This document shows positions 1 through 43,714 of a DNA stretch of 43,714 nt, piece after piece. Within the stretch, counting starts at the first letter, position 1. The number at the start of each line of letters is the position of its first letter. The stretch is taken from the sequence record OP018999.1. The stretch is one strand, 5' to 3'. Under the pieces are notes generated by a model that searched no databases, had not been told where the DNA came from, and saw only the letters and a program-made list of their open reading frames with translations. Position numbers and translations under genes: made by a program. This DNA comes from Escherichia phage NTNC80A.

Positions 1-819
1 GTGGCTAGCGAGTTCGAGAATGGTAGGCTGATTGCGTACGATTTGTCTCAGACCCAAGGGTACACGGGGAATATGCGGTCTGCTGTGTCTGACATGCAGT
101 TCCATTCCACTAATATTGAAGGCTTCACACCACGGGACTTCTTCTATGACCTAGGACACTTCCCTACCTCTTACACTAATGGTTCTTTTATCATGAAGCA
201 TTGGCGAGAAAAAGACTTACAGGTACAATGGTATAATGGTAAAGCATTCATACGGCTACATGAAGAAGATGGCCGTGTAACACTTACCAGTAAAGAGGGC
301 CTCGCTTTGTATGACTTTCGTGCTACAAAAGACGTGACGTTCAAGGGTCGCAACTTTGTATTCAAAAACGATGCAAGTGCAGACGTATTGAAGTGGTTCG
401 GCGGTTCAGGAAATATCTCCACGAAAGGCAACATCTCACCTATGGTAGATGGGGTTCCCTCTCTAGGTACAAATTCCTATCGCTGGGGTGCAGTGCATTC
501 AGTAAATGGGACGTTACAAACCTCTGATGGTAGGCTAAAGGAAATACATGATATTAAACAAGAAGAACTTGATGCTGGGCTTGAATTGTCAGCAAGCCTA
601 ATCAAATATCGTTGGGATGGAGGAGAAAAGTTCCACTTTGGTTGTATCGCCCAAGAGGTAATGTTAATCATGGAGAAACATAAGCTAGACCCATTACAGT
701 ATGGAATGGTTCAGTATGATGAAGAGGCAGACATCTTTAGTGTAAACTACGCTGAATTGAACAGCTTCTGCATCGCAGCTCTGTCTAGGAGGTTGAATGC
801 CATTGATCAAATCAGTTAA
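1..819 (+). CDS. tail fibre / receptor-binding protein with C-terminal intramolecular-chaperone (peptidase S74-like) domain
   Basis: ORF starts with GTG at base 1 and ends TAA 817-819. C-terminal ~100 aa carry SDGRLKEI...FHFGCIAQEV...YAELNSF, the Ser-Lys autocleaving chaperone signature of phage fibres/endosialidases. The 5' end may be cut by the window; no SD is visible across the circular junction. Confidence 0.6.
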   Translation: MASEFENGRLIAYDLSQTQGYTGNMRSAVSDMQFHSTNIEGFTPRDFFYDLGHFPTSYTNGSFIMKHWREKDLQVQWYNGKAFIRLHEEDGRVTLTSKEGLALYDFRATKDVTFKGRNFVFKNDASADVLKWFGGSGNISTKGNISPMVDGVPSLGTNSYRWGAVHSVNGTLQTSDGRLKEIHDIKQEELDAGLELSASLIKYRWDGGEKFHFGCIAQEVMLIMEKHKLDPLQYGMVQYDEEADIFSVNYAELNSFCIAALSRRLNAIDQIS

Positions 820-946
820 GCAAAGTGCTGTACGCCAGAACACAGAAGAACTTATTCAATCAGGACGTGACCCTAAGCAGGCCTATGCCATTGCCAAGGA
901 TGTACAACGTCGTGCCATGAAGAAACCTTCTGCATCTTCTGCGTAG
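797..946 (+). CDS. hypothetical small basic protein (49 aa), last ORF before putative genome terminus
   Basis: ATG 797 follows an in-frame TGA; stop TAG 944-946. Overlaps the 3' end of the fibre ORF in another frame. Product MPLIKSVKQSAVRQNTEELIQSGRDPKQAYAIAKDVQRRAMKKPSASSA. No clear SD. Confidence 0.3.
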   Translation: MPLIKSVKQSAVRQNTEELIQSGRDPKQAYAIAKDVQRRAMKKPSASSA

Positions 947-1099
947 CAGGTAATATCTTAGTGTACACAAGGGCAGGCTTAGGTTTGCCCTTAGTGTATT
1001 CCAAAGGAGGTGGTATGTTATCTTTGTTGTGTATACTCAGTGATGTACTAGGTCGTAAGAGGTACATTCTTAGTGAAGACCAAATAAGGGATGAGAAGA

Positions 1100-1363
1100 T
1101 ACGGAGGTCGCTCACAAAGTAACCAAAGTCAAAATTTTGATGTAGGCGTGTGTCAGCTCTCTCGCCCTCGCCCTCGCCGGGACGTCCCCATAGGGTGCCT
1201 AGGCATTTCTAGGGCAGCGGGAGGGCCGCCACGGGCCTTTCTTAGTGAGGGCCAAAGGTTGCCTAGGCTAGCCGGAGGAGGGCCGAGGAGGGCCATTCAG
1301 GGCCGCTTGACAGCGTGTGTGGGCGTGGGCTATCTGTCCGTTTGTCGCTACGCTCCGCACTCA
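1100..1363. other. GC-rich repetitive tract, candidate terminal-repeat / concatemer-junction region
   Basis: Abrupt GC-rich non-coding DNA with short repeats (CTCGCC x3, GCCTAGG x2, GAGGGCC x3) between the last late gene and the first early promoter, where T7-group genomes carry their terminal redundancy. Confidence 0.35.
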
Positions 1364-1516
1364 CTACCTGACGTGTACCTTAGTTATTACCTTAGTAACT
1401 TCCTTATCGTGTACCTTGAGATAGTCTTAGTTACTACCTTAGTCACTTCCTTAGTAGCTACCTTAGTGAGTGGCTTAGTGGCTATCTATTGCTGTCTTAG
1501 TGTTACCTTAGTGATT
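1364..1516. repeat. tandem array of ~12 imperfect 12-bp repeats (core ACCTTAGT)
   Basis: Read directly: taccttagttat / taccttagtaac / ttccttatcgtg / taccttgagata / gtcttagttac / taccttagtcac / ttccttagtagc / taccttagtgag / tggcttagtggc ... taccttagtgat. Resembles the short repeat arrays next to the T7 terminal repeat. Confidence 0.7.
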
Positions 1517-1659
1517 GCATAGCTAAAGCTATAAGATGCAAATAGGTCGCGGTCGGTAGGCCGCTAAAGAAAGAGAATAGTAATAAGATGCAGTAGGAGG
1601 AACACCAGAAACCTAGCCAACCTAGCCTATCCTAGCCTTGTATCTATTGCTTTTCCTTA

Positions 1660-1675
1660 GTCTCACATGTTAGAC
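1660..1675. repeat. imperfect copy (15/16) of the 16-bp palindrome GTCTCACATGTGAGAC
   Basis: Sequence gtctcacatgtTagac. Confidence 0.5.
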
Positions 1676-1742
1676 AACCTAGGTTTATCTTAGTAGTTGT
1701 GACATGTATCACATAAATAATCTATCTTAGTGAAATTTAGTG

Positions 1743-1771
1743 TTGACACAGGCAATAGCTGGTAGTACATT
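1743..1771 (+). promoter_or_regulatory. host sigma70-type early promoter
   Basis: -35 TTGACA 1743-1748, 17-bp spacer, -10 TACATT 1766-1771. Leader contains GCTCTTTAACAATTTG (1822-1837), shared with the second early promoter. Confidence 0.55.
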
Positions 1772-1892
1772 ACAGTCATCGGGAGGCAACATAGCCAAAC
1801 GGTAGGTAACTAAGTTACCTTGCTCTTTAACAATTTGCTTAGTGTAACCTATGTATGCCGTGGTTAATTACTTATTGAATGAGGAGTTAACT

Positions 1893-1991
1893 ATGAATTA
1901 CGAAAAACTGTATAAAGCCTATTACTATAATGCATTAGTGAGAGGAGAAGAGCCTTTGTCTTTCGCTGAGTTTATGGAGGCTATATCATGA
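1893..1991 (+). CDS. early micro-protein (32 aa), hypothetical
   Basis: SD GAGGAG 1881-1886, ATG 1893, TGA 1989-1991 overlapping the next start (ATGA). Confidence 0.4.
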   Translation: MNYEKLYKAYYYNALVRGEEPLSFAEFMEAIS

Positions 1992-2182
1992 TAAGACTTT
2001 ATCGCTGTAAATATAGCGAGGGTTATTACACCTTAGAAGGTAACACATTAACACGTATTACCTATGGATACCGCCAGAGGCAGTATACACATCCTAAGAT
2101 AGACCATGCGGCTTGCTTGGCAATAGGCTTGGTTTTGATAGGTAATAACTTTGAGGGGTACTACTTCAATGACTCTAACTAA
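1988..2182 (+). CDS. early hypothetical protein (64 aa)
   Basis: ORF track; SD GGAGG 8 nt upstream; translationally coupled to the previous ORF. Confidence 0.5.
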   Translation: MIRLYRCKYSEGYYTLEGNTLTRITYGYRQRQYTHPKIDHAACLAIGLVLIGNNFEGYYFNDSN

Positions 2183-2345
2183 CCGTGAGCTGTCCGTTCT
2201 CTTCACTTTGTTATGCTACATGATTCGTAACAACGAATTACTTACAGATGACGAGTTAGCTTTGTATCATCGCTTCCTTAGCGAAGGTTGGACCGATACA
2301 GTTAACCAGAAACGTGACTTGATGGAGGAGTTAAGCAATGTTTAA
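2169..2345 (+). CDS. early hypothetical protein (58 aa)
   Basis: In-frame ATG 2169 with SD GAGGGG upstream (ORF track gives 2151); overlaps neighbours. Confidence 0.45.
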   Translation: MTLTNRELSVLFTLLCYMIRNNELLTDDELALYHRFLSEGWTDTVNQKRDLMEELSNV

Positions 2346-2547
2346 ACATGAGATTTACACTGATTGCAGTAAATCGGCTAAAGCTATCTGCGAGCTGTAC
2401 AAGGCAGAATGCCAGACGTACAACCTCAACGATGGAACTGAGATGTTTTATCTTCAGTTTGAAAGCAAGTTATCTCACAAACGAGTGATTAACAGCCTGA
2501 ATCAACACTCTTTGGAGTGGGAAGAAGTAAATAGCAATAAAGTTTAA
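2338..2547 (+). CDS. early hypothetical protein (69 aa)
   Basis: ORF track; start overlaps the previous stop; SD GGAGG upstream. Confidence 0.5.
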   Translation: MFKHEIYTDCSKSAKAICELYKAECQTYNLNDGTEMFYLQFESKLSHKRVINSLNQHSLEWEEVNSNKV

Positions 2548-2555
2548 ATTAACTG

Positions 2556-2584
2556 TTGACAGCCACGGCATACAAGGTTACATT
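2556..2584 (+). promoter_or_regulatory. host sigma70-type early promoter
   Basis: -35 TTGACA 2556-2561, 17-bp spacer, -10 TACATT 2579-2584; same hexamers as the promoter at 1743. Leader has GCTCTTTAACAATTTGG (2607-2623). Confidence 0.55.
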
Positions 2585-2652
2585 AGGCACATAGCCGAGA
2601 GGCAACGCTCTTTAACAATTTGGATAGCTTCTTAGTCTGGCGAGGTTAGATC

Positions 2653-2676
2653 TAGGGTATTCTTTTGAGTACCCTA
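2653..2676 (+). promoter_or_regulatory. stem-loop in the Ocr 5' leader, RNase III-site-like
   Basis: tagggtattc-tttt-gagtacccta: 10-bp stem (one G-U) with UUUU loop, about 35 nt upstream of the Ocr start, positionally like T7 R0.3. Confidence 0.35.
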
Positions 2677-2711
2677 TAATGTAACCTAACTAACTAATGA
2701 GGATTAATAAC

Positions 2712-3068
2712 ATGGCTATGTCTAATATGACTTACTCTCAGGTTTACAACACTGCTCATGCTGCACTGGTTGAGCGTGTATGGGACGATGCTATTGATTG
2801 CGTTGACAATGCACACGATGCAATCCATGAGGTAGCTGATAGTGCTGTGCCTGTCTACTATGCTGACATTTTCTCAGTGATGGCGAGTGAAGGTATCGAC
2901 CACTTCTTCGAGGATTCTGGCTTAATGCCAGACACTAAAGACGTAACGGTCGTACTACAAGCCCGTATTTATGAACAACTTACCATTGATTTATGGGAAC
3001 GTGTTCAAGATATGATTGATGCATACATCGACTCTGCTGAGGATTCAGAAGAAGAAGAGGAAGAATAA
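2712..3068 (+). CDS. ocr: Ocr-like anti-restriction DNA-mimic protein (T7 gp0.3-like)
   Basis: 118 aa, MAMSNMTY... N-terminus, strongly acidic, ends EDSEEEEEE. Block [34 protein letters not shown]...[14 protein letters not shown] matches T7 gp0.3 as recalled. SD-like GAGGA precedes ATG 2712. Confidence 0.75.
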
Positions 3069-3174
3069 GGATGGAAAAGCAATACAATTTCCTCTTTTCT
3101 GATGGTGTAACCCTGAAGTGTTCCTTGCGATTTGCACAAATTCGGGAGGAAGTGCTAGGCACTACATATAAACT

Positions 3175-3198
3175 ATTTAGCTGACACTATAAGAGAAG
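3175..3198 (+). promoter_or_regulatory. off-consensus phage-type promoter-like sequence
   Basis: atttagCtgacactataAgagaag: two mismatches to the phage consensus, including A instead of G at +1; upstream of the 3265 gene. Confidence 0.3.
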
Positions 3199-3264
3199 AC
3201 TTAACAGGGCGTTACTTGTTAGCGCCCGATTAAGTTTATCTCAATGAAACAAATAGGTGACTAT

Positions 3265-4149
3265 ATGACTACTGAAAACATCCTCGTTTCTGTTCGTGAA
3301 GCTGCAACCGCTGAAATTAAGCAACACTTAGACAATATCGGCACTTCTTATCTCCGTGTTGGCGCTTGTCTTAATGAGCTACGCGGTGACTTTGAAGGTC
3401 AAAAAGACTTTTTGGCTTATGTAGAATCGGAGTTCGGCATCAAGAAAGCACAATGCTACAAGCTGATGAGCGTAGCCCGTGTCTTTGAAGGTGATGACCG
3501 TTTCAAAGGTGTGGCGATGCGTGTAATGCTGGCCCTTGTTCCTTTCGCTGATGAAAGTATCATCATGGAGAAGGCCGCAGAACTCGCCGCAGATGGCAAA
3601 TTGGACACTAACGCCGTAAACGCCCTGATTGAGCCTAAGAAAGAGCCAAAGGCCGAAACGGTACAATCTAAGGCTGAGGCGGTAAAACCGCAGGAGAACG
3701 TGACTGAGGCCGCAGAATCACAGGAAACGCAAGCGCCGCAGGTAGTTCCGCCAGTGAGTGAGCCGGAGGCTGACGAATCAGCACCGTGGGAAGAGGGAAG
3801 CAAGCCGGAAGCGCCAAAGGCCGCGCCACTGGACAACACGGCTAACACTGAGAACGCCGCCATGTCTGGCCTGCTGGCGCAGATTAAGTCACTGACTGAG
3901 CAATTACAGGCAGCTAACGACCGCATCGCCGCCCTAACCAGTGCACGCGAAAGCAAGAAAGCAGCCGCGCCTATGCTTCCACAGTTTAAATCTTCTTGCT
4001 TTTACGCTCGCTTAGGCTTGAGCGCGGAGGAGGCAACGAAGAAAACAGCAGTGAACAAGGCACGCCGTGAACTGGTTAAGCTGGGATACGGTGAAGGCCA
4101 TGAGGCATGGGCTTTAATATCTGAGGCAGTAGAAGAATTAACTAAGTAA
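3265..4149 (+). CDS. early hypothetical protein (294 aa): globular N-domain, acidic/Pro-rich linker, coiled-coil C-region
   Basis: ORF track 3244..4149; ATG 3265 has the better SD (GGTGA). Central segment KKEPKAETVQSKAEAVKPQENVTEAAESQETQAPQVVPPVSEPEADESAPWEEGSKPEAPK is low-complexity. No kinase motifs seen. Confidence 0.6.
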   Translation: MTTENILVSVREAATAEIKQHLDNIGTSYLRVGACLNELRGDFEGQKDFLAYVESEFGIKKAQCYKLMSVARVFEGDDRFKGVAMRVMLALVPFADESIIMEKAAELAADGKLDTNAVNALIEPKKEPKAETVQSKAEAVKPQENVTEAAESQETQAPQVVPPVSEPEADESAPWEEGSKPEAPKAAPLDNTANTENAAMSGLLAQIKSLTEQLQAANDRIAALTSARESKKAAAPMLPQFKSSCFYARLGLSAEEATKKTAVNKARRELVKLGYGEGHEAWALISEAVEELTK

Positions 4150-4212
4150 CCTTATCGGTGGCATCTTCTTAGGTGTCACCTATTAAGGTTTCTTTAACTA
4201 GGAGTACACAAG

Positions 4213-6840
4213 ATGCAAGATTTACACGCTATCCAGCTTCAACTAGAGGAAGAAATGTTTAACGGCGGTATTCGCCGCTTTGAAGCAGACCAACAGCGCC
4301 AAATTGCATCGGGTAATGAATCCGATACGGCTTGGAATCACCGCTTGTTGTCTGAGCTAATCGCGCCTATGGCTGAAGGTATTCAGGCTTACAAGGAAGC
4401 CTACGAAGGCAAGAAAGGACGCGCACCGCGTGCACTGGCTTTCATTAACTGCGTAGAGAACGAAGTGGCAGCATATATCACGATGAAAATCGTAATGGAT
4501 ATGCTTAACACTGATGTAACCTTGCAAGCCATAGCAATGAATGTAGCTGACCGCATCGAAGACCAAGTACGCTTCAGCAAGCTGGAAGGTCACGCCGCCA
4601 AATATTTTGAGAAAGTTAAGAAGTCACTCAAGGCAAGTAAGACTAAATCATATCGCCATGCGCACAATGTAGCTGTAGTGGCTGAGAAGTCAGTTGCCGA
4701 ACGTGACGCAGACTTCTCCCGCTGGGAAGCGTGGCCTAAGGATACCTTGCTACAAATCGGGATGACCTTGCTCGAAATACTGGAGAATAGTGTATTCTTC
4801 AACGGGCAGCCTGTTTTCCTACGCACCTTGCGTACTAATGGCGGCAAACACGGCGTTTACTACTTACAGACCAGTGAACACGTAGGCGAGTGGATAACTG
4901 CCTTCAAAGAGCACGTAGCGCAACTGAGTCCGGCCTATGCACCTTGCGTTATCCCTCCGCGTCCGTGGGTGTCACCTTTTAACGGCGGTTTTCACACTGA
5001 GAAAGTAGCAAGCCGCATCCGTCTGGTAAAAGGCAACCGTGAGCACGTCCGTAAGCTAACCAAAAAGCAAATGCCTACGGTCTATAAGGCTGTTAATGCT
5101 TTACAGGCTACGAAATGGCAGGTTAACAAGGAAGTGTTACAGGTTGTGGAAGACGTAATACGGCTTGATTTGGGCTATGGTGTGCCTTCCTTTAAGCCAC
5201 TCATCGACCGTGAGAACAAGCCAGCTAACCCCGTGCCTGTTGAGTTCCAACATTTGCGCGGTCGTGAGTTGAAAGAAATGCTAACGCCGGAGCAGTGGCA
5301 AGCCTTCATCAACTGGAAGGGCGAATGCACCAAGCTATACACCGCCGAAACTAAGCGCGGCAGTAAGTCGGCAGCTACCGTTCGCATGGTTGGACAAGCC
5401 CGAAAATACAGCCAGTTTGACGCGATCTACTTCGTGTATGCACTGGACAGCCGAAGCCGCGTTTATGCGCAATCTAGCACGCTTTCCCCGCAGTCTAACG
5501 ACTTAGGCAAGGCATTGCTCCGTTTTACCGAAGGGCAGACTATAGACAGCGCTGAGGCGCTTAAGTGGTTTTTGGTGAACGGGGCTAATAACTGGGGTTG
5601 GGATAAGAAAACTTTTGACGTGCGCACTGCTAACGTGCTGGATGGAGAGTTTCAAGATATGTGCCGCGATATTGCAGCCGACCCGCTGACTTTCACTCAA
5701 TGGGTAAATGCTGATTCTCCTTATGGATTCCTTGCGTGGTGCTTCGAGTACGCTCGTTATTTAGATGCACTGGATGAAGGTACACAGGACCAATTCATGA
5801 CGCACCTACCAGTACACCAAGATGGTAGTTGTTCTGGTATCCAGCACTATAGTGCAATGCTACGTGATGAGGTAGGCGCGAAGGCGGTAAACCTTAAGCC
5901 TTCCGACTCGCCGCAAGATATTTATGGGGCGGTGGCGCAAGTAGTTATCCAGAAGAATTACGCTTACATGAATGCAGACGACGCAGAGACTTTTACGTCT
6001 GGAAGCGTAACACTTACAGGTGCAGAACTGCGTAGCATGGCGAGCGCATGGGATATGATAGGAATCACTCGCGGCTTAACCAAAAAGCCGGTAATGACCT
6101 TGCCTTACGGATCCACTCGCTTAACCTGCCGTGAGTCAGTGATTGATTATATCATTGATTTGGAAGAAAAAGAGGCGCAGAGAGCTATTGCAGAAGGGCG
6201 GACGGCTAATCCGGTGCACCCTTTTGATAATGACCGCAAAGACTACCTAACACCTGGTGCAGCTTACAACTATATGACTGCTTTAATTTGGCCTTCTATT
6301 TCTGAGGTTGTTAAAGCACCTATAGTGGCGATGAAGATGATTCGTCAGCTTGCACGTTTTGCAGCTAAAAGAAATGAAGGCTTAGAATATACCCTACCTA
6401 CTGGCTTCATCTTGCAACAAAAGATAATGGCTACCGATATGCTTCGTGTATCCACTTGCTTGATGGGTGAGATCAAGATGAGTCTACAGATTGAGACGGA
6501 TGTAGTTGATGAAACGGCAATGATGGGCGCTGCCGCTCCTAACTTTGTTCACGGGCACGATGCTAGTCACCTTATATTAACGGTATGTGACCTAGTTGAT
6601 AAAGGGATTACATCTATTGCGGTCATCCATGACTCTTTCGGGACTCATGCAGGCCGCACCGCAGACCTGCGGGATAGCTTAAGGGCAGAAATGGTTAAGA
6701 TGTATCAAGGCCGTAATGCTTTACAGCAACTGCTGGATGAGCATGAAGAGCGTTGGCTAGTAGATACTGGCATCCAAGTGCCAGAGCAAGGGGAGTTTAA
6801 TCTTGAAGAGATATTAGTTTCTGACTATTGCTTTGCATAA
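4213..6840 (+). CDS. single-subunit DNA-directed RNA polymerase, SP6-type
   Basis: 875 aa; start [24 protein letters not shown] and motifs [33 protein letters not shown] match SP6 RNAP as recalled; end ...YCFA. Its specificity fits the promoters in this window. Confidence 0.97.
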
Positions 6841-6848
6841 TACTAATA

Positions 6849-6878
6849 GGCCATTCCTTCGGGAGTGGCCTTTTCTTT
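6849..6878 (+). terminator. intrinsic terminator after the RNAP gene
   Basis: ggccattcc-ttcg-ggagtggcc: 9-bp stem with UUCG tetraloop, then TTTTCTTT. Confidence 0.7.
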
Positions 6879-6913
6879 ACCTACTACCTGTAACATTTCA
6901 TTAACATAAACGT

Positions 6914-6929
6914 GTCTCACATGTGAGAC
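6914..6929. repeat. 16-bp perfect palindrome GTCTCACATGTGAGAC
   Basis: Exact palindrome ending 2 nt before the phage promoter at 6932. Confidence 0.8.
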
Positions 6930-6931
6930 TT

Positions 6932-6954
6932 ATTTACCGGACACTATAGGAGAG
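6932..6954 (+). promoter_or_regulatory. phage RNAP promoter (SP6-type)
   Basis: atttaccggacactataggagag; +1 G at 6949. Confidence 0.7.
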
Positions 6955-7095
6955 CCGTCGGAGACGGGAAAGAAAGGGAATATAAAGAATATAAAGGAAG
7001 TAATAGGTATTAAAGGTTATATAGGATTACCTAGGAATACCTATTACCTTCTTCCTTCCTCTTATTACTACTTAGAGGAAGGGCAGACCTAGGTC
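6955..7095. other. AT/purine-rich inter-promoter region, candidate primary origin of replication
   Basis: Region with inverted repeat aggaagtaataggtat / atacctattaccttcttcct, bracketed by two phage promoters just downstream of the RNAP gene; same position as the T7 primary origin. Confidence 0.35.
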
Positions 7096-7111
7096 GTCTC
7101 ACATGTGAGAC
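7096..7111. repeat. 16-bp perfect palindrome GTCTCACATGTGAGAC
   Basis: Exact copy, 5 nt upstream of the promoter at 7117. Confidence 0.8.
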
Positions 7112-7116
7112 TTCGT

Positions 7117-7139
7117 ATTTACCAGACAGTATAGATAAG
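7117..7139 (+). promoter_or_regulatory. phage RNAP promoter (variant)
   Basis: atttaccagacaGtatagataag; +1 G at 7134. Confidence 0.6.
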
Positions 7140-7164
7140 ACTAACTTACTTTGGAGATTTAACC

Positions 7165-7293
7165 ATGCGTAACTTTGAAAAGATGACCCGTAAAGCTAAC
7201 CGTTTCGACATGGAAGAAGGGCAGAAGAAAGGCAAGAAGCTGAATAAACCTGTCCGTGACCGTGCATCTAAACGCGCTGCGTGGGAGTTCTAA
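7165..7293 (+). CDS. small basic protein (42 aa), T7 gp1.1-like
   Basis: MRNFEKMTRKANRFDMEEGQKKGKKLNKPVRDRASKRAAWEF; same length and N-terminus (MRNFEKM) as T7 gp1.1 as recalled; SD GGAGA 7 nt upstream. Confidence 0.6.
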   Translation: MRNFEKMTRKANRFDMEEGQKKGKKLNKPVRDRASKRAAWEF

Positions 7294-7296
7294 GTT

Positions 7297-9285
7297 ATGG
7301 CTATTATTCAGAATGTACCGTGTCCTGCTTGCCAAAAGAACGGACATGATATTACTGGCAATCATTTAATGATCTTTGACGATGGGGCAGGATACTGTAA
7401 CCGTGGTCACTTCCATGATAACGGTAAACCTTATTACCACAAGCCGGAAGGTGGCATCGAGATAACCGAGTTACCTATTACTGGCAATATCAAATATACA
7501 CCTTCTCAATTCAAAGAAATGGAGAAGGAAGGGAAGATAAGCGACCCTAAGTTGCGCGCCATCGCACTTGGTGGTATGCGTATGAAAGACCGTTGGGAGG
7601 TTATGAATGAGCAAGAAAGGGCAGACCAAGAAGCCGAGTGGAAACTCGATGTTGAATGGTTCCTCACGCTTAAGCGTAAGAACCTTGTATCCCGTCACAT
7701 TCGAGGCGACATCGCTGCAATGTATGATGTGCGCGTCGGACATGATGAAGAAGGCCGAGTCAACCGTCACTACTATCCTAGATACGAAAAGGGTGTGCTC
7801 GTGGGAGCAAAGTGCCGGACGCTGCCGAAGGATTTTAAGTTCGGTCACTTAGGTAAACTCTTTGGTATGCAAGACCTTTTCGGGATGAACACTTTGTCTC
7901 ACGTGTTAGACAAGGGAAGACGAAAGGATTGCTTGCTTATTGTAGGTGGTGAACTGGATGCACTAGCAGCGCAGCAGATGCTCCTTGATTCTGCCAAGGG
8001 TACTAAGTGGGAAGGTCAGCCATACCACGTGTGGTCTGTCAACAAAGGTGAATCTTGCCTTGAAGAGATAGTGCAAAACCGTGAACACATCGCCCAATTC
8101 AAGAAGATTATCTGGGGCTTCGATGGTGATGAGGTAGGACAGAAGCAGAACCAGCAAGCGGCTCGCCTGTTTCCCGGCAAATCCTATATCCTTGAGTACC
8201 CTTCTGGTTGCAAAGATGCCAACAAGGCATTGATGGCTGGCAAGGCTAAAGAATTTGTGGATGCTTGGTTTAATGCAAAGTCATCTGATGAAGTCTTTGG
8301 TAGCCAGATTAAATCTATCGCATCTCAAAGGGATAAGCTCAAGGCTGCACGTCCAGAACAAGGGCTGTCATGGCCTTGGCCTAAGCTAAACAAGGTAACG
8401 CTAGGTATTCGTAAGAACCAACTTATCATTGTAGGCGCAGGCTCTGGTGTAGGTAAGACTGAGTTCCTTCGTGAAGTAGTTAAGCACCTCATTGAAGAAC
8501 ACGGTGAATCTGTAGGCATCATTTCTACAGAAGACCCGATGGTCAAGGTGTCCCGTGCTTTTATCGGTAAGTGGATTGATAAGCGTATTGAGTTACCGCC
8601 AACCAACGACCCGAAAGAAGATGGATACCGTGAGGTGTTCGACTACACCGAGGAAGAAGCTAACGCCGCCATTGATTATGTAGCTGATACAGGTAAGCTG
8701 TTTGTAGCTGACCTAGAGGGTGACTATTCGATGGAAAAGGTAGAGCAAACTTGCCTAGAGTTTGAGGCTATGGGCATTTCTAATATCATCATTGATAACT
8801 TAACGGGGATTAAATTAGATGAGCGTGCTTTTGGTGGGAAGGTTGGTGCACTTGATGAATGCGTCAAGCGGATTGGTACTATCAAAGACCGACACCCGGT
8901 TACTATATTCCTTGTATCACACCTTACACGTCCTCCGGCAAACCGTACCCAACACGAAGAAGGTGGCGAGGTTATCCTTTCTGACTTCCGAGGCTCAGGC
9001 GCTATCGGATTCTGGGCATCTTACGCCTTGGGGATTGAGCGTAACACAAGAGCTGAAACGCTTGACGAAAGGACTACCACGTACATCTCATGTGTCAAAG
9101 ACCGCGACCAAGGTATCTACACTGGAACCAAGGTCATGCTTAAGGGTGACATTCAAACCGGACGTTTAATGGAACCACAAGCCCGTACTAAGTCATTTGA
9201 TACAGGTGAAGCAAGGCAACAAGAAGTGCCGGATTTACCGGACACTATAGAAGAGACAACCTTTGACGATGAACAGGAGTTTTAA
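7297..9285 (+). CDS. DNA primase/helicase (T7 gp4-like)
   Basis: N-terminal zinc ribbon CPACQKNG...CNRGH, Walker A GAGSGVGKT, acidic C-terminus ending DDEQEF. Confidence 0.95.
   Translation: MAIIQNVPCPACQKNGHDITGNHLMIFDDGAGYCNRGHFHDNGKPYYHKPEGGIEITELPITGNIKYTPSQFKEMEKEGKISDPKLRAIALGGMRMKDRWEVMNEQERADQEAEWKLDVEWFLTLKRKNLVSRHIRGDIAAMYDVRVGHDEEGRVNRHYYPRYEKGVLVGAKCRTLPKDFKFGHLGKLFGMQDLFGMNTLSHVLDKGRRKDCLLIVGGELDALAAQQMLLDSAKGTKWEGQPYHVWSVNKGESCLEEIVQNREHIAQFKKIIWGFDGDEVGQKQNQQAARLFPGKSYILEYPSGCKDANKALMAGKAKEFVDAWFNAKSSDEVFGSQIKSIASQRDKLKAARPEQGLSWPWPKLNKVTLGIRKNQLIIVGAGSGVGKTEFLREVVKHLIEEHGESVGIISTEDPMVKVSRAFIGKWIDKRIELPPTNDPKEDGYREVFDYTEEEANAAIDYVADTGKLFVADLEGDYSMEKVEQTCLEFEAMGISNIIIDNLTGIKLDERAFGGKVGALDECVKRIGTIKDRHPVTIFLVSHLTRPPANRTQHEEGGEVILSDFRGSGAIGFWASYALGIERNTRAETLDERTTTYISCVKDRDQGIYTGTKVMLKGDIQTGRLMEPQARTKSFDTGEARQQEVPDLPDTIEETTFDDEQEF
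9233..9255 (+). promoter_or_regulatory. phage RNAP promoter embedded in the 3' end of the helicase gene
   Basis: atttaccggacactatagaagag; +1 G at 9250; simultaneously encodes DLPDTIEE. Confidence 0.6.
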
Positions 9286-9446
9286 TGGGAATTATTAAAC
9301 CAGTATTGAATATCGGTATTGAGATCCTATTCATGCTTGTGATCGCAGATTATGCTGCACGATATGGCTTCAAGAAAGCAGTGAAACTTATCGTTGCATC
9401 TGGTTTTATGATGTCAATGTTCTTTATTGTAACACGCTTTATCTAG
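9285..9446 (+). CDS. small hydrophobic membrane protein (53 aa), hypothetical
   Basis: ATG overlaps the helicase stop (TAATG). MGIIKPVLNIGIEILFMLVIADYAARYGFKKAVKLIVASGFMMSMFFIVTRFI has two hydrophobic segments. Confidence 0.4.
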   Translation: MGIIKPVLNIGIEILFMLVIADYAARYGFKKAVKLIVASGFMMSMFFIVTRFI

Positions 9447-9463
9447 TGTATTTATCAGGGCTT

Positions 9464-9479
9464 GTCTCACATGTGAGAC
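9464..9479. repeat. 16-bp perfect palindrome within an extended hairpin
   Basis: gcttgtctcaca/tgtgagacaggc gives a ~12-bp stem, followed by CTCTTATT; could act as a terminator or processing site. Confidence 0.7.
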
Positions 9480-9519
9480 AGGCTCTTATTAAGTACATTA
9501 ACTAATTGGAGATAATATT

Positions 9520-10215
9520 ATGACTAAACTTGTACTGAATTTAGGGGATAAGGTTCGTAATATTCGCCAATCGTCTAACTACAAAGGGCTGATTGGCTTC
9601 ATTGTAGAAGAGAAGCAAGGCAAGCATGGAGATAAGTGGGTTGTCAAATATCAGAATGGCAAGTTTGCTACTTACTTCAAGGAACTAGCACACATTAGTC
9701 TTGAGAAAGTAGAAACACCTACACATCAATGCAAGTGTGTACACGATGAGGTTTGCGATAAATGTGCTCGCCAGATGCTTAAGAATTTCCTAGCTCCTCT
9801 TTATTATGGTGCTGGTCCTCAAACACTAGCAGAGTACATGGCAGAAAAGAAAACCACACTCAAGAAAGAGCGTCGCAATGTAATCACTGGTAAGACTCAA
9901 AGTGAGATGATTAAGCAATGTGGCACTGCATTAGGTGTTACGCAGTTTAACACTCGTGCTCTTGGTAAATCCACAGGACAAGCTATGGTGAAAATTGGTG
10001 AAGCTATGATGCACCCAAATGTACCTGTGCGAATCTTGGATATTGACCATGCAATCACAGAGCATGGCACATCACGACGTGTAGCTAATACACATTTTGC
10101 CAACACTATAGAAGGTATTATCCGTAAGCAAGGGTTGAAAGGTCTTCACATCTTGAATGGTGAAGAATTACTGTACCTTCCTATCGTTACTGAAGAAACC
10201 TACGTGAATATCTAA
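9520..10215 (+). CDS. hypothetical protein (231 aa) with Cys cluster
   Basis: ORF track; SD GGAGA upstream; contains CKCVHDEVCDKCARQ (possible metal site). Confidence 0.6.
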   Translation: MTKLVLNLGDKVRNIRQSSNYKGLIGFIVEEKQGKHGDKWVVKYQNGKFATYFKELAHISLEKVETPTHQCKCVHDEVCDKCARQMLKNFLAPLYYGAGPQTLAEYMAEKKTTLKKERRNVITGKTQSEMIKQCGTALGVTQFNTRALGKSTGQAMVKIGEAMMHPNVPVRILDIDHAITEHGTSRRVANTHFANTIEGIIRKQGLKGLHILNGEELLYLPIVTEETYVNI

Positions 10216-10224
10216 GGAGTTAAT

Positions 10225-10467
10225 ATGGCTACTAAAGTCTTAATATATAAAAGTAAAATAGCACCTACAGGTTTAGCCTACGGAGTTGTAACACCATTTG
10301 GTGTTAAGCCTTACTTTATTAAAGAACTTGCAATCTTAGGTGCTGCTGCCTCTGCGTCTTTTCAGCAAACACTTAGAGGTAGCTGGACAGAATCAGAGTT
10401 GCGTCAGGCTATTAAAGATACAGGCTCTAAAGTTATTGGCTCTTTCATGGTGGAGGCTGAACAATGA
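10225..10467 (+). CDS. hypothetical protein (80 aa)
   Basis: ORF track; SD AAGGAG 7 nt upstream. Confidence 0.5.
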   Translation: MATKVLIYKSKIAPTGLAYGVVTPFGVKPYFIKELAILGAAASASFQQTLRGSWTESELRQAIKDTGSKVIGSFMVEAEQ

Positions 10468-10718
10468 AACAACGTGCAATCAAACGCTGTATCAAGCGTG
10501 CTCAAAAGCAGTTACATCGTGGCACATTTAAAGGGCGACTTGCTGTAGTACAACCAAGCATGACTGGTGCAGTCTTTGCATTTGAAGATGTATATAGTGT
10601 CGTGCGTCCAAATGGTAGTGATTGCCAGTGGGGCTTCGCAGGATTTAAGTTTAAGTCAGGGCACTCACATTGGTATAACCGAGGATACCTTACAGCCGTG
10701 GCGGTGTCTTATGTCTAA
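10464..10718 (+). CDS. hypothetical basic protein (84 aa)
   Basis: ORF track; ATGA overlap with the previous gene. Confidence 0.5.
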   Translation: MKQRAIKRCIKRAQKQLHRGTFKGRLAVVQPSMTGAVFAFEDVYSVVRPNGSDCQWGFAGFKFKSGHSHWYNRGYLTAVAVSYV

Positions 10719-10884
10719 ACACAGTCTTAAGATGTTCGATGGTCACGAAGACCTGCAAGCACAAATCACTAACCAAGCCTTCCTGTTCGCACAGTTAACT
10801 ATGGCTGAGGCCAAGAAGAATAGTCTCACTCGTGAACAGGTTATCAAGGAAGGTGAAGTGAAACGTAAGATTCGCAGTCGATAA
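10711..10884 (+). CDS. hypothetical protein (57 aa)
   Basis: In-frame ATG 10711 overlapping the previous stop; the longer ORF-track form (10567) would overlap the upstream gene heavily. Confidence 0.4.
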   Translation: MSKHSLKMFDGHEDLQAQITNQAFLFAQLTMAEAKKNSLTREQVIKEGEVKRKIRSR

Positions 10885-10890
10885 GTCAAG

Positions 10891-10922
10891 GGTTGTCCAA
10901 CGTGTTGGACAGCCTCTTTATC
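10891..10922 (+). terminator. hairpin with U-rich tail upstream of the DNA polymerase gene
   Basis: ggttgtccaa-cgtg-ttggacagcc stem-loop followed by TCTTTATC. Confidence 0.45.
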
Positions 10923-10945
10923 ATATTGATTGGAGGATTAACTTT

Positions 10946-11050
10946 ATGAATAACTACGACTCTGATTGGGATTTTGAAGATTCAATGCAACCTGAACCAG
11001 AAACTCCTGACTACATGTTTGATACCGAGGCAATGTATGAAGACTATTGA
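10946..11050 (+). CDS. acidic micro-protein (34 aa), hypothetical
   Basis: SD TGGAGGA then ATG 10946; MNNYDSDWDFEDSMQPEPETPDYMFDTEAMYEDY; its 3' end overlaps the polymerase start. Confidence 0.35.
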   Translation: MNNYDSDWDFEDSMQPEPETPDYMFDTEAMYEDY

Positions 11051-13547
11051 TTGGAAGAAGGAAGCAGAAGGCCGTATCCTAGTGATGGATGCGGAAGCAA
11101 AAGGTTTGCTTGATGCTATCCGCTACGGTCATCGTGAAGATGTGCATATCATTTGCTGCATGGACTTGCTTACTACCGAGGAGTTCCTCTTCTTTGACCC
11201 GTATGAGATGCGTGACCCTGAAGCAAGGGAGCGCCTGAAGGAATGGGAAGGCCATCAAGATGGTGACTTGGTTGATGGTGTTAACTTTCTGAAACACTGT
11301 GAAGCCATCGTGTCACAGAACTTCCTAGGGTATGACGGCCTTCTCTTTGAGAAAGCATTCCCTAATATCTGGAAAGGCTTTAACTACACAGAGAAGCGCG
11401 GCAAGGGCAGGCTCCGTGCCGACCTGTGTCCTGTGCGAGTCATGGACACGCTGGTGATGAGCCGCCTGTTAAACCCCGATAGACGCCTCCCTCCGCAAGC
11501 ATACGCCAAAGGTATGGGTAACGTCGCCCCTCACTCAATTGAGGCGCACGGCATCCGTATAGGCCGCTATAAACCGGAGAACGAGGACTGGTCTAAACTG
11601 ACCGACCACATGGTTCACCGTGTACGTGAGGACGTGGCGATTGGTCGTGACCTGTTCCTCTGGCTCTTTAACGGGGAATGGATGGAGCACAAACGCCGTG
11701 GCGTGAATAAACGTACAGGCCTAGGTATTGAGACAGCCTTCCACATGGAATCCATTGTGGCGCTGGAGATGAGCCGACAAGCCGAGCGTGGGTTCCGTCT
11801 GGATATTGACAAGGCTTTGGCCCGATGCGAAGAACTGGACGCTAAGATTGACGAGACAGTCGCAGCGTTCCGCCCACACATGCCTATGCGTATCAAGTCT
11901 AAACCTTTTAAACCGGAAGAAAAGAATGAAGTATGCCAACGCGCAAATGAGTATGGAGCTAGTAACAATATACCTACTGTCCTTGACCCCTCACACTTTC
12001 TTCATGCCGAGAGACGAGGGGATCGCAAGACAGTATGGAGTGTCACTACTAAGTCTGGTGATTGGTCGGCTAGTGTCAAGAAAGACTTTCCTCACCTTAG
12101 AGGAAACCGTAATGACACGCCAAGCATCAAGTGGGTTGGCGCTTACTCGCCTGTTACTTTCGAAGAGATTCCCTTGGGTAACAGGGATACAGTTAAGCAA
12201 GTGCTCTATGATTATGGATGGAAAGGTGTTGAGTTTAACGATACCGAGCAAGCGCATCTCGATGAGTATGGCGTATTACCCAAGCCTTGGAGTGGCAAGA
12301 TAAATGAGAAGTCCCTTACTTTATGGCAGGAAAGAGCCGCACGTGAAGGTAAAACAGTCCCTGATTGGTGCTTGGGTATCGCTGCATGGTACATACTCGT
12401 ATCCCGTCGTGGTCAGATCCTCAACCGTGGTGACGTTGAAGCCTTCAACGAGAAAGGGGCGTGGCCCTCGCAGGCTGGTGTACGAAAGTGTCGCGGCCTT
12501 GTACCTGTAGCCTTTAACAAGGAGCTAGGAATCAATGCGCAGCAATACTATGAAAGGTATGGGTGTTGGCCTACGTCTGACAAGGATGACGGAGAGTGGC
12601 GTGTGCCAGGCAATGCTGTTACTATTGGCACTAATACGTTCCGTATGCGTCATCGTAACATCGTTAATATTCCTTCCCGTGGGTTGTATCCTTTACGTGA
12701 TTTATTCATAGCTAGCAAAGGCAAAATGATACTTGGGTGTGATGGTGCAGGTCTTGAGCTTCGCATCTTAGCCCATTTCATGGGTGACCCTGAGTATATT
12801 GATATTGTCTTGAATGGTGATATTCACTCGCACAACCAAGCGAAGGCTGGATTGCCCCTGCGTGACACTGCGAAAACATTTATCTACGCTTTTCTCTATG
12901 GGTCTGGCATACCAAATCTTGCAGCTGTATGTGGCATGACTGAAGCACAGATGAAAGAATGTGTCGCTCGCTTTGAAGTAGAGCTACCACATTTAGCTAA
13001 ACTTAAAGAAGGAGTAGAATCTGCTGCTTCAACCTTTGGATACATGCACGCTGTAGATGGTCGATGGGGACGTGTACGCGTTAGCAATGGTGAGATTAAG
13101 ATTCACACTTGTCTTAACGTACTGCTCCAGATGACTGGCTCCCTCACTATGAAGTACTCAAAGGTGAAGGCTCTCGCTACTATGCGAAAAGAAGGTGTTG
13201 CTCTTGATGAGAATGGAAACCCTGCTATGCTTGTAGACTATCACGATGAATGGCAGATGGAGGTTCCTGAAGATGAAGTCTTAGAGATTCGCTACTCCAT
13301 CCCTTCTTCTGAATGGAAAGAAGAAGAGAAACGCCAGTATCGTGACAGCGAAGGACGCATATGGTCTGCGCCTAAAATAGTTGAAGGCAACCCTAAAGAG
13401 GATGAAGAGGTAACAGTACGTCGCAGGTATCATCGTGCTGGTGAAATCCTAGCTGAATCTATTACGTGGGCTGGAGAATATCTCAAGCTACGCATCCGAA
13501 TGGATGGCGAATATATGCTTGGATATTCATGGGCTGAAACGCACTGA
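11037..13547 (+). CDS. DNA polymerase, family A (T7 gp5-like)
   Basis: 836 aa from ATG 11037 (SD GAGG); motifs GCDGAGLELRILAHFM, GDIHSHNQ, KTFIYAFLYGSG align with T7 DNA polymerase as recalled. Confidence 0.95.
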   Translation: MKTIDWKKEAEGRILVMDAEAKGLLDAIRYGHREDVHIICCMDLLTTEEFLFFDPYEMRDPEARERLKEWEGHQDGDLVDGVNFLKHCEAIVSQNFLGYDGLLFEKAFPNIWKGFNYTEKRGKGRLRADLCPVRVMDTLVMSRLLNPDRRLPPQAYAKGMGNVAPHSIEAHGIRIGRYKPENEDWSKLTDHMVHRVREDVAIGRDLFLWLFNGEWMEHKRRGVNKRTGLGIETAFHMESIVALEMSRQAERGFRLDIDKALARCEELDAKIDETVAAFRPHMPMRIKSKPFKPEEKNEVCQRANEYGASNNIPTVLDPSHFLHAERRGDRKTVWSVTTKSGDWSASVKKDFPHLRGNRNDTPSIKWVGAYSPVTFEEIPLGNRDTVKQVLYDYGWKGVEFNDTEQAHLDEYGVLPKPWSGKINEKSLTLWQERAAREGKTVPDWCLGIAAWYILVSRRGQILNRGDVEAFNEKGAWPSQAGVRKCRGLVPVAFNKELGINAQQYYERYGCWPTSDKDDGEWRVPGNAVTIGTNTFRMRHRNIVNIPSRGLYPLRDLFIASKGKMILGCDGAGLELRILAHFMGDPEYIDIVLNGDIHSHNQAKAGLPLRDTAKTFIYAFLYGSGIPNLAAVCGMTEAQMKECVARFEVELPHLAKLKEGVESAASTFGYMHAVDGRWGRVRVSNGEIKIHTCLNVLLQMTGSLTMKYSKVKALATMRKEGVALDENGNPAMLVDYHDEWQMEVPEDEVLEIRYSIPSSEWKEEEKRQYRDSEGRIWSAPKIVEGNPKEDEEVTVRRRYHRAGEILAESITWAGEYLKLRIRMDGEYMLGYSWAETH

Positions 13548-13565
13548 TTAACATAGGAGAAACAT

Positions 13566-13994
13566 ATGGCTAATCGTAAAGAGATGGAGATTGTTAAGTT
13601 AGATAATGGCTGTCTCGTGCAGACTAGCCATAAGCTCAATCCTGATGGTTACTTTCGTAAGCGTATATGGCATGAAGGTCGCTTGCAGCACATGATGTAC
13701 CATCGTTACATGTGGATTCAAAAGCATGGTGAGATACCAAAAGGGTATGAAGTTGACCACAAATGTAAGAATCGTGCATGTTTCAATGTTGACCATTTAC
13801 AATTACTTAAGTCGTCTGAGCATAGAACTAAAGACAATACAGGCCGTCATGGTGATAAGAAGCAAGCTGCATATTTAATTTGGAAGCAGCATTGCGGAGC
13901 TATTACAGGAGCTGCCCTAGCTGAATTGGTTGGTGTATCATTCAGTGCTACGTGTAAGTGGATTAGAGGCTGGAGGACTAATGAGCACCAGTGA
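13566..13994 (+). CDS. HNH homing endonuclease
   Basis: VDHKCKNRACFNVDHLQL HNH motif; free-standing gene right after the polymerase; SD AGGAGA. Confidence 0.85.
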   Translation: MANRKEMEIVKLDNGCLVQTSHKLNPDGYFRKRIWHEGRLQHMMYHRYMWIQKHGEIPKGYEVDHKCKNRACFNVDHLQLLKSSEHRTKDNTGRHGDKKQAAYLIWKQHCGAITGAALAELVGVSFSATCKWIRGWRTNEHQ

Positions 13995-14165
13995 CATTGT
14001 TTGCCTAGTCTTTACCTTCTTTCTTGTATTTCTTATGCTTGCTTGTTATGGGAGTATGCAAGTAGATATACCTGACGAAGAGGAAGGTTACGATTGAGTT
14101 ATACTCAAGGTCACTTACGAGTGGCCTTTATGGATAACTTATCCCTACTTATTTTGTCTAACATG

Positions 14166-14188
14166 ATTTACTGGACACTATAGAAGGA
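14166..14188 (+). promoter_or_regulatory. phage RNAP promoter (consensus)
   Basis: atttactggacactatagaagg; +1 G at 14183. Confidence 0.75.
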
Positions 14189-14250
14189 AAGCCTAGGTAG
14201 TATAGGTTTATAAGGTAGTATAGGTAATTAAGTAAATATAGGAGATATAA
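14189..14250. other. AT-rich leader with direct repeats, candidate secondary origin
   Basis: aggtagtataggt occurs twice in tandem (cctAGGTAGTATAGGTttataAGGTAGTATAGGTaatt) directly after a promoter. Confidence 0.3.
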
Positions 14251-14252
14251 AT

Positions 14253-14630
14253 ATGTCTATGGTAACTACTCTGGTATTCGTGGCTCAATACTTTCGTGGC
14301 TTATCTAATAAGTTTAAGCAGAAGGCTATCTTTGCAATTCAAGAGCGTATCAACAAAATTGAAGAAGAACAAGTAGATGTAGAAGAACATCGTAGTTCTC
14401 AAATGATTGACTGCCACAATCGCTACTATACATCTCGTGATGACCTGAATGAACGTCAAGTCAAAGAGGTAGAAGAGATGATGGCACGTCACCAGCAAGA
14501 GCGGGACAATCTGGAAGCTACCTTCGAAGAGAACAAGGCATCAATTGCCCTTGTACATCAGGCTGCATCTGACAGTCTGAAGAAAGAGATTGTTATGCTG
14601 GAAATTGAACTTGATAACCTGACTAAGTAA
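14253..14630 (+). CDS. hypothetical protein (125 aa), coiled-coil-rich
   Basis: ORF track; SD AGGAGA; hydrophobic N-terminus then charged helical sequence. Confidence 0.6.
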   Translation: MSMVTTLVFVAQYFRGLSNKFKQKAIFAIQERINKIEEEQVDVEEHRSSQMIDCHNRYYTSRDDLNERQVKEVEEMMARHQQERDNLEATFEENKASIALVHQAASDSLKKEIVMLEIELDNLTK

Positions 14631-14636
14631 GGGGTT

Positions 14637-14870
14637 ATGATGGAAGAAGTAATTCAAGCTAGCAGTGTTCTTTTGTCTTTTAATGATGTGCCACCAGAGC
14701 ACCCAACTAGTGTAGTCTTGTTTGTTGAAGGTCAAAACTGCCAACAATTAAGTCTGTCACTTCGTGATACTCGCGTTAGTGTACATATGCAAGGTACCCA
14801 CGAGGGTGAATGTGTAAGCTACATTTACCCTCGAGACGCTATTGCACGCATTAAAGTAGTTCATAAATAA
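14637..14870 (+). CDS. hypothetical protein (77 aa)
   Basis: ORF track; starts 7 nt after the previous stop. Confidence 0.5.
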   Translation: MMEEVIQASSVLLSFNDVPPEHPTSVVLFVEGQNCQQLSLSLRDTRVSVHMQGTHEGECVSYIYPRDAIARIKVVHK

Positions 14871-14891
14871 TTAGGTGACACTATAGAACAA
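14869..14891 (+). promoter_or_regulatory. phage RNAP promoter (SP6-type)
   Basis: aattaggtgacactatagaaca; +1 G at 14886; followed by a ~150-nt leader containing hairpin atgtgca-tgt-tgcacat. Confidence 0.7.
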
Positions 14892-15037
14892 TAGGTCGAT
14901 TTAGTTCGGCCTATGATTGTAAAGTGTTGAACCGCCTATTGTGCATGTTGCACATCCCCATTCTCTAACTGGGGCTTTCTAGTGAGTACATGCGTGTGCT
15001 CAGTACAAAGCTAACAAACAACAGGAGGAATAAATTA

Positions 15038-15844
15038 ATGGCACGTAACTTTGACTTCGGCGCAGAAATTACTCAATCCACTGGTGGTGTATTTAAGAAC
15101 CCTGAAGTGGGCGACCATGAGGCAGTTATCTCTGGCATCATTCACGTTGGTTCCTTCCAAGACATCTTCAAGAAAGGTAACACCACCGAGGTGAAGAAGC
15201 CTGCTAACTTCGTTCTTGTTAAGGTAATCCTGATGGGTGACGATGACAAGAACGAGGATGGCTCTCGTATGGAACAGTGGATGGCTGTGCCGCTCAAGTC
15301 TGGTGACAAGGCAACGCTGACCAAGTTCCTGAATGCAGTTGACCCGAAAGAATTGCTTGGTGGCTTCGATGACTTCATCGGCGAGTGCATGACTGTTAGC
15401 ATGGTTGGTGATGATAAGGGTGGCAAGAACGAAGATGGCACTTTCAAGTATGTTAACTGGAAAGGCTTCGGCGGTATGCCTGATAAACTCAAGAAGCTGG
15501 TTCTGGCTCAGGTGGAAGAAGAAGGCTTAACCATGACAGGCCACATCACCTTCGACAAGCTGACCCGCGAAATCATCGACAGCATCCCTGCACATCTCGT
15601 TCGTCAGTACCTGCTGAACGAAACACCACGCGGTAAGAACCTGTCCGTTGCTGGCTCTCATGTTGAAGCCATCATCGCTGAGGCTCGCGCTGCCGATGCT
15701 GAGTGGAAGAAGGCCAAGAAGAAAGACAATGACGCAACTCCAGAAGACCGTAAGCCTCTGGACACAGGTGCCTCTGTCCCGCAGGAAGTACCGGAAGCCC
15801 CTAACGTAGCGGCACCGGAGATGGACGAAGACTCGGAATATTGA
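15038..15844 (+). CDS. hypothetical protein (268 aa) with acidic C-terminal tail; possible ssDNA-binding/replisome protein
   Basis: ATG 15038 with SD AGGAGGAA (ORF track 14990); own promoter; C-terminus PEMDEDSEY; N-terminus MARNFDFGAEIT. The SSB assignment is a guess from position and tail. Confidence 0.7.
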   Translation: MARNFDFGAEITQSTGGVFKNPEVGDHEAVISGIIHVGSFQDIFKKGNTTEVKKPANFVLVKVILMGDDDKNEDGSRMEQWMAVPLKSGDKATLTKFLNAVDPKELLGGFDDFIGECMTVSMVGDDKGGKNEDGTFKYVNWKGFGGMPDKLKKLVLAQVEEEGLTMTGHITFDKLTREIIDSIPAHLVRQYLLNETPRGKNLSVAGSHVEAIIAEARAADAEWKKAKKKDNDATPEDRKPLDTGASVPQEVPEAPNVAAPEMDEDSEY

Positions 15845-15851
15845 ATAAACC

Positions 15852-16298
15852 ATGACTTCCGATCAGATAAAAGAGAAGATACAGAATAATATTGTTGTAT
15901 CTGAAACTGGATGCTGGTTGTGGCAGAAGTCTATAGCTACTAATGGATATGGTAACATCTGCGTAGGTAAAGGAAGAAACAGAGCAGTTCACAGGGTTGC
16001 TTGTGAACTGTATCACGGAGTTCCACCTACGCGTATGGATGCCGTTCATTCTTGTGACAATAAGGCTTGTTGCAATCCAGAACACCTGTCTTGGGGAACA
16101 AGGAGTCGTAATGAAATAGAGGCTGTGAGAAGGCTAGGTAAGTCACATAAACTTAAACTACATGAAGCAGCATACATTAAGTTCTCCGGTTTACCTACTA
16201 AAGAATTAGTAGGTATGTTCTCTGTGAGTAAAGATTTAATTAACAGAATTAAGCGTGGTGTCTTATGGGCACACGTAACCAAGGGGGATTTAAGATGA
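15852..16298 (+). CDS. HNH homing endonuclease
   Basis: HSCDNKACCNPEHLSWGT HNH motif plus C-terminal helix-turn-helix-like region. Confidence 0.85.
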   Translation: MTSDQIKEKIQNNIVVSETGCWLWQKSIATNGYGNICVGKGRNRAVHRVACELYHGVPPTRMDAVHSCDNKACCNPEHLSWGTRSRNEIEAVRRLGKSHKLKLHEAAYIKFSGLPTKELVGMFSVSKDLINRIKRGVLWAHVTKGDLR

Positions 16299-16513
16299 AA
16301 GTACAAATTGTAACCCTGCACTGTAAGAAAGGCATTACAACCCTAGGCGGCACAACTTTTCACTCCTTCTCTGAAGGGGAGACATACGCCGACCTGCACT
16401 ACATCTGGCGCGATGGGCAGCACGTGGTGAACTACAGCGACCCCGCTACGGGGAAACGCCACGGCGTGTCGCTTCCGGCGCACGACATCGCTCAGGTGAA
16501 CACAGTTTTATAA
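16295..16513 (+). CDS. hypothetical protein (72 aa)
   Basis: ATG 16295 overlapping the HNH stop (ATGA); SD AAGGGGGA; MKVQIVTLHCKKG... Confidence 0.5.
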   Translation: MKVQIVTLHCKKGITTLGGTTFHSFSEGETYADLHYIWRDGQHVVNYSDPATGKRHGVSLPAHDIAQVNTVL

Positions 16514-16520
16514 AGTCTCA
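16505..16520. repeat. 16-bp perfect palindrome GTCTCACATGTGAGAC
   Basis: Exact copy, 15 nt upstream of the promoter at 16536. Confidence 0.8.
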
Positions 16521-16535
16521 CATGTGAGACAAATC

Positions 16536-16558
16536 GGTGTCCGGTATTTACTGGACAC
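16536..16558 (+). promoter_or_regulatory. phage RNAP promoter (consensus)
   Basis: atttactggacactatagaagag; +1 G at 16553. Confidence 0.75.
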
Positions 16559-16617
16559 TATAGAAGAGAAGAATTTTAATCGGCGATAATGCCACAACTA
16601 ACAAAGGAGAATTTAAT

Positions 16618-16983
16618 ATGTTCAAGATTGAAACTATCGTAAACCGTGTTGTTAAAGGTGCTGATCTGGTATCCGTTGAGTCTTTCGTTATCGTCGATGA
16701 AGCCAACAAACTGGTAGCTGGCACTAAGGCTTACGATACCCGTGAAGAGGCTCAGGCTAAGATTGACAGCATGGGTAACTTCGCTGCTGGTCTGGAGTTC
16801 GCTCGTGCTTGCTTCCCTGAGCAGGCTGACAAAGCTCAGATTGGCAAGGCTAACATCGTAGCTGAGTATCTGGATTGGATTGCCGCTGGTAAACCGGTGA
16901 AAGAAGCTAAGGCTGAAGAAGCTGAGGCTCCGGTAGAAGTAGCTGCACCGGAAGCTCCGGTAAGCGAAGAAGAAGAGTTTTGA
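16618..16983 (+). CDS. small acidic protein (121 aa) ending SEEEEF, hypothetical
   Basis: Consensus promoter, strong SD (AAAGGAGA) and downstream terminator suggest high expression; C-terminal acidic tail with terminal Phe. Confidence 0.75.
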   Translation: MFKIETIVNRVVKGADLVSVESFVIVDEANKLVAGTKAYDTREEAQAKIDSMGNFAAGLEFARACFPEQADKAQIGKANIVAEYLDWIAAGKPVKEAKAEEAEAPVEVAAPEAPVSEEEEF

Positions 16984-17042
16984 TAATAGCAGGTGTTGCC
17001 TCTGTTAGTCCTAGATGACTATCACGCTCACCTCATCTAATG

Positions 17043-17076
17043 CCCTGTCTGCCTTAGTGTAGGCAGGGTCTTTTGC
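17043..17076 (+). terminator. phage-type terminator hairpin
   Basis: ccctgtctgcc-ttagtg-taggcaggg then TCTTTTG; same architecture as the hairpin after the capsid gene. Confidence 0.65.
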
Positions 17077-17297
17077 GTAATAGTTATTGGAGAATGAATT
17101 ATGCCGACTATTGAAGAACGTTTGAAACTAGAGTACCACTACTTTTATGCACCTTTAAGAAAGACAGAAGTCACTGTCGTAAAAGTTAAGCTGGATGGTG
17201 ACCTCTTTCTTCAAAAGGTTAAAGAGACAAGAAGCCAGAACGAATCTCGTACTTTTGCATATGAGGTACTCTATTCTGTATTGAAGGAGTGGCCTAC

Positions 17298-18326
17298 ATG
17301 CGACCAAACTTCGACTTCGGAGCCACAGTATCGGAAGACAATAATCTCATCCTGTGGCCAACTGAAGGTAATCGAATCGCTTTAATAGATGCTGATATGT
17401 TACCCTACATCGTAGGTTATACAATCAGTGACATGACTTATGTACGAGCCACAACTCGTGTTAAGTCAGGACAAGTCCCATCAATCAAAGATACACCTGA
17501 GTGTAAGCAAGCGTGTGACCGTGTGAACTCCTTGCTTAACTCTTGGGTGTATGCAGCAGAGTGTGATGCAGCTAAGTTATTCATGACGAAATCAGAAGCT
17601 AACTTTCGTGTACGCCTAGCCTTCACCAAACCTTATAAGGGTCAACGTAAGACCGAGAAGCCCCCCTTCTTCTATGAATTGAGAGAGCATCTCTTAGAGG
17701 TTCATGGTGCAATCTTGGCAGATGGTGAGGAAGCTGATGACCTCATGAGCATTGCACAATGGGACAGCCACCGCCGCTTCCAGCAAGATACAGGTAACGA
17801 GTTCCCTATCGGTAGTCCAGAGCATAAAGCATTCTCTGATACTTGCATTGTTTCCTTGGATAAGGACTTGATGATTGTTCCCGGTTGGCATCTTCAGCCG
17901 GGTCAAGAGAAGAAATGGGTAGAGCCTATGGGTTGGCTTGAGTTACGCCGTAAGGCTAATGGTCAGGTCAAAGACCTAAAAGGTGCTGGCCTCATGTTCC
18001 ATTATGCACAGATGATTATCGGTGATGATATTGATAACTATGCTGGCATACCTGGACGTGGTGCTAAATATGCCTATGATCTTCTCAAGAGTTGTAAGAC
18101 AGAGAAAGAGTTGTACATGGCAGTGCTTGGTGCTTACAAGGCTAAGTTCGGACATGGACAAGTTAAGATTAAGAATTACCGAGGGGGTTATCGTATCGGC
18201 AAAGCCTTTGACTTGATGCTTGAATGTGGTCGCCTAGCTCACATGGCAAGGTTCAAAGGTGATATATGGCGAGCCGATAAGAATGAAATCTTATGGGGAG
18301 ATGATGGCGATGAGTGGATGCATTGA
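17298..18326 (+). CDS. 5'-3' exonuclease (T7 gp6-like)
   Basis: ATG 17298 with SD AAGGAG 8 nt upstream (ORF track GTG 17289); RIALIDADMLPYIVGY aligns with the T7 exonuclease N-terminal metal-binding region as recalled. Confidence 0.9.
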   Translation: MRPNFDFGATVSEDNNLILWPTEGNRIALIDADMLPYIVGYTISDMTYVRATTRVKSGQVPSIKDTPECKQACDRVNSLLNSWVYAAECDAAKLFMTKSEANFRVRLAFTKPYKGQRKTEKPPFFYELREHLLEVHGAILADGEEADDLMSIAQWDSHRRFQQDTGNEFPIGSPEHKAFSDTCIVSLDKDLMIVPGWHLQPGQEKKWVEPMGWLELRRKANGQVKDLKGAGLMFHYAQMIIGDDIDNYAGIPGRGAKYAYDLLKSCKTEKELYMAVLGAYKAKFGHGQVKIKNYRGGYRIGKAFDLMLECGRLAHMARFKGDIWRADKNEILWGDDGDEWMH

Positions 18327-18747
18327 CCACGGTTGTAAAGGTTTTGGCATAGGTTATGCCACGGCATATTACAAGGGTCGTGACGGTAAGAAGAAGTTCA
18401 CCACGAAACACCGAGTAGTTTACTGCAAGGTTAATGGTATTCATCCAGAAGATTTACCTAAAGACCTAGTAATACGCCATACCTGTGACAATGCACGTTG
18501 CATAAATCCAAATCACCTTGAGATAGGAACCCACGCCGACAACATGCGAGACATGGCAGAGCGAGGGCGCGCCTACAAGGGCGGTATGCCCGGTGAGAAG
18601 AATGGGAGATGTGTCCTCTCCGATGAGCAAGTCTTGGAAATCAAGAGGCTACGTGCCGAAGGTTATACCCTCAAACGCATAGCTGACTTGTATTCTGTAG
18701 GCACATCTCAAATCTCCCGTATTACCAGAGGAGAACAACGTGCGTAA
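18301..18747 (+). CDS. HNH homing endonuclease
   Basis: HTCDNARCINPNHLEIGT HNH motif and C-terminal HTH-like region; start overlaps the exonuclease 3' end. Confidence 0.85.
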   Translation: MMAMSGCIDHGCKGFGIGYATAYYKGRDGKKKFTTKHRVVYCKVNGIHPEDLPKDLVIRHTCDNARCINPNHLEIGTHADNMRDMAERGRAYKGGMPGEKNGRCVLSDEQVLEIKRLRAEGYTLKRIADLYSVGTSQISRITRGEQRA

Positions 18748-19150
18748 GATGAAGCAAACAGATCTCGCTATGGTTCGTGATGAACTATGCGAGGCGCAGA
18801 AGTGGAAATGCCCTATTTGTGGAGGGCATCTTAAAATGATCACCAAGGTTAACCGTGTCGTAGATCACGACCATAACACTGGTGTGGTGAGAGCCTGCCT
18901 TTGCAGAGGGTGCAATGGTGGTATCGGTAAGATTGAAGCATATGCGCAGTCCTACTGCAAGGCAGGTAATAATACACGTGAAGTGATTAAGGTGTTGCGT
19001 AATCTAGCAGATTATCTTGAACACCATCAAACACCTCGTACTGGTTGGATTTATCACAAGCACCAGACTGAGGTCGAGAAGCGCGAGGCTCGCAACCGCA
19101 AGGCTCGCTTAGCATATGCACGTAAGAAGAAGGAGGCAAATGGTGGCTAA
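18740..19150 (+). CDS. endonuclease VII-type resolvase
   Basis: CPICGG...DHDHNTGVVRACLCRGCN signature of the endonuclease VII family; GTG 18740 or ATG 18749. Confidence 0.8.
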   Translation: MRKMKQTDLAMVRDELCEAQKWKCPICGGHLKMITKVNRVVDHDHNTGVVRACLCRGCNGGIGKIEAYAQSYCKAGNNTREVIKVLRNLADYLEHHQTPRTGWIYHKHQTEVEKREARNRKARLAYARKKKEANGG

Positions 19151-20150
19151 ACTTCGTAGCCTGTTTAAAGACTCCGAGGTGCTTGACGCAATCGAGCAAG
19201 CTACCGACGAGAAAGGTAATGTTAACTATAATGAAATGGCGCACATCCTGTCTGCGCATCCGGTTGGCAAGAATATCACTCGCCAACTCGCTCGCTATTG
19301 GCATGGTCAGTTCAAGACGAAGAAGAAGAATGGTGACAACTACCAGTCACTTCTTCCAGAGAACAAACGCATTAAGGAGCAACGCAAGTTGCGCACTCCT
19401 GATCGCTATGAAGATCTGGCTGTTAACCCTCTGCCTGACTCGCCTCATCGAAGCATTCTGGTAATCCCTGATACCCACGCACCGTATGAGCATCCAGACA
19501 CGCTGGAGTTCTTGGCTGCTGTGGCTGCACGGTTCAAGCCTGATACCGTTGTTCACCTTGGTGACGAGGCAGACAAACATGCTATGTCGTTCCATGACTC
19601 AGACCCGAACCTTGACTCTGCTGGCATGGAACTTGAGAAGGCTCGTGTCTTTATGGAGAAGCTGCACCGTATGTTCCCTGTGATGCGCCTGTGTCACTCC
19701 AACCACGGCTCTATGCACTTCCGCAAGGCACACTCTCATGGCATCCCTGTACAGTACCTGCGTACATACCGTGAGGTGTTCTTCCCGCATGGGGGTGGTG
19801 AGCGTTGGGAGTGGCAGCACACGCATATTCTGGAGCTACCGAACGGTGAGCAGGTTGCATTCAAACACCAGCCAGCAGGTGCAGTTCTGACCGATGCAGC
19901 ACACGAGCGCATGAATCTGGTGTGTGGTCACTTGCATGGCAAGATGTCTATCGAGTACGCCAGTAATAGTCACGAGCAGTATTGGGCGGCTCAAGGTGGT
20001 TGCCTGATTGACGAGGGTTCTCGTGCATTCTCCTATGGTCGTGAGTCCAAGTACAAACCAGCGCTAGGCTGTCTGGTGATTATCGAGGGAGTACCTCAGA
20101 TCATCCCGATGCAGACAAATAGCGAAGGTCGCTGGGTCGGCAAGATTTAG
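19140..20150 (+). CDS. calcineurin-like metallophosphoesterase with ~100-aa N-terminal extension
   Basis: ATG 19140 after SD AGGAGG; motifs PDTHAP (DxH), LGDEAD (GDxxD), SNHG (GNH-like), GHLHG (GHxH). Confidence 0.85.
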   Translation: MVAKLRSLFKDSEVLDAIEQATDEKGNVNYNEMAHILSAHPVGKNITRQLARYWHGQFKTKKKNGDNYQSLLPENKRIKEQRKLRTPDRYEDLAVNPLPDSPHRSILVIPDTHAPYEHPDTLEFLAAVAARFKPDTVVHLGDEADKHAMSFHDSDPNLDSAGMELEKARVFMEKLHRMFPVMRLCHSNHGSMHFRKAHSHGIPVQYLRTYREVFFPHGGGERWEWQHTHILELPNGEQVAFKHQPAGAVLTDAAHERMNLVCGHLHGKMSIEYASNSHEQYWAAQGGCLIDEGSRAFSYGRESKYKPALGCLVIIEGVPQIIPMQTNSEGRWVGKI

Positions 20151-20167
20151 GTGACACTATAGAATAA
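20145..20167 (+). promoter_or_regulatory. phage RNAP promoter (SP6-type)
   Basis: atttaggtgacactatagaataaag; +1 G at 20162; overlaps the phosphoesterase stop; transcript starts with hairpin gggcagg-tattgg-cttgccc. Confidence 0.7.
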
Positions 20168-20217
20168 AGGGCAGGTATTGGCTTGCCCTTGATTGTATAG
20201 TGAATGGAGGAATTAAT

Positions 20218-20664
20218 ATGTCAGATATTAAAGTAGGTGACAAAGTACGTCGTAAAACAGAACAACCTAGTGCAGTTTGGACAGGCGCTTGTAGTGTAGG
20301 AAATATCAAACCTTATTCTGATGTTACTGTTAGTTGTGCAGCTGATGATGTGATAGCTTTCGTTGAAGTACAAGGCACTTGGCTGGCAGGCAACTACCAT
20401 GTAGTGTCAGAAGAAAGTACAAACAAGATAGATATGGTTAAACAACCTAAGCACTACGAGTTCTTCGAAGGTGTAGAGGTAATCACTATTATTGCCCGTA
20501 GCATGACCGAGAAGCAATTCGCTGGGTACTGCATGGGTAATGCTTTGAAGTATCGTCTGCGTGCAGGTAAGAAATTCAACACCGAAGAAGACCTGAAGAA
20601 AGCAGACTACTACAAAGAGTTATTCCAGAAGCACCGTCACGAATGTATTGATGAGGATATTTGA
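20218..20664 (+). CDS. hypothetical protein (148 aa), DUF3310-like C-terminal region (tentative)
   Basis: ATG 20218 with SD GGAGG; C-terminal HYEFFEGVEVITI...GNALKYRLR...DLKKADYY pattern. Confidence 0.65.
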   Translation: MSDIKVGDKVRRKTEQPSAVWTGACSVGNIKPYSDVTVSCAADDVIAFVEVQGTWLAGNYHVVSEESTNKIDMVKQPKHYEFFEGVEVITIIARSMTEKQFAGYCMGNALKYRLRAGKKFNTEEDLKKADYYKELFQKHRHECIDEDI

Positions 20665-20665
20665 T

Positions 20666-21613
20666 ATGAATATCTTTGAGTTCCTAGGTCTTCCAGAAGA
20701 CCACCGTAATCACCCATTCATGCTGGTGAAGCATCGCGGTGAAGTTCCTGAGAAGAAATTAACTTTTCCATGTTATGCACAGGTGAAACGAGATGGGATA
20801 TTTAGTGCTGTTGTGGTCCGTAATGATGGTGCTGTTGCCATCTTTGGTCGTACTGGTAAAAAGCTCACAAATGTTGAAGACTTGGAAAAGCTATTTAGTG
20901 TATTTCCTGTCGGGTTGTATCTTGGTGAGTTGCAATCTATGGCTGTTGATATGTATCTGGAAGCTCTATCAGGTGTAGTAAACCCTAATCGTACAGAGCC
21001 ACTTGATTTCATAGGCCAGCAGATTAAAGACAACCTGTATATCGACTTCTTCGATATGTTAACCATTAAGGCATTCCATGATGGATTCACTGATGTTTCT
21101 TATCTCAAACGTTACGATGCTTTACATCGTCGCATCGGCGCTCATCTTAGCGGGTACAACGCTATCCTTCCTATCACTCCTTGCCATAATGAGCGAGAAG
21201 TTGAAGCGTTTGCGCAAGAGCAAATAGATGCAGGCCGAGAGGGTGCTGTATTTAAACTTGATGTGGAGTATGAAAGTGGGCACAAGGGCTATCGTCAAAC
21301 GAAGATCGTGCGTATGGTATCTTACGACCTCACCTGTATTGGGTGGGAGGAAGGAAAGGGTAAGTATAAAGGCAAGGTAGCTAACCTCATTTTCAAATGG
21401 AAGGGTGGTAAGTCTGTTAAGGCTATGCTTGGACGTGGCTGGTCACATGAGGATGCAGCCCAAATGTATCACGATATTAAACACGGTGGCGAAATGAATG
21501 TCATCGGGAAGATCTTCGCTGTCAAGGCGTTGCAGGAATCTAGTAAGGGAGTCCTGAGACTTCCCAAGGTTTCTGAGTTACGTCACGATAAGGAGGTTCC
21601 TGATGTCTATTGA
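20666..21613 (+). CDS. ATP-dependent DNA ligase
   Basis: Adenylation motif AQVKRDGIF (KxDG); size and position like T7-type ligases; ATG 20666 after SD GAGGA. Confidence 0.88.
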   Translation: MNIFEFLGLPEDHRNHPFMLVKHRGEVPEKKLTFPCYAQVKRDGIFSAVVVRNDGAVAIFGRTGKKLTNVEDLEKLFSVFPVGLYLGELQSMAVDMYLEALSGVVNPNRTEPLDFIGQQIKDNLYIDFFDMLTIKAFHDGFTDVSYLKRYDALHRRIGAHLSGYNAILPITPCHNEREVEAFAQEQIDAGREGAVFKLDVEYESGHKGYRQTKIVRMVSYDLTCIGWEEGKGKYKGKVANLIFKWKGGKSVKAMLGRGWSHEDAAQMYHDIKHGGEMNVIGKIFAVKALQESSKGVLRLPKVSELRHDKEVPDVY

Positions 21614-21728
21614 TTTGAACAAAGAGCAACTTGAATTGTTAATAGAGGCCATTGAGCAATACTATTACATGTGTGGCTATGAGTCAAAAGAATTAGACTC
21701 CTTATATTCGAAACTAAAAGGAGGGTAA
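21603..21728 (+). CDS. micro-protein (41 aa), hypothetical
   Basis: ATG overlapping the ligase 3' end; MSIDLNKEQLELLIEAIEQYYYMCGYESKELDSLYSKLKGG. Confidence 0.3.
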   Translation: MSIDLNKEQLELLIEAIEQYYYMCGYESKELDSLYSKLKGG

Positions 21729-21730
21729 TT

Positions 21731-21928
21731 ATGTCTTTTGATTCCATGAAGGCAACTCGTGCCGTTGAGGTGGCAGAGGCTATCTTCGAAACTTTATCCT
21801 GTGGCATGGAAGTGCCATATACTTTACTGGCTGATGCAGAAGAACTTGGTCTTTCTGTAGAAGCTATCCAAGAGAAGGTGGAAGAACTCTATGGTACAGA
21901 TGAAGAAGAAACCGACGATTTCATTTGA
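21731..21928 (+). CDS. small acidic protein (65 aa), hypothetical
   Basis: ORF track; SD AAGGAGGG upstream; ends EEETDDFI. Confidence 0.5.
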   Translation: MSFDSMKATRAVEVAEAIFETLSCGMEVPYTLLADAEELGLSVEAIQEKVEELYGTDEEETDDFI

Positions 21929-21932
21929 AGGG

Positions 21933-22061
21933 ATGGAGATGCTTGAGATGATTCTCAAGCCTTCTTCTCCGAAAGTAACTAAGACTCATGAAGAGTTAAT
22001 CGTAGATGAAGTGAAGCGTTACATTATGGATTGTGTCAAGGCACAACTGGTGGTTCAATGA
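21933..22061 (+). CDS. micro-protein (42 aa), hypothetical
   Basis: ATG 21933 after SD GAAGGGA; stop overlaps the next start. Confidence 0.3.
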   Translation: MEMLEMILKPSSPKVTKTHEELIVDEVKRYIMDCVKAQLVVQ

Positions 22062-22519
22062 TACGTCCAGCTTCCTTCCTAGATATTCCTGAGATTATTA
22101 ATCTCGGAGACAAGTATGTAGAAGAAGAAGTCAAGGTGGTGGCACATCATTCTGCGTCGTGGAATGCGGAACAAAGTGCAGCTAACCTGTGTGCCTCTCT
22201 AATCAGAGAGGATTTATTCCTGTGGGTCGCTGTGGATGAAGGGCAGGTTGTAGGATTCCTGTGGGCTGGTTATCACGACCTAGCACCTTGGACGCCAGTG
22301 CGTGTTGCATCTGACATTCTCTTCTATGTTGTACCGGAGAAGCGAGGGACGCTACTTGGTATGCGACTAATCAAGGCATACAAGCAATGGGCTTTTGAGA
22401 AAGAGTGTGCTGAGGTACGCATGTCAATAGCCTCTGGTATTAACGAGGAACGTGTTGGACGTATGTATAGGCGACTAGGCTTTGAGACGTTCGGCACTGT
22501 GTATAACTTAAAACTTTAA
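22058..22519 (+). CDS. GNAT-fold acetyltransferase-like protein (tentative)
   Basis: 153 aa; VVPEKRGTLLGMRLI resembles GNAT motif A and RMYRRLGFETFG the C-terminal GNAT beta-hairpin; the call is by eye only. Confidence 0.55.
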   Translation: MIRPASFLDIPEIINLGDKYVEEEVKVVAHHSASWNAEQSAANLCASLIREDLFLWVAVDEGQVVGFLWAGYHDLAPWTPVRVASDILFYVVPEKRGTLLGMRLIKAYKQWAFEKECAEVRMSIASGINEERVGRMYRRLGFETFGTVYNLKL

Positions 22520-22528
22520 GGAGACAAC

Positions 22529-22738
22529 ATGGGTGTCGTGAAGAAGGCATTTAAAGCAATTGGTCTTGCACCGGAGGCTCCTCGTATTGAAGCAGCCAAA
22601 GTGCCAGCACAACAATTAGAGCGCCAGCCTGAGACGGAAGCAGAAGATGTAACGCTGGGTCAGGAAGATGACACCACAACCACCTCTCGTGGTAAGCGTG
22701 GGCTTGTTCGTCCGGTTGCATCTAGTTTAGGAGTATAA
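22529..22738 (+). CDS. small protein (69 aa) upstream of portal, possibly a minor virion protein
   Basis: ORF track; SD AGGAGA; low-complexity acidic centre and basic C-terminus. Confidence 0.45.
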   Translation: MGVVKKAFKAIGLAPEAPRIEAAKVPAQQLERQPETEAEDVTLGQEDDTTTTSRGKRGLVRPVASSLGV

Positions 22739-22739
22739 T

Positions 22740-24290
22740 ATGAGGCAAGACACCGACCTTGAATATGGTGGCAAGCGGTCTAAGATACCTAAGCTGTGGG
22801 AGAAGTTATCAACTAAGCGTAACCCATTTATGGATAGGGCTAAACATTATGCCAGACTCACCTTGCCTTACCTTATGAATGAGGAGGGCGATAACAATAC
22901 ATCTCAGAACGGATGGCAAGGTGTCGGTGCTCAAGCCACTAACCACTTAGCTAACAAGTTAGCGCAAGTTCTCTTTCCTGCTCAACGCTCTTTCTTCCGA
23001 GTTGACTTGACAGCAAAAGGAGAGAAGATATTAAACAACAGAGGTCTTAAGAAGACCAAATTAGCTACACTGTTTGCTCAAGTAGAGACTGCGGCTATGA
23101 AGCAATTAGAACAGCGGCAGTTCCGCCCAGCGGTAGTGGAGTGTTTCAAGCATTTGATTGTTGCTGGCAACTGTATGTTGTACAAGCCAAGCAAGGGTGC
23201 AATCAGTGCTATACCTATGCACCACTATGTAGTTAATAGAGATGCCAATGGTGAACTGCTGGATATTATCTTACTGCAAGAGAAGGCTCTCAAGACATTC
23301 GACCCTGCAACTCGCATGGCTATTGAAGTAGGCATGAAAGGTAAGAAGTGCAAAGACAGTGATAATGTAAAACTCTACACACACGCCAAGTACGAGGGTG
23401 AAGGGTTTTGGGAATTAAATCAATCAGCAGATGATATTCCTATTGGTAAATCTAGTAGAATCAAAGCTGATAAGCTCCCATTCATCCCTCTTACTTGGAA
23501 GAGGTCATATGGGGAAGATTGGGGTCGCCCTCTTGCAGAGGATTATTCTGGAGACTTGTTCGTAATCCAATTCTTATCAGAAGCAGTTGCTCGTGGCGCT
23601 GCTTTGATGGCCGACATTAAATACCTGATTCGTCCAGGTGCTCAAACAGATGTAGACCATTTTGTTAACTCAGGGACAGGTGAAGTAATTACTGGCGTGG
23701 AAGAAGATATTCATATTGTACAATTGGGTAAGTATGCAGACCTAACACCAATAAGTGCTGTGCTAGAGGTTTATACCAGACGCATCGGCGTAGTCTTTAT
23801 GATGGAGACTATGACGCGACGAGATGCAGAACGTGTAACTGCCGTAGAGATACAGCGAGATGCTCTTGAGATTGAGCAGAACATGGGTGGCGTATATTCA
23901 CTCTTTGCTACGACCATGCAGACACCAGTGGCTATGTGGGGTCTGCTTGATGCCGGAGACTCTTTCACTAGTGACCTAGTAGACCCTGTTATTATCACAG
24001 GTATTGAAGCGTTAGGTCGCATGGCAGAGTTGGATAAGCTGGCTAACTTCGCTCAGTATATGGCATTACCTATGAGTTGGCCTGAGCCAGTACAGGCAGC
24101 AGTGAACTGGCCTGATTATATGGATTGGGTTCGTGGTCAGATCTCTGCTGAACTTCCATTCCTAAAATCAGAAGAGCAGATGAAGAAAGAACAAGCACAG
24201 ATGGCACAAGCACAGCAAGAGCAGATGCTTAATGAAGGGGTAGCTAAAGCTGTTCCGGGTGTCATTCAACAAGAACTTAAGGAGGCGTAA
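22740..24290 (+). CDS. portal (head-tail connector) protein
   Basis: 516 aa, immediately 5' of the scaffold and capsid genes in T7-type order. Confidence 0.9.
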   Translation: MRQDTDLEYGGKRSKIPKLWEKLSTKRNPFMDRAKHYARLTLPYLMNEEGDNNTSQNGWQGVGAQATNHLANKLAQVLFPAQRSFFRVDLTAKGEKILNNRGLKKTKLATLFAQVETAAMKQLEQRQFRPAVVECFKHLIVAGNCMLYKPSKGAISAIPMHHYVVNRDANGELLDIILLQEKALKTFDPATRMAIEVGMKGKKCKDSDNVKLYTHAKYEGEGFWELNQSADDIPIGKSSRIKADKLPFIPLTWKRSYGEDWGRPLAEDYSGDLFVIQFLSEAVARGAALMADIKYLIRPGAQTDVDHFVNSGTGEVITGVEEDIHIVQLGKYADLTPISAVLEVYTRRIGVVFMMETMTRRDAERVTAVEIQRDALEIEQNMGGVYSLFATTMQTPVAMWGLLDAGDSFTSDLVDPVIITGIEALGRMAELDKLANFAQYMALPMSWPEPVQAAVNWPDYMDWVRGQISAELPFLKSEEQMKKEQAQMAQAQQEQMLNEGVAKAVPGVIQQELKEA

Positions 24291-25198
24291 TGTCTTTTGA
24301 AATTATTAATGAACCTGTAAGTCAGTCTGACGTTACTGAATCTAAGGAGGCTGCTGATGTTACTACTACCGACACTGATTCTACTGTTGATTCTTCTGGC
24401 AGCGATGTACAAGCTGACACAGGCAGTACAGACGTACAAGACACCGGAGGAGCTGATATTGGAGAAGATGCAGGACAAGGAGAAGCATCTAGTGGATCGG
24501 ATGATAAATCTGAGCCAGATGGTTCCTCGGACGAAGATGTACGATTCTTCTTTGGCGAACAAGAAGTAGAAATTGAAATTCCTGAGGATGTATCCACTGC
24601 CTTGAAAGAGAAAGGCATTGATGCAATGCAGGTAGCCAAGGAGCTTTACGGTGAAGGCGGTAAGTTTGAGCTTAAGGAAGAGACAAAGCAGAAGCTGTAT
24701 GACGCATTTGGAAAGTTCGCAGTAGACGCTTATCTGAATGGACTAAAGGCATCTAACGAGGCATTCCTCATTAAATCTGAAGCCCAAGCTAAAGAAGCAG
24801 AAGCAGCAGATGCCCAACGCTTTACCGATATTGCATCTGAGGTTGGCGGGGAAGAAGGCTGGTCACGCCTTGAGGAGTGGGCGCTTGAAACCCTCTCTGA
24901 TGAGGAGCTAACCGCGTTTAATGCTGTTATGGCCTCTGGCAACCAGTACCTGCAACAATATGCTGTTCGTGAACTGGAGGGTCGTCGTAAGCAGGCACAG
25001 GGGGATGATAAGCCATCCCTGATTGAGCCATCAGCACCTGCTAAGGCTAATGAAGAGAATGGCCCACTGACGCGAGATCAGTACGTTCAAGCAATCGCAA
25101 CTCTTAGCCAGAAGTACGGCAATGACCGTAAAGCTATGGCAGAAGCTCAGGCTAAACTGGACGCCCGTCGCCGTGCTGGCATGGCTCGCGGTATCTAA
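24290..25198 (+). CDS. scaffolding protein
   Basis: Highly acidic low-complexity N-region and helical C-region, between portal and capsid. Confidence 0.8.
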   Translation: MSFEIINEPVSQSDVTESKEAADVTTTDTDSTVDSSGSDVQADTGSTDVQDTGGADIGEDAGQGEASSGSDDKSEPDGSSDEDVRFFFGEQEVEIEIPEDVSTALKEKGIDAMQVAKELYGEGGKFELKEETKQKLYDAFGKFAVDAYLNGLKASNEAFLIKSEAQAKEAEAADAQRFTDIASEVGGEEGWSRLEEWALETLSDEELTAFNAVMASGNQYLQQYAVRELEGRRKQAQGDDKPSLIEPSAPAKANEENGPLTRDQYVQAIATLSQKYGNDRKAMAEAQAKLDARRRAGMARGI

Positions 25199-25204
25199 TT
25201 CAGT

Positions 25205-25227
25205 ATTTACTGGACACTATAGAAGGG
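25205..25227 (+). promoter_or_regulatory. phage RNAP promoter (consensus) driving the capsid gene
   Basis: atttactggacactatagaaggg; +1 G at 25222. Confidence 0.8.
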
Positions 25228-25277
25228 AGAAAAGTTCTCCCTAGTTATCAATTTGATTTATAAGGAGATTATAATAC

Positions 25278-26477
25278 ATGTCTACACCGAATACTCTGAC
25301 TAACGTTGCTGTATCTGCGTCCGGTGAGGTTGACAGCCTTCTCATTGAGAAGTTTAATGGTAAGGTCAATGAGCAGTACCTGAAAGGTGAGAACATTCTG
25401 TCTTACTTTGATGTACAAACTGTTACTGGCACTAACACAGTGAGCAACAAATATTTGGGCGAAACTGAGTTGCAGGTGCTAGCACCGGGTCAGTCTCCTA
25501 ATGCCACCCCTACTCAGGCGGATAAAAACCAGTTGGTAATTGATACCACTGTCATTGCTCGTAACACTGTGGCTCACATCCACGATGTACAAGGTGACAT
25601 CGATAGCCTGAAACCAAAACTGGCTATGAACCAAGCCAAGCAACTGAAACGTCTGGAAGACCAGATGGCAATTCAGCAGATGCTGTTAGGCGGTATTGCT
25701 AACACCAAGGCCAAACGTAACAAGCCGCGTGTTAAAGGGCATGGCTTCTCTATCAACGTTAACGTAACTGAGAGTGAAGCACTGGCTAACCCTCAGTATG
25801 TTATGGCTGCGGTAGAGTATGCTCTGGAGCAACAGCTTGAGCAGGAAGTGGACATCTCTGATGTAGCTATCATGATGCCGTGGAAGTTCTTCAATGCTCT
25901 GCGTGATGCAGACCGAATTGTAGATAAGACTTACACTATCAGCCAGTCTGGTGCAACCATTAATGGCTTCGTTCTCTCTTCTTATAACTGCCCTGTGATC
26001 CCGTCTAACCGATTCCCTACCTTCGCTCAGAATCAGGCTCACCACCTGTTGTCTAATGAAGACAATGGCTACCGCTATGACCCTATCGCAGAGATGAACG
26101 GTGCAGTTGCTGTGCTGTTTACTGCTGATGCATTGCTGGTAGGTCGTACCATTGACGTGACTGGTGACATCTTCTATGAGAAGAAAGAAAAGACCTACTA
26201 CATTGATACTTTCATGGCGGAAGGTGCAATCCCAGATCGTTGGGAAGCTGTGTCTGTAGTTACCACTAAACGTAATGCAACTACTGGTGCTGCTGACGGT
26301 GCTGGTGAGGATCACGCAACCGTACTGGCTCGTGCACAGCGTAAGGCTGTATATGTCAAGACAGCAGGTGCTGCCGCAGCAGCCGCTGCTAGCCTGCAAG
26401 CAGAAGACCTCGTAGCCGCTGTACGTGCTGTGATGGCTAATGACGTTAAGCCGACTGCACTGAAACCTACTGAGTAA
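25278..26477 (+). CDS. major capsid protein
   Basis: 399 aa with consensus promoter, strong SD (AAGGAGA) and terminator hairpin; position after scaffold. Confidence 0.92.
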   Translation: MSTPNTLTNVAVSASGEVDSLLIEKFNGKVNEQYLKGENILSYFDVQTVTGTNTVSNKYLGETELQVLAPGQSPNATPTQADKNQLVIDTTVIARNTVAHIHDVQGDIDSLKPKLAMNQAKQLKRLEDQMAIQQMLLGGIANTKAKRNKPRVKGHGFSINVNVTESEALANPQYVMAAVEYALEQQLEQEVDISDVAIMMPWKFFNALRDADRIVDKTYTISQSGATINGFVLSSYNCPVIPSNRFPTFAQNQAHHLLSNEDNGYRYDPIAEMNGAVAVLFTADALLVGRTIDVTGDIFYEKKEKTYYIDTFMAEGAIPDRWEAVSVVTTKRNATTGAADGAGEDHATVLARAQRKAVYVKTAGAAAAAAASLQAEDLVAAVRAVMANDVKPTALKPTE

Positions 26478-26486
26478 TAACCTATG

Positions 26487-26523
26487 CCCTATCTACCTTG
26501 CGTAGGTAGGGTTCTTTTGTTTA
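26487..26523 (+). terminator. phage-type terminator after the capsid gene
   Basis: ccctatctacc-ttgcg-taggtaggg hairpin then TTCTTTTGTTT; same position as T7 T-phi. Confidence 0.7.
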
Positions 26524-26532
26524 GGAGGATTC

Positions 26533-27273
26533 ATGCCTTTAATTCAAAATACAAGTGATGTTGGACGTATCATGGCGGAGGCTTCCTTCAATATCATTGA
26601 TAGCAAGCTGGAAGCAGTTAACCTGTGTATGCGAGCTATCGGTCGTGAGGGTGTGGATTCCCTTGACTCTGGCGACTTAGATGCGGAAGATGCCAATAAG
26701 ATTATTGATATTGTATCTCAGCGATTCCAATACAACAAAGGCGGCGGTTGGTGGTTTAACCGGGAACCTAATTGGTTATTGAAACCGGATACAAATGGAG
26801 AGGTTAATCTTCCCAATGATTGCCTAGCAGTGTTACAGTGCTATGCTTTGGGTGAACGTAAAGTACCTATGACTATGCGAGCAGGTAAGTTGTACTCTGT
26901 GTGGAATCACTCATTTGATATGACTAAGTACGTGAATCGTGATGGTCGTATCCGACTGACACTAGTAATGCTTCTACCCTTCGAGCACCTACCTGCAAGT
27001 GTGATGCAAGCAATTGCATACCAAGCTGCTGTAGAGTTTATTGTGTCTAAGGATGCAGATAAGACTAAACTCCAAGCGCATCAACAAATAGCAGCGCAGC
27101 TTATGATTGATGTACAATCTGAGCAATCCTCTCAGAAGAGACTCAACATGCTGGTGCACAACCCTACGCAGCGCAACTTTGGTATCATGGCAGGTGGCTC
27201 TCAGAATGTCCCGGCCTTCTCTCATTCACCTTATGATACTTATCCAATCAGACCATGGGAGGTTGATCGCTGA
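26533..27273 (+). CDS. tail tubular protein A
   Basis: Synteny after the capsid gene. Confidence 0.8.
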   Translation: MPLIQNTSDVGRIMAEASFNIIDSKLEAVNLCMRAIGREGVDSLDSGDLDAEDANKIIDIVSQRFQYNKGGGWWFNREPNWLLKPDTNGEVNLPNDCLAVLQCYALGERKVPMTMRAGKLYSVWNHSFDMTKYVNRDGRIRLTLVMLLPFEHLPASVMQAIAYQAAVEFIVSKDADKTKLQAHQQIAAQLMIDVQSEQSSQKRLNMLVHNPTQRNFGIMAGGSQNVPAFSHSPYDTYPIRPWEVDR

Positions 27274-29678
27274 TGGAAGTACAAGGTTCATTAGGTCGTC
27301 AGATTCAAGGTATCAGTCAACAACCAGCGGCTGTAAGATTAGATGGTCAATGCACTGATATGATCAATATGGTTCCTGATATAGTTAATGGCACACAGTC
27401 TCGCATGGGAAGCATACACATTGCTAGACTTCTTGATTCCGGTGATGAAAATATGGCAACACATCATTACCGCAGAGGTGACGGTGTAGAGGAATATTTC
27501 TTCATCATGAAGAAAGGTAGCGTGCCAGAAATATTTGACAAAGAAGGCCGTAAATGTACTGTGACCTCTCAGGATGCACCTATGGCTTATCTTGCTGAGG
27601 TTGTGAATCCGAGAGAAGATGTGCAGTTCATGACTATCGCTGATGTAACATTTATGCTTAACAGGCGTAAAGTGGTGAAAGCTCGTAGTGATAAGTCTCC
27701 AAAAGTGGGAAACAAGGCTATTGTGTTTTCTGCCTACGGACAGTATGGTACTTCGTACACCATAACTATTAACGGCGAGAAAGCGGCGACCTTCAAAACT
27801 CCAGATGGTGGTGAACCTAGTCATGTAGAACAGATTCGTACTGAGTACATAGCCACTAAGTTATATGAGAGTTTACAGACATGGAGTAAAGCGTCACAGT
27901 ACACCTTGCAAAGAGAAGGCACTAGTATCTACATTGAAACTAAAGATGGGAGTGATTTCACTATTACCACCACAGATGGGGCCAAAGGTAAGGATTTGGT
28001 TGCTATAAAAAACCGAGTATCATCTACAGACTTACTTCCCTCAAGAGCACCAGAAGGGTACAAGGTACAGGTGTGGCCTATAGGGAGTAAACCAGAATCC
28101 CGGTATTGGTTAGAGGCTGTACCTAAAGAGGGAGGTAACTTAGTTGCTTGGCAAGAAACTATTGCAGCAGATGTGTTACTTGGCTTTGATAAAGACACTA
28201 TGCCTTATATTATAGAGCGTACAGGTATTGTCGGAGGTGTGGCACAGTTTAAGATACGACATGGTGATTGGGAAGATCGTAAGGTAGGAGATGACCTGAC
28301 TAACCCTATGCCTTCTTTTATTGATGAAGACGTACCACAGGCGATTGGTGGTATGTTCATGATGCAGAACCGTCTTTGTGTTACAGCAGGCGAAGCCGTC
28401 ATAGCAACTAGGACTTCTCATTTCTTTGACTTCTTCCGCTTCTCCGCAGTGTCTGAGGTGGCAACAGACCCATTCGATATTTTCTCAGATGCAAGTGAGG
28501 TGTACCAGCTTAAACATGCAGTAACCCTAGATGGGGCAACGGTATTATTCTCAGACACATCTCAGTTCATACTTCCTGGGGATAAAGTATTAGAGAAATC
28601 TAATGTTATACTCAAGCCTGCTACAACTTTCGAAGTGGACAATAGGGTGCCACCTGTGGCAACTGGTGAGTCTGTAATGTTTGCTACAAGCGAGGGTGCT
28701 TACTCTGGTGTGCGTGAGTTTTATACCGACTCTTACAGCGACACTAAGAAAGCACAGGCTGTTACTAGTCATGTTAACAAGTTGATAGAAGGTAATATAA
28801 CTCATATGGTTGCTAGCACTAATATCAACAGGTTACTTGTGGTAACAGACAGGGATCCTAATATTGTCTATTGCTATGACTGGTTGTGGCAAGGGACAGA
28901 TCGTGTACAATCTGCATGGCATAAGTGGGTGTGGCCTAAAGATACTTTGATTCGCTCTATGTTCTATTCCTCAGAGCTATTGTATCTCCTTGTAGAACGG
29001 GGCAATACTGGTTTGTATCTAGAGGTGATGGATATGGGTGATGCTCTTACTTATGGTTTAGTTGACAGGATTAGACTGGATAGGCAAGCAGAGCTAATCT
29101 TCACCTATGATGCTAACAATGACCAATGGGTTTCTAATGAGTTACCTTGGAAGCCTACTGACCCAACCTTACTTGATTGTGTGATAATTCAAGGGTGGCC
29201 TGCTTATATTGGTGGTTCTTTTCATTTTGAATATGATGAAGCTAGTAATAAGCTGATTACAACTTTTGACTTATCAGAGGAAGGTACTAATGCTGTAGCT
29301 GTCGTAGGGCAGTTGTATCAGCAGGAGTTTGAGCCAACACAGGTCGTTATTCGAGATAACCAAGATAGAGTATCCTACATAGATGTGCCAGTGGTAGGCT
29401 TGGTTCATCTTAACTTGGATAAATACCCTGACTTTGAAGTTCATATCAAGAACTTAAAGAGTGGTAAACTAAGAAAGGCTTTGGCATCTAACAGGAAAGG
29501 TGGGGCACTTAATAATATTGTTGGTTATGTCAAGCCAGAAGAGGGGTCATTCAAATTTCCACTAAGATCCCTCAGTACAGATACTGTTTATCGTATCATT
29601 GTTAACTCCCCTCATACATTCCAACTCAGGGATATTGAGTGGGAAGGTTCGTATAACCCAACTAAGAGGAGGGTATAA
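27273..29678 (+). CDS. tail tubular protein B
   Basis: 801 aa, synteny and size like T7 gp12. Confidence 0.88.
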   Translation: MEVQGSLGRQIQGISQQPAAVRLDGQCTDMINMVPDIVNGTQSRMGSIHIARLLDSGDENMATHHYRRGDGVEEYFFIMKKGSVPEIFDKEGRKCTVTSQDAPMAYLAEVVNPREDVQFMTIADVTFMLNRRKVVKARSDKSPKVGNKAIVFSAYGQYGTSYTITINGEKAATFKTPDGGEPSHVEQIRTEYIATKLYESLQTWSKASQYTLQREGTSIYIETKDGSDFTITTTDGAKGKDLVAIKNRVSSTDLLPSRAPEGYKVQVWPIGSKPESRYWLEAVPKEGGNLVAWQETIAADVLLGFDKDTMPYIIERTGIVGGVAQFKIRHGDWEDRKVGDDLTNPMPSFIDEDVPQAIGGMFMMQNRLCVTAGEAVIATRTSHFFDFFRFSAVSEVATDPFDIFSDASEVYQLKHAVTLDGATVLFSDTSQFILPGDKVLEKSNVILKPATTFEVDNRVPPVATGESVMFATSEGAYSGVREFYTDSYSDTKKAQAVTSHVNKLIEGNITHMVASTNINRLLVVTDRDPNIVYCYDWLWQGTDRVQSAWHKWVWPKDTLIRSMFYSSELLYLLVERGNTGLYLEVMDMGDALTYGLVDRIRLDRQAELIFTYDANNDQWVSNELPWKPTDPTLLDCVIIQGWPAYIGGSFHFEYDEASNKLITTFDLSEEGTNAVAVVGQLYQQEFEPTQVVIRDNQDRVSYIDVPVVGLVHLNLDKYPDFEVHIKNLKSGKLRKALASNRKGGALNNIVGYVKPEEGSFKFPLRSLSTDTVYRIIVNSPHTFQLRDIEWEGSYNPTKRRV

Positions 29679-30415
29679 TGGCGATAATGGCGACAGTAGG
29701 GTCAAGCCTAGCCAGCATGTTCTCCAGTAGTGCAGGTGCTGCTGCGGCTAGTAGCGCGGCAGCTAGCACGGCTGGCAGTGCCGCCGCTGGGAGTAGTGGT
29801 GTGCTTGGCTCTATTGGTAGTTTCTTAGGGGGAAGTTCTGCTGGGTTTTCTAATGCAGGTCTGCTATCTGCTGGTCTTCAAGGTTTGAATATGCTAGGTG
29901 GTCTGTTCGGAGGACAAGATACAGCCAAGGCTATGAAGAAGGCACAGGAAGAGGAGTGGAGGCAAAGGTTAGAAGCCACACGTGAGGCTTACTCCTCTGT
30001 AGCAGATGCAGAAAGGTTTGCTGCAAAGCAGTATCATTCTGACTTCCTTAATAATCAAATTTCACTGATGCAGCAGCGCGCGCAAGTCGCAGTAATGGCA
30101 GGAGCTACTGGAACAGGTGGCAGTTCCATCACATCCATGCTAAATGATTTGACGGCAGAGGGTGGTCGCAATCAGTCAACCATTATAGATAATTATGAGA
30201 ATCAGCAAATCAACTTTGCCAATCAGTTGAAGTCTATTCAACGAGGTGGTCAGATGCAGATGCGAACGTTTGACAAGCCCTCGGCTTTGGGTACTTTGGT
30301 TAAAGATCTTCCAAGTATTGCATCGGCATACGTCACTGGTAGTAAATCAGGCATGGCACTTGGCAAGGCTATCACTGAATCTCGTACTTATTCATCTGGA
30401 ACTAGAGGAGTCTAA
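29678..30415 (+). CDS. internal virion protein (small)
   Basis: Gly/Ala/Ser-rich N-terminus; first of three ejection-protein genes. Confidence 0.75.
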   Translation: MAIMATVGSSLASMFSSSAGAAAASSAAASTAGSAAAGSSGVLGSIGSFLGGSSAGFSNAGLLSAGLQGLNMLGGLFGGQDTAKAMKKAQEEEWRQRLEATREAYSSVADAERFAAKQYHSDFLNNQISLMQQRAQVAVMAGATGTGGSSITSMLNDLTAEGGRNQSTIIDNYENQQINFANQLKSIQRGGQMQMRTFDKPSALGTLVKDLPSIASAYVTGSKSGMALGKAITESRTYSSGTRGV

Positions 30416-33358
30416 ATGGCAATTGAACGTCAAGCTGTACAAGGTCTTGAAAAGGTGCAGCCGAGAGTTGCGCCAACACCTATGTCTTTCACACCACGAC
30501 AAGTGAGCATCTCTGGTGGTACAGATGCCTCCGGTAGTAGGTTCTTGGAAGACCTAGTAAATGCTGCAAGTAGCGTGGCTGATGTCACCACTGCTATCCT
30601 TAATCAGCAAGTAGAAGATGATAAGGTTCGCCAGATGGACAGGGCGCTGTCTGGCATGATGCCTTCGGAGGATGCAACGGTAGGTGGTGCTCGTGCTCAC
30701 ATGCTGGTTAGTTTACAAAATGATGTAATCGCACAGACAACTGCGCTACAGGCAGAAGCACAGCGGTTTCAAGGGAGTGACGAAGATTGGGAGAACTATG
30801 TAGTTCAATCACGTAACGATGTGCAGAATAGGCTGTGGCAAAGTTACCCAGAACTTCGTGGTGACAAAGATTCTATGAGGCTTGTCACTAACGCGTTCAT
30901 GGAGCAGCAACCTAGAATTACTGCCACGAGAGCAGAGGCTAAACTTCGTCAAGAAGAAGAAGCGCGAATGCAATCTATGCAGTCTCGTATTATCATGGCT
31001 ACACGGGATGTAGCACCTGATGCCACTGGTGCAGCACTCATTCAGCTACAGAAAGAAGCACTGGCGATGGGTCTTAGTAAACCTGAGTTTGATCAAATGG
31101 TTGCTAAGATTGCATCTGATAGGGCGGCAGTAGGCGATGATAGTCTTATTCAGGGAACCAAAGCACTGGTGGACGATAAAGGTGTCTCTTTGTACGACCG
31201 TGTTGGTGCTTTGCAAACTGGAGAGATTCAAGCTAACAGAGCTTGGGCTGCACAGAATCAGGTCGCCCTCTTCGAGAAGAAGGATGCAGCTATAAAGGCA
31301 TTCGATGCAGGACAACTTACTCGTGAAGAGTTACTTCAGGTGATGCAGAATCACAATGAACTAACTGGTGGCACTGCTTGGTCAGATAGCGAGATTAAGG
31401 TTATCTTCGATAGACAAGCTAAGTCTAATGCAGAGAAAGCAAAGCTCGAAGATCTCATTGCACGAGGTGAATCTGGGTCGCCTTTAGGTTTACAGGACAT
31501 CAGTAAGGATGACAGAAAAACATATGCTGAAGCCTTAGTTAGTACCTACACTAAGTTGGCAGAAGATGAAATTGCCCGTACTGGTGCAACTGGAGAACAG
31601 GCTGAAGCTATTCGCGGTAGGTATGAGCAGATGCGTTATCTTAAGCTAGGGCAGCAACTTATTGAAGACCCAATCATTAAGGAAAGATATTCGTCGCTTA
31701 TGCAATTATCCTCTGCCAACCTTAAAGAGATGAATGTTGAGCCTGAAGCATTACAGACCATCATGCGAGCGCGGGACTCTATTCCAGAGGATGCACGTCG
31801 TGCTGTCATGGGAGACAAAGAGTATGCCTTTGTAGAGAACTACGATCTAGCAACTCGCATGGGGTATAACGCAGGTCAAGCTATTGAGTTTGCACAGAAT
31901 GCCTCTCGTGGAGAGAAGCTACAAGGTTCTGTACTTAAAGAACTGAATGATGATGTAGATGGAGTTGTAAGTGATGTGGCAGGAGGTAGTTGGCTTACTC
32001 GTGGCGATAATATGAGTGAGATGGGTCGTGACATTATGATGGAGGAGGCAAGTACAATTGCGAGAGCAATGAAGGTTGCAGGTCATAATAATGATACGAT
32101 TAAACGCCATCTTAAATCATATTTGACTAGCCAGTATACACAACTATCAGAGGGTTTCTTTACTCAAGGTGTTCTGGTGAAAGGTGATGTACGAACATTA
32201 GGTGACACTATAGGAGTAAACCAGAATGACCTTCCTATGGCGCTACGTCAATATATGGATAACAACAAGCAAGCACTTCTTGATGCATCAGGTGGCTTAG
32301 AAGGGGGTGATTTGTATTTTGATGTAGACGCGCAGCGTGGACTCTTTACCATACGTGCAGGCTCTGGTCGTGTACCTGTTACGCAGGCAATGCCTTTGTC
32401 TGAAATCAAAGGTCAGTCCTTGCTTAAGCAAAGATATGATGCAGAGGTTAAAGCCCGTGATGAGGGGCGTAAGAATTTTGAAGCACAGCAAATGAGGATG
32501 TGGGGTGCAGGTGGCTACCAAGCACAACCGCCTGCAAAGACTACAGCCAAAACTGTAGGCTCCCGTGGTATTGCTGACTTCTTAATGTCACCTGCCTTTG
32601 CATCCGGTGAGAACCTACCAGCAAACTTTGAGTTTGGGTATAAGAGGAATAATATGGACTTCTACAATTATGTAGCCAAGGCTGAGAATAGTGCCAATGT
32701 GGGCTTTGATAGAGTAGCTGGTGTTTATACACCCTACAAAGATGCACATGGTCAGTCTGTTGGGTATGGACACTTCCTTACTGCTGAAGAGAAGAAGAAC
32801 GGGTATATTATGATTGGCACAGATAAAGTGCCATTTACTCCGGGACAATCTCAACTAACACCAGAAAGAGCTATGCTCCTTCTACAGCAAGACTTGAAGA
32901 GCCATGTGCCAAGCACTTCAGGGTGGGCTGTTCCCTTCGAAGAGATGCACCCAGGTGTTCAGCGTGGCCTTATGGATTTGTCATATAATCTAGGCAAAGG
33001 CGGTATCCAGAATGCACCGAAGGCATATGCTGCGTTTAAGGCTGGCAAGTTCACTGATGGGTTTATTGAGATGCTATCTACTGCATCTACTGAAGGTAAA
33101 CGTAGCACTGGCTTGTTGGTTCGTAGGGCAGAAGCCTATAACCTTGCACAGAGTGGAGGTGCTGTCCCTAAGATCAGTGAAGTAGAGACACGAGCAGATG
33201 GTTCCATGTATGTGAAGTTTGCAGGACAAATGTCAGAGGCTTTCGTAAGTAAATCAATCTACAATCAGATTGGTAAGGATGGGTGGATGCAAGTGTATCC
33301 TCCAAAGCAAGGTGCGCTTGCACCTAACACTCAGATTGGTAGAATCAAACTAAGCTAG
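30416..33358 (+). CDS. internal virion (ejection) protein with C-terminal lysozyme-like domain
   Basis: 980 aa; C-terminal YKDAHGQSVGYGHFL resembles the T4 lysozyme YKDTEGYYTIGIGHLL region. Confidence 0.85.
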   Translation: MAIERQAVQGLEKVQPRVAPTPMSFTPRQVSISGGTDASGSRFLEDLVNAASSVADVTTAILNQQVEDDKVRQMDRALSGMMPSEDATVGGARAHMLVSLQNDVIAQTTALQAEAQRFQGSDEDWENYVVQSRNDVQNRLWQSYPELRGDKDSMRLVTNAFMEQQPRITATRAEAKLRQEEEARMQSMQSRIIMATRDVAPDATGAALIQLQKEALAMGLSKPEFDQMVAKIASDRAAVGDDSLIQGTKALVDDKGVSLYDRVGALQTGEIQANRAWAAQNQVALFEKKDAAIKAFDAGQLTREELLQVMQNHNELTGGTAWSDSEIKVIFDRQAKSNAEKAKLEDLIARGESGSPLGLQDISKDDRKTYAEALVSTYTKLAEDEIARTGATGEQAEAIRGRYEQMRYLKLGQQLIEDPIIKERYSSLMQLSSANLKEMNVEPEALQTIMRARDSIPEDARRAVMGDKEYAFVENYDLATRMGYNAGQAIEFAQNASRGEKLQGSVLKELNDDVDGVVSDVAGGSWLTRGDNMSEMGRDIMMEEASTIARAMKVAGHNNDTIKRHLKSYLTSQYTQLSEGFFTQGVLVKGDVRTLGDTIGVNQNDLPMALRQYMDNNKQALLDASGGLEGGDLYFDVDAQRGLFTIRAGSGRVPVTQAMPLSEIKGQSLLKQRYDAEVKARDEGRKNFEAQQMRMWGAGGYQAQPPAKTTAKTVGSRGIADFLMSPAFASGENLPANFEFGYKRNNMDFYNYVAKAENSANVGFDRVAGVYTPYKDAHGQSVGYGHFLTAEEKKNGYIMIGTDKVPFTPGQSQLTPERAMLLLQQDLKSHVPSTSGWAVPFEEMHPGVQRGLMDLSYNLGKGGIQNAPKAYAAFKAGKFTDGFIEMLSTASTEGKRSTGLLVRRAEAYNLAQSGGAVPKISEVETRADGSMYVKFAGQMSEAFVSKSIYNQIGKDGWMQVYPPKQGALAPNTQIGRIKLS
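32195..32218 (+). promoter_or_regulatory. promoter-like sequence inside the internal virion protein gene
   Basis: cattaggtgacactataggag: 16/18 match to the SP6-type core. Confidence 0.4.
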
Positions 33359-33375
33359 TGGTATACTCAAGGTTT

Positions 33376-33391
33376 GTCTCACATGTGAGAC
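33376..33391. repeat. 16-bp perfect palindrome (18 bp with flanks)
   Basis: tGTCTCACATGTGAGACa between two internal virion protein genes. Confidence 0.8.
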
Positions 33392-33425
33392 ATGCCTTCA
33401 TGAATGACACTAACTAGGAGGTAAC

Positions 33426-36400
33426 ATGGTTGATGGTATTAACCAAAACTGGGTGGCGGTGACTCAACGCAAGTTACCGCCTACCTTCTCTCAAGTTGCT
33501 GAAGCCGAACGTAAGGCTGAAGCCCAGAGAGTTAATGATAAAGTATTTCAAACAGCAATAGAAAGTGAGTGGGCTTTGTATGGCGGACAACGTGCCTATG
33601 AACGCCACACTACAGAGTTTGCTGAACAAGAAGGCTATGAAGTACCTGAATCAACTAAGGATGAACTATCCAAGTTGTATGGGTATGAAATAGCACAAGA
33701 CATAGTTAAGAATGTAAAGTCTCCAGAAGAGTTGCAATTCCGTATGTCTAATGCTGCTGCTGATAAAGACAGAGCAGACATCTTGGCACGTAATGGTTTC
33801 ACGGGTTTCAGCGCGCAAATTGCTGCTGGCATCCTTGACCCTGTAGGTTGGGCTGCATCCTTAGTGGCTGCACCTGTAGCGGGTGCTGTCAAAGTAGGTC
33901 GGCTAGGTAGGATTATCAAGACGGCTGCCTTATCGGGTGCTGAAAATGCTGCATTAGAAGCTATACTTGCACAAGGTGATTACCAGCGAGGGGTTGATGA
34001 TGTACTAGCTGCTGCTGGATTTGGTATGATTATGGGCGGCACTATTGGCGCTGCAACCAGAGAACGCATAGCCAGTGCTGGTTCTCGTACAGCAGCAGAA
34101 CGAGCAGATACTGTAATTGATGATTTGGATACTGTAGTAAAAGGTGCTGATGAATTTGACTTGTCTGCGGCTCGTGCTGTACGTGAGGCCATGGAATATG
34201 ACGCGTATATGGCAGCCCGTAATTACGAACCACTTCGTGCTAGAGAGGTAGATGCAGACATGGCGATCTTATCTCACACAGACAACTTGAAAGCCAATGC
34301 ATCGGTAAGGATGAGTGCTAGTGAGAAAGGACAACTGAAGAAGCAGATACGTCAGCTTGAAGCAGAAGCAGCAACACTTAAAGGGAAGAAAATAGATACT
34401 GTAGCAGAAGCTGCGGCTGCTAAGGGTGCGCCTAAATCTGCTGCTGACAGATTGGATTTGGACGTTCAGAAGAAGGCATTAGCACGTAGATTCGATGAAC
34501 CACTGGCAGACTTGCAAGCTCGACTTGATGAGTTGAATGCTAAGTTGTCTCGTGTAAACAATGTAGGCAAAGCCAAGGAGGAGCTTAAGAGATTCTCATC
34601 GCTATCTCGTGAAGAGCAAATAAAGGAGCTAGGATTAGATGCACCAGTGCGCAGGGTGGAGATGACCCGTGCTGTGCGCGATGCAGTTGAAGCAATCCGT
34701 GCCGAGCGTAAGAAAACGCCTACCGAAGTACATGCTGAACAAGTTGCAGAAGATGCAATTAAGCAACGGGCGGATGACTCTGTTGGTGCTAAACGTGTTG
34801 AAGGCTCAGAGATTGCAGGTGAACAGTTTGACCTATCTAAAAACATGGAAGAACTTATGGATGACTTGGCACGAGAAGCATATCAGTCAGAGGTGCGGCC
34901 TATTAATCTTAAAGGTTTGGGTTCAGTGTCCTCTGTGATTCTTAACTCAGAAAACCCTGTGTTCCGAGGTCTAGGTCTTCGTCTGCTTGAAAATGCTCAA
35001 GGTGGTGCATACCAAGGTAAGACAGCTTCTATCTTATCAGATGTGTATGGCAACCTTATTCGTCATGCAGAACGCAATAGGTACAATGATGGCTTCTCCC
35101 AATTCATCAAAGACAATAACCTACGTGCTGTAGACTACCTTAACCCTGCAACGACACGTGATTTCAATAATCAGATTTATACAGCAATTGTTCGTGGCAT
35201 ACCAGAAGACACACCTCGTGGTGTTAAACTGGCAGCCGAAGGTATCGCAGATAAACTCAAGAAGGCACTGGAGATTCGTAAGCAAGCAGGAGAGCGAGGC
35301 TTCGAGGATGTGCAATCTGCTAAAGATTATATTCCAGTTATCTATGATGGTATCAAAGTAACGGAGGCAGTTAACAAGTTAGGAAGTAGTGAGGCTGTCA
35401 TTCACCTGCTATCTAAGGGGTATCAGACAGGTAAATACAAACTAGGTAAGAAGGCTGCTGATGCTCTGGCTAAAGTCCAGTACATTCGCGCATCTGATTC
35501 CACTCTCTCCAGCCGTGTTGCATTCGATAGAGTGGTATCCCAGCAGCAGCAGGCTCAATTGATTGAGGATCTGAAGAAAGCAGGCGTACCAGACCATATC
35601 ATTGATAATTTCATTGAAGGTACGGAATTAGCAGAAATGGCTGAATCAGTATCCAATCGAGCTAAAGCTAGTATGGGTATTAATACGCAAGCCGAATACG
35701 GTGGCTTGAAGGTGCAGGATTTGCTTAATACCAACGTAGGAGAGTTAGCGGAGAACTACGGCAAAGAGGCGGCAGGCGGTGCTGCACTAGCTGCCATGGG
35801 TTTCCCTACTCGCCAGTCTGTGCTGAACGCAATAGATGCCGCAGAACGCGCAGGCCGCAATATGGCGGGGTCAAATGCTAAGGCAATCAAACAACTTAGG
35901 TCTGAGGCAGAAATGCTCAGAGATGCCGTTAAGCTCATTTATGGCAACACTATTGACGCCGACCCTAACTCTGGGATTGTCAGGGGCACTCGACGTGTCC
36001 GTGAGATTACAGGCTTGTTACGATTAGGCCAAATGGGTTTCGCTCAGATACCGGAACTGGCACGTGCAATCTCTAAGATGGGATTAGGAACTGTGCTGAA
36101 GTCCACACCCGCCACGAAGTTCTTACGTTCAAGGGCGGCTCGTAAGGGAGGCACAGCTCAAGGTGAATTACTTGAACCCGAACTGCGAGAAATGGAGGAA
36201 CTCTTAGGCTATATCGGGGAAGATAACTGGCTTACAGGGTGGAACGTCCGTCATGATGAGTTCGGAGAAACTGCTGATAACCTAGGTAAGTTGTCCGCTA
36301 TTATTGATAATGGCTTGGCTATGGGTAGTCGAATCAACACAATTCTCTCTGGTTTTAAAGCAGTACAAGGTGGTTCAGAGAAAATTGTAGCTCGCTCTAT

Positions 36401-37229
36401 CAATAAGAGACTAAAGCAACATTTGATGGGTGAGAGACAGTTACCCAAAGCAGACCTTGAAGAAGTAGGCCTAAGTGAAGATGTCATGAAAAGGCTTAAG
36501 CGTCACTTTGATGATAACCCACTGTATGCTGATTACAATGGAGAAAAAGTTCGTATGATGAACTTTGATGCTATGGAGCCAGACCTGAGAGAGACAGTAG
36601 GTATTGCTGTGCGAAGAATGTCAGGGCGTCTTATTCAGCGTAACTTCATAGGTGATGAAGGTATCTGGATGAATAAATGGTGGGGTAAGGCATTAACGCA
36701 GTTTAAGTCATTCTCTATCGTCTCTATTGAGAAACAGCTAATCCATGATTTACGAGGTGATAAGATTCAGGCTGCACAGATACTTGCATGGTCTACCTTA
36801 CTAGGTTATGCATCTTATGCACTACAGATGCAGATGCAAGCAATCGGTAGGGAGGACAGAGACAAGTTCTTGAGGGATAAGTTTGAGACACAGAACCTCG
36901 CTATGGGTGTCTTTAATAAACTCCCACAAGTTGCAGGCTTCGGTCTTGCTGGTGATGCTTTGGCAACCTTTGGTCTAATGCCAGACTCCCTGATGCAAGC
37001 ACCGGGACGTATGGGCTTCCGTCAGCAAGGGTTTGGTGATTTGGTAGCAGGTGCTGGTGTAATCAGTGATACCGTTAATCTATCGCAAGCACTAGTTAAG
37101 TATGCCAATGGGGATGATGATGTCTCTACTAGGCAGTTGGTGGACAAGGTGCGTCGCCTTGTTCCTTTGGCAAATACTATTGGTGTAGGTCAGATGACTA
37201 AAGCCAGTGTAGACTTATTGGAGGATTGA
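33426..37229 (+). CDS. large internal virion (ejection) protein
   Basis: 1267 aa, size and position like T7 gp16. Confidence 0.88.
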   Translation: MVDGINQNWVAVTQRKLPPTFSQVAEAERKAEAQRVNDKVFQTAIESEWALYGGQRAYERHTTEFAEQEGYEVPESTKDELSKLYGYEIAQDIVKNVKSPEELQFRMSNAAADKDRADILARNGFTGFSAQIAAGILDPVGWAASLVAAPVAGAVKVGRLGRIIKTAALSGAENAALEAILAQGDYQRGVDDVLAAAGFGMIMGGTIGAATRERIASAGSRTAAERADTVIDDLDTVVKGADEFDLSAARAVREAMEYDAYMAARNYEPLRAREVDADMAILSHTDNLKANASVRMSASEKGQLKKQIRQLEAEAATLKGKKIDTVAEAAAAKGAPKSAADRLDLDVQKKALARRFDEPLADLQARLDELNAKLSRVNNVGKAKEELKRFSSLSREEQIKELGLDAPVRRVEMTRAVRDAVEAIRAERKKTPTEVHAEQVAEDAIKQRADDSVGAKRVEGSEIAGEQFDLSKNMEELMDDLAREAYQSEVRPINLKGLGSVSSVILNSENPVFRGLGLRLLENAQGGAYQGKTASILSDVYGNLIRHAERNRYNDGFSQFIKDNNLRAVDYLNPATTRDFNNQIYTAIVRGIPEDTPRGVKLAAEGIADKLKKALEIRKQAGERGFEDVQSAKDYIPVIYDGIKVTEAVNKLGSSEAVIHLLSKGYQTGKYKLGKKAADALAKVQYIRASDSTLSSRVAFDRVVSQQQQAQLIEDLKKAGVPDHIIDNFIEGTELAEMAESVSNRAKASMGINTQAEYGGLKVQDLLNTNVGELAENYGKEAAGGAALAAMGFPTRQSVLNAIDAAERAGRNMAGSNAKAIKQLRSEAEMLRDAVKLIYGNTIDADPNSGIVRGTRRVREITGLLRLGQMGFAQIPELARAISKMGLGTVLKSTPATKFLRSRAARKGGTAQGELLEPELREMEELLGYIGEDNWLTGWNVRHDEFGETADNLGKLSAIIDNGLAMGSRINTILSGFKAVQGGSEKIVARSINKRLKQHLMGERQLPKADLEEVGLSEDVMKRLKRHFDDNPLYADYNGEKVRMMNFDAMEPDLRETVGIAVRRMSGRLIQRNFIGDEGIWMNKWWGKALTQFKSFSIVSIEKQLIHDLRGDKIQAAQILAWSTLLGYASYALQMQMQAIGREDRDKFLRDKFETQNLAMGVFNKLPQVAGFGLAGDALATFGLMPDSLMQAPGRMGFRQQGFGDLVAGAGVISDTVNLSQALVKYANGDDDVSTRQLVDKVRRLVPLANTIGVGQMTKASVDLLED

Positions 37230-38188
37230 TGAGTTACACATTCACTGAACATACAGCGAATGGCACTCAAACTACCTTCCCCTTCCGGTTCGCTGGGAGG
37301 GACAAGGGGTACTTGAGGGCTTCTGATATTTTAGTTGAAGTAAGAAATGATGGTGTGTGGAACACAGTAAGTGGTTGGACACTTACAGGTACTAACCAGA
37401 TAACCTTTAATGTACCACCAGCGGCAAATACAAAACTTCGCATCAGGCGCGTTGTAGAGAAAGAAGAGCCTTATGCAGAGTTTGACCGTGGTGTAACCTT
37501 AGATATGAAATCTCTCAATAACTCCTTTATACATCTTTTGGAAGTATCTCAGGAGCTACTGGATGGTTTCTATCCAGATGGTTACTTTGTAAAGCAAGAT
37601 GTATCTTGGGGCGGACATAAGATTACTGATTTGGCTGATGGCACAAATCCGGGAGATGCAGTAAATAAAGGGCAGCTTGATGCCATTGACAAGAAGCATA
37701 CAGATTGGAACGCCAAACAGGACATTGAGATTGCTGGGCTTAAAGCGGGTATGACTTCTGGTATTGCACACAGAACTGTTCCTTGGTACACGATCGCCCA
37801 AGGAGGTGAGATTTCCGTAAAACCTCCTTATGAATTTCAAGATGCACTAGTTTTCCTTAATGGAGTATTGCAACACCAAATCGTAGGCGCATACTCTATA
37901 AGCAACAACACTATCACTTTCGCAGAGCCACTTGTGGCTGGCACAGAGGTGTACGTGTTGATAGGGAGTCGTGTGGCTACATCTGAACCTAATATTCAGT
38001 TAGAGTTGAACTTTGACTTAGTAGAAGGTCAACAAGTAGTAAAGATTGGCTCTGCATTTAAGTATATTGAGGTTTATCTTGATGGATTATTACAACCTAA
38101 ACTTGCGTATCAGGTAGACGGTGACATTGTTACTTTCTCAGAGGGAGTACCAGAATGCCGGATGACTGCTAAGATTATCACAGCATAA
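37229..38188 (+). CDS. tail fibre adaptor protein (T7 gp17 N-domain-like)
   Basis: N-terminus aligns with the T7 gp17 tail-attachment domain as recalled; no long fibre shaft follows. Confidence 0.8.
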   Translation: MSYTFTEHTANGTQTTFPFRFAGRDKGYLRASDILVEVRNDGVWNTVSGWTLTGTNQITFNVPPAANTKLRIRRVVEKEEPYAEFDRGVTLDMKSLNNSFIHLLEVSQELLDGFYPDGYFVKQDVSWGGHKITDLADGTNPGDAVNKGQLDAIDKKHTDWNAKQDIEIAGLKAGMTSGIAHRTVPWYTIAQGGEISVKPPYEFQDALVFLNGVLQHQIVGAYSISNNTITFAEPLVAGTEVYVLIGSRVATSEPNIQLELNFDLVEGQQVVKIGSAFKYIEVYLDGLLQPKLAYQVDGDIVTFSEGVPECRMTAKIITA

Positions 38189-38198
38189 GGGGGGTGGG

Positions 38199-38393
38199 AT
38201 GATAAATTCCGAACTGGTAGACAATGGTGTGAAGTTAGCGCCACCTGCATTAGTCTCAGGTGGGTACTTCCTCGGTATCAGTTGGGACAATTGGGTACTG
38301 ATAGCAACATTCATTTATACAGTGTTGCAGATTGGCGATTGGTTCTATACTAAATATACAATATGGAGGAAGAAGCGTGAGCGTGCACAATAA
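38199..38393 (+). CDS. holin (T7 gp17.5-like)
   Basis: 64 aa, one hydrophobic segment and basic C-terminus RKKRERAQ, between fibre adaptor and small terminase as in T7. Confidence 0.7.
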   Translation: MINSELVDNGVKLAPPALVSGGYFLGISWDNWVLIATFIYTVLQIGDWFYTKYTIWRKKRERAQ

Positions 38394-38676
38394 ACATGCA
38401 GCCACAGAGGATGAAGTAGGCATCCTGCATGGCGCTATTACGAAGATGTTTAATAAGAAAGCAAAGGCTATACTGGACACTATAGAAGCAGACCCTGATT
38501 CTGCTATGCACCTAGTGTCAGGTAAAGATATTGGAGCCATGTGTAAATGGGTTTTAGATAACGGCATTACTGCCACCCCTGCTGCACAGCAGGAGGAGTC
38601 CAAGTTATCTAAGCGCCTCAAGGCCATCCGAGAGGCGTCCAGTGGCAAGATCATTCAGTTCACTAAGGAGGATTGA
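38377..38676 (+). CDS. terminase small subunit (T7 gp18-like)
   Basis: GTG 38377 with SD GGAGGA 6 nt upstream (ORF track 38332); VSVHNKHAATEDEVGILHGAI N-terminus; directly precedes the large subunit. Confidence 0.7.
   Translation: MSVHNKHAATEDEVGILHGAITKMFNKKAKAILDTIEADPDSAMHLVSGKDIGAMCKWVLDNGITATPAAQQEESKLSKRLKAIREASSGKIIQFTKED
38468..38490 (+). promoter_or_regulatory. promoter-like sequence inside the small terminase gene
   Basis: ctatactggacactatagaagcag: core matches consensus, two upstream mismatches. Confidence 0.4.
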
Positions 38677-40571
38677 TGGCTAAGGCTAGAGAATCACAAG
38701 CGGAGGCTCTTGCCAGATGGGAGATGCTACACGAGTTACAGCAGACCTTCCCTTATACCGCAGAAGGTTTGCTTCTCTTTGCTGATACAGTTATTCATAA
38801 TTTAATTGCAGGTAGTCCTCATCTGATTCGTATGCAGGCAGACATCTTGAAGTTCCTATTCTACGGACACAAGTATCGCCTCATCGAAGCGCCCCGTGGT
38901 ATCGCTAAAACTACACTGGCAGCAATCTATACGGTGTTCCGTATCATTCATGAGCCTCATAAGCGCATCATGGTTGTATCCCAAAACGCCAAGCGAGCAG
39001 AGGAAATTGCAGGTTGGGTGGTCAAAATATTCCGAGGATTGGACTTCCTAGAGTTTATGCTGCCAGACATCTACGCTGGCGACCGTGCATCCGTTAAGGC
39101 ATTCGAGATTCACTATACACTGCGTGGAAGCGACAAGTCCCCTTCTGTATCCTGCTACTCTATTGAAGCAGGTATGCAGGGTGCTCGTGCAGACATCATT
39201 CTAGCAGATGACGTTGAATCTATGCAGAATGCGCGTACCGCAGCAGGCCGTGCATTGCTTGAGGAATTGACCAAGGAGTTTGAATCTATCAACCAGTTTG
39301 GTGATATTATCTACCTTGGTACACCACAGAATGTGAACTCTATTTACAACAACCTCCCTGCACGCGGTTATTCTGTTCGCATCTGGACTGCTCGTTACCC
39401 TTCGGTAGAGCAAGAGCAATGTTATGGTGACTTCCTTGCACCTATGATCGTGCAGGATATGAAGGACAACCCAGCATTGCGAACAGGTTATGGTTTGGAT
39501 GACAACAGTGGCGCTCCTTGTGCACCTGAAATGTATGATGATGATGTCCTGATTGAGAAGGAAATCTCACAAGGTGCTGCTAAGTTCCAGCTTCAGTTCA
39601 TGCTTAACACTCGCATGATGGATGCTGACAGATACCCATTACGCCTGAACAATCTAATCTTCACCTCGTTCGGTACAGAGGAAGTCCCTGTGATGCCTAC
39701 GTGGAGTAATGATTCCATAAACATCATTGGTGATGCACCTAAGTATGGTAACAAGCCTACGGATTTCATGTACAGACCTGTAGCTCGCCCATACGAATGG
39801 GGTGCTGTCTCCCGCAAGATTATGTATATTGACCCTGCGGGTGGCGGTAAGAACGGGGATGAGACGGGTGTAGCCATCGTATTCCTGCACGGCACATTCA
39901 TTTATGTGTATCAGTGCTTTGGTGTACCTGGCGGATACCGAGAATCGTCCCTGAATCGCATTGTGCAGGCCGCAAAGCAAGCGGGTGTTAAAGAGGTATT
40001 CATTGAGAAAAACTTTGGTCATGGCGCGTTTGAGGCTGTTATAAAGCCATACTTTGAACGAGAATGGCCTGTGACCATTGAAGAGGATTACGCCACTGGT
40101 CAAAAAGAACTCCGTATCATAGAGACATTGGAGCCGCTGATGACCGCGCATAGACTTATCTTCAATGCCGAGATGGTCAAGTCGGATTTCGCTTCAGTAC
40201 AGAACTACCCGCTTGAACTGCGGATGTCTTATAGTCTGTTCCATCAAATGTCGAACATCACTATTGAGAAGAACAGCCTCAGGCATGATGACCGCTTAGA
40301 CGCCCTGTATGGCGCTGTGCGTCAATTAACTTCTCAGATAGACTATGACGAGGTTACTCGTATTAATCGCCTCAGAGCGCAGGAGATGCGCGATTATATA
40401 CAGGCGATGAACACACCTAAACTTCGTCGGGCTATGCTGTACGGAGATTATGGTGATGAGCGAAGAACAACCAACACATCCTTAGCAATGCAGCAGAGAG
40501 TTTACGGGCAGAATTGGAGGAACCGCTCTGGTTCTAGAAATACACTTTCTTCAAGGATTTCAAGGATTTAG
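38676..40571 (+). CDS. terminase large subunit (T7 gp19-like)
   Basis: Walker A PRGIAKTT, GARADIILADDVE and IYLGTPQ match T7 gp19 motifs as recalled; ATG 38676 after SD AAGGAGGA. Confidence 0.95.
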   Translation: MAKARESQAEALARWEMLHELQQTFPYTAEGLLLFADTVIHNLIAGSPHLIRMQADILKFLFYGHKYRLIEAPRGIAKTTLAAIYTVFRIIHEPHKRIMVVSQNAKRAEEIAGWVVKIFRGLDFLEFMLPDIYAGDRASVKAFEIHYTLRGSDKSPSVSCYSIEAGMQGARADIILADDVESMQNARTAAGRALLEELTKEFESINQFGDIIYLGTPQNVNSIYNNLPARGYSVRIWTARYPSVEQEQCYGDFLAPMIVQDMKDNPALRTGYGLDDNSGAPCAPEMYDDDVLIEKEISQGAAKFQLQFMLNTRMMDADRYPLRLNNLIFTSFGTEEVPVMPTWSNDSINIIGDAPKYGNKPTDFMYRPVARPYEWGAVSRKIMYIDPAGGGKNGDETGVAIVFLHGTFIYVYQCFGVPGGYRESSLNRIVQAAKQAGVKEVFIEKNFGHGAFEAVIKPYFEREWPVTIEEDYATGQKELRIIETLEPLMTAHRLIFNAEMVKSDFASVQNYPLELRMSYSLFHQMSNITIEKNSLRHDDRLDALYGAVRQLTSQIDYDEVTRINRLRAQEMRDYIQAMNTPKLRRAMLYGDYGDERRTTNTSLAMQQRVYGQNWRNRSGSRNTLSSRISRI

Positions 40572-40572
40572 T

Positions 40573-40595
40573 ATTTACTGGACACTATAGGAGGA
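40573..40595 (+). promoter_or_regulatory. phage RNAP promoter (consensus)
   Basis: atttactggacactataggagg; +1 G at 40590. Confidence 0.75.
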
Positions 40596-40720
40596 AGACC
40601 AAGAGAATAAAGGAATATTATAGGATAATATAGGATTACCTAGGTTATAGGTATACCTTAGTATGGGTGTACTCCTGTACACCCTATTCCTACTTACTTA
40701 TACTAATATCATAGGAGGTA
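40596..40720. other. AT-rich leader sharing ATAGGATTACCTAGG with the 7021-7035 region; candidate secondary origin
   Basis: Exact 15-mer at 40630-40644 and 7021-7035, both just downstream of a phage promoter. Confidence 0.3.
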
Positions 40721-40722
40721 TA

Positions 40723-41001
40723 ATGGCTAATGACTATAGTAATCAACCCTTAACAGGACGATACGATAGGAAACAAGTACAGCCTATCAGTGAACACTTG
40801 ATGGTTCCAAGTGTTAACACTGATATTGATTTATATAACCCAGCAAAACAAGGTAGTGTTATTAATGATGCTACAAAATCTGGTAAACAGAAAGGTGCTA
40901 TGATTGCTTCAGGACTGGGTGTGATTATGTTAGCTCAAGGAAGTAAACCTACAGACAAGTGGTATCAAACAACGACTGAACAGATTATTGTTCCACAATA
41001 A
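40723..41001 (+). CDS. small protein, paralog 1 of the SGKQ(K/E)G family (92 aa)
   Basis: ATG 40723 with SD AGGAGG (ORF track 40663); ...TKSGKQKGAMIASGLGVIMLAQGSKPTDKWYQ. Confidence 0.6.
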   Translation: MANDYSNQPLTGRYDRKQVQPISEHLMVPSVNTDIDLYNPAKQGSVINDATKSGKQKGAMIASGLGVIMLAQGSKPTDKWYQTTTEQIIVPQ

Positions 41002-41013
41002 GAGGAGGGTAAT

Positions 41014-41298
41014 ATGGCAAAATATGGTGAAGCGAATACAGTAACAGGTCAAGTTTTTCGTACTAAAGAGGTTCAAACTATTGCAACAGCACTACCGTTG
41101 CCAGTTGTGTTAGAAGAAGATTTGAAATCAAAAGTACACCCTATTAATATCAACCACCTGTCTGGTAAGCAGAAGGGGGCAATGGTAGCAGTACAGAAGG
41201 CGGACAGCTCACTGTATATTGCAGTTGCACGAGGTGATTTGCCAGAGTCGCCGTGGGATGTTACAGCAATGAGTGTAGCCGTAACACCGGGAGAGTGA
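41014..41298 (+). CDS. small protein, paralog 2 of the SGKQ(K/E)G family (94 aa)
   Basis: SD GAGGAGGG; ...HLSGKQKGAMVAVQKADSSLYIAVARGD. Confidence 0.6.
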   Translation: MAKYGEANTVTGQVFRTKEVQTIATALPLPVVLEEDLKSKVHPININHLSGKQKGAMVAVQKADSSLYIAVARGDLPESPWDVTAMSVAVTPGE

Positions 41299-41302
41299 TA
41301 CT

Positions 41303-41980
41303 ATGTTAGGTGTTACTGGACAAAGACGTGCTAGTCACAAGTCAAAGGTTGCGGCGGAAGTCGCACCTTTAGTAGATTTAAATTCAATAAAAGATATACA
41401 ATCTTATCTAAACCAGAGATACCTTTCCGGTAAGCAAGAGGGCTACGCTGTACTAGCTAAAGTAGATGGAGGTTATTCTCTTTATGTTGCATCTGGTTCA
41501 AAGGTATCAGATAAATGGGTTCTTATGAAACAAGGTGTTTCAGAAGACTCTTCCTCATTAGAGCTGGTGGATGTAATAAATACTAATGTTGAGAGCTTAA
41601 GTGATACTGTAGAGGTTAATGTAACAAAAGAAAGAACTGTCTGTGTTCAAACCCCAATGATAGACTTAGCAGGTACAGTTGTATACCGTCAGGCATTAAC
41701 CGCTAACCTTAATATTACTATTAATGAGAATGGCAGTCCGGGTGATACTGTTAAACTAAAAGTTAGTATACCAGATTTACCTGGTACAAGTGGTGGGTCT
41801 TACTATACGCTGGATAATGTATTGTGTACAGCTTATAGTGAAAATGACCCTGTTACAGTAAACATAGATGTAGATGCAGCTAATACAAGCAGTATTACAG
41901 TATCTTTGAGGAAGGAGACAGCTACAGATATTAAGCTATCTTTCTTATTCATATGGTCTATGCCTATGGAGGTAGTATAG
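41303..41980 (+). CDS. paralog 3 of the SGKQ(K/E)G family with beta-rich C-terminal extension (225 aa)
   Basis: ...YLSGKQEGYAVLAKVDGGYSLYVASGSKVSDKWVL, then Thr/Val/Asn-rich strand-like sequence. Confidence 0.65.
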   Translation: MLGVTGQRRASHKSKVAAEVAPLVDLNSIKDIQSYLNQRYLSGKQEGYAVLAKVDGGYSLYVASGSKVSDKWVLMKQGVSEDSSSLELVDVINTNVESLSDTVEVNVTKERTVCVQTPMIDLAGTVVYRQALTANLNITINENGSPGDTVKLKVSIPDLPGTSGGSYYTLDNVLCTAYSENDPVTVNIDVDAANTSSITVSLRKETATDIKLSFLFIWSMPMEVV

Positions 41981-42324
41981 TGCTTAACAAATACTTCAAG
42001 CGTAAAGAGTTTGCTTGCCGTTGTGGATGCGGGACATCTACTGTTGATGCTGAGTTATTACAGGTAGTCACAGATGTGCGTGAGCACTTTGGTGTTCCTG
42101 TGGTTATCACATCAGGCCATCGCTGTTCTAAGCACAATGCTAACGTAGGTGGAGCTAAGAACTCCATGCATCTTACTGGTAAGGCTGCTGACATCAAGGT
42201 GACAGGTGTCGGACCAATAGAGGTACGTGCATACCTCTGCAATAAATACCCAGATAAGTACGGCATTGGTGCTTATCCTGCTTTTACACATATAGACGTG
42301 AGAGGTAATAAAGCACGGTGGTAG
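41980..42324 (+). CDS. endolysin, zinc peptidase M15-like
   Basis: HRCSKHNANVGGAKNSMHLTGKAADI ... AFTHIDVR gives the H-x-D ... H zinc triad; GTG 41980 (SD GGAGG 7 nt upstream) or ATG 41953. Confidence 0.85.
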   Translation: MLNKYFKRKEFACRCGCGTSTVDAELLQVVTDVREHFGVPVVITSGHRCSKHNANVGGAKNSMHLTGKAADIKVTGVGPIEVRAYLCNKYPDKYGIGAYPAFTHIDVRGNKARW

Positions 42325-42432
42325 GTTGTGTTGCATGGTGTGAACGCATGGTTACTAAGGCTTCAGAGGAAGGCAACTATGCAGATTGGCAGAACTACTC
42401 TACTTTATTAGCTCAATGGAAAGGGAGGTGCA

Positions 42433-42582
42433 ATGAAAAAGCTGTTTAAGTCTAAGAAAGTGGTAGGTGCACTAGTTGCACTGGTAATTGCCCTTGTTTC
42501 TGTAGGTCTTGGCGTAGACCTTGGTGAAGGTACGGAAGGTTCCGTCACTGGCGTGGTATGCCAAGTAATCACCTGTGAATAA
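42433..42582 (+). CDS. small single-TM membrane protein (49 aa); lysis-associated?
   Basis: SD AAGGGAGG; MKKLFKSKKVVGALVALVIALVSVGLGVDLGEGTEGSVTGVVCQVITCE; not in the ORF track (below 60 aa). Confidence 0.5.
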   Translation: MKKLFKSKKVVGALVALVIALVSVGLGVDLGEGTEGSVTGVVCQVITCE

Positions 42583-42796
42583 GTTGCTTGAGGTGGTGGC
42601 AGGTCTTATCGGCCTGCTGCTTGCCGCTAAGAAGAAGAAGGAAGACAAGGAGGCACAAAGTGAAGCGAATCATGTTAGTGACAACCCTTCTGATTGGTTC
42701 GCTGACCACTTCCGGGTGTCAGCAGGCGTTACCAGAGAAAGCAATGGTGAAACCTCTGAGGCCGACGCTGACGGCAGTTTACGAGGTAGACGATAA
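42575..42796 (+). CDS. inner-membrane spanin (Rz-like), short
   Basis: N-terminal TM LLEVVAGLIGLLLAA then charged periplasmic segment; overlaps the o-spanin frame. Short for an Rz protein. Confidence 0.45.
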   Translation: MNKLLEVVAGLIGLLLAAKKKKEDKEAQSEANHVSDNPSDWFADHFRVSAGVTRESNGETSEADADGSLRGRR

Positions 42797-42869
42797 GGTC
42801 TGCTTCAGTGAACCTGACGCTACAAAATTAGGTTTGTATATTCTTTCGCTAGAACGAGGATATAATTAA
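42588..42869 (+). CDS. outer-membrane lipoprotein spanin (Rz1-like)
   Basis: Signal peptide with lipobox LTTSGC, resembling the T7 Rz1 ISGC lipobox as recalled; start may be ATG 42672. Confidence 0.65.
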   Translation: MRWWQVLSACCLPLRRRRKTRRHKVKRIMLVTTLLIGSLTTSGCQQALPEKAMVKPLRPTLTAVYEVDDKVCFSEPDATKLGLYILSLERGYN

Positions 42870-42898
42870 TACATAGCTTTATGTATCAGTGTCTTACG

Positions 42899-42921
42899 AT
42901 TTACTGGACACTATAGAAGAG
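42899..42921 (+). promoter_or_regulatory. phage RNAP promoter (consensus) driving the fibre genes
   Basis: atttactggacactatagaagag; +1 G at 42916. Confidence 0.75.
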
Positions 42922-43000
42922 ATAAGATAGCGCCGTTCTTTTGAGCGGCCTATTACTAGCCAATCTTCATAGGGAGGGTTGGAAAGTAATAGGAGATAGC

Positions 43001-43714
43001 ATGGCTAAATTAACCAAACCTAAGACTGAAGGAATCTTGCATAAAGGACAATCTTTGTATGAGTACCTTGATGCGAGAGTTTTAACATCAAAGCCGTTTG
43101 GTGCTGTAGGTGGGGGCACTTCTTCTCAAGTTCGCCTATTTACTTCTGATGGTACTTCTCGGACAGTGTCCCTCACCAACGGTAACGTGCGTCTTTCTAC
43201 CAGTAGCACAGGCTATTTGCAGTTAGGTGCTGATGCAATGACCCCAGATAGTACTGGTACATACGCATTAGGTTCCGCCAGTCGAGCATGGTCTGGTGGT
43301 TTTACTCAAGCAGCATTCACTGTTACCTCAGATGCTCGGTGTAAAACAGAACCTCTTACTATCTCAGATGCCTTACTGGATGCTTGGTCTGAAGTTGACT
43401 TTGTGCAGTTTCAGTATTTGGATCGTGTTGAGGAGAAGGGTGCAGACTCAGCTAGATGGCACTTTGGCATCATCGCTCAGCGAGCTAAGGAGGCTTTCGA
43501 ACGTCACGGTATAGATGCACATCGCTATGGCTTCTTGTGCTTCGACAGTTGGGATGATGTATACGAGGAAGATGCCAATGGCTCTCGTAAACTGATTACA
43601 CCAGCAGGTTCTCGCTACGGTATTCGTTACGAGGAAGTACTGATATTAGAGGCTGCGTTGATGCGTCGGACTATTAAGCGTATGCAGGAGGCACTAGCTT
43701 CCCTGCCTAAGTAA
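43001..43714 (+). CDS. tail fibre protein with C-terminal intramolecular-chaperone (peptidase S74-like) domain
   Basis: ATG 43001 with SD AGGAGA (ORF track 42941); SDARCKTE ... ARWHFGIIAQRA ... YGIRYEEV autocleavage/chaperone signature; TAA is the last codon of the window. Confidence 0.8.
   Translation: MAKLTKPKTEGILHKGQSLYEYLDARVLTSKPFGAVGGGTSSQVRLFTSDGTSRTVSLTNGNVRLSTSSTGYLQLGADAMTPDSTGTYALGSASRAWSGGFTQAAFTVTSDARCKTEPLTISDALLDAWSEVDFVQFQYLDRVEEKGADSARWHFGIIAQRAKEAFERHGIDAHRYGFLCFDSWDDVYEEDANGSRKLITPAGSRYGIRYEEVLILEAALMRRTIKRMQEALASLPK

What the first reader, a model, noticed from the sequence alone, without database searches (positions are those of the whole stretch)
1..819. Second fibre gene starts exactly at the window edge with GTG and no Shine-Dalgarno
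The ORF begins at base 1 directly after the TAA that ends the window (...CCTAAGTAA|GTGGCT...). Either the record is a rotated circular assembly and this gene is translationally coupled to the upstream fibre, or the 5' end is truncated. Its N-terminal ~170 aa has no recognisable adaptor-binding region, so it may attach to the first fibre rather than to the tail; its chaperone domain starts near SDGRLKEI.
Basis: inference. Interest (0 to 1): 0.5.

Follow-up and report, generated by a model that had tools for sequence, protein, structure and literature searches.

The report
Truncated tailspike gene remnant at record edge
The "second fibre gene" is only the last 40% of a phage tailspike gene, left when about 1.3 kb of DNA was lost, and it sits at the window edge only because a circular assembly was opened there; it is an ordinary gene remnant, although the phage appears to have lost the enzyme part of both its tailspikes.

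Summary
The window is a circularly permuted genome of a K1-5/K1E-like podophage (Vectrevirus). The family's physical left end maps to about base 1162, so 43714/1 is not a genome end. ORF 1..819 exists as described: GTG at base 1, directly after the TAA at 43712-43714, no Shine-Dalgarno, Peptidase_S74 chaperone from Ser175 (SDGRLKEI).

It is not a complete gene. It matches codons 412-683 of the 683-codon second tailspike of Vectrevirus DIJ06P1 (93% nt), and the GTG is that gene's internal Val412 codon. Relative to DIJ06P1, 1318 bp are missing:
- the terminator and ribosome-binding site between the two spike genes;
- the N-terminal peptide that docks this spike class on adaptor gp37;
- about two thirds of the beta-helix.

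The upstream "first fibre" (43001..43714) is a K5 lyase with an in-frame 395-codon deletion. Both junctions lie at short sequence repeats (p about 0.009 and 0.0008).

The most likely reading is a recent deletion remnant, weakly translated if at all and unable to join the virion. An assembly gap at the window edge is not excluded without reads. None of about 30 related genomes measured has so short a spike module. The ORF itself is ordinary; a spikeless phage would be mildly interesting.

The parts
1..819 (+). ORF B: the 3' remnant of a gp47-class beta-helix tailspike gene. It corresponds to codons 412-683 of the 683-codon DIJ06P1 homologue. aa 1-~135 are the last beta-helix rungs, ~135-174 the conserved stalk, and 175-272 the S74 intramolecular chaperone.
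   Evidence: 93.8% aa identity over 272/272 to OZ035817.1; full-length hits are 683-1095 aa, with the ORF B start mapping inside them; matches only the C-terminal parts of tailspike profiles.
1..3 (+). GTG: the internal Val412 codon of the ancestral gene, not an ancestral start codon. It has no SD and is preceded directly by TAA.
523..816 (+). Peptidase_S74 intramolecular chaperone region of ORF B (Ser175 onward, SDGRLKEI...).
43001..43714 (+). ORF A: a K5-lyase (gp46) gene with an in-frame 1185-bp (395-codon) internal deletion. It keeps the MAKLTKP adaptor-docking heptapeptide (aa 1-37) and the last ~73 aa of the mature lyase plus its S74 chaperone. The catalytic beta-helix is gone.
   Evidence: (aa 35-110 match the C-terminal end of the mature K5 lyase structure 2X3H).
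43107..43112 (+). Deletion junction 1: TAGGTG, present at both breakpoints in the reference, with a GGTGCTGTA 9-mer also shared upstream.
   Evidence: p ~0.0008.
43701..43714 (+). Left side of deletion junction 2 (..CCCTGCCTAAGTAA|GTGGCTAGC.. continuing at base 1). The reference breakpoints are TGCCTAAGTAAG|CAAC and TGCCAAGTTTG|TGGC.
   Evidence: p ~0.009.
42892..42922 (+). Last phage-RNAP promoter (ATTTACTGGACACTATAGAAGAG) in the window. It is the only promoter of this type that could drive ORF A, ORF B and the gp48-like gene.
797..946 (+). gp48-like small gene with a strong SD (AGGAGG, -10.8 kcal/mol). It overlaps the last 23 nt of ORF B, the same arrangement as in relatives.
1162..1395 (+). 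Start of the physical genome. A single copy of the direct terminal repeat region begins at 1162. The end coordinate is inferred from the 234-bp repeat of K1-5 and was not measured.
37229..38188 (+). Intact adaptor protein gp37 (319 aa, T7-tail-fibre N-terminal domain), 98% identical to LL11. It is the docking platform for both spikes.

Best explanation
ORF 1..819 is the 3' remnant of the second (gp47-class) tailspike gene of a Vectrevirus, not a complete gene.

A ~1.3-kb deletion between short imperfect repeats joined the stop codon of the first spike gene directly to codon 412 of the second. It removed the intergenic terminator and ribosome-binding site, the N-terminal undecapeptide that docks this spike class on adaptor gp37, and roughly the first two thirds of the beta-helix.

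The window is a circular permutation of the genome, opened at this gene boundary. The ORF therefore appears to start at the edge; the true genome end lies at about base 1162.

The remnant can be transcribed only as part of the message from the promoter at 42892-42922. It could be translated only by inefficient termination-reinitiation at TAA-GTG. Any product lacks its anchor and starts inside a beta-helix rung, so it should not be incorporated into virions or be enzymatically active.

The neighbouring first spike gene has separately lost its catalytic domain by an in-frame deletion. The represented genome therefore encodes the adaptor, a docking stub and a remnant, and no depolymerase.

- **Shown:** homology, breakpoints, missing signals, permutation.
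- **Inferred:** the deletion mechanism, the lack of function, and that the 43714/1 joint exists in real DNA.

The confidence given covers a real junction whether it is fixed in the stock or present only in a sub-population. That ORF B is a 3' fragment of a longer tailspike gene, and that its GTG is not an ancestral start, is close to certain on either reading.
For: Homology and truncation:
- ORF B aligns over its full length to residues 412/413-683 of a 683-aa tailspike.
- Almost all homologues that match ORF B from its first residues are 683-1095 aa long, with the ORF B start mapping inside them.
- In the AF2 model of the full-length homologue (pLDDT 79), residue 412 ends a strand within a confidently modelled beta-sheet-rich region. 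Foldseek places the model among beta-helix glycosidases and tailspikes.

Breakpoints and what is missing:
- The deletion is 1318 bp: an 85-bp intergenic region with a hairpin-T terminator and AAGGAGG, plus 411 codons (the terminator is annotated at the same place in LL11).
- The deleted DNA and protein are absent from the rest of the window, and the undecapeptide is absent from all frames.

Expression signals:
- SD energy is -0.1 against a median of -9.3 kcal/mol.
- No phage promoter lies between 42922 and base 1600.

Permutation: the K1-5 end maps to 1162.

Evidence that the junction is real:
- The breakpoint flanks resemble each other more than random position pairs do (p ~0.009).
- A second, internal deletion of the same style lies 600 bp upstream (p ~0.0008).
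- The window begins and ends exactly on codon boundaries of adjacent ORFs. This is expected if a circular assembly was opened at a gene boundary or at a graph branch at the junction, and unlikely for a random contig break.

Age: dN/dS of 0.11 against DIJ06P1, with no internal stops, indicates a recent truncation.

Docking rules come from PMC6872550, and the precedent of truncated gp46 in K1E from PMC6966330.
Against: - No reads are available, so the 43714/1 joint is not directly observed.
- The junction sequence was not found in viral, metagenome or species-representative genome collections, and the proteins are not in the contig index. There is no independent replicate.
- None of about 30 related genomes measured has both spikes truncated. 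A phage with a stub gp46 and an intact second spike (the K1E layout) would be far more usual a priori.
- The microhomology at junction 2 is imperfect, and it was measured against a 93%-identical relative rather than the true parent.
Confidence: 0.78

Rival explanations
1. Assembly gap. The real phage has a complete ~683-codon second tailspike (a K1E-like layout of stub gp46 plus one working spike). The window is a linear or wrongly closed contig whose two ends are not adjacent in the DNA, so the ORF is cut by the contig end.
For: - Stub-gp46 plus intact-spike genomes are common, with modules of ~2815 bp in many records, while double truncation is unseen.
- Records in this genus are sometimes opened inside a spike gene, for example KY435490.1.
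- dN/dS of 0.11 and an intact reading frame fit a gene that is still functional.
- No independent sequence with the junction was found.
Against: - The contig would have to end exactly on the last base of a stop codon and begin exactly in frame on a GTG.
- The two ends show breakpoint-type similarity (p ~0.009).
- The intergenic region and the N-terminus of this spike class are conserved in the genus, so a strain-variation break would not be expected right after the TAA.
- An unambiguous deletion of the same kind lies 600 bp away inside the window.
- k-mer assemblers cannot create joins at 1-11 nt of imperfect homology (general knowledge of de Bruijn assembly).
Confidence: 0.15
2. The junction is real but only in a sub-population. 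The sequenced lysate mixes a parent with an intact second spike and a deletion variant that is complemented in trans. The assembly graph branched at the junction, which is why the contig starts there. This is nested within the best explanation and differs from it only in what the viable phage is, so its confidence is part of the 0.78 given there and not additional to it.
For: - The window starts and ends exactly at the deletion junction, which is what a graph branch at that point followed by overlap trimming would produce (inference).
- A spikeless genome is unprecedented among relatives.
- The truncation is recent.
Against: - There is no sign of heterogeneity in the sequence itself.
- The first deletion did not break the contig.
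- Opening a circle at a gene boundary explains the edge equally well.
Confidence: 0.2
3. One reading: a genuine stand-alone second fibre, translated from GTG(1) by coupling to the upstream gene, which joins the virion by binding the first fibre rather than the tail.
For: - Stop and start are adjacent (TAA-GTG) and in one operon.
- The S74 chaperone that drives trimerisation is intact.
- The ORF is open for 272 codons.
Against: - The start codon is an internal Val codon of a longer gene.
- The ORF begins inside a beta-helix rung.
- It has no docking peptide and no SD.
- The supposed partner is a 237-aa deletion stub with no recognisable docking domain.
- Almost all homologues that align from the ORF B start carry a long N-terminal extension.
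- Both spikes of this group dock on gp37 (PMC6872550).
Confidence: 0.04
4. Stop-codon readthrough makes an ORF A-ORF B fusion, since the two ORFs are in frame and separated by one TAA.
For: They share a frame across the junction.
Against: - The shared frame has a 1-in-3 chance.
- UAA followed by G is an efficient terminator in E. coli (general knowledge).
- ORF A's S74 domain self-cleaves after about Ser110 (the mature K5 lyase structure ends there), so anything fused downstream would be released anyway.
- No recoding signal was looked for or seen.
Confidence: 0.01

Closest known systems
Second tailspike of Vectrevirus DIJ06P1 (OZ035817.1, 683 aa; gp47-class spike with an N-terminal undecapeptide, a pectate-lyase-like beta-helix and an S74 chaperone)
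   Same: ORF B is 93.8% identical in amino acids (93% in nucleotides) to its residues 412-683. The downstream gp48-like gene overlaps it in the same way.
   Different: ORF B lacks residues 1-411 (docking peptide and most of the beta-helix) and the upstream terminator and RBS.
K1E gp46 (111-aa truncated first spike) and truncated receptor-binding proteins of Klebsiella podophages (KpV767, 2044-307w)
   Same: These are examples of 'retrograde' loss of a spike's enzymatic part in phages with two receptor-binding proteins (PMC6966330, PMC6872550). ORF A of this window fits the pattern: docking peptide kept, catalytic domain lost.
   Different: The known stubs keep the N-terminal anchor. ORF B is the opposite: the anchor is lost and the C-terminus kept. 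K1E gp46 shares only ~24 N-terminal residues with ORF A and has no S74 domain. In this window both spikes are truncated in one genome.
K5 lyase KflA / K1-5 gp46 (632 aa; PDB 2X3H)
   Same: ORF A residues 35-237 are 99.5% identical to its C-terminus, and residues 1-37 match its N-terminus, including MAKLTKP.
   Different: An in-frame deletion of residues 38-432 removes the lyase beta-helix. No database record has this deletion.
Deletions between short direct repeats in T7-group phages
   Same: Both junctions lie at short direct repeats: TAGGTG plus a 9-mer at junction 1, and AAGT..G at junction 2.
   Different: The mechanism is inferred from the scars only. Junction 2 has weak, imperfect homology.

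Membership tests
gp47-class second tailspike of SP6/K1-5-like phages | N-terminal conserved undecapeptide (MIQRLGSSLVK / MLQRLGASMVK) that docks on the C-terminal site of adaptor gp37 | tested here: not met
   The motif is absent from ORF B and from all six frames of the window. The N-terminal 411 aa of the homologue have no tblastn hit in the window. The definition comes from PMC6872550.
gp47-class second tailspike of SP6/K1-5-like phages | Complete central receptor-binding or depolymerase domain (here a right-handed beta-helix) | tested here: not met
   The Pfam pectate-lyase-like hit lies at aa 32-222 of the full-length homologue and is absent from ORF B. ORF B starts at residue 412, at the end of a strand inside the beta-sheet-rich region of the model.
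gp47-class second tailspike of SP6/K1-5-like phages | Own translation signals (RBS) downstream of the terminator that follows the first spike gene | tested here: not met
   Both are present in DIJ06P1 and LL11 and both are deleted here. SD energy is -0.1 kcal/mol.
gp47-class second tailspike of SP6/K1-5-like phages | Genomic position between the first spike gene and the gp48-like gene at the right end of the genome | tested here: met
Peptidase_S74 intramolecular-chaperone tail proteins | C-terminal S74 domain beginning at the cleavage serine | tested here: met
   Pfam PF13884 scores 30.5 bits (cut-off 22) at aa 175-227 of ORF B and 56.4 bits at aa 110-170 of ORF A. ORF B also matches the T5 pb1 and Kp7 fibre structures. 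Self-cleavage itself cannot be tested here.
Truncated 'stub' receptor-binding proteins that keep the anchor (K1E gp46 type) | Retains the N-terminal docking peptide and lacks the catalytic domain | tested here: not met
   Not met for ORF B, which has no docking peptide. Met for the neighbouring ORF A, which has MAKLTKP and has lost lyase aa 38-432.
Translationally coupled gene pair (termination-reinitiation) | Stop and start adjacent or overlapping on one mRNA, with downstream expression dependent on upstream translation | tested here: inconclusive
   The geometry is met (TAA immediately followed by GTG; no promoter or terminator between them). Dependence of expression cannot be tested with these tools.

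The most novel reading that the evidence does not exclude
The genome is that of a viable, naturally 'spikeless' Vectrevirus that kept adaptor gp37 but lost the catalytic parts of both tailspikes by two recent microhomology deletions. It would infect capsule-free or rough hosts through the tail itself, in line with the report that SP6 infects rough Salmonella (PMC6966330). Alternatively, it is a helper-dependent deletion variant that borrows spikes from a co-infecting parent.
Probability: 0.3. Interest if true: 0.45.

Novelty: new member of a known kind. Interest (0 to 1): 0.25.

Why it matters
**Annotation.** The ORF should be labelled a tailspike gene fragment or pseudogene, not a second fibre with an unusual GTG start. 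The record should be re-oriented to begin at the terminal repeat (~1162).

**Biology.** If the junction is real, the genome carries no depolymerase, while about 30 related genomes measured all carry at least one. It would then be a natural test case for how far K1-5-like phages depend on capsule-degrading spikes. It would also show how quickly spike modules are shed by short-repeat deletions, which matters when such phages are propagated for therapy on surrogate hosts.

Tried and rejected
- **Exact searches for independent copies, all empty.** The 43714/1 junction, the window start and the ORF A deletion junction were searched in IMG/VR. The conserved start of ORF B and the ORF A junction were searched in JGI metagenomes, and the ORF B start in GTDB species genomes. 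The junction therefore has no independent replicate and the source contig could not be recovered.
- **Exact-protein look-ups.** ORF A, ORF B and the RNA polymerase are not on record.
- **Word-indexed protein search with ORF B.** It found one weak hit. The exhaustive HMMER search was needed.
- **Alternative in-frame starts.** TTG43, ATG73, GTG85 and ATG94 have at best weak SD-like matches (-4.9 and -5.7 kcal/mol), with poor spacing for ATG73. They were rejected as real starts because all are internal codons of the homologue.
- **Overlapping ORFs.** The minus-strand ORFs under 1-819 and ORF 1091-1522 have no family hits.
- **RNA genes.** The Rfam and tRNA scans found nothing.
- **Engineered deletion.** Considered and rejected because both junctions lie inside coding sequence at short repeats rather than at clean gene boundaries.
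- **Old pseudogene.** Rejected because dN/dS is 0.11 and there are no internal stops.
- **Literature.** The search for T7 short-repeat deletions returned nothing usable, so that point rests on my own knowledge.

Full report
**What the window is.** The 43,714-bp window is a complete, circularly permuted genome of a K1-5/K1E/SP6-like podophage (Autographiviridae, Molineuxvirinae, Vectrevirus).
- It is about 92% identical over its structural half to phages LL11 and CrRp3.
- It carries at least ten copies of the SP6-type promoter core GGACACTATAGAAGAG on the + strand.
- K1-5 has an exact 234-bp direct terminal repeat. K1-5 position 1 aligns to window 1162. The unique sequence at the K1-5 right end runs without a break into that point (window 1113-1197). 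The K1-5 early region follows from window 1307 onward.
- The physical genome end therefore lies inside the window near 1162. The window holds one copy of the repeat, and 43714/1 is not a physical end. In the natural linear order, ORF A (43001..43714), ORF B (1..819) and the gp48-like gene (797..946) sit next to one another at the right end of the genome, as in relatives.

**Checking the observation.**
- ORF 1..819 starts with GTG at base 1, and the window ends with the TAA of the upstream ORF.
- The anti-SD duplex energy upstream of the GTG is -0.1 kcal/mol. The median for the best candidate starts of 35 other genes is -9.3, and none is weaker than -3.5.
- Pfam Peptidase_S74 covers residues 175-227, and SDGRLKEI begins at residue 175.

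**What ORF B is.** ORF B is the C-terminal 40% of a tailspike.
- Its only close relative in 50,697 phage records is in Vectrevirus DIJ06P1 (OZ035817.1), at 93.8% amino-acid identity over all 272 residues.
- In DIJ06P1 that stretch is residues 412-683 of a 683-aa ORF beginning MLQRLGASMVKFKSK....
- An exhaustive HMMER search of 1.84 billion representative proteins gave the same picture. The top hit is 683 aa, matching at 413-683. Almost all other hits that align from ORF B residues 2-4 are 800-1095 aa long, with the ORF B start mapping to internal positions 505-779.
- PHROG tailspike profiles match only by their C-terminal parts.
- Residue 412 is a valine, so the GTG at base 1 is an internal Val codon and not an ancestral start.
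- An AlphaFold model of the full-length homologue (mean pLDDT 79) places residue 412 at the end of strand 406-412, within a confidently modelled beta-sheet-rich region. Foldseek matches the model to beta-helix glycosidases, lyases and phage tailspikes. ORF B therefore begins inside a folded domain and not at a domain boundary.

**What is missing.** Relative to DIJ06P1, 1318 bp are absent between the TAA and the GTG.
- The first 85 bp are the intergenic region, containing a hairpin-T terminator (GCAGTGC-GTAA-GCACTGC-TTTT) and the ribosome-binding site AAGGAGG. The terminator is annotated at the same place in LL11.
- The other 1233 bp are 411 codons.
- Neither this DNA nor its protein occurs anywhere else in the window.
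- In this phage group the first spike docks on adaptor gp37 through the heptapeptide MAKLTKP and the second through the undecapeptide MIQRLGSSLVK (Leiman et al. 2007, as summarised in PMC6872550).
- The window contains MAKLTKP once, at the start of ORF A, and no undecapeptide in any frame.
- The adaptor itself is intact (37229..38188, 98% identical to LL11).

**The neighbouring gene.** The 'first fibre' is not a fibre either.
- ORF A (237 aa) is K5 lyase (gp46). Residues 1-37 and 35-237 match the N- and C-termini of the 632-aa enzyme, at 99.5% identity for the C-terminal part.
- Residues 38-432 have been removed by an in-frame 1185-bp deletion.
- The junction lies in TAGGTG, which is present at both breakpoints, with a shared GGTGCTGTA 9-mer just upstream.
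- ORF A residues 35-110 align to the very end of the mature K5 lyase structure 2X3H. After self-cleavage, the product would be a stub of about 110 aa carrying the docking peptide.
- No database record has this deletion.

**Is the 43714/1 joint real?** This cannot be observed without reads. Four points favour a real recombination joint.
1. In DIJ06P1 the breakpoints read TGCCTAAGTAAG|CAAC and TGCCAAGTTTG|TGGC. In a Monte-Carlo test against random position pairs, this similarity has p ~0.009. The unambiguous internal junction has p ~0.0008.
2. The window ends exactly on a stop codon and begins exactly on the next in-frame codon. This is expected if a circular assembly was opened at a gene boundary, or if traversal began at a graph branch at the junction. 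It is very unlikely for a random contig break.
3. A de Bruijn or overlap assembler cannot create joins at such short, imperfect homology (general knowledge of assemblers).
4. A deletion of the same style sits 600 bp away.

Three points count against it.
- No independent copy of the junction exists in the collections searched.
- I measured the spike module, from the ATG of the gp46-type gene to the ATG of the gp48-type gene, in about 30 relatives. It is about 2815 bp in K1E-type genomes and 3642-4397 bp in two-spike genomes, against 1510 bp here (1510 + 1185 + 1318 = 4013, the DIJ06P1 value).
- A genome with no intact spike is therefore unprecedented in this set, whereas a stub gp46 with one intact spike is common.

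I put the real-junction reading, whether fixed or in a sub-population, at about 0.8 and an assembly gap at about 0.15.

**How it most likely works.** The last phage promoter lies at 42892-42922, just upstream of ORF A, and none lies within 1-1600. With the terminator deleted, ORF B is co-transcribed with ORF A.
- Translation could occur only by reinitiation of terminating ribosomes at the adjacent GTG. This is possible in principle but inefficient without an SD and with GTG (inference).
- Readthrough is unlikely at UAA-G. It would also be pointless, because ORF A's chaperone domain cleaves itself off.
- Any product would lack the docking peptide and would begin mid-domain, so it should not assemble on gp37 or degrade polysaccharide.
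- dN/dS against DIJ06P1 is 0.11 (36 synonymous and 17 non-synonymous differences) and there are no internal stops. The sequence therefore diverged as part of a working gene, and the truncation is recent.

**Comparison with what is known.** Truncated spike genes are documented in this group and in Klebsiella podophages: K1E gp46, KpV767 and 2044-307w (PMC6966330, PMC6872550).
- Those stubs keep the anchor and lose the enzyme. ORF A fits that pattern, although K1E gp46 shares only about 24 N-terminal residues with it.
- ORF B is the reverse: the anchor and signals are lost and the C-terminus is kept, which is simply a gene remnant.
- Deletion between short direct repeats is well known in T7-group phages (from my own knowledge; the literature search found nothing usable).
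- The review PMC6966330 notes that SP6 also infects rough Salmonella. A spikeless relative growing on capsule-free hosts is therefore conceivable.

**Verdict.** It is partly wrong: this is not a stand-alone second fibre, and nothing suggests that it docks on the first fibre. The feature is an ordinary remnant whose position at the edge is a record artefact. The side finding, that both spikes of one Vectrevirus genome are gutted by recent short-repeat deletions, is modestly interesting and can be tested with the original reads.

Noticed in passing
window 43001-43714 (junction at 43107-43112): The upstream 'first fibre' is a K5 lyase gene with an in-frame 395-codon deletion between TAGGTG repeats. 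It leaves the MAKLTKP docking peptide fused to the last ~73 aa of the mature enzyme plus its S74 chaperone. No phage record has this deletion.
   Followed up: yes
window 43001-43714 + 1-797 (spike module): The module from the first spike ATG to the gp48-like ATG is 1510 bp. It is ~2815 bp in K1E-type relatives and 3642-4397 bp in two-spike relatives, about 30 records in all. The genome as represented encodes no depolymerase.
   Followed up: partly
window ~1162-1395: The physical genome end and the single copy of the direct terminal repeat (starting TCGCCCTCGCCCTCGCCGGG) lie inside the window. The record should be re-oriented to start here.
   Followed up: yes
window 41303-41980: A 225-aa ORF lies between the gp42-like gene and the M15 endolysin. 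It matches phrog_32357 and is a longer paralogue of the two upstream gp41/gp42-family genes. It is only 68% identical to its nearest phage-record homologue, which makes it far more diverged than the ~92% backbone.
   Followed up: partly
window 9443-9504 and 33355-33416: A 62-nt repeat (76% identical) is centred on the perfect palindrome TGTCTCACATGTGAGACA, just downstream of two large genes. It may be a terminator or an RNA-processing hairpin.
   Followed up: no
L005 (KY435490.1, phage K1E record): This GenBank K1E record is itself opened inside the endosialidase gene: a 325-aa 'hypothetical protein' CDS abuts the record end. Arbitrary record starts within spike genes therefore occur in this genus.
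   Followed up: no
window 969-993: A GC-rich hairpin (GGGCAGGCTTAGGTTTGCCC) follows the gp48-like gene and is followed by a 35-codon ORF with a good SD (1015-1122). The consensus terminator scan did not flag it.
   Followed up: no

What the first reader, a model, noticed from the sequence alone, without database searches (positions are those of the whole stretch)
1100..1516. Probable genome terminus: GC-rich repetitive tract followed by a 12-bp tandem repeat array
All coding and promoter density stops between 946 and 1740. In its place are a GC-rich tract with short repeats and about 12 copies of a 12-bp unit with core ACCTTAGT. T7 has short repeat arrays flanking its terminal repeat that take part in concatemer processing. 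If this is the terminus, the window start is an arbitrary rotation and the natural left end lies near 1100-1150.
Basis: partly seen in the sequence, partly recalled or inferred. Interest (0 to 1): 0.5.

Follow-up and report, generated by a model that had tools for sequence, protein, structure and literature searches.

The report
Terminal repeat of an SP6-like phage
This stretch is the place where the linear chromosome of an SP6/K1-5-like (T7-supergroup) phage begins and ends: one collapsed copy of its ~175-bp terminal repeat, followed by a phased array of short repeats like the one next to T7's terminal repeat. It is an ordinary, already known kind of feature.

Summary
The window is a rotated whole genome of an SP6/K1-5-like podophage (Molineuxvirinae) with T7-type terminase genes.

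- **Terminal repeat:** the GC-rich tract 1158-1332 (67% GC against 46% genome-wide) aligns end to end with the terminal repeats in the SP6 (174 bp) and K1-5 (234 bp) records. Both boundaries are nearly invariant in every relative that covers them: ...GTGTCAGC|TCTCTCG on the left and ...GGGCTA|TCTGT on the right. By homology the left end is at 1158 (1158-1162), not 1100-1150, and the right end is at 1332. The assembly holds one collapsed copy.
- **Pause-like motif:** the right boundary carries TATCTGTC. This is one base off ATCTGTT, the class II pause signal at T7's concatemer junction. ATCTGT occurs twice on the coding strand and 22 times on the other strand.
- **Repeat array:** 1376-1518 holds 12 phased 12-bp units, 9 with an exact CTTAGT, all on the + strand. 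Its position, copy number, period and orientation match T7's array to the right of its repeat (CCTAAAG, 13-bp period). The motif is conserved and the spacers are not, and lineage variants exist (CTTATG, CATAGTG).

The array's function is unproven. My best guess is an accessory terminase or packaging signal. Physical ends still need read or virion-DNA data. Interest is low: a new member of a known kind.

The parts
957..1074 (+). Sparse + strand CTTAGT copies (957, 990, 1069) in the right-end unique sequence. This is the positional counterpart of the sparse CTAA[AG]G copies left of T7's right-end repeat. Two of the three copies flank or lie in a strong hairpin at 963-999.
1113..1157 (+). The most conserved non-coding block, immediately left of the left-end cut. 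It includes the perfect palindrome TCAAAATTTTGA (1128-1139, an A4T4 tract) and GGCGTGTGTCAGC. I propose it as a terminase recognition or cleavage context for the left-end cut; this is an inference.
   Evidence: Mean identity to 8 relatives is 0.95. The boundary alignment covers 12 sequences including the window. Conservation ignores the reading frame of the overlapping small ORF.
1158..1332 (+). Single collapsed copy of the direct terminal repeat (175 bp, or 171 bp if the end is as recorded for K1-5). Left end TCTCTCGCCC..., right end ...GGGCGTGGGCTA.
   Evidence: End-to-end alignment with SP6's 174-bp repeat and with both boundaries of K1-5's 234-bp repeat. No second copy in the window. GC 67%.
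1161..1178 (+). (CTCGCC)x3 at the extreme left end, conserved as (CTCGSCC)-type repeats in relatives.
1186..1195 (+). CCCCATAGGG, a near-palindrome 29-38 nt from the left end. It is conserved in all SP6-like relatives aligned. T7 carries CCCCCATAGGGGG 26-38 nt from its left end.
1241..1258 (+). Copy of the motif inside the repeat, CTTAGTGAGGGCCAAAGG. It is a conserved island in an otherwise variable repeat interior.
   Evidence: Invariant CTTAGTG and GGGCC. The 1240-1259 window scores 0.77 identity against 0.38-0.54 around it. Composite motif search.
1305..1332 (+). Conserved right-hand block of the repeat, GCTTGACAGCGTGTGTGGGCGTGGGCTA, ending at the right-end cut (1332|1333).
   Evidence: (0.87).
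1331..1344 (+). TATCTGTCCGTTTG, a class II (concatemer-junction) pause-like motif straddling the right boundary of the repeat. It matches 6 of 7 positions of ATCTGTT; position 7 is C.
   Evidence: 15 of the 19 sequences examined (18 relatives plus the window) have the exact TATCTGTT. The window, L029, Kp7 and PP1 have TATCTGTC. T7 has CCCT|ATCTGTT. ATCTGT occurs 2 times on + and 22 times on -.
1376..1518 (+). Phased array of 12 units of 11-13 bp (consensus TACCTTAGTnnn), all in the same orientation. Positional and architectural analogue of T7's array to the right of its terminal repeat.
   Evidence: The same spacing pattern 35,12,12,12,12,22,11 occurs in SP6, GRNsp03, UAB_Phi78 and pSL2.
1519..1680 (+). 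Highly conserved non-coding block after the array. It contains the palindrome ATAGCTAAAGCTAT, ATAAGATGCA twice, the hairpin GCGGTCGGTAGGCCGC and (AACCTAGCC)x3. Function unknown.
   Evidence: Identity 0.81-0.93 in 20-bp windows. Alignment. Folds. No Rfam match.
1656..1843 (+). Four further isolated + strand CTTAGT copies (1656, 1689, 1726, 1838) scattered through the leader. CTTAGTG and TTTAGTG lie directly before the -35 hexamer of the early promoter.
1743..1771 (+). First sigma-70-like early promoter (TTGACA, 17 nt, TACATT), 586 nt from the left end.
   Evidence: Conserved TTGACA in relatives.
38332..40571 (+). Terminase small subunit (38332-38676, T7 gp18 family) and large subunit (38673-40571, T7-type nuclease domain). 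These are the enzymes expected to act on the junction.

Best explanation
The region is the concatemer junction, that is, the physical terminus of a T7-supergroup (SP6/K1-5-like) phage chromosome, present once in a circularly collapsed assembly.

**What is shown by homology.** Window 1158-1332 is the direct terminal repeat. In virion DNA it should be present at both ends. The left end would be at 1157|1158 (TCTCTCG...) and the right end at 1332|1333 (...GGGCTA).

**What is inferred from the T7 and T3 paradigm.**
- Replication gives head-to-tail concatemers that share one repeat per junction.
- The T7-type terminase recognises the conserved blocks at the two boundaries, cuts there, and the repeat is duplicated during processing.
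- The phage RNA polymerase arrives from the last late promoter (42899-42919) and meets a class II-like pause motif (TATCTGTC) exactly at the right boundary, as in T7.

**The array.** The 12-unit CTTAGT array at 1376-1518, together with scattered copies on both sides and one inside the repeat, is the counterpart of T7's short-repeat arrays. I think it is most likely a set of same-strand, roughly once-per-turn binding sites for a sequence-specific protein. The best candidate is the terminase small subunit. The array would mark the junction or slow the motor as it approaches the left-end cut, in the manner of lambda cosB or cosQ.

**Sub-confidences.** Terminus and terminal repeat about 0.9. Exact ends within 5 nt about 0.75. 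Pause-site role about 0.4. Array as a packaging accessory about 0.35.
For: **Homology to recorded ends**
- SP6's record carries an exact 174-bp repeat at both ends and K1-5's carries 234 bp.
- The window aligns to both boundaries. ...GTGTCAG(C/G)|TCTCTCG is conserved in all 12 sequences that cover the left side. GGGCTA|TCTGT is invariant in 17 sequences and is also present in PP1, while Kp7 has GGGGTA|TCTGT.
- Two SP6 records (AY370673 and AY288927) and other deposited genomes start or end at window-equivalent 1158-1162.
- The ends of UAB_Phi78 were mapped by Bal31 digestion and run-off sequencing as a 179-bp repeat (PMC4837284).

**Conservation pattern**
- Conservation peaks at the two boundaries (0.87-0.95), while the repeat interior scores only 0.38-0.54. 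This is the pattern expected for cut and recognition sites.

**Genome context**
- The terminase genes are T7-type: small subunit PF11123, large subunit PF22530.
- The window holds one copy of the repeat and starts at a late-gene start.
- The region is non-coding: the 143-codon ORF is not open in relatives.

**T7 shows the same anatomy in its own record**
- ^TCTC at the left end, CCCCCATAGGGGG 26-38 nt in, and ATCTGTT immediately after the repeat.
- 12-13 CCTAAAG-type units at 13-bp spacing, plus sparse copies left of the repeat and inside it.

**Pause motif**
- The exact TATCTGTT occurs in 15 of the 19 sequences examined, window included.
- ATCTGT is strongly depleted on the sense strand. It occurs 2 times against 7-13 expected and 22 on the other strand, ranking 34th of 3142 hexamers for under-representation.
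- The concatemer-junction site is a class II pause/termination signal in T7.

**Array as binding sites**
- The motif positions carry information (T at -3: 0.9-1.5 bits; T at +5: 1.5-2.0 bits). The spacers carry 0.1-0.4 bits, and CTTAG elsewhere in the genome carries 0 bits at +5.
- The unit pattern is conserved across relatives classified in four genera, Zindervirus, Vectrevirus, Ulipvirus and Axomammavirus.
- Whole arrays have switched motif in some lineages: CTTATG in L029 and CATAGTG in Kp7.
- In T7, the small terminase subunit gp18 recognises PacB and the large subunit gp19 cuts at PacC (PMC9860248).
Against: - No reads or virion DNA are available. Duplication of 1158-1332 and the exact cut positions rest on homology, and reported left ends differ by up to 4 nt between SP6 and K1-5. 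The UAB_Phi78 and pSL2 records annotate repeats that start 15 nt further left, with correspondingly shifted right ends.
- The window's pause motif has C at position 7. For T7 RNA polymerase any base change in ATCTGTT is reported to abolish termination, and SP6-type polymerase behaviour at this site is unknown to me.
- Sense-strand depletion of ATCTGT is strong but not unique; many hexamers are equally asymmetric because of coding bias.
- There is no direct evidence that any protein binds the array.
- From memory and unverified here: T7 packaging signals map to the repeat and its immediate flanks, and the region left of T7's right repeat is dispensable.
- The L029 small terminase subunit is 79% identical to the window's, while a phage with a CTTAGT array (L039) is 88% identical. 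With n=1 this neither supports nor excludes co-variation.
- L029 keeps CTTAGTG on the right-end side while its array uses CTTATG.
Confidence: 0.88

Rival explanations
1. The terminus is as described, but the CTTAGT array serves DNA replication or end maintenance rather than packaging. It could be a secondary origin, priming sites close to the left end, or an entry platform for a host or phage replication protein.
For: - In T7 the array is followed immediately by promoter phiOL at 405, which from memory can act as a secondary origin.
- An AT-rich stretch (31% GC, 1651-1750) follows the conserved block.
- The relative Kp7 carries at least 5 exact DnaA-box sequences (TGTGGATAA) inside its terminal repeat, so host replication proteins may be recruited to termini in this group.
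Against: - No SP6-type phage promoter lies between 1333 and 3174 with up to 3 mismatches, so there is no phiOL counterpart.
- The window has no DnaA boxes in the repeat or the array (sequence).
- From memory and unverified, the SP6 primase recognition triplet is GCA. By my reading of the sequence it occurs once at the array's edge.
Confidence: 0.12
2. The array and the scattered CTTAGT copies act at the start of infection. They would be binding sites for a host nucleoid protein or RNA polymerase accessory protein, or for an early phage protein, that organises or protects the first-entering roughly 600 bp and tunes the early promoter.
For: - The copies extend beyond the array through the leader (1656, 1689, 1726, 1838).
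- CTTAGTG and TTTAGTG sit directly upstream of the -35 hexamer at 1743. Relatives show TAGTG(T/C)TTGACA at the homologous promoter, with the motif variant matching the array variant in Kp7 (ATAGTGCTTGACA).
- The left end is the end that enters the cell first in T7 (established knowledge).
Against: - Copies also lie on the right-end side (957-1074) and inside the repeat. That fits a junction-wide role better than a role confined to the leading end.
- The promoter-adjacent copy is a single homologous site across relatives, not independent evidence.
- No candidate protein is identified.
Confidence: 0.12
3. The array is a selectively neutral slippage or satellite product tolerated in a non-coding buffer next to the end, with no sequence-specific function.
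For: - From Table 4 of PMC5923468: copy number in the equivalent region of Yersinia T7-like phages varies from 11 to 34 repeats between close relatives.
- The window has one more unit than SP6 at the array's left edge.
Against: - Individual units, including the degenerate ones (TTCCTTATCGTGTACCTT), are conserved position by position across relatives in Zindervirus, Vectrevirus and Ulipvirus. In the same alignment the adjacent terminal-repeat interior is only 38-54% identical.
- The motif is conserved while the spacers are not.
- All copies are on one strand.
- The same architecture is kept with a different heptamer in T7.
Confidence: 0.05
4. The region is not a fixed terminus. On this view the phage packages by the headful from a pac site, or the tract encodes a repeat-rich protein (ORF 1091-1522).
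For: - A 143-codon ATG ORF spans 1091-1522.
- Several public records annotate hypothetical proteins over the homologous stretch.
Against: - The ORF is not open in 8 relatives, where the longest stop-free + strand stretch is 46-102 codons. By my reading of the alignment, the gaps in this stretch are not multiples of three.
- The terminase is T7-type, and SP6-like large subunits cluster with short-exact-repeat packagers.
- The region is homologous to chromosome ends carried at both ends of the SP6 and K1-5 records.
Confidence: 0.02

Closest known systems
Salmonella phage SP6 genome ends (174-bp direct terminal repeat; AY370673 / NC_004831)
   Same: - Homologous sequence. Window 1158-1332 aligns end to end with the repeat, with identical boundary contexts.
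- The same internal CTTAGTG...CCAAAGG island.
- The same post-repeat spacer, the same array spacing (35,12,12,12,12,22,11), and the same conserved block and early promoter downstream.
   Different: - About 84% identity overall, and the repeat interior diverges.
- The window has one extra array unit at the left edge and TATCTGTC instead of TATCTGTT.
- The rest of the window genome is Vectrevirus-like (88-90% identity), not Zindervirus-like.
Escherichia phage K1-5 / K1E genome ends (Vectrevirus; 234-bp repeat in K1-5)
   Same: - The same left and right boundary sequences. The left flank and first 20 nt are identical to the window.
- The same kind of CTTAG array after the repeat, and the same downstream conserved block.
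   Different: - Longer repeat with a different interior.
- Array spacing pattern 24,11,13,12,12,11,13,10,13.
- The recorded left end is 4 nt further in (TCGCCC...).
Phage T7 concatemer junction: 160-bp terminal repeat, class II pause site, and flanking short-repeat arrays
   Same: - Same order of elements: sparse heptamer copies, repeat starting ^TCTC with CCCCCATAGGGGG 26-38 nt in, (A)TCTGT at the right boundary.
- Then 12-13 same-strand heptamer units at a 12-13 bp period, then host-polymerase early promoters.
- T7-type terminase genes.
   Different: - The heptamer is CCTAAAG at 13 bp in T7 and CCTTAGT at 12 bp here.
- No detectable sequence homology in the repeat interior.
- No phiOL-like phage promoter after the array.
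- The window's pause motif differs at position 7.
Phage lambda cos (cosQ-cosN-cosB)
   Same: Functional analogy only: a cut site flanked by repeated terminase small-subunit binding sites and by an element needed for the termination cut.
   Different: No homology. Lambda makes cohesive ends rather than a duplicated terminal repeat, its R sites are three 16-bp elements with an IHF site, and the comparison rests on inference.

Membership tests
T7-supergroup chromosome end with short exact direct terminal repeat | Sequence homologous to a terminal repeat carried at both ends of a relative's record, with both boundaries conserved | tested here: met
   Window 1158-1332 aligned to SP6 (174 bp) and K1-5 (234 bp), with boundaries conserved in the 12 (left) and 17 (right) sequences compared.
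T7-supergroup chromosome end with short exact direct terminal repeat | T7-type terminase (gp18-like small subunit, gp19-like large subunit) | tested here: met
   PF11123 at 4.9e-16 and PF22530 at 2.5e-36, with PHROG terminase families. SP6-like large subunits cluster with short-repeat packagers (PMC4837284).
T7-supergroup chromosome end with short exact direct terminal repeat | The repeat is physically present at both ends of virion DNA (double coverage, read-start pile-ups, run-off sequencing) | not testable with these tools
   Only an assembled sequence with one copy is available.
T7-type short-repeat arrays flanking the terminal repeat | Non-coding array directly inside the left end, between the terminal repeat and the early host-polymerase promoters | tested here: met
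   The array is at 1376-1518, 44 nt after the repeat, and the promoter is at 1743. T7's array is at 177-340 and promoter A1 at 498.
T7-type short-repeat arrays flanking the terminal repeat | About a dozen copies of a heptamer at a 12-13 bp period, all in one orientation, with sparse copies on the right-end side and inside the repeat | tested here: met
   12 units, 9 with exact CTTAGT, all on +. Further copies at 957, 990, 1069 and 1241. T7 spacing is 13 bp, with copies at 19, 43 and 62 inside the repeat and 4 upstream of the right repeat.
T7-type short-repeat arrays flanking the terminal repeat | Heptamer sequence CCTAAAG (sequence homology to the T7/T3 arrays) | tested here: not met
   The consensus here is TACCTTAGT. 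It is therefore an architectural analogue, possibly a diverged homologue, and not a sequence-level member.
Class II (concatemer-junction) pause/termination signal of T7-like RNA polymerases | Exact ATCTGTT preceded by A, C or T on the non-template strand | tested here: not met
   The window has TATCTGTC, matching 6 of 7. 15 of the 19 sequences examined have the exact motif; L029, Kp7 and PP1 share the C variant.
Class II (concatemer-junction) pause/termination signal of T7-like RNA polymerases | Located at the right edge of the terminal repeat in the concatemer junction, in the sense orientation | tested here: met
   ATCTGTC is at 1332-1338 and straddles the 1332|1333 boundary. T7 has CCCT|ATCTGTT.
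Class II (concatemer-junction) pause/termination signal of T7-like RNA polymerases | Run of T (U) shortly downstream | tested here: inconclusive
   CCGTTTG, three T after three bases. Relatives have TCGTTTG or TCCTTTT. The requirement is described for T7 polymerase.
Class II (concatemer-junction) pause/termination signal of T7-like RNA polymerases | Actual pausing or termination by the cognate polymerase | not testable with these tools
   Needs in vitro transcription. The only indirect support is sense-strand depletion of ATCTGT: 2 observed, 7-13 expected, 22 on the antisense strand.

The most novel reading that the evidence does not exclude
The phased heptamer arrays next to the terminal repeat are a third, so far uncharacterised cis-acting packaging signal of the T7 supergroup, alongside the repeat-borne recognition and cleavage sites. 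They would act as a same-strand docking or arrest platform read by the small terminase subunit or another phage protein. The heptamer would co-evolve with its reader by lineage: CCTAAAG in T7, CCTTAGT in SP6/K1-5-like phages, CCTTATG in L029 and CCATAGTG in Kp7-like phages.
Probability: 0.3. Interest if true: 0.5.

Novelty: new member of a known kind. Interest (0 to 1): 0.2.

Why it matters
**Practical value.** The result gives the natural coordinates of this genome, and a correct record should start there: left end at 1158, right end at 1332, with the 175 bp duplicated in the virion, which would be about 43,889 bp long. It also shows that 'hypothetical proteins' annotated over this stretch in several public relatives are probably spurious.

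**Biological value.** The result adds nothing new in kind, because terminal repeats of SP6-like phages have been in the public records for years. It does underline three points:
- The T7 junction anatomy (TCTC end, CCCCATAGGG, ATCTGT at the right boundary, phased heptamer array) is shared across two subfamilies despite no overall sequence similarity.
- The pause motif tolerates a C at position 7 in at least four natural genomes.
- The arrays behave like conserved binding sites whose function has, to my knowledge, never been established.

Tried and rejected
- **Known RNA families.** An Rfam scan of 700-2200 at E<=1 found nothing.
- **Secondary structure.** The terminal repeat folded as DNA (z -1.0), the array folded as RNA (z -1.7) and the block 1505-1700 (z -1.8) are not clearly structured. 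I rejected a structure-based explanation for the repeat and the array. Only the hairpin at 963-999 is strong.
- **Protein-coding reading of ORF 1091-1522.** Rejected, because the ORF is not open in relatives.
- **A phage promoter after the array, like T7 phiOL.** No SP6-type promoter lies between 1333 and 3174.
- **Co-variation between the small terminase subunit and the heptamer.** Only one CTTATG-array contig (L029) was found in two IMG/VR scans. Its small subunit is 79% identical to the window's, so the test is inconclusive. Most hits in the second scan were chance 15-mer matches.
- **Solved structure for the small terminase subunit.** None was found by sequence.
- **Literature on T7 short-repeat arrays, pacB, and the SP6/K1-5 genome papers.** The original papers (Dunn & Studier 1983; Chung & Hinkle 1990; Scholl 2004; Dobbins 2004; Pajunen 2001) are not held. 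Statements about them are from memory and marked as such.
- **CCAAAG as a second motif.** It is only mildly enriched (32 observed, 22.6 expected). The composite CTTAGTG-N5-CMAARG occurs twice. I left this as a minor note.
- **Primase-site idea.** T7's array is rich in GACC on the top strand, by my reading of the sequence. The idea was not pursued, because the SP6-type primase recognition site is not verified here and is nearly absent from the array.
Full report
**1. What is in the sequence**

- Between the end of a small conserved gene (797-946, PHROG 2423) and the first sigma-70-like promoter (TTGACA, 17 nt, TACATT at 1743-1771) there is almost no credible coding sequence.
- The one candidate is a 35-codon ORF with a strong Shine-Dalgarno sequence at 1015-1122. 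It occupies the position of 'gene 49' in SP6 and K1-5, but it matches no family and is not conserved in sequence.
- GC rises to 0.57-0.67 over 1101-1350, against 0.38-0.45 on both sides and 0.456 genome-wide.
- The GC-rich tract contains (CTCGCC)x3, (GAGGAGGGCC)x2 and other short repeats.
- From 1376 to 1518 there are 12 units in a 12-bp register. Nine have an exact CTTAGT, and three are degenerate but conserved as such in relatives.
- CTTAGT occurs 46 times in the genome. Eighteen copies lie in 957-1843, and 17 of those are on the + strand. Nine copies fall in the 143-bp array where 0.03 are expected.

**2. What the genome is**

- The window is a complete, rotated genome of an SP6/K1-5-like podophage. 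Thirteen SP6-type promoters, all on the + strand, are spread over the genome: 9 match the 21-mer with up to 3 mismatches, and 4 more are exact ACACTATAG cores at 6941, 10103, 38477 and 40582.
- The body is 88-90% identical over about 85% coverage to Vectrevirus genomes.
- Small and large terminase subunits of the T7 type lie at 38332-40571.
- Position 1 is the start codon of a tail-spike module ORF, directly after the stop codon of the preceding late gene. There is no terminal overlap, and only one copy of 1158-1332.

**3. The terminal repeat**

- The SP6 record (43,769 bp) carries an exact 174-bp repeat at both ends, and the K1-5 record carries 234 bp.
- SP6's repeat, TCTCTCGGCC...GGGCGTGGGCTA, aligns end to end with window 1158-1332 (TCTCTCGCCC...GGGCGTGGGCTA).
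- K1-5's repeat begins 4 nt further in, at the equivalent of 1162, and ends at the same GGGCTA.
- Other deposited genomes begin at the equivalent of 1161 (VEc3, K1-ULIP33) or end at the equivalent of 1159 (Pm5460).
- For UAB_Phi78, a 179-bp repeat was mapped with Bal31 digestion and run-off sequencing (PMC4837284). Its record annotates the repeat 15 nt further left, so the exact ends carry an uncertainty of a few nucleotides.
- The right boundary GGGCTA|TCTGT is invariant in 17 sequences, and the left context TCAAAATTTTGAT(R)TAGGCGTGTGTCAG(S)|TCTCTCG is conserved in all 12 sequences that cover it.
- Conservation is highest exactly at the boundaries (0.95 for 1113-1157, 0.89 for 1158-1195, 0.87 for 1301-1332). 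It is lowest in the repeat interior (0.38-0.54), apart from an island around the internal CTTAGTG...CCAAAGG at 1241-1258.
- This pattern suggests recognition and cleavage sites at the edges with a freely evolving spacer between them.
- The 143-codon ORF over the tract is not open in any relative.

**4. Comparison with T7**

T7's own record shows the same order of parts:
- sparse CTAA[AG]G copies left of the right-end repeat;
- a repeat starting ^TCTC, with CCCCCATAGGGGG 26-38 nt in (here CCCCATAGGG at 1186-1195);
- ATCTGTT immediately after the repeat (here TA|TCTGTC);
- 12-13 CCTAAAG-type units at a 13-bp period (here 12 CCTTAGT-type units at a 12-bp period);
- then the early host-polymerase promoters.

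ATCTGTT at the T7 concatemer junction is the natural class II pause/termination signal of T7 RNA polymerase.

- In the SP6-like group, 15 of the 19 sequences examined carry the exact TATCTGTT at this spot. The window, IMG/VR contig L029, Klebsiella phage Kp7 and Pectobacterium phage PP1 carry TATCTGTC.
- In the window, ATCTGT occurs only twice on the sense strand (1332 and 8508) and 22 times on the antisense strand, with 7-13 expected from Markov models of order 1 to 4. That places it 34th of 3142 hexamers for under-representation, and most hexamers ranked above it are restriction-site palindromes.
- The depletion is consistent with selection against this signal in transcribed sense everywhere except the junction. 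Coding bias produces other asymmetries of similar size, so the support is moderate.
- The last phage promoter upstream of the junction is at 42899-42919.
- A strong conserved hairpin without a U-run at 963-999 lies between that promoter and the junction. It could reduce the transcription that reaches the repeat.

**5. The array**

- Anchoring on CTTAG, the array copies carry information at -3 (T) and +5 (T), giving the consensus TACCTTAGT. The spacer positions carry almost none. CTTAG elsewhere in the genome carries none at +5.
- The unit pattern is shared with SP6, GRNsp03, UAB_Phi78 and pSL2 (spacing 35,12,12,12,12,22,11). A second pattern is shared by K1-5, CrRp3 and Sem1, with K1E close to it. 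Klebsiella (Ulipvirus) and Pectobacterium (Axomammavirus) relatives have the same kind of array.
- Whole-array motif variants exist: CTTATG in L029, and CATAGTG in Kp7 and partly in Proteus phage Pm5460.
- A conserved motif, free spacers, strict strand orientation, roughly one copy per helical turn, and lineage-specific heptamers are the signature of an array of protein-binding sites. They are not the signature of a neutral satellite.
- Which protein reads the array is unknown.
- In T7 the small terminase subunit recognises PacB and the large subunit cuts at PacC (PMC9860248). From memory, those signals map to the repeat and its immediate flanks.
- For that reason I treat the array as an accessory signal, for example a docking or arrest site before the left-end cut, and give this a probability of only about 0.35.
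- Replication-related and infection-entry roles remain open.
- One attempt to test co-variation with the small terminase subunit was inconclusive, because only one variant contig was available.

**6. Verdict**

- Three corrections apply. The left end is at 1158 (1158-1162). The GC-rich tract is the terminal repeat itself, ending at 1332. A functional role for the arrays in concatemer processing is an assumption, not an established fact.
- The feature is a new member of a known kind and of low interest.
- Its practical value is correct genome orientation and annotation.
- Physical confirmation needs read-start and coverage analysis or run-off sequencing of virion DNA.

Noticed in passing
window 963-999: A strong hairpin (16-bp stem, dG -24 kcal/mol, z -5) lies directly after the gene-48-like ORF. 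It is kept in K1-5 and UAB_Phi78 through G-U-compatible changes and has no U-run. It could be a phage-polymerase terminator, an RNase III site or a 3' stabiliser, and it would modulate how much transcription reaches the junction.
   Followed up: partly
window 1015-1122: A 35-codon ORF with a strong AGGAGG ribosome-binding site sits at the position of SP6/K1-5 'gene 49'. Its sequence is unrelated to K1-5's membrane-like peptide and it matches no PHROG family. Its last codons overlap a DNA block that is conserved regardless of reading frame.
   Followed up: partly
window 1519-1680: A non-coding block after the array is among the most conserved stretches around the terminus (0.81-0.93 identity). 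It contains the palindrome ATAGCTAAAGCTAT, ATAAGATGCA twice (1531, 1583), the hairpin GCGGTCGGTAGGCCGC and (AACCTAGCC)x3. It has no Rfam match and only marginal RNA structure (z -1.8). Function unknown.
   Followed up: partly
window 1483-1493 and 1641-1651: TATCTATTGCT occurs twice on the + strand. It is one base off the class II core ATCTGTT, and the second copy is followed by TTTT. Both copies are conserved in the Zindervirus relatives aligned (SP6, UAB_Phi78, GRNsp03, pSL2). They could be additional weak pause signals.
   Followed up: no
whole window: Several 6-bp palindromes are completely absent: AAGCTT (17 expected), CTGCAG (18.5), GATATC (15), GCATGC (14), GAATTC (6.4) and GGCGCC (7.5). 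Four CCWGG-containing hexamers are absent as well. This looks like restriction-site and Dcm-site avoidance.
   Followed up: no
L029 (IMGVR_UViG_3300045988_000301), about 40-130 nt after its terminal repeat: This SP6-like contig has a 12-bp array that uses CTTATG (6 copies) instead of CTTAGT, while a CTTAGTG copy remains on the right-end side. The array is shorter and is followed directly by a phage-promoter-like sequence. Its small terminase subunit is 79% identical to the window's.
   Followed up: partly
L158 (Klebsiella phage Kp7, ON148527.1) 1-238: The 238-bp terminal repeat of this relative contains at least 5 exact copies of TGTGGATAA, the reverse complement of the DnaA box TTATCCACA, plus near copies. 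Its post-repeat array uses CATAGTG. Host DnaA may be recruited to the termini of this lineage.
   Followed up: no
window 1158-1760 compared with 3000-27000: The terminus is SP6/Zindervirus-type (175-bp repeat, SP6 array spacing; best hits GRNsp03 at 87% and SP6 at 84%). The genome body is Vectrevirus-like (88-90%). This suggests exchange of the terminal module between genera.
   Followed up: partly
L003, L006, L007, L008, L009 (public relatives): Several deposited genomes annotate 'hypothetical protein' CDSs across the terminal repeat and array, for example UAB_Phi78 gp01 at 104-388 and CrRp3 cds6. Open frames there are not conserved between relatives, so these calls are probably spurious.
   Followed up: partly
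window 1726-1748: CTTAGTG and TTTAGTG lie directly upstream of the -35 hexamer TTGACA of the first early promoter. Relatives show TAGTG(T/C)TTGACA at the homologous promoter, and Kp7 has its own array variant there (ATAGTGCTTGACA).
   Followed up: no
window 8508: This is the only other sense-strand ATCTGT in the genome (ATCTGTA). I did not examine it for context or conservation.
   Followed up: no

What the first reader, a model, noticed from the sequence alone, without database searches (positions are those of the whole stretch)
1893..2547. Early operon of four translationally coupled micro-genes behind a host-type promoter
Four ORFs of 32-69 aa overlap by ATGA/TAATG-type junctions and follow the first sigma70-like promoter. 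They precede Ocr, the position where T7-group phages keep host-takeover and anti-defense factors. None resembles a protein I recognise.
Basis: inference. Interest (0 to 1): 0.55.

Follow-up and report, generated by a model that had tools for sequence, protein, structure and literature searches.

The report
Known SP6-type early small-gene operon
The four tiny overlapping genes are real and are the first genes an SP6/K1E-type phage expresses, but they belong to already annotated families of unknown function, one of which is known to trip a bacterial suicide system.

Summary
Window 1893-2547 carries four overlapping same-strand genes of 32, 64, 58 and 69 aa. Each has its own Shine-Dalgarno site. 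They lie behind the first strong sigma70-type promoter, 585 nt from the physical left end of a Vectrevirus (SP6/K1E/K1-5-like) genome, and upstream of Ocr.

All four are under purifying selection (dN/dS 0.05-0.42). They are not new. ORF1 matches SP6 gene 0.6, ORF3 matches SP6/K1-5 gene 1, and ORF4 matches SP6 gene 2. ORF2 is a rare insert also found in phages LL11, RoP3a and UAB_Phi78, and LL11 carries the same four-gene set, annotated as hypothetical proteins. ORF3 and ORF4 form an invariant core pair (26 of 26 loci). ORF1 and ORF2 sit in a variable slot.

No homology or fold match gives a biochemical function: ORF3 models as a three-helix bundle and ORF4 as a generic ferredoxin-like fold. 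A 97%-identical ortholog of ORF4 ("orf24", Silas et al. 2023) triggers prophage-encoded cell death in E. coli ECOR61.

The operon most likely encodes early host-directed or accessory proteins. Its targets remain unknown.

In passing: an rrn-type boxA follows each promoter. The first boxA opens a near-invariant 71-nt leader, and both boxA sites mark cassette-exchange joints.

The parts
1743..1771 (+). P1, a sigma70-type promoter (TTGACA, 17 nt spacer, TACATT); the first strong host promoter, 585 nt from the genome's left end
   Evidence: The same promoter type is found in most of the 12 GenBank relatives; several (e.g. K1-5, ULINTec4, CC2, UAB78) have a different -10 hexamer..TACTAT.
1804..1820 (+). 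7-bp hairpin immediately 5' of boxA, in the rrn boxB-then-boxA order. This segment is not conserved among relatives, so its role is uncertain.
   Evidence: One search flagged it as terminator-like. Searches show that sequence upstream of boxA diverges.
1822..1833 (+). boxA1, GCTCTTTAACAA, an exact match to the rrn-type boxA consensus GYTCTTTAANA
   Evidence: two exact copies in 43.7 kb, 0.26 expected; 1-5 copies in each of 12 related early regions; consensus from PMC5725501.
1822..1892 (+). 71-nt leader from boxA to the first ATG, including the GAGGAG Shine-Dalgarno site at 1881-1886; near-invariant across the subfamily
   Evidence: 22 distinct sequences including SP6, K1E, K1-5 and Klebsiella phage VR702. 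The spacing is 71 nt where ORF1 or ORF3 comes first (the 71-nt spacing was computed for ORF3-first loci and follows by subtraction for ORF1-first ones, ORF2-first loci not checked).
1893..1991 (+). ORF1, 32 aa, acidic peptide (pI 4.65); SP6 gene 0.6 family (phrog_2061); variable-slot gene
   Evidence: (dN/dS 0.20-0.35).
1988..2182 (+). ORF2, 64 aa, basic (pI 8.6); a rare accessory insert between ORF1 and ORF3. Homologs occur only in LL11, RoP3a, the UAB_Phi78/BP12B group and 6 metagenomic clusters.
   Evidence: (dN/dS 0.22-0.30).
2169..2345 (+). ORF3, 58 aa, acidic (pI 4.5) three-helix protein; SP6/K1-5 gene 1, K1E gp1 (phrog_9275); core gene of the subfamily
   Evidence: 101 phage records; dN/dS 0.05-0.20; 26/26 loci.
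2338..2547 (+). ORF4, 69 aa, beta-alpha-beta-beta-alpha-beta fold; SP6 gene 2 family (phrog_6403); 97% identical to VEc3 AUE22229.1, which is orf24 of Silas et al.
2556..2584 (+). P2, a second sigma70-type promoter with the same hexamers as P1
   Evidence: conserved in 11 of the 12 relatives examined; not found in SP6.
2607..2618 (+). boxA2; with its flanks it aligns to the T7 boxA at T7 position 813, between promoter A3 and gene 0.3
2628..2701 (+). Long stable hairpin just before the Ocr Shine-Dalgarno site, in the position of the T7 R0.3 RNase III site (that identification rests on my own knowledge)
   Evidence: (dG -38.1 kcal/mol, z -4.3).
2712..3068 (+). Ocr (T7 gp0.3 homolog), the next gene downstream on the same early transcript
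   Evidence: (67% identity, E 2e-47).

Best explanation
This is the leftmost, first-entering and first-expressed part of the early (host-RNA-polymerase) transcription unit of an SP6/K1E-type phage.

Proposed mechanism:
- Host sigma70 RNA polymerase starts at P1.
- The nascent RNA carries an rrn-type boxA in a near-invariant 71-nt leader. This probably recruits NusB/NusE and converts the polymerase into a termination-resistant complex (inferred).
- The four small genes are then translated as a coupled chain, because each start codon and its Shine-Dalgarno site lie inside the preceding gene (the arrangement is shown; the coupling itself is inferred).
- With no terminator after ORF4, transcription continues through P2 and boxA2 into Ocr and on toward the phage RNA polymerase gene.

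The products are small soluble proteins that most likely act by binding host or prophage-encoded proteins in the first minutes of infection. ORF3 and ORF4 (SP6 genes 1 and 2) form an invariant adjacent pair. ORF3 is strongly conserved, which suits a conserved host target. ORF4 diverges rapidly and comes in several sequence types, which suits an arms race. ORF1 and ORF2 occupy a swap-in/swap-out slot, as accessory genes do. The ORF4 type found here is recognised by a prophage-encoded Icd-like abortive-infection system in E. coli ECOR61 (shown for a 97%-identical ortholog). None of the four has a known molecular target.
For: - Coding and selection.
- Promoter, left end and lack of a terminator.
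- boxA and leader.
- Overlapping junctions with embedded Shine-Dalgarno sites, conserved in SP6, K1E, VEc3 and others.
- Architecture of 26 loci, P1-boxA-[variable slot]-ORF3-ORF4-P2-boxA-[0-3 cassettes]-Ocr.
- ORF3 occurs in 101 phage records with dN/dS 0.05-0.20.
- ORF4 falls to 29% identity within the subfamily.
- The genes are absent from 5,426 complete E. coli genomes.
- The ORF3 family has only four confident family representatives among 1.84 billion cluster representatives (two further weak hits looked spurious), so it is specific to this phage lineage.
Against: - I found no expression data (RNA, ribosome profiling or proteomics) for these genes in any phage.
- No inhibited defence system or host target is known. 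The orf24 result shows that the protein is sensed, not what it does for the phage.
- Fold searches gave only generic folds, and sequence searches found no characterised relative.
- boxA function and translational coupling are inferred from sequence only.
- The structure models have moderate confidence (pLDDT about 81; for ORF4 the other four models scored 47-64).
Confidence: 0.6

Rival explanations
1. The ORFs are chance open frames in a non-coding left-end leader, and the region acts only as DNA or RNA.
For: The ORFs are very short (32-69 aa), no protein family gives a function, and the flanking leader is conserved at the nucleotide level.
Against: Every frame stays open with conserved starts and Shine-Dalgarno sites in up to 101 phage records, down to 29-65% amino-acid identity. 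Synonymous changes are in excess in all four. The ORF coverage seen has a probability of about 5e-5 by chance. The ORF4 ortholog gives a protein-dependent phenotype.
Confidence: 0.02
2. The genes are translated mainly as filler. Ribosomes on the early RNA would protect it from Rho, or pace transcription-driven DNA entry, and the protein sequences would matter little.
For: The position at the very start of the entering DNA. boxA elements suggest that termination or elongation control matters here. The slot before ORF3 tolerates zero, one or two genes.
Against: dN/dS is well below 1 for all four and about 0.05-0.15 for ORF3. ORF3 has 20 invariant residues across 27 sequences. Both modelled proteins are predicted to fold. 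orf24 has a specific phenotype. With boxA present, translation is not needed to resist Rho.
Confidence: 0.06
3. The proteins serve phage-directed or phage-versus-phage roles rather than host takeover or anti-defence. Examples would be timing the switch from host to phage RNA polymerase, or excluding superinfecting and resident phages.
For: The only known interaction of the ORF4 type is with a prophage-encoded system that the authors call superinfection exclusion. ORF3 is universal and highly conserved like a core regulator. ORF2 is basic and could bind nucleic acid.
Confidence: 0.2

Closest known systems
SP6 early genes 0.6, 1 and 2 (AY370673: AAR89993-AAR89995), K1-5 genes 1 and 2, and K1E gp1
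   Same: Same position after the first host promoter and boxA, and the same order. The junctions match: 0.6/1 overlap by 4 nt and 1/2 by 8 nt. ORF3 is 66% identical to SP6 gp1 and 87-91% to K1-5/K1E gp1. ORF1 is 61% identical to SP6 gp0.6, and ORF4 is 29% identical to SP6 gp2.
   Different: The window has an extra gene, ORF2, inserted between the 0.6-type and 1-type genes. Its ORF4 is a different sequence type from SP6 gp2 and from the 74-aa K1-5 gp2.
Escherichia phage LL11 CPT_LL11_001-004 (MH729818)
   Same: The same four genes in the same order with the same overlaps. Nucleotide identity is 93.6% from boxA1 to boxA2. Protein identities are 100% (ORF1), 86% (ORF2), 90% (ORF3) and 91% (ORF4).
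   Different: LL11 has a different, longer segment between P1 and boxA, and an extra boxA-led gene (K1E gp2.8-like) before Ocr. LL11 annotates ORF1 from the upstream ATG (46 aa).
orf24 (UDP0024, VEc3 AUE22229.1) of Silas et al., bioRxiv 10.1101/2023.04.06.535777
   Same: 97% identical to ORF4 (2 substitutions in 69 residues). It has the same genomic position and lies in the same accessory region as ocr.
   Different: The phenotype, cell death in ECOR61 through a prophage Icd-like system, was shown for the VEc3 protein and not for this one. Its benefit to the phage is unknown.
T7 class I early region (promoters A1-A3, boxA, RNase III site R0.3, gene 0.3)
   Same: Strong host promoters at the left end, a single exact boxA (T7 position 813), and then a hairpin and Ocr. 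The window's boxA2-to-Ocr segment aligns with T7.
   Different: T7 has no genes between its promoters and gene 0.3. None of the four ORFs resembles any T7 early protein.
E. coli rrn leader / Nus-factor boxA antitermination site
   Same: Exact match to the consensus GYTCTTTAANA, placed a few tens of nucleotides downstream of a strong sigma70 promoter in an untranslated leader.
   Different: It precedes protein-coding genes, not rRNA. No conserved boxB or boxC was established, and Nus binding was not tested.

Membership tests
SP6/K1-5 gene 1 family (phrog_9275) - ORF3 | Full-length sequence similarity to the family profile | tested here: met
   E 1.4e-38 over residues 1-58 of a 59-position profile; 58-95% identity to 12 phage orthologs.
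SP6/K1-5 gene 1 family (phrog_9275) - ORF3 | Position: early region, immediately upstream of the gene 2 homolog | tested here: met
   26 of 26 loci.
SP6 gene 2 / orf24 family (phrog_6403) - ORF4 | Full-length sequence similarity | tested here: met
   E 3.5e-27 over residues 1-69 of 69; 97% identity to VEc3 AUE22229.1; 29% identity to SP6 gp2 over the full length.
SP6 gene 2 / orf24 family (phrog_6403) - ORF4 | Triggers prophage-encoded cell death in ECOR61 | not testable with these tools
   Reported for the VEc3 ortholog only. The window protein differs at residues 11 (S for N) and 19 (E for D).
SP6 gene 0.6 family (phrog_2061) - ORF1 | Sequence similarity, and position as the first gene after the boxA leader | tested here: met
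   E 2.9e-9; 56-100% identity in 8 phages, all 71 nt after boxA.
Translationally coupled operon | Stop/start overlap, with the downstream Shine-Dalgarno site inside the upstream gene, at every junction | tested here: met
   overlaps of 4, 14 and 8 nt, with GGAGG, GAGGGG and GGAGGAG upstream of the starts.
Translationally coupled operon | Downstream translation depends on upstream translation | not testable with these tools
   Needs reporter fusions with upstream stop-codon mutants.
rrn-type boxA (Nus-factor) site | Match to GYTCTTTAANA in a transcribed leader downstream of a promoter | tested here: met
   Conserved in all 12 GenBank relatives and in 22 distinct leaders.
rrn-type boxA (Nus-factor) site | NusB/NusE binding and Rho-resistant elongation | not testable with these tools
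   No experimental data found.
Known anti-defence or host-takeover proteins (Ocr-type DNA mimics; T7 gp0.4-0.7, gp2) | Sequence or fold similarity to a characterised member | tested here: not met
   no significant match. Only generic ferredoxin-like and three-helix folds were found.

The most novel reading that the evidence does not exclude
Two linked ideas are not excluded by the evidence.

- The boxA plus the invariant 71-nt leader may be an rrn-mimicking module. It would load Nus factors onto host RNA polymerase to give fast, Rho-proof transcription, and hence faster transcription-driven genome entry. Its repeated copies, one ahead of each early cassette, would double as recombination joints for exchanging counter-defence genes among SP6-like phages.
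- The always-adjacent, coupled ORF3-ORF4 pair may be a two-subunit host-takeover factor specific to Molineuxvirinae. It would fill the role of the host-shutoff functions that T7 provides with gp0.7 and gp2. That SP6-like phages lack those two genes is my own recollection and was not checked here.
Probability: 0.2. Interest if true: 0.6.

Novelty: already known. Interest (0 to 1): 0.3.

Why it matters
These are the first proteins made when an SP6/K1E/K1-5-type phage infects a cell. Phages of this group are widely used against capsulated E. coli, Salmonella and Klebsiella. Their functions are still unknown even though one of them (ORF3) is universal in the subfamily. One family (ORF4/orf24) is already linked to an abortive-infection trigger, so the particular early cassettes a therapeutic phage carries could decide whether a wild host commits suicide on infection. 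The scan itself adds no new kind of element, only a well-supported annotation and a short list of testable targets.

Tried and rejected
- Homology to T7 early proteins (gp0.4, 0.5, 0.6, 0.7, 1.1, 1.2, 2 and others). Profile searches of all T7 ORFs in the first 12 kb found nothing: all hits are below 7 bits, and the lowest E-value, 0.013, is a multi-fragment match to the DNA ligase ORF.
- Profile searches against PDB sequences found nothing below E 0.5. NCBIfam and PADLOC gave nothing.
- A deep profile search with ORF3 against 1.84 billion cluster representatives returned only family members plus two spurious repeat proteins.
- The C-terminal L-x-L-[IV]-GNNFK motif of ORF2 also occurs in a Kagunavirus early protein (UDP0095). 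hhalign probability was only 66% over 22 columns, so this is inconclusive.
- Rfam on 1100-4300 gave only one sub-threshold snoRNA hit, taken as chance.
- Literature: the primary SP6, K1-5 and K1E genome papers are not in the held library. I therefore could not check whether they already describe the boxA sites. Searches for expression or deletion data on these genes found none.

Full report
**What the window is.** The region matches Vectrevirus genomes (Autographiviridae, Molineuxvirinae: K1E, K1-5, LL11, VEc3 and others) at 86-96% nucleotide identity, in patches. The large ORF at 4213-6840 is an SP6-type RNA polymerase (the identification is from my own knowledge of the SP6 sequence). Position 1 of the SP6, K1E, K1-5 and VEc3 records maps to window 1158-1162. 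The window is therefore a circularly permuted assembly, and the finding lies at the physical left end, the DNA that enters the cell first in T7-group phages (established knowledge).

**Checking the observation.**
- The four ORFs are ORF1 1893-1991 (32 aa), ORF2 1988-2182 (64 aa), ORF3 2169-2345 (58 aa) and ORF4 2338-2547 (69 aa).
- They overlap by 4, 14 and 8 nt. Each start has a GGAG/GAGG-type Shine-Dalgarno sequence inside the preceding gene.
- P1 (TTGACA-17-TACATT, 1743-1771) scores 10 of 12 against the sigma70 consensus and is the first such site after the left end.
- An identical-hexamer promoter, P2, follows ORF4 at 2556-2584.
- Ocr (2712-3068) is 67% identical to T7 gp0.3.
- + strand ATG-ORFs cover 100% of the region. 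Markov simulations average 26% and reach 95% or more in 5e-5 of 20,000 runs.

**Are they genes?** Yes. All four frames are conserved as proteins in related phages.
- ORF1 occurs in 25 GenBank phage records at 59-100% identity.
- ORF2 occurs in 3 records, plus a Salmonella-phage group at 43-48%.
- ORF3 occurs in 101 records infecting Escherichia, Salmonella, Klebsiella, Citrobacter and Raoultella.
- ORF4 occurs in 38 records, down to 29% identity.
- Pairwise Nei-Gojobori dN/dS against the window is 0.20-0.35 for ORF1, 0.22-0.30 for ORF2, 0.05-0.20 for ORF3 and 0.07-0.42 for ORF4. The excess of synonymous change is significant in every case (p from 3e-3 to 3e-9).
- The longer 46-aa version of ORF1, which LL11 annotates, is unlikely. 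It lacks a Shine-Dalgarno sequence, and its ATG is followed by TAA in SP6, UAB_Phi78, VR702 and L026 although the surrounding DNA is conserved.

**What they correspond to.** In SP6 the homologous genes are annotated 0.6, 1 and 2, with the same 4-nt and 8-nt overlaps. K1-5 has genes 1 and 2, and K1E has gp1. LL11 has all four genes in the same order, annotated as hypothetical proteins. PHROGs places ORF1, ORF3 and ORF4 in phrog_2061, phrog_9275 and phrog_6403, all of unknown function. ORF2 has no PHROG.

**Architecture across 26 loci** (12 GenBank, 13 IMG/VR, plus the window):
- The common layout is P1, boxA, a variable slot, ORF3, ORF4, P2, boxA, 0-3 further small cassettes (most of them preceded by their own boxA), Ocr, then the gene 4 homolog.
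- The variable slot holds nothing, ORF1, ORF1+ORF2, ORF2 alone, or ORF1 plus an unrelated 75-aa gene.
- ORF3-ORF4 is the invariant core.
- Homology blocks between the window and its relatives begin and end repeatedly at the same points. These are the P1 -10 element (1772), boxA1 (1815-1822), gene starts and ends (1893/1991, 2169, 2335-2360), P2 (2545-2589), boxA2 (2602-2623) and the Ocr start.
- This is a cassette mosaic with joints at gene boundaries and regulatory motifs.

**Search for function.**
- No Pfam, NCBIfam, PADLOC or PDB-sequence match, and no similarity to any T7 early ORF.
- A word-indexed search of 5.8 billion proteins found only phage-contig homologs: 115 clusters for ORF3, 6 for ORF2 and 6 for ORF4.
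- An exhaustive profile search with ORF3 against 1.84 billion representatives found only four confident representatives of its own family, plus two weak hits that looked spurious.
- There is no match in 5,426 complete E. coli genomes.
- ORF4 models as a beta-alpha-beta-beta-alpha-beta ferredoxin-like domain (pLDDT 80.9 for the best model, 47-64 for the others). Its matches are generic, and its closest viral neighbours are uncharacterised proteins of similar size from other phages, including the Citrobacter phage CrRp3 homolog.
- ORF1, ORF3 and ORF4 are acidic; ORF2 is basic.

**The one experimental handle.** The accessory-gene library of Silas et al. (bioRxiv 10.1101/2023.04.06.535777) contains UDP0024, which is VEc3 AUE22229.1. 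It is 97% identical to ORF4. Their supplementary ORF24 AlphaFold file begins MFKHEIYTDCNKSAK, which confirms that orf24 is this protein. The paper reports three things:
- orf24 is narrowly distributed and sits in the same accessory region as ocr.
- All six linked prophage genes are needed to reconstitute the effect.

No counter-defence activity was assigned to orf24. The K1-5-type gene 2 variant (UDP0096) and the alternative slot gene (UDP0004) were also in the library, but they are not among the genes listed as giving phenotypes. If that reflects a true negative, sensing is specific to the ORF4 variant.

**Most likely mechanism** (shown and inferred steps are marked in the structured fields). 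Host RNA polymerase starts at P1. A boxA-bearing leader probably makes the complex termination-resistant. The four genes are translated as a coupled chain, and transcription continues into Ocr because no terminator intervenes. The products are probably small binders of host or prophage proteins. ORF3 would act on something conserved. ORF4 looks engaged in an arms race. ORF1 and ORF2 look like exchangeable accessories. I put about 0.9 on 'real, early-expressed protein genes' and about 0.55 on 'host-directed or anti-defence', which gives 0.6 for the combined statement.

**Novelty.** The genes, their order and their overlaps are already in GenBank annotations of SP6, K1-5, K1E, VEc3 and, for all four together, LL11. 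One family has a published phenotype. The finding is a correct reading of a known feature whose function remains open, so interest is modest.

**Side observations.**
- Both copies of GCTCTTTAACAA in the 43.7-kb window lie 23-51 nt downstream of the -10 hexamers of P1 and P2. They match the gamma-proteobacterial boxA consensus GYTCTTTAANA exactly (PMC5725501).
- Every one of 12 related early regions has 1-5 copies. T7 has one, between promoter A3 and gene 0.3.
- The 71 nt from boxA1 to the first ATG are almost invariant from SP6 to Klebsiella phages, more conserved than any of the coding sequences. They precede whichever gene comes first.
- The segment from boxA2 to Ocr aligns with T7 and contains a very stable hairpin in the place of T7's R0.3 site.
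- I could not access the original SP6, K1-5 and K1E genome papers, so I cannot say whether these boxA sites were already described.

Noticed in passing
window 1822-1833 and 2607-2618; also L001-L012 and T7 (L013) position 813: An exact rrn-type boxA (GCTCTTTAACAA, consensus GYTCTTTAANA) follows each sigma70-type early promoter. These are the only two copies in the window. Each of 12 related early regions has 1-5 copies, and T7 has one between promoter A3 and gene 0.3.
   Followed up: partly
window 1822-1892: The 71-nt leader from boxA to the first start codon is near-invariant in 22 distinct SP6-like early regions (Salmonella, E. coli and Klebsiella phages). It is more conserved than the genes and is the same whichever gene follows. 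Sequence just upstream of boxA is unrelated between phages. This suggests a functional RNA or DNA element beyond boxA itself.
   Followed up: partly
window 1772, 1815-1822, 1893/1991, 2169, 2335-2360, 2545-2589, 2602-2623, 2707-2715: Homology blocks with 25 related loci start and stop repeatedly at these points, which are promoter hexamers, boxA sites and gene boundaries. The early region is therefore a cassette mosaic whose joints coincide with the repeated regulatory motifs.
   Followed up: partly
window 2628-2701: Very stable hairpin (dG -38 kcal/mol, z -4.3) between boxA2 and the Ocr ribosome-binding site. The segment aligns with the T7 region upstream of gene 0.3, where T7 has its R0.3 RNase III site.
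   Followed up: partly
window 1376-1520: Array of imperfect 12-nt CCTTAGT-type repeats in the non-coding left end, upstream of P1.
   Followed up: no
window 1158-1300: The physical left end of the genome maps here, so the window is a permuted assembly. The region is G+C-rich and has short direct repeats (1188-1204/1252-1268 and 1220-1241/1277-1298). No second copy of a terminal repeat is present in the window.
   Followed up: partly
window 2300-2345 (ORF3 C-terminus) and the homologous parts of L005, L010, L021-L025: The last ~10 residues of ORF3 co-vary with the type of gene 2 that follows. '...KRDLMKELSNV' goes with the 69-71-aa type, and '...YRNMIDELREGK' goes with the 74-aa K1-5 type. The cause is either a recombination joint inside the ORF3 3' end or a functional contact between the two proteins.
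   Followed up: no
window 3071-3184: 37-aa gene directly after Ocr (SP6 gene 4 family, phrog_11746), found in 24 of the 26 loci examined (the other two fetched segments end before it). Function unknown.
   Followed up: no
window 3244-4149: 301-aa gene (phrog_4571, unknown function) with an Ala/Pro/Glu-rich central stretch, lying just before the RNA polymerase gene. No Pfam match.
   Followed up: no
window 2348-2488: 46-aa alternative-frame ORF inside ORF4. It stays open in several relatives, most likely as a by-product of ORF4 conservation.
   Followed up: no

Follow-up and report, generated by a model that had tools for sequence, protein, structure and literature searches.

The ocr gene of NTNC80A and its genomic context

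The window that we analyzed, the whole 43,714-nt sequence of Escherichia phage NTNC80A (OP018999.1), carries an ocr gene, a homologue of T7 gene 0.3, upstream of an SP6-type RNA polymerase (RNAP) gene. A leader with candidate host promoters, boxA elements and a hairpin lies in front of it, and a gp1.1 homologue lies further downstream (Table 1). The ocr ORF ends with a TAA codon at 3066–3068. We identified the ATG at 2712 as its real start because a GAGGA motif lies 8 nt upstream, because an in-frame ATG at 2697 has no Shine-Dalgarno sequence, and because the N-termini of homologues agree with this choice: all type-A Ocr homologues begin with MAMSNMTY, except that of Kenya-K11, which begins with MSNMTY.

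Table 1. Sequence features of the NTNC80A early region, with positions counted from the first nucleotide of the window.
Feature	Position	Strand	Basis
Sigma-70-type early promoter candidate 1 (TTGACA-17-TACATT)	1743..1771	+	10/12 matches; just inside genome left end
Small hairpin directly 5′ of boxA copy 1, putative boxB-like position	1804..1820	+	Stem AGGTAAC-TAA-GTTACCT
boxA copy 1 (GCTCTTTAACA)	1822..1832	+	Perfect match to consensus GYTCTTTAANA
Sigma-70-type early promoter candidate 2 (TTGACA-17-TACATT), directly 5′ of ocr	2556..2584	+	Sequence match
boxA copy 2, the T7-like leader motif CGCTCTTTAACAATTTGG	2606..2623	+	Core GCTCTTTAACA at 2607–2617
Irregular leader hairpin at T7 R0.3 position, putative RNase III processing site	2632..2697	+	Folding
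Shine-Dalgarno GAGGA, 8 nt 5′ of ATG 2712	2699..2703	+	Sequence; conserved in alignments
ocr (gp0.3 homologue), 118 aa, net charge −25	2712..3068	+	Pfam, PHROG and PDB matches
Conserved 37-aa ORF (phrog_11746), downstream flank of ocr	3071..3184	+	Homologues K1E gene 4, K1-5 gene 4
First SP6-type phage promoter (ATTTAGCTGACACTATAAGAG)	3175..3195	+	Consensus match
SP6-type single-subunit RNA polymerase	4213..6840	+	Protein identity
Strong intrinsic terminator candidate after RNAP gene	6848..6871	+	10-bp stem, 6 GC pairs, then T-run
gp1.1 homologue, 42 aa	7165..7293	+	Pfam PF08200 (Phage_1_1)

The sequence-only reading had described a 118-aa acidic ORF closely resembling T7 gp0.3; its coordinates proved exact, and the resemblance was well above significance. 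The product matched Pfam family PF08684 (DNA mimic ocr) with a score of 142.3 bits (cut-off 25; E = 7.5e-42) over profile positions 1–100 of 101, PHROG 2568 (“ocr-like anti-restriction”) at 1.4e-48, and, in phmmer, the T7 Ocr chain 1s7z_A at E = 1.1e-41, with residues 1–117 colinear with residues 1–117. Identity to T7 Ocr was approximately 63% (63–67%; 71 of 110 ungapped positions), made up of 8/8 identical residues at positions 1–8, 15/37 (41%) at 9–45, 44/50 (88%) in the core at 46–95, and 4/15 (27%) at 96–110. With 29 Asp and Glu vs 4 Lys and Arg, the protein has a net charge of −25, compared with −28 for T7 Ocr; we give acidity as net charge, the Biopython pI of 4.05 obtained for all variants being the floor of that calculation. 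Among the 28 acidic positions found in residues 1–110 of T7 Ocr, 18 were retained and 10 were non-acidic in NTNC80A Ocr, which has gained four acidic positions. The MAMSNMTY start and an acidic C-terminal tail are further likenesses between the two proteins. A single-sequence AlphaFold2 model showed three long helices but was too poor to confirm the fold (pLDDT 56, pTM 0.36). Going by its sequence identity to T7 Ocr, the protein would adopt an all-alpha fold forming a bent, DNA-like dimer. By these family and alignment matches, the gene is a genuine homologue of T7 Ocr, the anti-restriction DNA mimic.

The genome around this gene is of the SP6 type. In agreement with the earlier description of the RNAP and promoters as SP6-like, the NTNC80A RNAP was 86% identical to that of SP6, 97–98% identical to those of K1E and K1-5, and 34% identical to that of T7, while the SP6 promoter consensus, allowing up to three mismatches, had nine matches in the genome vs 0 expected. 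SP6 protein matches ran along the entire genome, mostly at 60–92% identity, and the genome was colinear with K1E, K1-5 and SP6. Position 1 of the SP6, K1E and K1-5 genomes aligned at NTNC80A 1158–1162, which marks the genome left end; the stretch is therefore circularly permuted. In megablast, the early region (1100–8000) matched 118 phage records, the best being the Vectrevirus phages VEc3, Sem1, CC1, K1E, LL11 and AAPEc6 at 88–90% identity over 85–95% of the query, and the structural and replication region (9000–33000) was approximately 90% identical over 83–85% to Citrobacter phage CrRp3 and Escherichia phage LL11. Judged by these comparisons, the stretch is a circularly permuted complete genome, K1E/K1-5-like, of the genus Vectrevirus in the subfamily Molineuxvirinae (the SP6 group). 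Its backbone is only about 88–90% identical in nucleotides to any record in the phage collection. It is a typical Vectrevirus member, probably of a new species.

Downstream of the RNAP gene, the terminator candidate may mark the end of early transcription. The gp1.1-like gene that the sequence-only reading had placed at 7165 was borne out by Pfam, with 58.6 bits for PF08200 against a cut-off of 21 (E = 8e-16); its product was 74% identical to SP6 gp9 and 56% identical to T7 gp1.1, and the gene is flanked by RNAP and primase, an arrangement shared with SP6, K1E and K1-5.

Candidate promoters, boxA and hairpin in the early leader

The hexamers of the two sigma-70-type promoter candidates are identical, and the second candidate can be aligned to the region upstream of SP6 gp5. 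With these promoters, a place at the leading genome end and a position upstream of the RNAP gene, ocr has the sequence setting of an early-expressed gene. Each boxA copy lies downstream of one promoter candidate. In rrn leaders a hairpin is followed by boxA, and the small hairpin and boxA copy 1 of NTNC80A stand in that order.

The published boxA consensus, GYTCTTTAANA (PMC5725501), had three matches on both strands of the whole genome, vs 0.09 expected, including perfect ones on the plus strand at 1822 and 2607. The identity of the NTNC80A copies to the boxA of the E. coli rrnB leader spans 15–16 nt: the extended match at copy 1, TGCTCTTTAACAATTT, is identical to the rrnB leader, and so is GCTCTTTAACAATTT at copy 2, the rrnB element being TGCTCTTTAACAATTTA. 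The core of CGCTCTTTAACAATTTGG has its second copy at 1823–1837, making two matches vs 0.04 expected by chance. Like the E. coli rrn boxA and the early boxA of T7, the NTNC80A elements are on the transcribed strand, just downstream of a sigma-70-type promoter. The distance from boxA copy 2 to the ocr ATG is 105 nt, and the T7 boxA, at 813–823, lies 112 nt before gene 0.3. Upstream of ocr, a plus-strand boxA in one to three copies was present in 12 of the 13 other phage loci compared; unlike NTNC80A, SP6 has one mismatch in its boxA at this place (GATCTTTAACA).

The leader motif had originally been called T7-like. It does occur in T7, but it is an rrn-type boxA, identical to that of rrnB and found group-wide. 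We accordingly read the motif, from these matches, as a host-derived rrn-type boxA, that is, a Nus-factor loading site common to both subfamilies and therefore no mark of T7 ancestry. In T7, boxA is a documented antitermination element (PMC3709561), and boxA mutations, like down-mutations of the A3 promoter, render gp2 dispensable (Savalia 2010, as cited there). By analogy, Nus-dependent antitermination may take place at the NTNC80A boxA.

Between boxA and the ocr ribosome-binding site, the irregular hairpin folded with a minimum free energy of −28.5 kcal/mol (z = −4.2), and none of 200 shuffled sequences was equally stable. T7, SP6 and K1-5 share this architecture and position, and the consensus hairpin in eight Molineuxvirinae leaders comprised 24 pairs, of which two showed compensatory changes. 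When the set was widened to 13 leaders of both subfamilies, the MAFFT alignment was poor and RNAalifold returned only four pairs. The T7 stretch at the hairpin position presumably holds the R0.3 RNase III site, which is not annotated in the T7 record compared, and the NTNC80A hairpin may by analogy be cleaved by RNase III. In an Rfam scan of 1100–7400 at E values up to 1, no family scored the leader, and the output consisted of three sub-threshold chance matches (snoRNA, suhB/mmgR and miRNA). A better label for the “T7-like leader motif” is rrn-type boxA, with a hairpin of the RNase III type after it.

Ocr as part of the SP6-group early region

Between the early leader and the RNAP gene, ocr was found in all eight other Molineuxvirinae loci examined: SP6, K1E, K1-5, AAPEc6, mutPK1A2, PDP21P3, Kenya-K11 and KpnP_VR702. 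The six annotated Molineuxvirinae records among them (SP6, K1E, K1-5, AAPEc6, mutPK1A2 and KpnP_VR702) have the order ocr, 37-aa ORF, small ORF, ~300-aa ORF, RNAP, gene at the gp1.1 position, primase; Kenya-K11 and PDP21P3 are unannotated, and ocr and RNAP were located there by ORF search. The SP6 homologue is gp5 (SP6p05, NP_853565, 1637–1996), which is like NTNC80A ocr in its position and leader architecture, and in K1E and K1-5 ocr is gene 3 in each. The gene between RNAP and primase is labelled gp1.1-like in SP6 (SP6p09) and mutPK1A2, and RefSeq applies the label “ocr-like anti-restriction” in AAPEc6, VEc3, ACG-C91 and LL11. SP6 gp5 has been described as a putative anti-restriction protein (Scholl 2004, as cited in a 2016 paper, PMC4837284), and a 2026 paper reports that Ocr is conserved among Vectrevirus phages (PMC13005862). 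Ocr, the boxA-containing leader and gp1.1 are already known, annotated equipment of SP6/K1E-type phages, and, to judge from these gene orders, the T7-like look of all three belongs to the SP6 group as a whole. The sequence-only reading had suggested a mosaic early region or an unusual lineage; the SP6-group relatives examined all carry ocr at the same locus, and this suggestion fell away.

The early region of NTNC80A follows the T7 order of host promoters, boxA, hairpin, Shine-Dalgarno sequence and ocr. Unlike T7 gene 0.3, NTNC80A ocr sits in an SP6-type backbone with a distantly matching RNAP (34%) and is not the first gene, four small ORFs preceding it. Ocr, its leader and gp1.1 nevertheless rank with the most T7-like stretches of NTNC80A (protein identity to T7 of 63–67% for Ocr and 56% for gp1.1, and of 25–36% for RNAP, primase/helicase, DNAP, portal, tail tube B and terminase). 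In a whole-genome comparison, the strongest nucleotide similarity to T7 was that of 2605–3066 to T7 811–1279 (63% over 470 nt), with a C-terminal segment of gp1.7, part of the terminase gene, RNAP segments and gp1.1 coming next. These similarities would be expected if an SP6-type phage had recently taken up a T7-type early module of leader, ocr and gp1.1 and become an unusual mosaic, but we consider such an event very improbable, given that the same three elements occupy equal positions in eight other Molineuxvirinae, including SP6. In standard blastn at 1e-5, NTNC80A 1–7400 had no match to T7, and similarity of 63–66% was seen at looser settings, which is evidence against recent transfer. The ocr genes of NTNC80A and T7 were 64% identical in nucleotides, and third-position identity in codons for identical amino acids was close to saturation, at 48% overall and 41% in the core. 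Because synonymous sites vs T7 are saturated, the divergence is old and the NTNC80A allele is not a recent T7 import. Nor was there, among 571 matches, any allele at 69%–80% identity that bridges the NTNC80A type and T7-like phages.

It is very likely, in our estimation, that NTNC80A is a K1E/K1-5-like Vectrevirus whose positions 2712–3068 are the ordinary ocr of the group, acting as follows. Host RNA polymerase would initiate at 1743 and at 2556, from nearly identical sigma-70 promoters whose sequence match is plain and whose activity is predicted. The rrn-type boxA on each transcript would load NusB/NusE and yield termination-resistant early transcription, as is known for T7, and RNase III would probably cut the irregular hairpin, as at T7 R0.3, thereby giving the ocr mRNA a defined 5′ end. 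The very acidic Ocr would then be made in the first minutes of infection, and its dimer, a mimic of bent B-form DNA, would fill the DNA-binding sites of type I restriction-modification (RM) enzymes and of BREX PglX, possibly also occupying host RNAP; the entering unmodified genome would in this way be protected. We infer the DNA-mimic role because of the full-length identity to T7 Ocr of about 63%, rising to 88% in residues 46–95. BREX is inhibited by Ocr (PMC7261183), and NTNC80A Ocr may, by analogy, inhibit type I RM and BREX PglX and may likewise be sensed by PARIS.

T7 Ocr is also an inhibitor of transcription that binds in the cleft of RNAP (PMC7064336), which raises the question of whether the main role in NTNC80A could be early inhibition of host RNAP or of another DNA-binding host protein, with the anti-RM activity secondary or lost. 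Such a change would fit the divergence of residues 9–45 and 96–110 and the lack of an acidic residue at 10 positions that are acidic in T7. The near-identical core and a net charge that is still −25 count against it, however, as do the conserved early position and leader, which fit a protein needed before the full genome is internalised, and we think this change of role very improbable. Under the preferred reading, in which ocr is the group's ordinary anti-restriction gene, the target range of NTNC80A Ocr could still differ from that of T7 Ocr because of the same diverged segments and lost acidic positions.

Ocr allele classes and probable cassette exchange in Vectrevirus

Comparison of Ocr identity with RNAP identity for the same pairs of phages gave 98% vs 98% for NTNC80A and AAPEc6, 45% vs 97–98% for NTNC80A and K1E or K1-5, 59% vs 86% for NTNC80A and SP6, and 63% vs 34% for NTNC80A and T7. 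Among other pairs, the values were 78% vs 34% for SP6 and T7, 83% vs 33% for K1E and K1F, and 79% vs 98% for SP6 and Kenya-K11. The Ocr proteins fall into a MAMSNMTY-type allele class (T7, 64795_ec1, SP6, Kenya-K11, NTNC80A and AAPEc6) and a MERNANAYY-type class with EIFTVMAADGID and IYEALYNDV (K1F, KP3-1, K1E, K1-5, mutPK1A2 and PDP21P3), while the Ocr of KpnP_VR702 and that of a Salmonella Kayfunavirus look like hybrids of both.

The ocr genes of AAPEc6, VEc3, ACG-C91 and LL11 share the allele class, locus and flanks of the NTNC80A gene; the phage collection held no copy identical in nucleotides, and the best ocr match there reached 92.9%. The Ocr proteins of K1E and K1-5 (gene 3 in each) and of K1F (gp0.3) belong to the same family, and the K1E and K1-5 genes share the NTNC80A locus and flanks, but all three proteins are only 43–45% identical to NTNC80A Ocr, from which they differ in the MERNANAYY N-terminus and in the C-terminal part containing IYEALYNDV. 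K1E and K1-5 Ocr are instead 82–83% identical to the Ocr of K1F, a T7-group phage. SP6 gp5, too, is nearer to T7 Ocr than to NTNC80A Ocr. With 81% nucleotide identity and 72–77% synonymous third-position identity between the SP6 and T7 genes, the clearest cross-subfamily exchange in our sample involves SP6 itself.

Within the phage collection, 45 records of ~44–46 kb carry an NTNC80A-type ocr allele at 83.5–92.9% nucleotide identity and 27 records carry the K1-5-type (K1F-like) allele, with phages of the same name, T147P1 and K1E, on both allele lists. By this count, NTNC80A carries the commoner of two deeply diverged ocr alleles in Vectrevirus. Phages isolated on K1 strains include carriers of each class, and an association of allele class with K1 hosts was rejected. 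Along the sequence, identity to K1-5 and K1E was 83–97% at 2652–2710 and 80–97% at 3071–3190, vs 30–70% across 2711–3070, and the stem variant of the leader hairpin did not follow Ocr allele class. The precision with which the drop coincides with the ORF and the independence of stem variant and allele point to crossovers between leader and ORF, and cassette exchange of ocr alleles is supported by these comparisons. The idea of a mosaic early region survives in this form, as an ocr ORF swapped as a cassette within the genus, and not as a T7-derived mosaic. We found no paper describing this ocr allele pattern in the searchable literature, which is incomplete.

We find it fairly probable that the ocr ORF is a horizontally exchanged cassette, that homologous recombination within the conserved leader and the 37-aa ORF behind ocr brought the NTNC80A allele into Vectrevirus or let it persist there, and that the classes are kept by host-defence selection, through differing RM or BREX targets or through escape from Ocr-sensing systems such as PARIS. 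This reading supplements the explanation of the gene as the group's ordinary ocr and does not replace it. The incongruence of the Ocr tree with the RNAP tree, the closeness of the SP6 and T7 genes, the identity drop exact to the ocr ORF, the coexistence of 45 and 27 records in the genus with two names on both lists, and the hairpin stem variants all argue for this reading, as does the triggering of PARIS by Ocr (PMC9122126 and PMC11464382). Weighing the other way, the allele classes are not known to differ in function, the recombination may be neutral in a region that is mosaic anyway and in which small early ORFs also come and go, and the sample consists of 15 genomes plus BLAST counts. More tentatively, and in our view less likely than not, the ocr ORF may be a precisely bounded cassette of which at least two allele classes (45% aa identity) coexist in the genus, are shared across subfamilies and have differing inhibition or escape spectra through the defences they meet. 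The boxA/RNase III leader and the 37-aa ORF would then serve as recombination arms between phages whose RNAPs are 33–34% identical (SP6 and T7, K1E–K1-5 and K1F), and the polymorphism would be maintained by the defences that Ocr inhibits (type I RM and BREX) or triggers (PARIS).

As a finding about a single phage, the ocr gene, boxA leader and gp1.1 homologue of NTNC80A amount to routine annotation, and the importance of the observation as first stated is very small. The only part of residual interest is the cassette exchange of ocr alleles, a narrower and different mosaicism from the one first proposed. Two Ocr allele classes exist among therapeutic Vectrevirus phages, and if these classes differ in the RM, BREX and PARIS systems that they defeat or trigger, knowing the class could aid host-range prediction.

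Genome ends and species status

The 43,714-nt window (1–43714) is a circularly permuted form of a linear genome. When we aligned it with SP6, K1E and K1-5, position 1 of each of these phages fell at window 1158–1162, which places the left end at approximately 1158–1162, and the repeated CCTTAGT-type end-region sequence at 1140–1560 shares 84% identity with the left end of SP6. Over whole regions, even the best matches reached only ~88–90% identity at 82–95% coverage, and therefore, under the usual 95% rule, the phage probably represents a new species.

Transcription signals downstream of the RNA polymerase gene

Eight nt past the stop codon of the SP6-type RNA polymerase (RNAP) gene lies a strong hairpin resembling an intrinsic terminator, which is likely to be where early transcription by the host RNAP ends; in T7, the record annotation places the early terminator TE after the ligase gene. 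Further downstream, two weaker SP6-type promoters are each preceded by an identical palindrome, with an A+T-rich stretch between the promoters (6932 and 7117) and the gp1.1 homologue immediately downstream of the pair. This arrangement (6914–7137) resembles the one in T7, where phi1.1A/phi1.1B accompany the primary replication origin.

Features identified in the window
Feature	Window	Strand	Description
64-aa early ORF	1988–2182	+	
Terminator-like hairpin	6848–6871	+	10-bp stem with 6 GC pairs, then T-run
Palindrome, copy 1	6914–6929		GTCTCACATGTGAGAC; 5′ of promoter at 6932–6952
Weaker SP6-type promoter	6932–6952		ATTTACCGGACACTATAGGAG; sequence match
Palindrome, copy 2	7096–7111		GTCTCACATGTGAGAC; 5′ of promoter at 7117–7137
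Weaker SP6-type promoter	7117–7137		ATTTACCAGACAGTATAGATA; sequence match
T7 gene 7.7- or gene 2.8-like ORFs (three)	13566–13994, 15852–16298, 18283–18747	+	
gp1.7-like protein, C-terminal part	20218–20664	+	Nucleotide kinase

Putative accessory genes and T7-like genes

The 64-aa ORF lies upstream of ocr, in a variable stretch that begins at the first early promoter. It matched no family in Pfam or PHROG, and within the phage collection only two phages carry it, Escherichia phage LL11 (86%) and Raoultella phage vB_Ro_P3a (74%), so that it looks like an accessory gene of rare occurrence. The three ORFs similar to T7 gene 7.7 or gene 2.8, genes that the T7 record annotates as HNH endonuclease and endonuclease, are without an SP6 counterpart and are probably mobile homing-endonuclease insertions. 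The gp1.7-like gene is one more whose similarity departs from the backbone: its C-terminal part shares 56% identity with T7 gp1.7 and is roughly as close to SP6 (59%), and the segment at 20452–20633 ranks second among the nucleotide matches of this genome to T7.

Relationship of ocr in SP6 and T7

Comparison of ocr between the SP6 record (L002, 1615–1987) and the T7 record (L001, 900–1275) gave 78–81% nucleotide identity, with 72–77% identity at synonymous sites. With the ocr of the Zindervirus Kenya-K11, SP6 ocr shares only 71% identity; the RNAPs of these two phages are 98% identical. These values imply that ocr was exchanged comparatively recently between the lineages of SP6 and T7.

What the first reader, a model, noticed from the sequence alone, without database searches (positions are those of the whole stretch)
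3265..4149. Early 294-aa protein with globular N-domain, long acidic/Pro-rich linker and coiled-coil C-region
It is the last gene before the RNAP, where T7 has the gp0.7 kinase/shut-off protein, but no kinase motifs are visible. The ~70-residue acidic low-complexity linker could serve as a nucleic-acid mimic or flexible tether. An off-consensus phage-type promoter with +1 A sits just upstream (3175-3198), so it may be expressed from both host and phage polymerases.
Basis: seen in the sequence. Interest (0 to 1): 0.55.

Follow-up and report, generated by a model that had tools for sequence, protein, structure and literature searches.

The report
Phage DNA-binding protein with genome-wide palindromes
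The unnamed early gene just upstream of the RNA polymerase gene of this SP6/K1E-like phage most likely encodes a sequence-specific DNA-binding protein whose targets are a 16-bp palindrome repeated seven times in the phage genome, a regulatory layer not described for T7-type phages.

Summary
The ORF is real: 3265-4149, 294 aa. It is the orthologue of SP6/K1-5 'gene 6', function unknown. It sits before the RNAP gene in 213 phage records.

Residues 10-122 form a helical domain with a helix-turn-helix. It is a remote DUF3102 relative with the fold of the KorB/ParB DNA-binding domain. Residues 123-195 are a disordered, poorly conserved acidic/Pro linker. Residues 196-231 have a 4-3 heptad pattern. 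Residues 235-294 form a J-like domain, preceded by an almost invariant PxLPQF motif. No family member has the HPD motif.

The new finding is the palindrome GTCTCAC-AT-GTGAGAC, seven copies, six outside ORFs. A conserved pair flanks the promoters and AT-rich spacer just after the RNAP gene.

Every gp6-encoding phage examined has such a repeat, and its half-site covaries with residues 63/65/66 of the predicted recognition helix. K66 goes with TCAC, N/H66 with YAAC, W63/R66 with TAGT, Y63/R66 with TACA and H65 with TACC. This cuts across phylogeny and held on three further metagenomic contigs; a fourth showed a new coupled change. T7 and phiKMV have neither gene nor repeat.

The gp0.7-like shut-off and nucleic-acid-mimic ideas are not supported. 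What the binding achieves remains inferred.

The parts
3175..3197 (+). Variant SP6-type phage promoter (ATTTAGCTGACACTATA|AGAGAA, A at +1) upstream of the gene.
   Evidence: 18 of 21 positions match the consensus; it is one of 9 matches in the window against 0 expected. The element, including the A at +1, is conserved in four relatives including SP6.
3207..3227 (+). Conserved 8-bp stem-loop in the 5' leader of the phage-promoter transcript.
   Evidence: Found. The stem is kept through different sequences in KMB14 and SP6.
3265..4149 (+). CDS of 294 aa, orthologue of SP6/K1-5 gene 6 (gp7 in the other SP6 numbering). RBS AGGTGA at 3255-3260.
3292..3630 (+). N-terminal helical DNA-binding domain (aa 10-122), a remote DUF3102 relative with a KorB/ParB DNA-binding-domain fold.
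3400..3486 (+). Predicted helix-turn-helix (helices aa 46-57 and 61-74). Specificity residues are Q63, Y65 and K66; the K66 codon AAG is at 3460-3462.
   Evidence: Helix boundaries. Covariation of residues 63/65/66 with the half-site sequence.
3631..3849 (+). Disordered acidic/Pro-rich linker (aa 123-195).
3850..3957 (+). Long helix (aa 196-231) with a 4-3 hydrophobic repeat; presumed dimerising coiled coil.
   Evidence: Helix. The heptad pattern was read from the sequence printed. Dimerisation is inferred.
3970..3987 (+). PMLPQF (aa 236-241), a PxLPQF motif that is nearly invariant across the family.
3967..4146 (+). C-terminal J-like domain (aa 235-294). GYGEGHE (nt 4084-4104) occupies the place of the HPD loop.
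1660..1675 (.). Palindrome variant GTCTCACATGTTAGAC at the genome's left end, about 25 bp upstream of the -35 hexamer of the first of the sigma-70-like early promoter matches.
   Evidence: Relatives carry a site at the same place.
6914..6929 (.). Palindrome GTCTCACATGTGAGAC, lying after the early terminator (6848-6871) and 2 bp upstream of a phage promoter (6932-6952).
7096..7111 (.). Second palindrome of the post-RNAP pair, 5 bp upstream of a variant promoter (7117-7137). The two are separated by an AT/purine-rich non-coding spacer.
   Evidence: A cluster of 2-3 sites occupies this position in every lineage checked.
7896..7911 (.). Variant GTCTCACGTGTTAGAC inside the primase/helicase ORF, conserved in position in Vectrevirus and SP6.
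9464..9479 (.). Palindrome between the primase gene and the next gene. It forms the tip of a longer RNA-type hairpin.
16515..16530 (.). Palindrome 15 bp upstream of the phage promoter at 16546.
33376..33391 (.). Palindrome in the intergenic gap before the gene that starts at 33426.
4213..6840 (+). Phage single-subunit RNA polymerase gene, downstream of gp6 and upstream of the early terminator, so presumably in the same early transcription unit.

Best explanation
The gene encodes an early, phage-genome-specific DNA-binding adaptor.

Proposed mechanism:
1. The N-terminal KorB/ParB-type helix-turn-helix domain, dimerised through the 196-231 coiled coil, recognises the 16-bp palindrome GTCTCAC-AT-GTGAGAC.
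2. The palindrome occurs seven times in this genome: at the left end upstream of the early promoters, as a pair bracketing the promoters and AT-rich spacer just downstream of the RNAP gene, next to a further middle promoter, and in three other places.
3. Residues Q63, Y65 and K66 of the recognition helix read the inner bases of each half-site.
4. A roughly 70-residue disordered acidic linker tethers a conserved PxLPQF motif and a J-like domain without HPD to these sites. This module presumably holds a host or phage partner there.

Most likely outcome (inferred, not shown): KorB-like control of the first phage-RNAP (middle) promoters. Control of initiation at an origin-like region after gene 1 is the main alternative.

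Expression would come from host early promoters and from a conserved variant phage promoter at 3175, together with the RNAP gene.
For: Fold and family.
- 33 of 105 family members match Pfam DUF3102.
- The closest viral structure models are DUF3102 proteins.

The sites are real.
- 7 copies against 0.14 expected.
- The most frequent inverted-repeat arm occurs 7 times, against 1-3 in 30 shuffles.
- 6 of 7 copies lie outside + strand ORFs, which cover 92% of the window; P about 2e-6.

Co-occurrence.
- All 7 whole genomes that encode gp6 carry a GTC-N4...N4-GAC inverted repeat in 5-9 copies.
- So do 34 of 37 IMG/VR loci. In the other three the repeat was not the most frequent inverted repeat or occurred only twice; one of them, CrRp3, has four copies elsewhere on its contig.
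- T7 and phiKMV have neither the gene nor such a repeat.
- Of 12 IMG/VR stretches with two or more copies of the motif, 11 are SP6-like. Six show the gene itself and five carry RNAP, primase or other SP6-like genes.

Covariation.
- Q63/K66 with GTCTCAC: 18 of 18 loci.
- Q63 with N66 or H66 with GTCYAAC: 15 of 15.
- W63/R66 with GTCTAGT: 3 of 3.
- Y63/R66 with GTCTACA.
- Position 66 is the only conserved column of the 294 that separates the two large classes.
- In the RNAP alignment 0 conserved columns of 863 do so.
- Trees built from gp6 and from RNAP both nest Vectrevirus (K66/TCAC) inside the N66/YAAC clade. Protein and sites therefore switched together at least twice.

Prospective test.
- Helices were read before the sites were searched, on four metagenomic contigs.
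- Three Y63/Y65/R66 proteins gave GTCTACA as predicted.
- One Y63/H65/R66 protein gave a new half-site, GTCTACC.

The core behaves as duplex DNA.
- Asymmetries within the core show no strand bias: 15 are G.U-compatible on the + strand, 13 on the - strand, and 19 do not pair at all.
Against: - No binding experiment exists. The link between protein and site rests on covariation and fold.
- The query itself has no Pfam hit, and Foldseek matches to PDB structures are weak, E > 1.
- Half-site spacing differs by 1 bp between lineages (16 or 17 bp) and occasionally within one genome. A rigid dimer would not tolerate this.
- 12 of 85 sites are the tips of longer + strand hairpins with G.U pairs and compensatory changes. 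Some RNA-level function is therefore superimposed and unexplained.
- The functional outcome (transcriptional control or replication) and the partner of the J-like domain are pure inference.
- Most loci are phylogenetically related, so independent coupled switches number only about five.
Confidence: 0.7

Rival explanations
1. The palindromes are RNA (or single-strand) hairpins, such as processing, stability or pause/termination signals, with no relation to this protein. On this view the covariation with the helix is a phylogenetic coincidence and the protein does something else.
For: - 12 of 85 sites extend by 4 or more further pairs on the + strand when G.U is allowed, against 2 on the - strand.
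- RNAalifold on 10 such sites gives a 14-bp stem plus an outer helix, and 11 of 19 pairs are kept through double changes.
- Several sites lie directly before ribosome-binding sites.
- One-base changes in spacing are trivial for a hairpin loop.
Against: - Inside the core, 32 of 47 asymmetries would break a + strand RNA pair, and there is no strand bias: 15 against 13.
- 73 of 85 sites have no extension.
- One site lies upstream of the first early promoter in every genome.
- Position 66 is the only conserved gp6 column that tracks the half-site. No conserved RNAP column does, and the relation predicted the sites on new contigs.
- No Rfam family matches anywhere in the window.
Confidence: 0.12
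2. The protein is an origin-binding initiator or adaptor. It marks the origin-like region after the RNAP gene, and a left-end secondary origin, and uses its J-like domain to bring DnaK or the phage helicase there. Analogies are the lambda O/P-DnaJ/DnaK system and the J-domain plus origin-binding-domain arrangement of polyomavirus large T antigen.
For: - A cluster of 2-3 sites flanks two promoters and an AT-rich non-coding spacer directly after the RNAP gene in every lineage.
- T7's primary origin (phi1.1A/B) lies at this position, and phiOL lies at the left end. The T7 map is; the origin assignments are my own knowledge.
- The C-terminal domain has a J-like fold.
Against: - The HPD tripeptide needed for Hsp70 activation is absent from all 105 members.
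- Other sites sit next to unrelated promoters, before ribosome-binding sites and inside ORFs.
- No origin has been mapped in these phages in anything I could read.
Confidence: 0.25
3. One reading: a host shut-off or takeover factor standing in for T7 gp0.7, whose acidic linker mimics nucleic acid to trap host RNAP or nucleoid proteins.
For: - Same genomic position as T7 gene 0.7.
- SP6-like phages have no annotated gp0.7 or gp2 equivalent.
- The linker carries a net charge of -9.
Against: - No kinase or other takeover family matches in Pfam, NCBIfam or PADLOC.
- The conserved parts are the helix-turn-helix and the J-like domain. The linker is the least conserved part and is predicted to be disordered.
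- The protein's inferred targets lie on the phage genome itself.
- Ocr is encoded next door.
Confidence: 0.07

Closest known systems
KorB of IncP plasmid RK2 (central DNA-binding domain, PDB 1r71/8qa8)
   Same: - From my own knowledge, KorB is a dimeric helix-turn-helix protein. It binds a short palindrome (OB) present in about a dozen copies on its own replicon, at varied distances from promoters, and acts as a global regulator with a partner protein.
- The site layout here is similar: 5-11 palindromes, some directly upstream of promoters and others far from any.
   Different: - There is no N-terminal ParB/CTPase domain and no KorB C-terminal dimerisation domain. A coiled coil and a J-like domain take their place.
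- No sequence similarity is detectable, even at E up to 10.
- The replicon is a lytic T7-type phage, and the nearby promoters belong to a single-subunit RNAP.
ParB/Spo0J/SopB/VirB centromere- or operator-binding helix-turn-helix proteins and 16-bp parS
   Same: - parS is a 16-bp site bound by a ParB dimer (abstracts of 10.1101/2021.05.05.442573 and PMC5002424, seen).
   Different: - No ParA partner, no CTPase domain and no evidence of spreading.
- Sites are dispersed over the early and middle regions rather than clustered as a centromere.
J-domain proteins and J-like proteins without HPD (e.g. Tim16/Pam16)
   Same: - It also matches weakly by profile.
- Helix II is basic, as in J domains.
   Different: - HPD is replaced by GYGxGHE, YNPD, YTPE or other sequences in all 105 members.
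- Pfam DnaJ scores stay below the cut-off.
- Canonical Hsp70 ATPase stimulation is therefore unlikely.
Repressor and 'stoperator' network of Cluster A mycobacteriophages (L5 gp71)
   Same: A phage-encoded helix-turn-helix protein with many copies of its short site dispersed through the phage genome, mostly in short intergenic gaps. This is my own knowledge; PMC6550527 was seen by title only.
   Different: - Stoperators are asymmetric, orientation-dependent and serve lysogenic silencing.
- Here the sites are palindromic, the phage is strictly lytic, and the protein carries a J-like module.
T7 gp0.7 (protein kinase / host shut-off)
   Same: Same map position, immediately upstream of the RNAP gene.
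   Different: - No sequence, family or fold similarity.
- A 'protein kinase' label in some relatives' records is attached to the ocr gene and is an annotation error.

Membership tests
DUF3102 (Pfam PF11300) | Match to the Pfam model at or above its gathering score (24.4 bits). | tested here: inconclusive
   The window protein has no Pfam hit even at E up to 1. 33 of 105 family members match at E up to 0.01, and two reach 25.2-26.7 bits, above the cut-off. The nearest BFVD models are DUF3102 proteins. This makes it a remote relative rather than a scoring member.
ParB/KorB superfamily | Central helix-turn-helix DNA-binding domain of the KorB/ParB fold. | tested here: met
   [not shown]
ParB/KorB superfamily | N-terminal ParB/Srx-like CTP-binding domain. 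| tested here: not met
   The helix-turn-helix domain starts at about residue 10, which leaves no room for such a domain. No ParB-type Pfam family matches the protein or any of the 105 relatives.
ParB/KorB superfamily | Binds a short palindrome present in several copies on its own replicon. | tested here: inconclusive
   Binding was not measured. It is supported indirectly by co-occurrence and by covariation of residues 63/65/66 with the half-site, including a prospective test.
J-domain (Pfam DnaJ, PF00226) | J-domain fold (helices I-III) and a profile match. | tested here: inconclusive
   [not shown]
J-domain (Pfam DnaJ, PF00226) | Invariant His-Pro-Asp tripeptide between helices II and III. 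| tested here: not met
   No HPD at the aligned position in any of the 105 sequences. The window has GYGEGHE there.
J-domain (Pfam DnaJ, PF00226) | Stimulates Hsp70/DnaK ATPase. | not testable with these tools
   This needs biochemistry.
T7 gp0.7-type protein kinase | Kinase homology or motifs. | tested here: not met
   No Pfam, PHROG, NCBIfam or structural match to any kinase.
Ocr-type DNA mimic | Folded, highly acidic surface that mimics B-DNA, with a match to the Pfam ocr model. | tested here: not met
   The linker is predicted to be disordered, is 22% acidic and is poorly conserved. The Pfam ocr model matches the neighbouring gene instead.

The most novel reading that the evidence does not exclude
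SP6-like phages (Molineuxvirinae, Colwellvirinae, Gajwadongvirus and uncultured relatives) run a conserved operator network. One early protein reads a lineage-specific palindrome through a simple two- or three-residue code. Through its tethered J-like/PxLPQF module it recruits a host chaperone or a phage replication or transcription enzyme. This would time the switch from host-RNAP to phage-RNAP transcription, or fire the origin after gene 1. T7 manages without such a site-specific regulatory layer.
Probability: 0.3. Interest if true: 0.85.

Novelty: new variant of a known kind. Interest (0 to 1): 0.68.

Why it matters
As far as I know, gene expression in T7-type phages is explained by RNA polymerases, promoter strength, terminators and a few protein inhibitors. 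No site-specific DNA-binding regulator is part of that picture.

A conserved operator-binding protein with a readable recognition code, present throughout the SP6/K1E/K1-5 lineage, would add such a layer. That lineage includes many therapeutic and biotechnological phages.

Three practical consequences follow:
- It gives a function to one of the most conserved 'hypothetical' early genes of the group.
- It identifies cis-elements that genome engineers should not delete.
- It offers a small set of orthogonal protein-operator pairs (TCAC, CAAC, TAGT, TACA, TACC) for synthetic biology.

It also points to the probable origin/regulatory region after gene 1, and to a J-like module whose partner is unknown.

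Tried and rejected
Searches that gave nothing useful:
- Pfam, NCBIfam and PADLOC on the protein itself found nothing. PHROGs gives only an unnamed family.
- Foldseek against the PDB gave only E > 1. The afdb50 library was unavailable.
- Rfam has no match in the window.
- IMG/VR scans with single distant proteins found nothing. Alignments A2 and A4 were too diverse for locus scans.
- The first contig look-up returned only 1.4 kb.
- The two SP6 genome papers are not in the held library.
- Full-text searches for the palindrome, for DUF3102 and for phage J-domain proteins found nothing relevant. Two genome papers list the gene as unknown.

Ideas considered and rejected:
- A kinase or shut-off protein: there is no homology.
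- The linker as a DNA mimic: it is disordered and unconserved, and ocr is encoded next door.
- A canonical DnaJ co-chaperone: there is no HPD.
- The palindrome as a CRP or other host-factor site. The half-site changes between phages of closely related hosts and is kept between phages of E. coli, Erwinia, Vibrio and Pseudomonas.
- The palindrome as a T7-type primase site. The bases 5' of GTC are not conserved; this was read against my own knowledge of T7 primase sites.
- The core as an RNA hairpin: its asymmetries show no strand bias.
- Another DNA-binding protein of the phage as the binder. Ten further early and middle ORFs showed only HNH endonucleases, Ocr and unknown families.

An early strict 16-bp filter wrongly suggested that PM93, VEN and Alpheus lack the repeat. 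A search with arms and a variable spacer corrected this.
Full report
**What the window is.** The sequence is a complete, circularly permuted genome of a Vectrevirus, a K1E/K1-5/SP6-like member of Autographiviridae, subfamily Molineuxvirinae. Region 3000-4400 is about 90% identical to many such phages. The flagged ORF lies between an ocr gene (2697-3068; Pfam ocr E 9e-42) and the single-subunit RNAP gene (4213-6840).

**Checking the observation.**
- The ORF 3265-4149 (294 aa) has a good ribosome-binding site (AGGTGA, 4 nt spacer). The upstream ATG at 3244 is missing in relatives.
- It is the orthologue of 'gene 6' of SP6 and K1-5, called gp7 in the other SP6 numbering.
- It belongs to PHROG 4571, function unknown.
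- tblastn finds it, full length, in 213 phage records. These infect Escherichia, Salmonella, Klebsiella, Proteus, Erwinia, Pectobacterium, Vibrio, Aeromonas, Pseudomonas and Marinomonas.
- In every annotated relative or contig examined it lies zero to three small genes upstream of the RNAP gene.
- The wider family has 135 clusters at 50% identity.
- GenBank names such as 'endolysin' and 'late transcription factor VLTF-4' for this gene are unsupported. So is 'protein kinase' for the neighbouring ocr gene.

**Architecture.** AlphaFold2 on a 105-sequence alignment gave a mean pLDDT of 82.6.

| Residues | Feature | Confidence |
|---|---|---|
| 10-122 | six-helix domain | pLDDT about 95 |
| 123-195 | no structure | pLDDT 48-70 |
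| 196-231 | one long helix | mostly pLDDT above 90 |
| 235-294 | small helical domain | pLDDT about 97 |

- The linker has 16 D/E, 7 K/R and 11 P in 73 residues. It varies from 49 to 85 residues among homologues and is the least conserved part.
- The long helix shows a regular 4-3 spacing of L/I/A, as read from the sequence. I take it as a dimerising coiled coil; this is an inference.

**What the domains are.**
- N-domain by sequence: the protein has no Pfam hit, but 33 of 105 relatives match DUF3102, two of them above the curated cut-off.
- Foldseek lists the same DNA-binding proteins, but weakly. The nearest viral models are DUF3102 proteins.
- Helices 46-57 and 61-74 form the helix-turn-helix.
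- 12 relatives match Pfam DnaJ just under the cut-off.
- The HPD tripeptide that defines functional J domains is absent from all 105 sequences. The loop reads GYGxGHE, YNPD, YTPE and other variants.
- Directly before the domain, PxLPQF is almost invariant.
- The C-terminus is therefore a J-like module, comparable to Tim16, and not a canonical co-chaperone.

**The unexpected part: a matching set of DNA sites.**
- While scanning the surroundings I noticed a perfect 16-bp palindrome, GTCTCACATGTGAGAC, twice just after the RNAP gene.
- It occurs five times exactly and twice with 1-2 changes, against 0.14 expected.
- No other palindrome of 10 bp or more recurs in the window.
- Six of the seven copies lie outside + strand ORFs, which cover 92% of the genome; P about 2e-6.

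Layout of the seven copies:

| Position | Context |
|---|---|
| 1660 | upstream of the sigma-70-like early promoters |
| 6914 | 2 bp upstream of a phage-type promoter; first of the post-RNAP pair |
| 7096 | 5 bp upstream of a phage-type promoter; second of the pair |
| 7896 | inside the primase gene |
| 9464 | in a short gap before a gene start |
| 16515 | 15 bp upstream of the promoter at 16546 |
| 33376 | in a short gap before a gene start |

The 6914/7096 pair brackets a purine/AT-rich non-coding spacer of about 150 bp, directly after the early terminator at 6848-6871.

**Related phages.**
- All seven whole genomes that encode a gp6 homologue carry an equivalent repeat in 5-9 copies: 7-nt arms, outer GTC...GAC, and a 2- or 3-nt centre.

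| Phage(s) | Arm | Centre |
|---|---|---|
| Erwinia phiEa100 | GTCTCAC | 2 nt |
| Vibrio VEN, Pseudomonas Alpheus | GTCTCAC | 3 nt |
| SP6 | GTCYAAC | 2 nt |
| Proteus PM93 | GTCCAAC | 3 nt |
| ECBP5 | GTCTAGT | 2 nt |

- My first, strictly 16-bp filter missed the 17-bp versions.
- A left-end site and a cluster of 2-3 sites directly after the RNAP gene recur in every lineage.
- T7 and phiKMV have no gp6 homologue and no such repeat.
- In the reverse direction, of 12 IMG/VR stretches with two or more copies of GTCTCAC-NN-GTGAGAC, 11 are SP6-like. Six show the gene itself and five carry RNAP, primase or other SP6-like genes. One (L131) is unrelated.

**Linking the protein to the sites.**

Half-site class and recognition-helix residues (window numbering) across 37 IMG/VR loci plus the full genomes:

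| Half-site | Residues | Loci |
|---|---|---|
| GTCTCAC | Q63 / K66 | 18 of 18 |
| GTCYAAC | Q63 / N66 (14) or H66 (SP6) | 15 of 15 |
| GTCTAGT | W63 / R66 | 3 of 3 |
| GTCTACA | Y63 / R66 | 1 of 1 |

- Position 66 is the only conserved column of the 294 that separates the two large classes.
- The same test on the RNAP alignment finds no conserved column among 863.
- Neighbour-joining trees of gp6 (helix removed) and of RNAP both nest Vectrevirus (K66/TCAC) inside the N66/YAAC clade. Erwinia, Vibrio and Pseudomonas phages (K66/TCAC) fall outside it. Protein and all sites therefore changed together at least twice.
- As a prospective test I read the helix of four distant family members from metagenomes before looking at their contigs. 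Three Y63/Y65/R66 proteins had GTCTACA sites, as predicted. One Y63/H65/R66 protein had a new half-site, GTCTACC.
- The half-site is the same in phages of E. coli, Erwinia, Vibrio and Pseudomonas, yet differs between phages of E. coli and Salmonella. The reader of the site is therefore phage-encoded.
- Ten other early and middle ORFs of the window showed no alternative sequence-specific DNA-binding fold.

**DNA or RNA?**
- A subset of the sites (12 of 85, including 9464) is the tip of a longer + strand hairpin, with G.U pairs and compensatory changes. Only 2 extend on the opposite strand. The 33376 site folds into the same consensus hairpin with one mismatch.
- Those copies therefore also carry an RNA-level feature that I cannot explain.
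- Within the 7-nt arms, however, 32 of 47 asymmetries would break a + strand pair, and there is no strand bias: 15 against 13.
- Most sites have no extension, and one site lies upstream of the first early promoter.
- Together with the helix-turn-helix fold, this favours recognition of the core as duplex DNA by a dimer.
- The 16/17-bp spacing variation argues for a flexible dimer and remains a weak point.

**How it most likely works.**

Shown computationally:
- the fold of both domains;
- the reality, placement and conservation of the sites;
- the co-occurrence and covariation.

Inferred:
- dimerisation through the coiled coil;
- direct binding;
- readout by residues 63/65/66.

Speculative:
- The outcome. 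The layout resembles KorB and its operators on RK2 (my own knowledge). I therefore favour control of the first phage-RNAP promoters and of the early-to-middle transition.
- The post-RNAP cluster (two promoters plus an AT-rich spacer) occupies the place of T7's primary origin. The left-end site occupies the place of phiOL. The T7 map is; the origin assignments are my own knowledge. A role in replication initiation is therefore the main alternative.
- The partner of the PxLPQF/J-like module is unknown. The motif is conserved from Vibrio to E. coli phages, which points to a conserved host protein or a core phage enzyme.

**Expression.**
- Sigma-70-like promoter matches lie upstream at 1743 and 2556, and the first strong terminator-like hairpin follows the RNAP gene.
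- The variant phage promoter at 3175 (A at +1), with its conserved leader hairpin, precedes gene 6, or genes 5-6 in SP6 and KMB14, together with the RNAP gene.
- A similar arrangement was noted for the Vibrio phage phiA318, which also lists the gene as unknown (PMC4099482).

**Novelty.** I found no description of the protein's function or of the palindrome in the searchable literature. The two original SP6 genome papers could not be read, so an earlier mention of the repeat cannot be excluded. Each building block is known: a ParB/KorB-type helix-turn-helix, a coiled coil and a J-like domain. The combination, and an operator network in a lytic T7-type phage, appear to be new. I rate it a new variant of a known kind.

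Noticed in passing
window 9448-9496 and 33360-33408; SP6 (L008) 8531-8579, 9367-9415, 30553-30601; PM93 (L013) 10522-10571, 11600-11649, 32112-32161: A subset of the palindromes forms the tip of a stem-loop of about 14 bp, plus an outer helix, on the transcribed strand. It has G.U pairs and compensatory changes: 11 of 19 pairs are kept through double changes. 12 of 85 sites extend on the + strand against 2 on the - strand. These may be processing or stability elements superimposed on the protein sites. I cannot explain them.
   Followed up: partly
window 6872-7164: The 290-bp non-coding region after the RNAP gene has an origin-like layout, in this order: terminator, palindrome, phage promoter, a purine/AT-rich spacer of about 150 bp with repeated AGGAA/TAGGTA/ATAAAG motifs, palindrome, variant promoter (GACAGTATAG). 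T7 has phi1.1A/B and its primary origin at this position.
   Followed up: partly
window 3207-3227 (and L003, L004): The stem-loop right after the variant promoter at 3175 keeps its pairing through different sequences: GGGCGTT..AGCGCCC here, AGGCGTTGC..GTAGCGCCT in KMB14, GGGTATTCT..AGAGTACCC in SP6. It is probably a structured 5' end of the phage-RNAP transcript.
   Followed up: partly
window 7896-7911; SP6 (L008) 7071-7086: The site inside the primase/helicase ORF is kept at the same codons in Vectrevirus and SP6, and follows each phage's half-site type (GTCTCAC against GTCTAAC). By my reading of the two DNA sequences this costs a His-to-Asn change in the primase. That suggests selection on the DNA site within coding sequence.
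   Followed up: partly
window 1610-1690, 7030-7095: CCTAGG-containing motifs (ACCTAGG, and tandem CCTAGCC at 1613-1640) lie next to the left-end and second post-RNAP palindromes. SP6 and PM93 show similar motifs at the same places. Their function is unknown.
   Followed up: no
L131 (IMGVR_UViG_3300043399_000927) 2433-2512: This viral contig shows no detectable similarity to SP6-like genes. It carries two copies of GTCTCAC-NN-GTGAGAC 64 bp apart in an AT-rich region. It may be an independent operator pair for a related helix-turn-helix protein.
   Followed up: no
window 13566-13994 and 15852-16298: Two HNH_3 homing-endonuclease genes lie in the DNA-metabolism region. The ACG-C91 annotation lists none in the corresponding region; its only HNH gene lies near the holin and terminase genes. 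They are probably mobile insertions.
   Followed up: no
window 1-819 and about 950-1700: The window is a circularly permuted assembly. It opens inside the C-terminal part of a large ORF; in the collinear relative ACG-C91 the tail-spike gene lies at that end of the genome. It then crosses the genome end and non-coding left end before the early genes. ORFs listed in 1091-1522 are probably spurious.
   Followed up: no
relatives' records (MN384978, KY295893, KY295891, MG775042, OR424384): Public annotations of this gene ('endolysin', 'andolysin', 'late transcription factor VLTF-4') and of the adjacent ocr gene ('protein kinase') conflict with the family and fold evidence. They look like propagated errors.
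   Followed up: partly
ECBP5 (L010) 5995, 6061, 14590: ECBP5 has a second inverted-repeat family, GTACTAG-N6-CTAGTAC. It lies 25-40 bp from its GTCTAGT palindromes at two of the loci, which hints at composite sites in that lineage.
   Followed up: no
family alignment A2, N-termini: Many distant family members (e.g. ECBP5 and phiEa100) carry an extra 30-150 residues before the helix-turn-helix domain. These residues are absent from the window protein, and their content was not examined.
   Followed up: no
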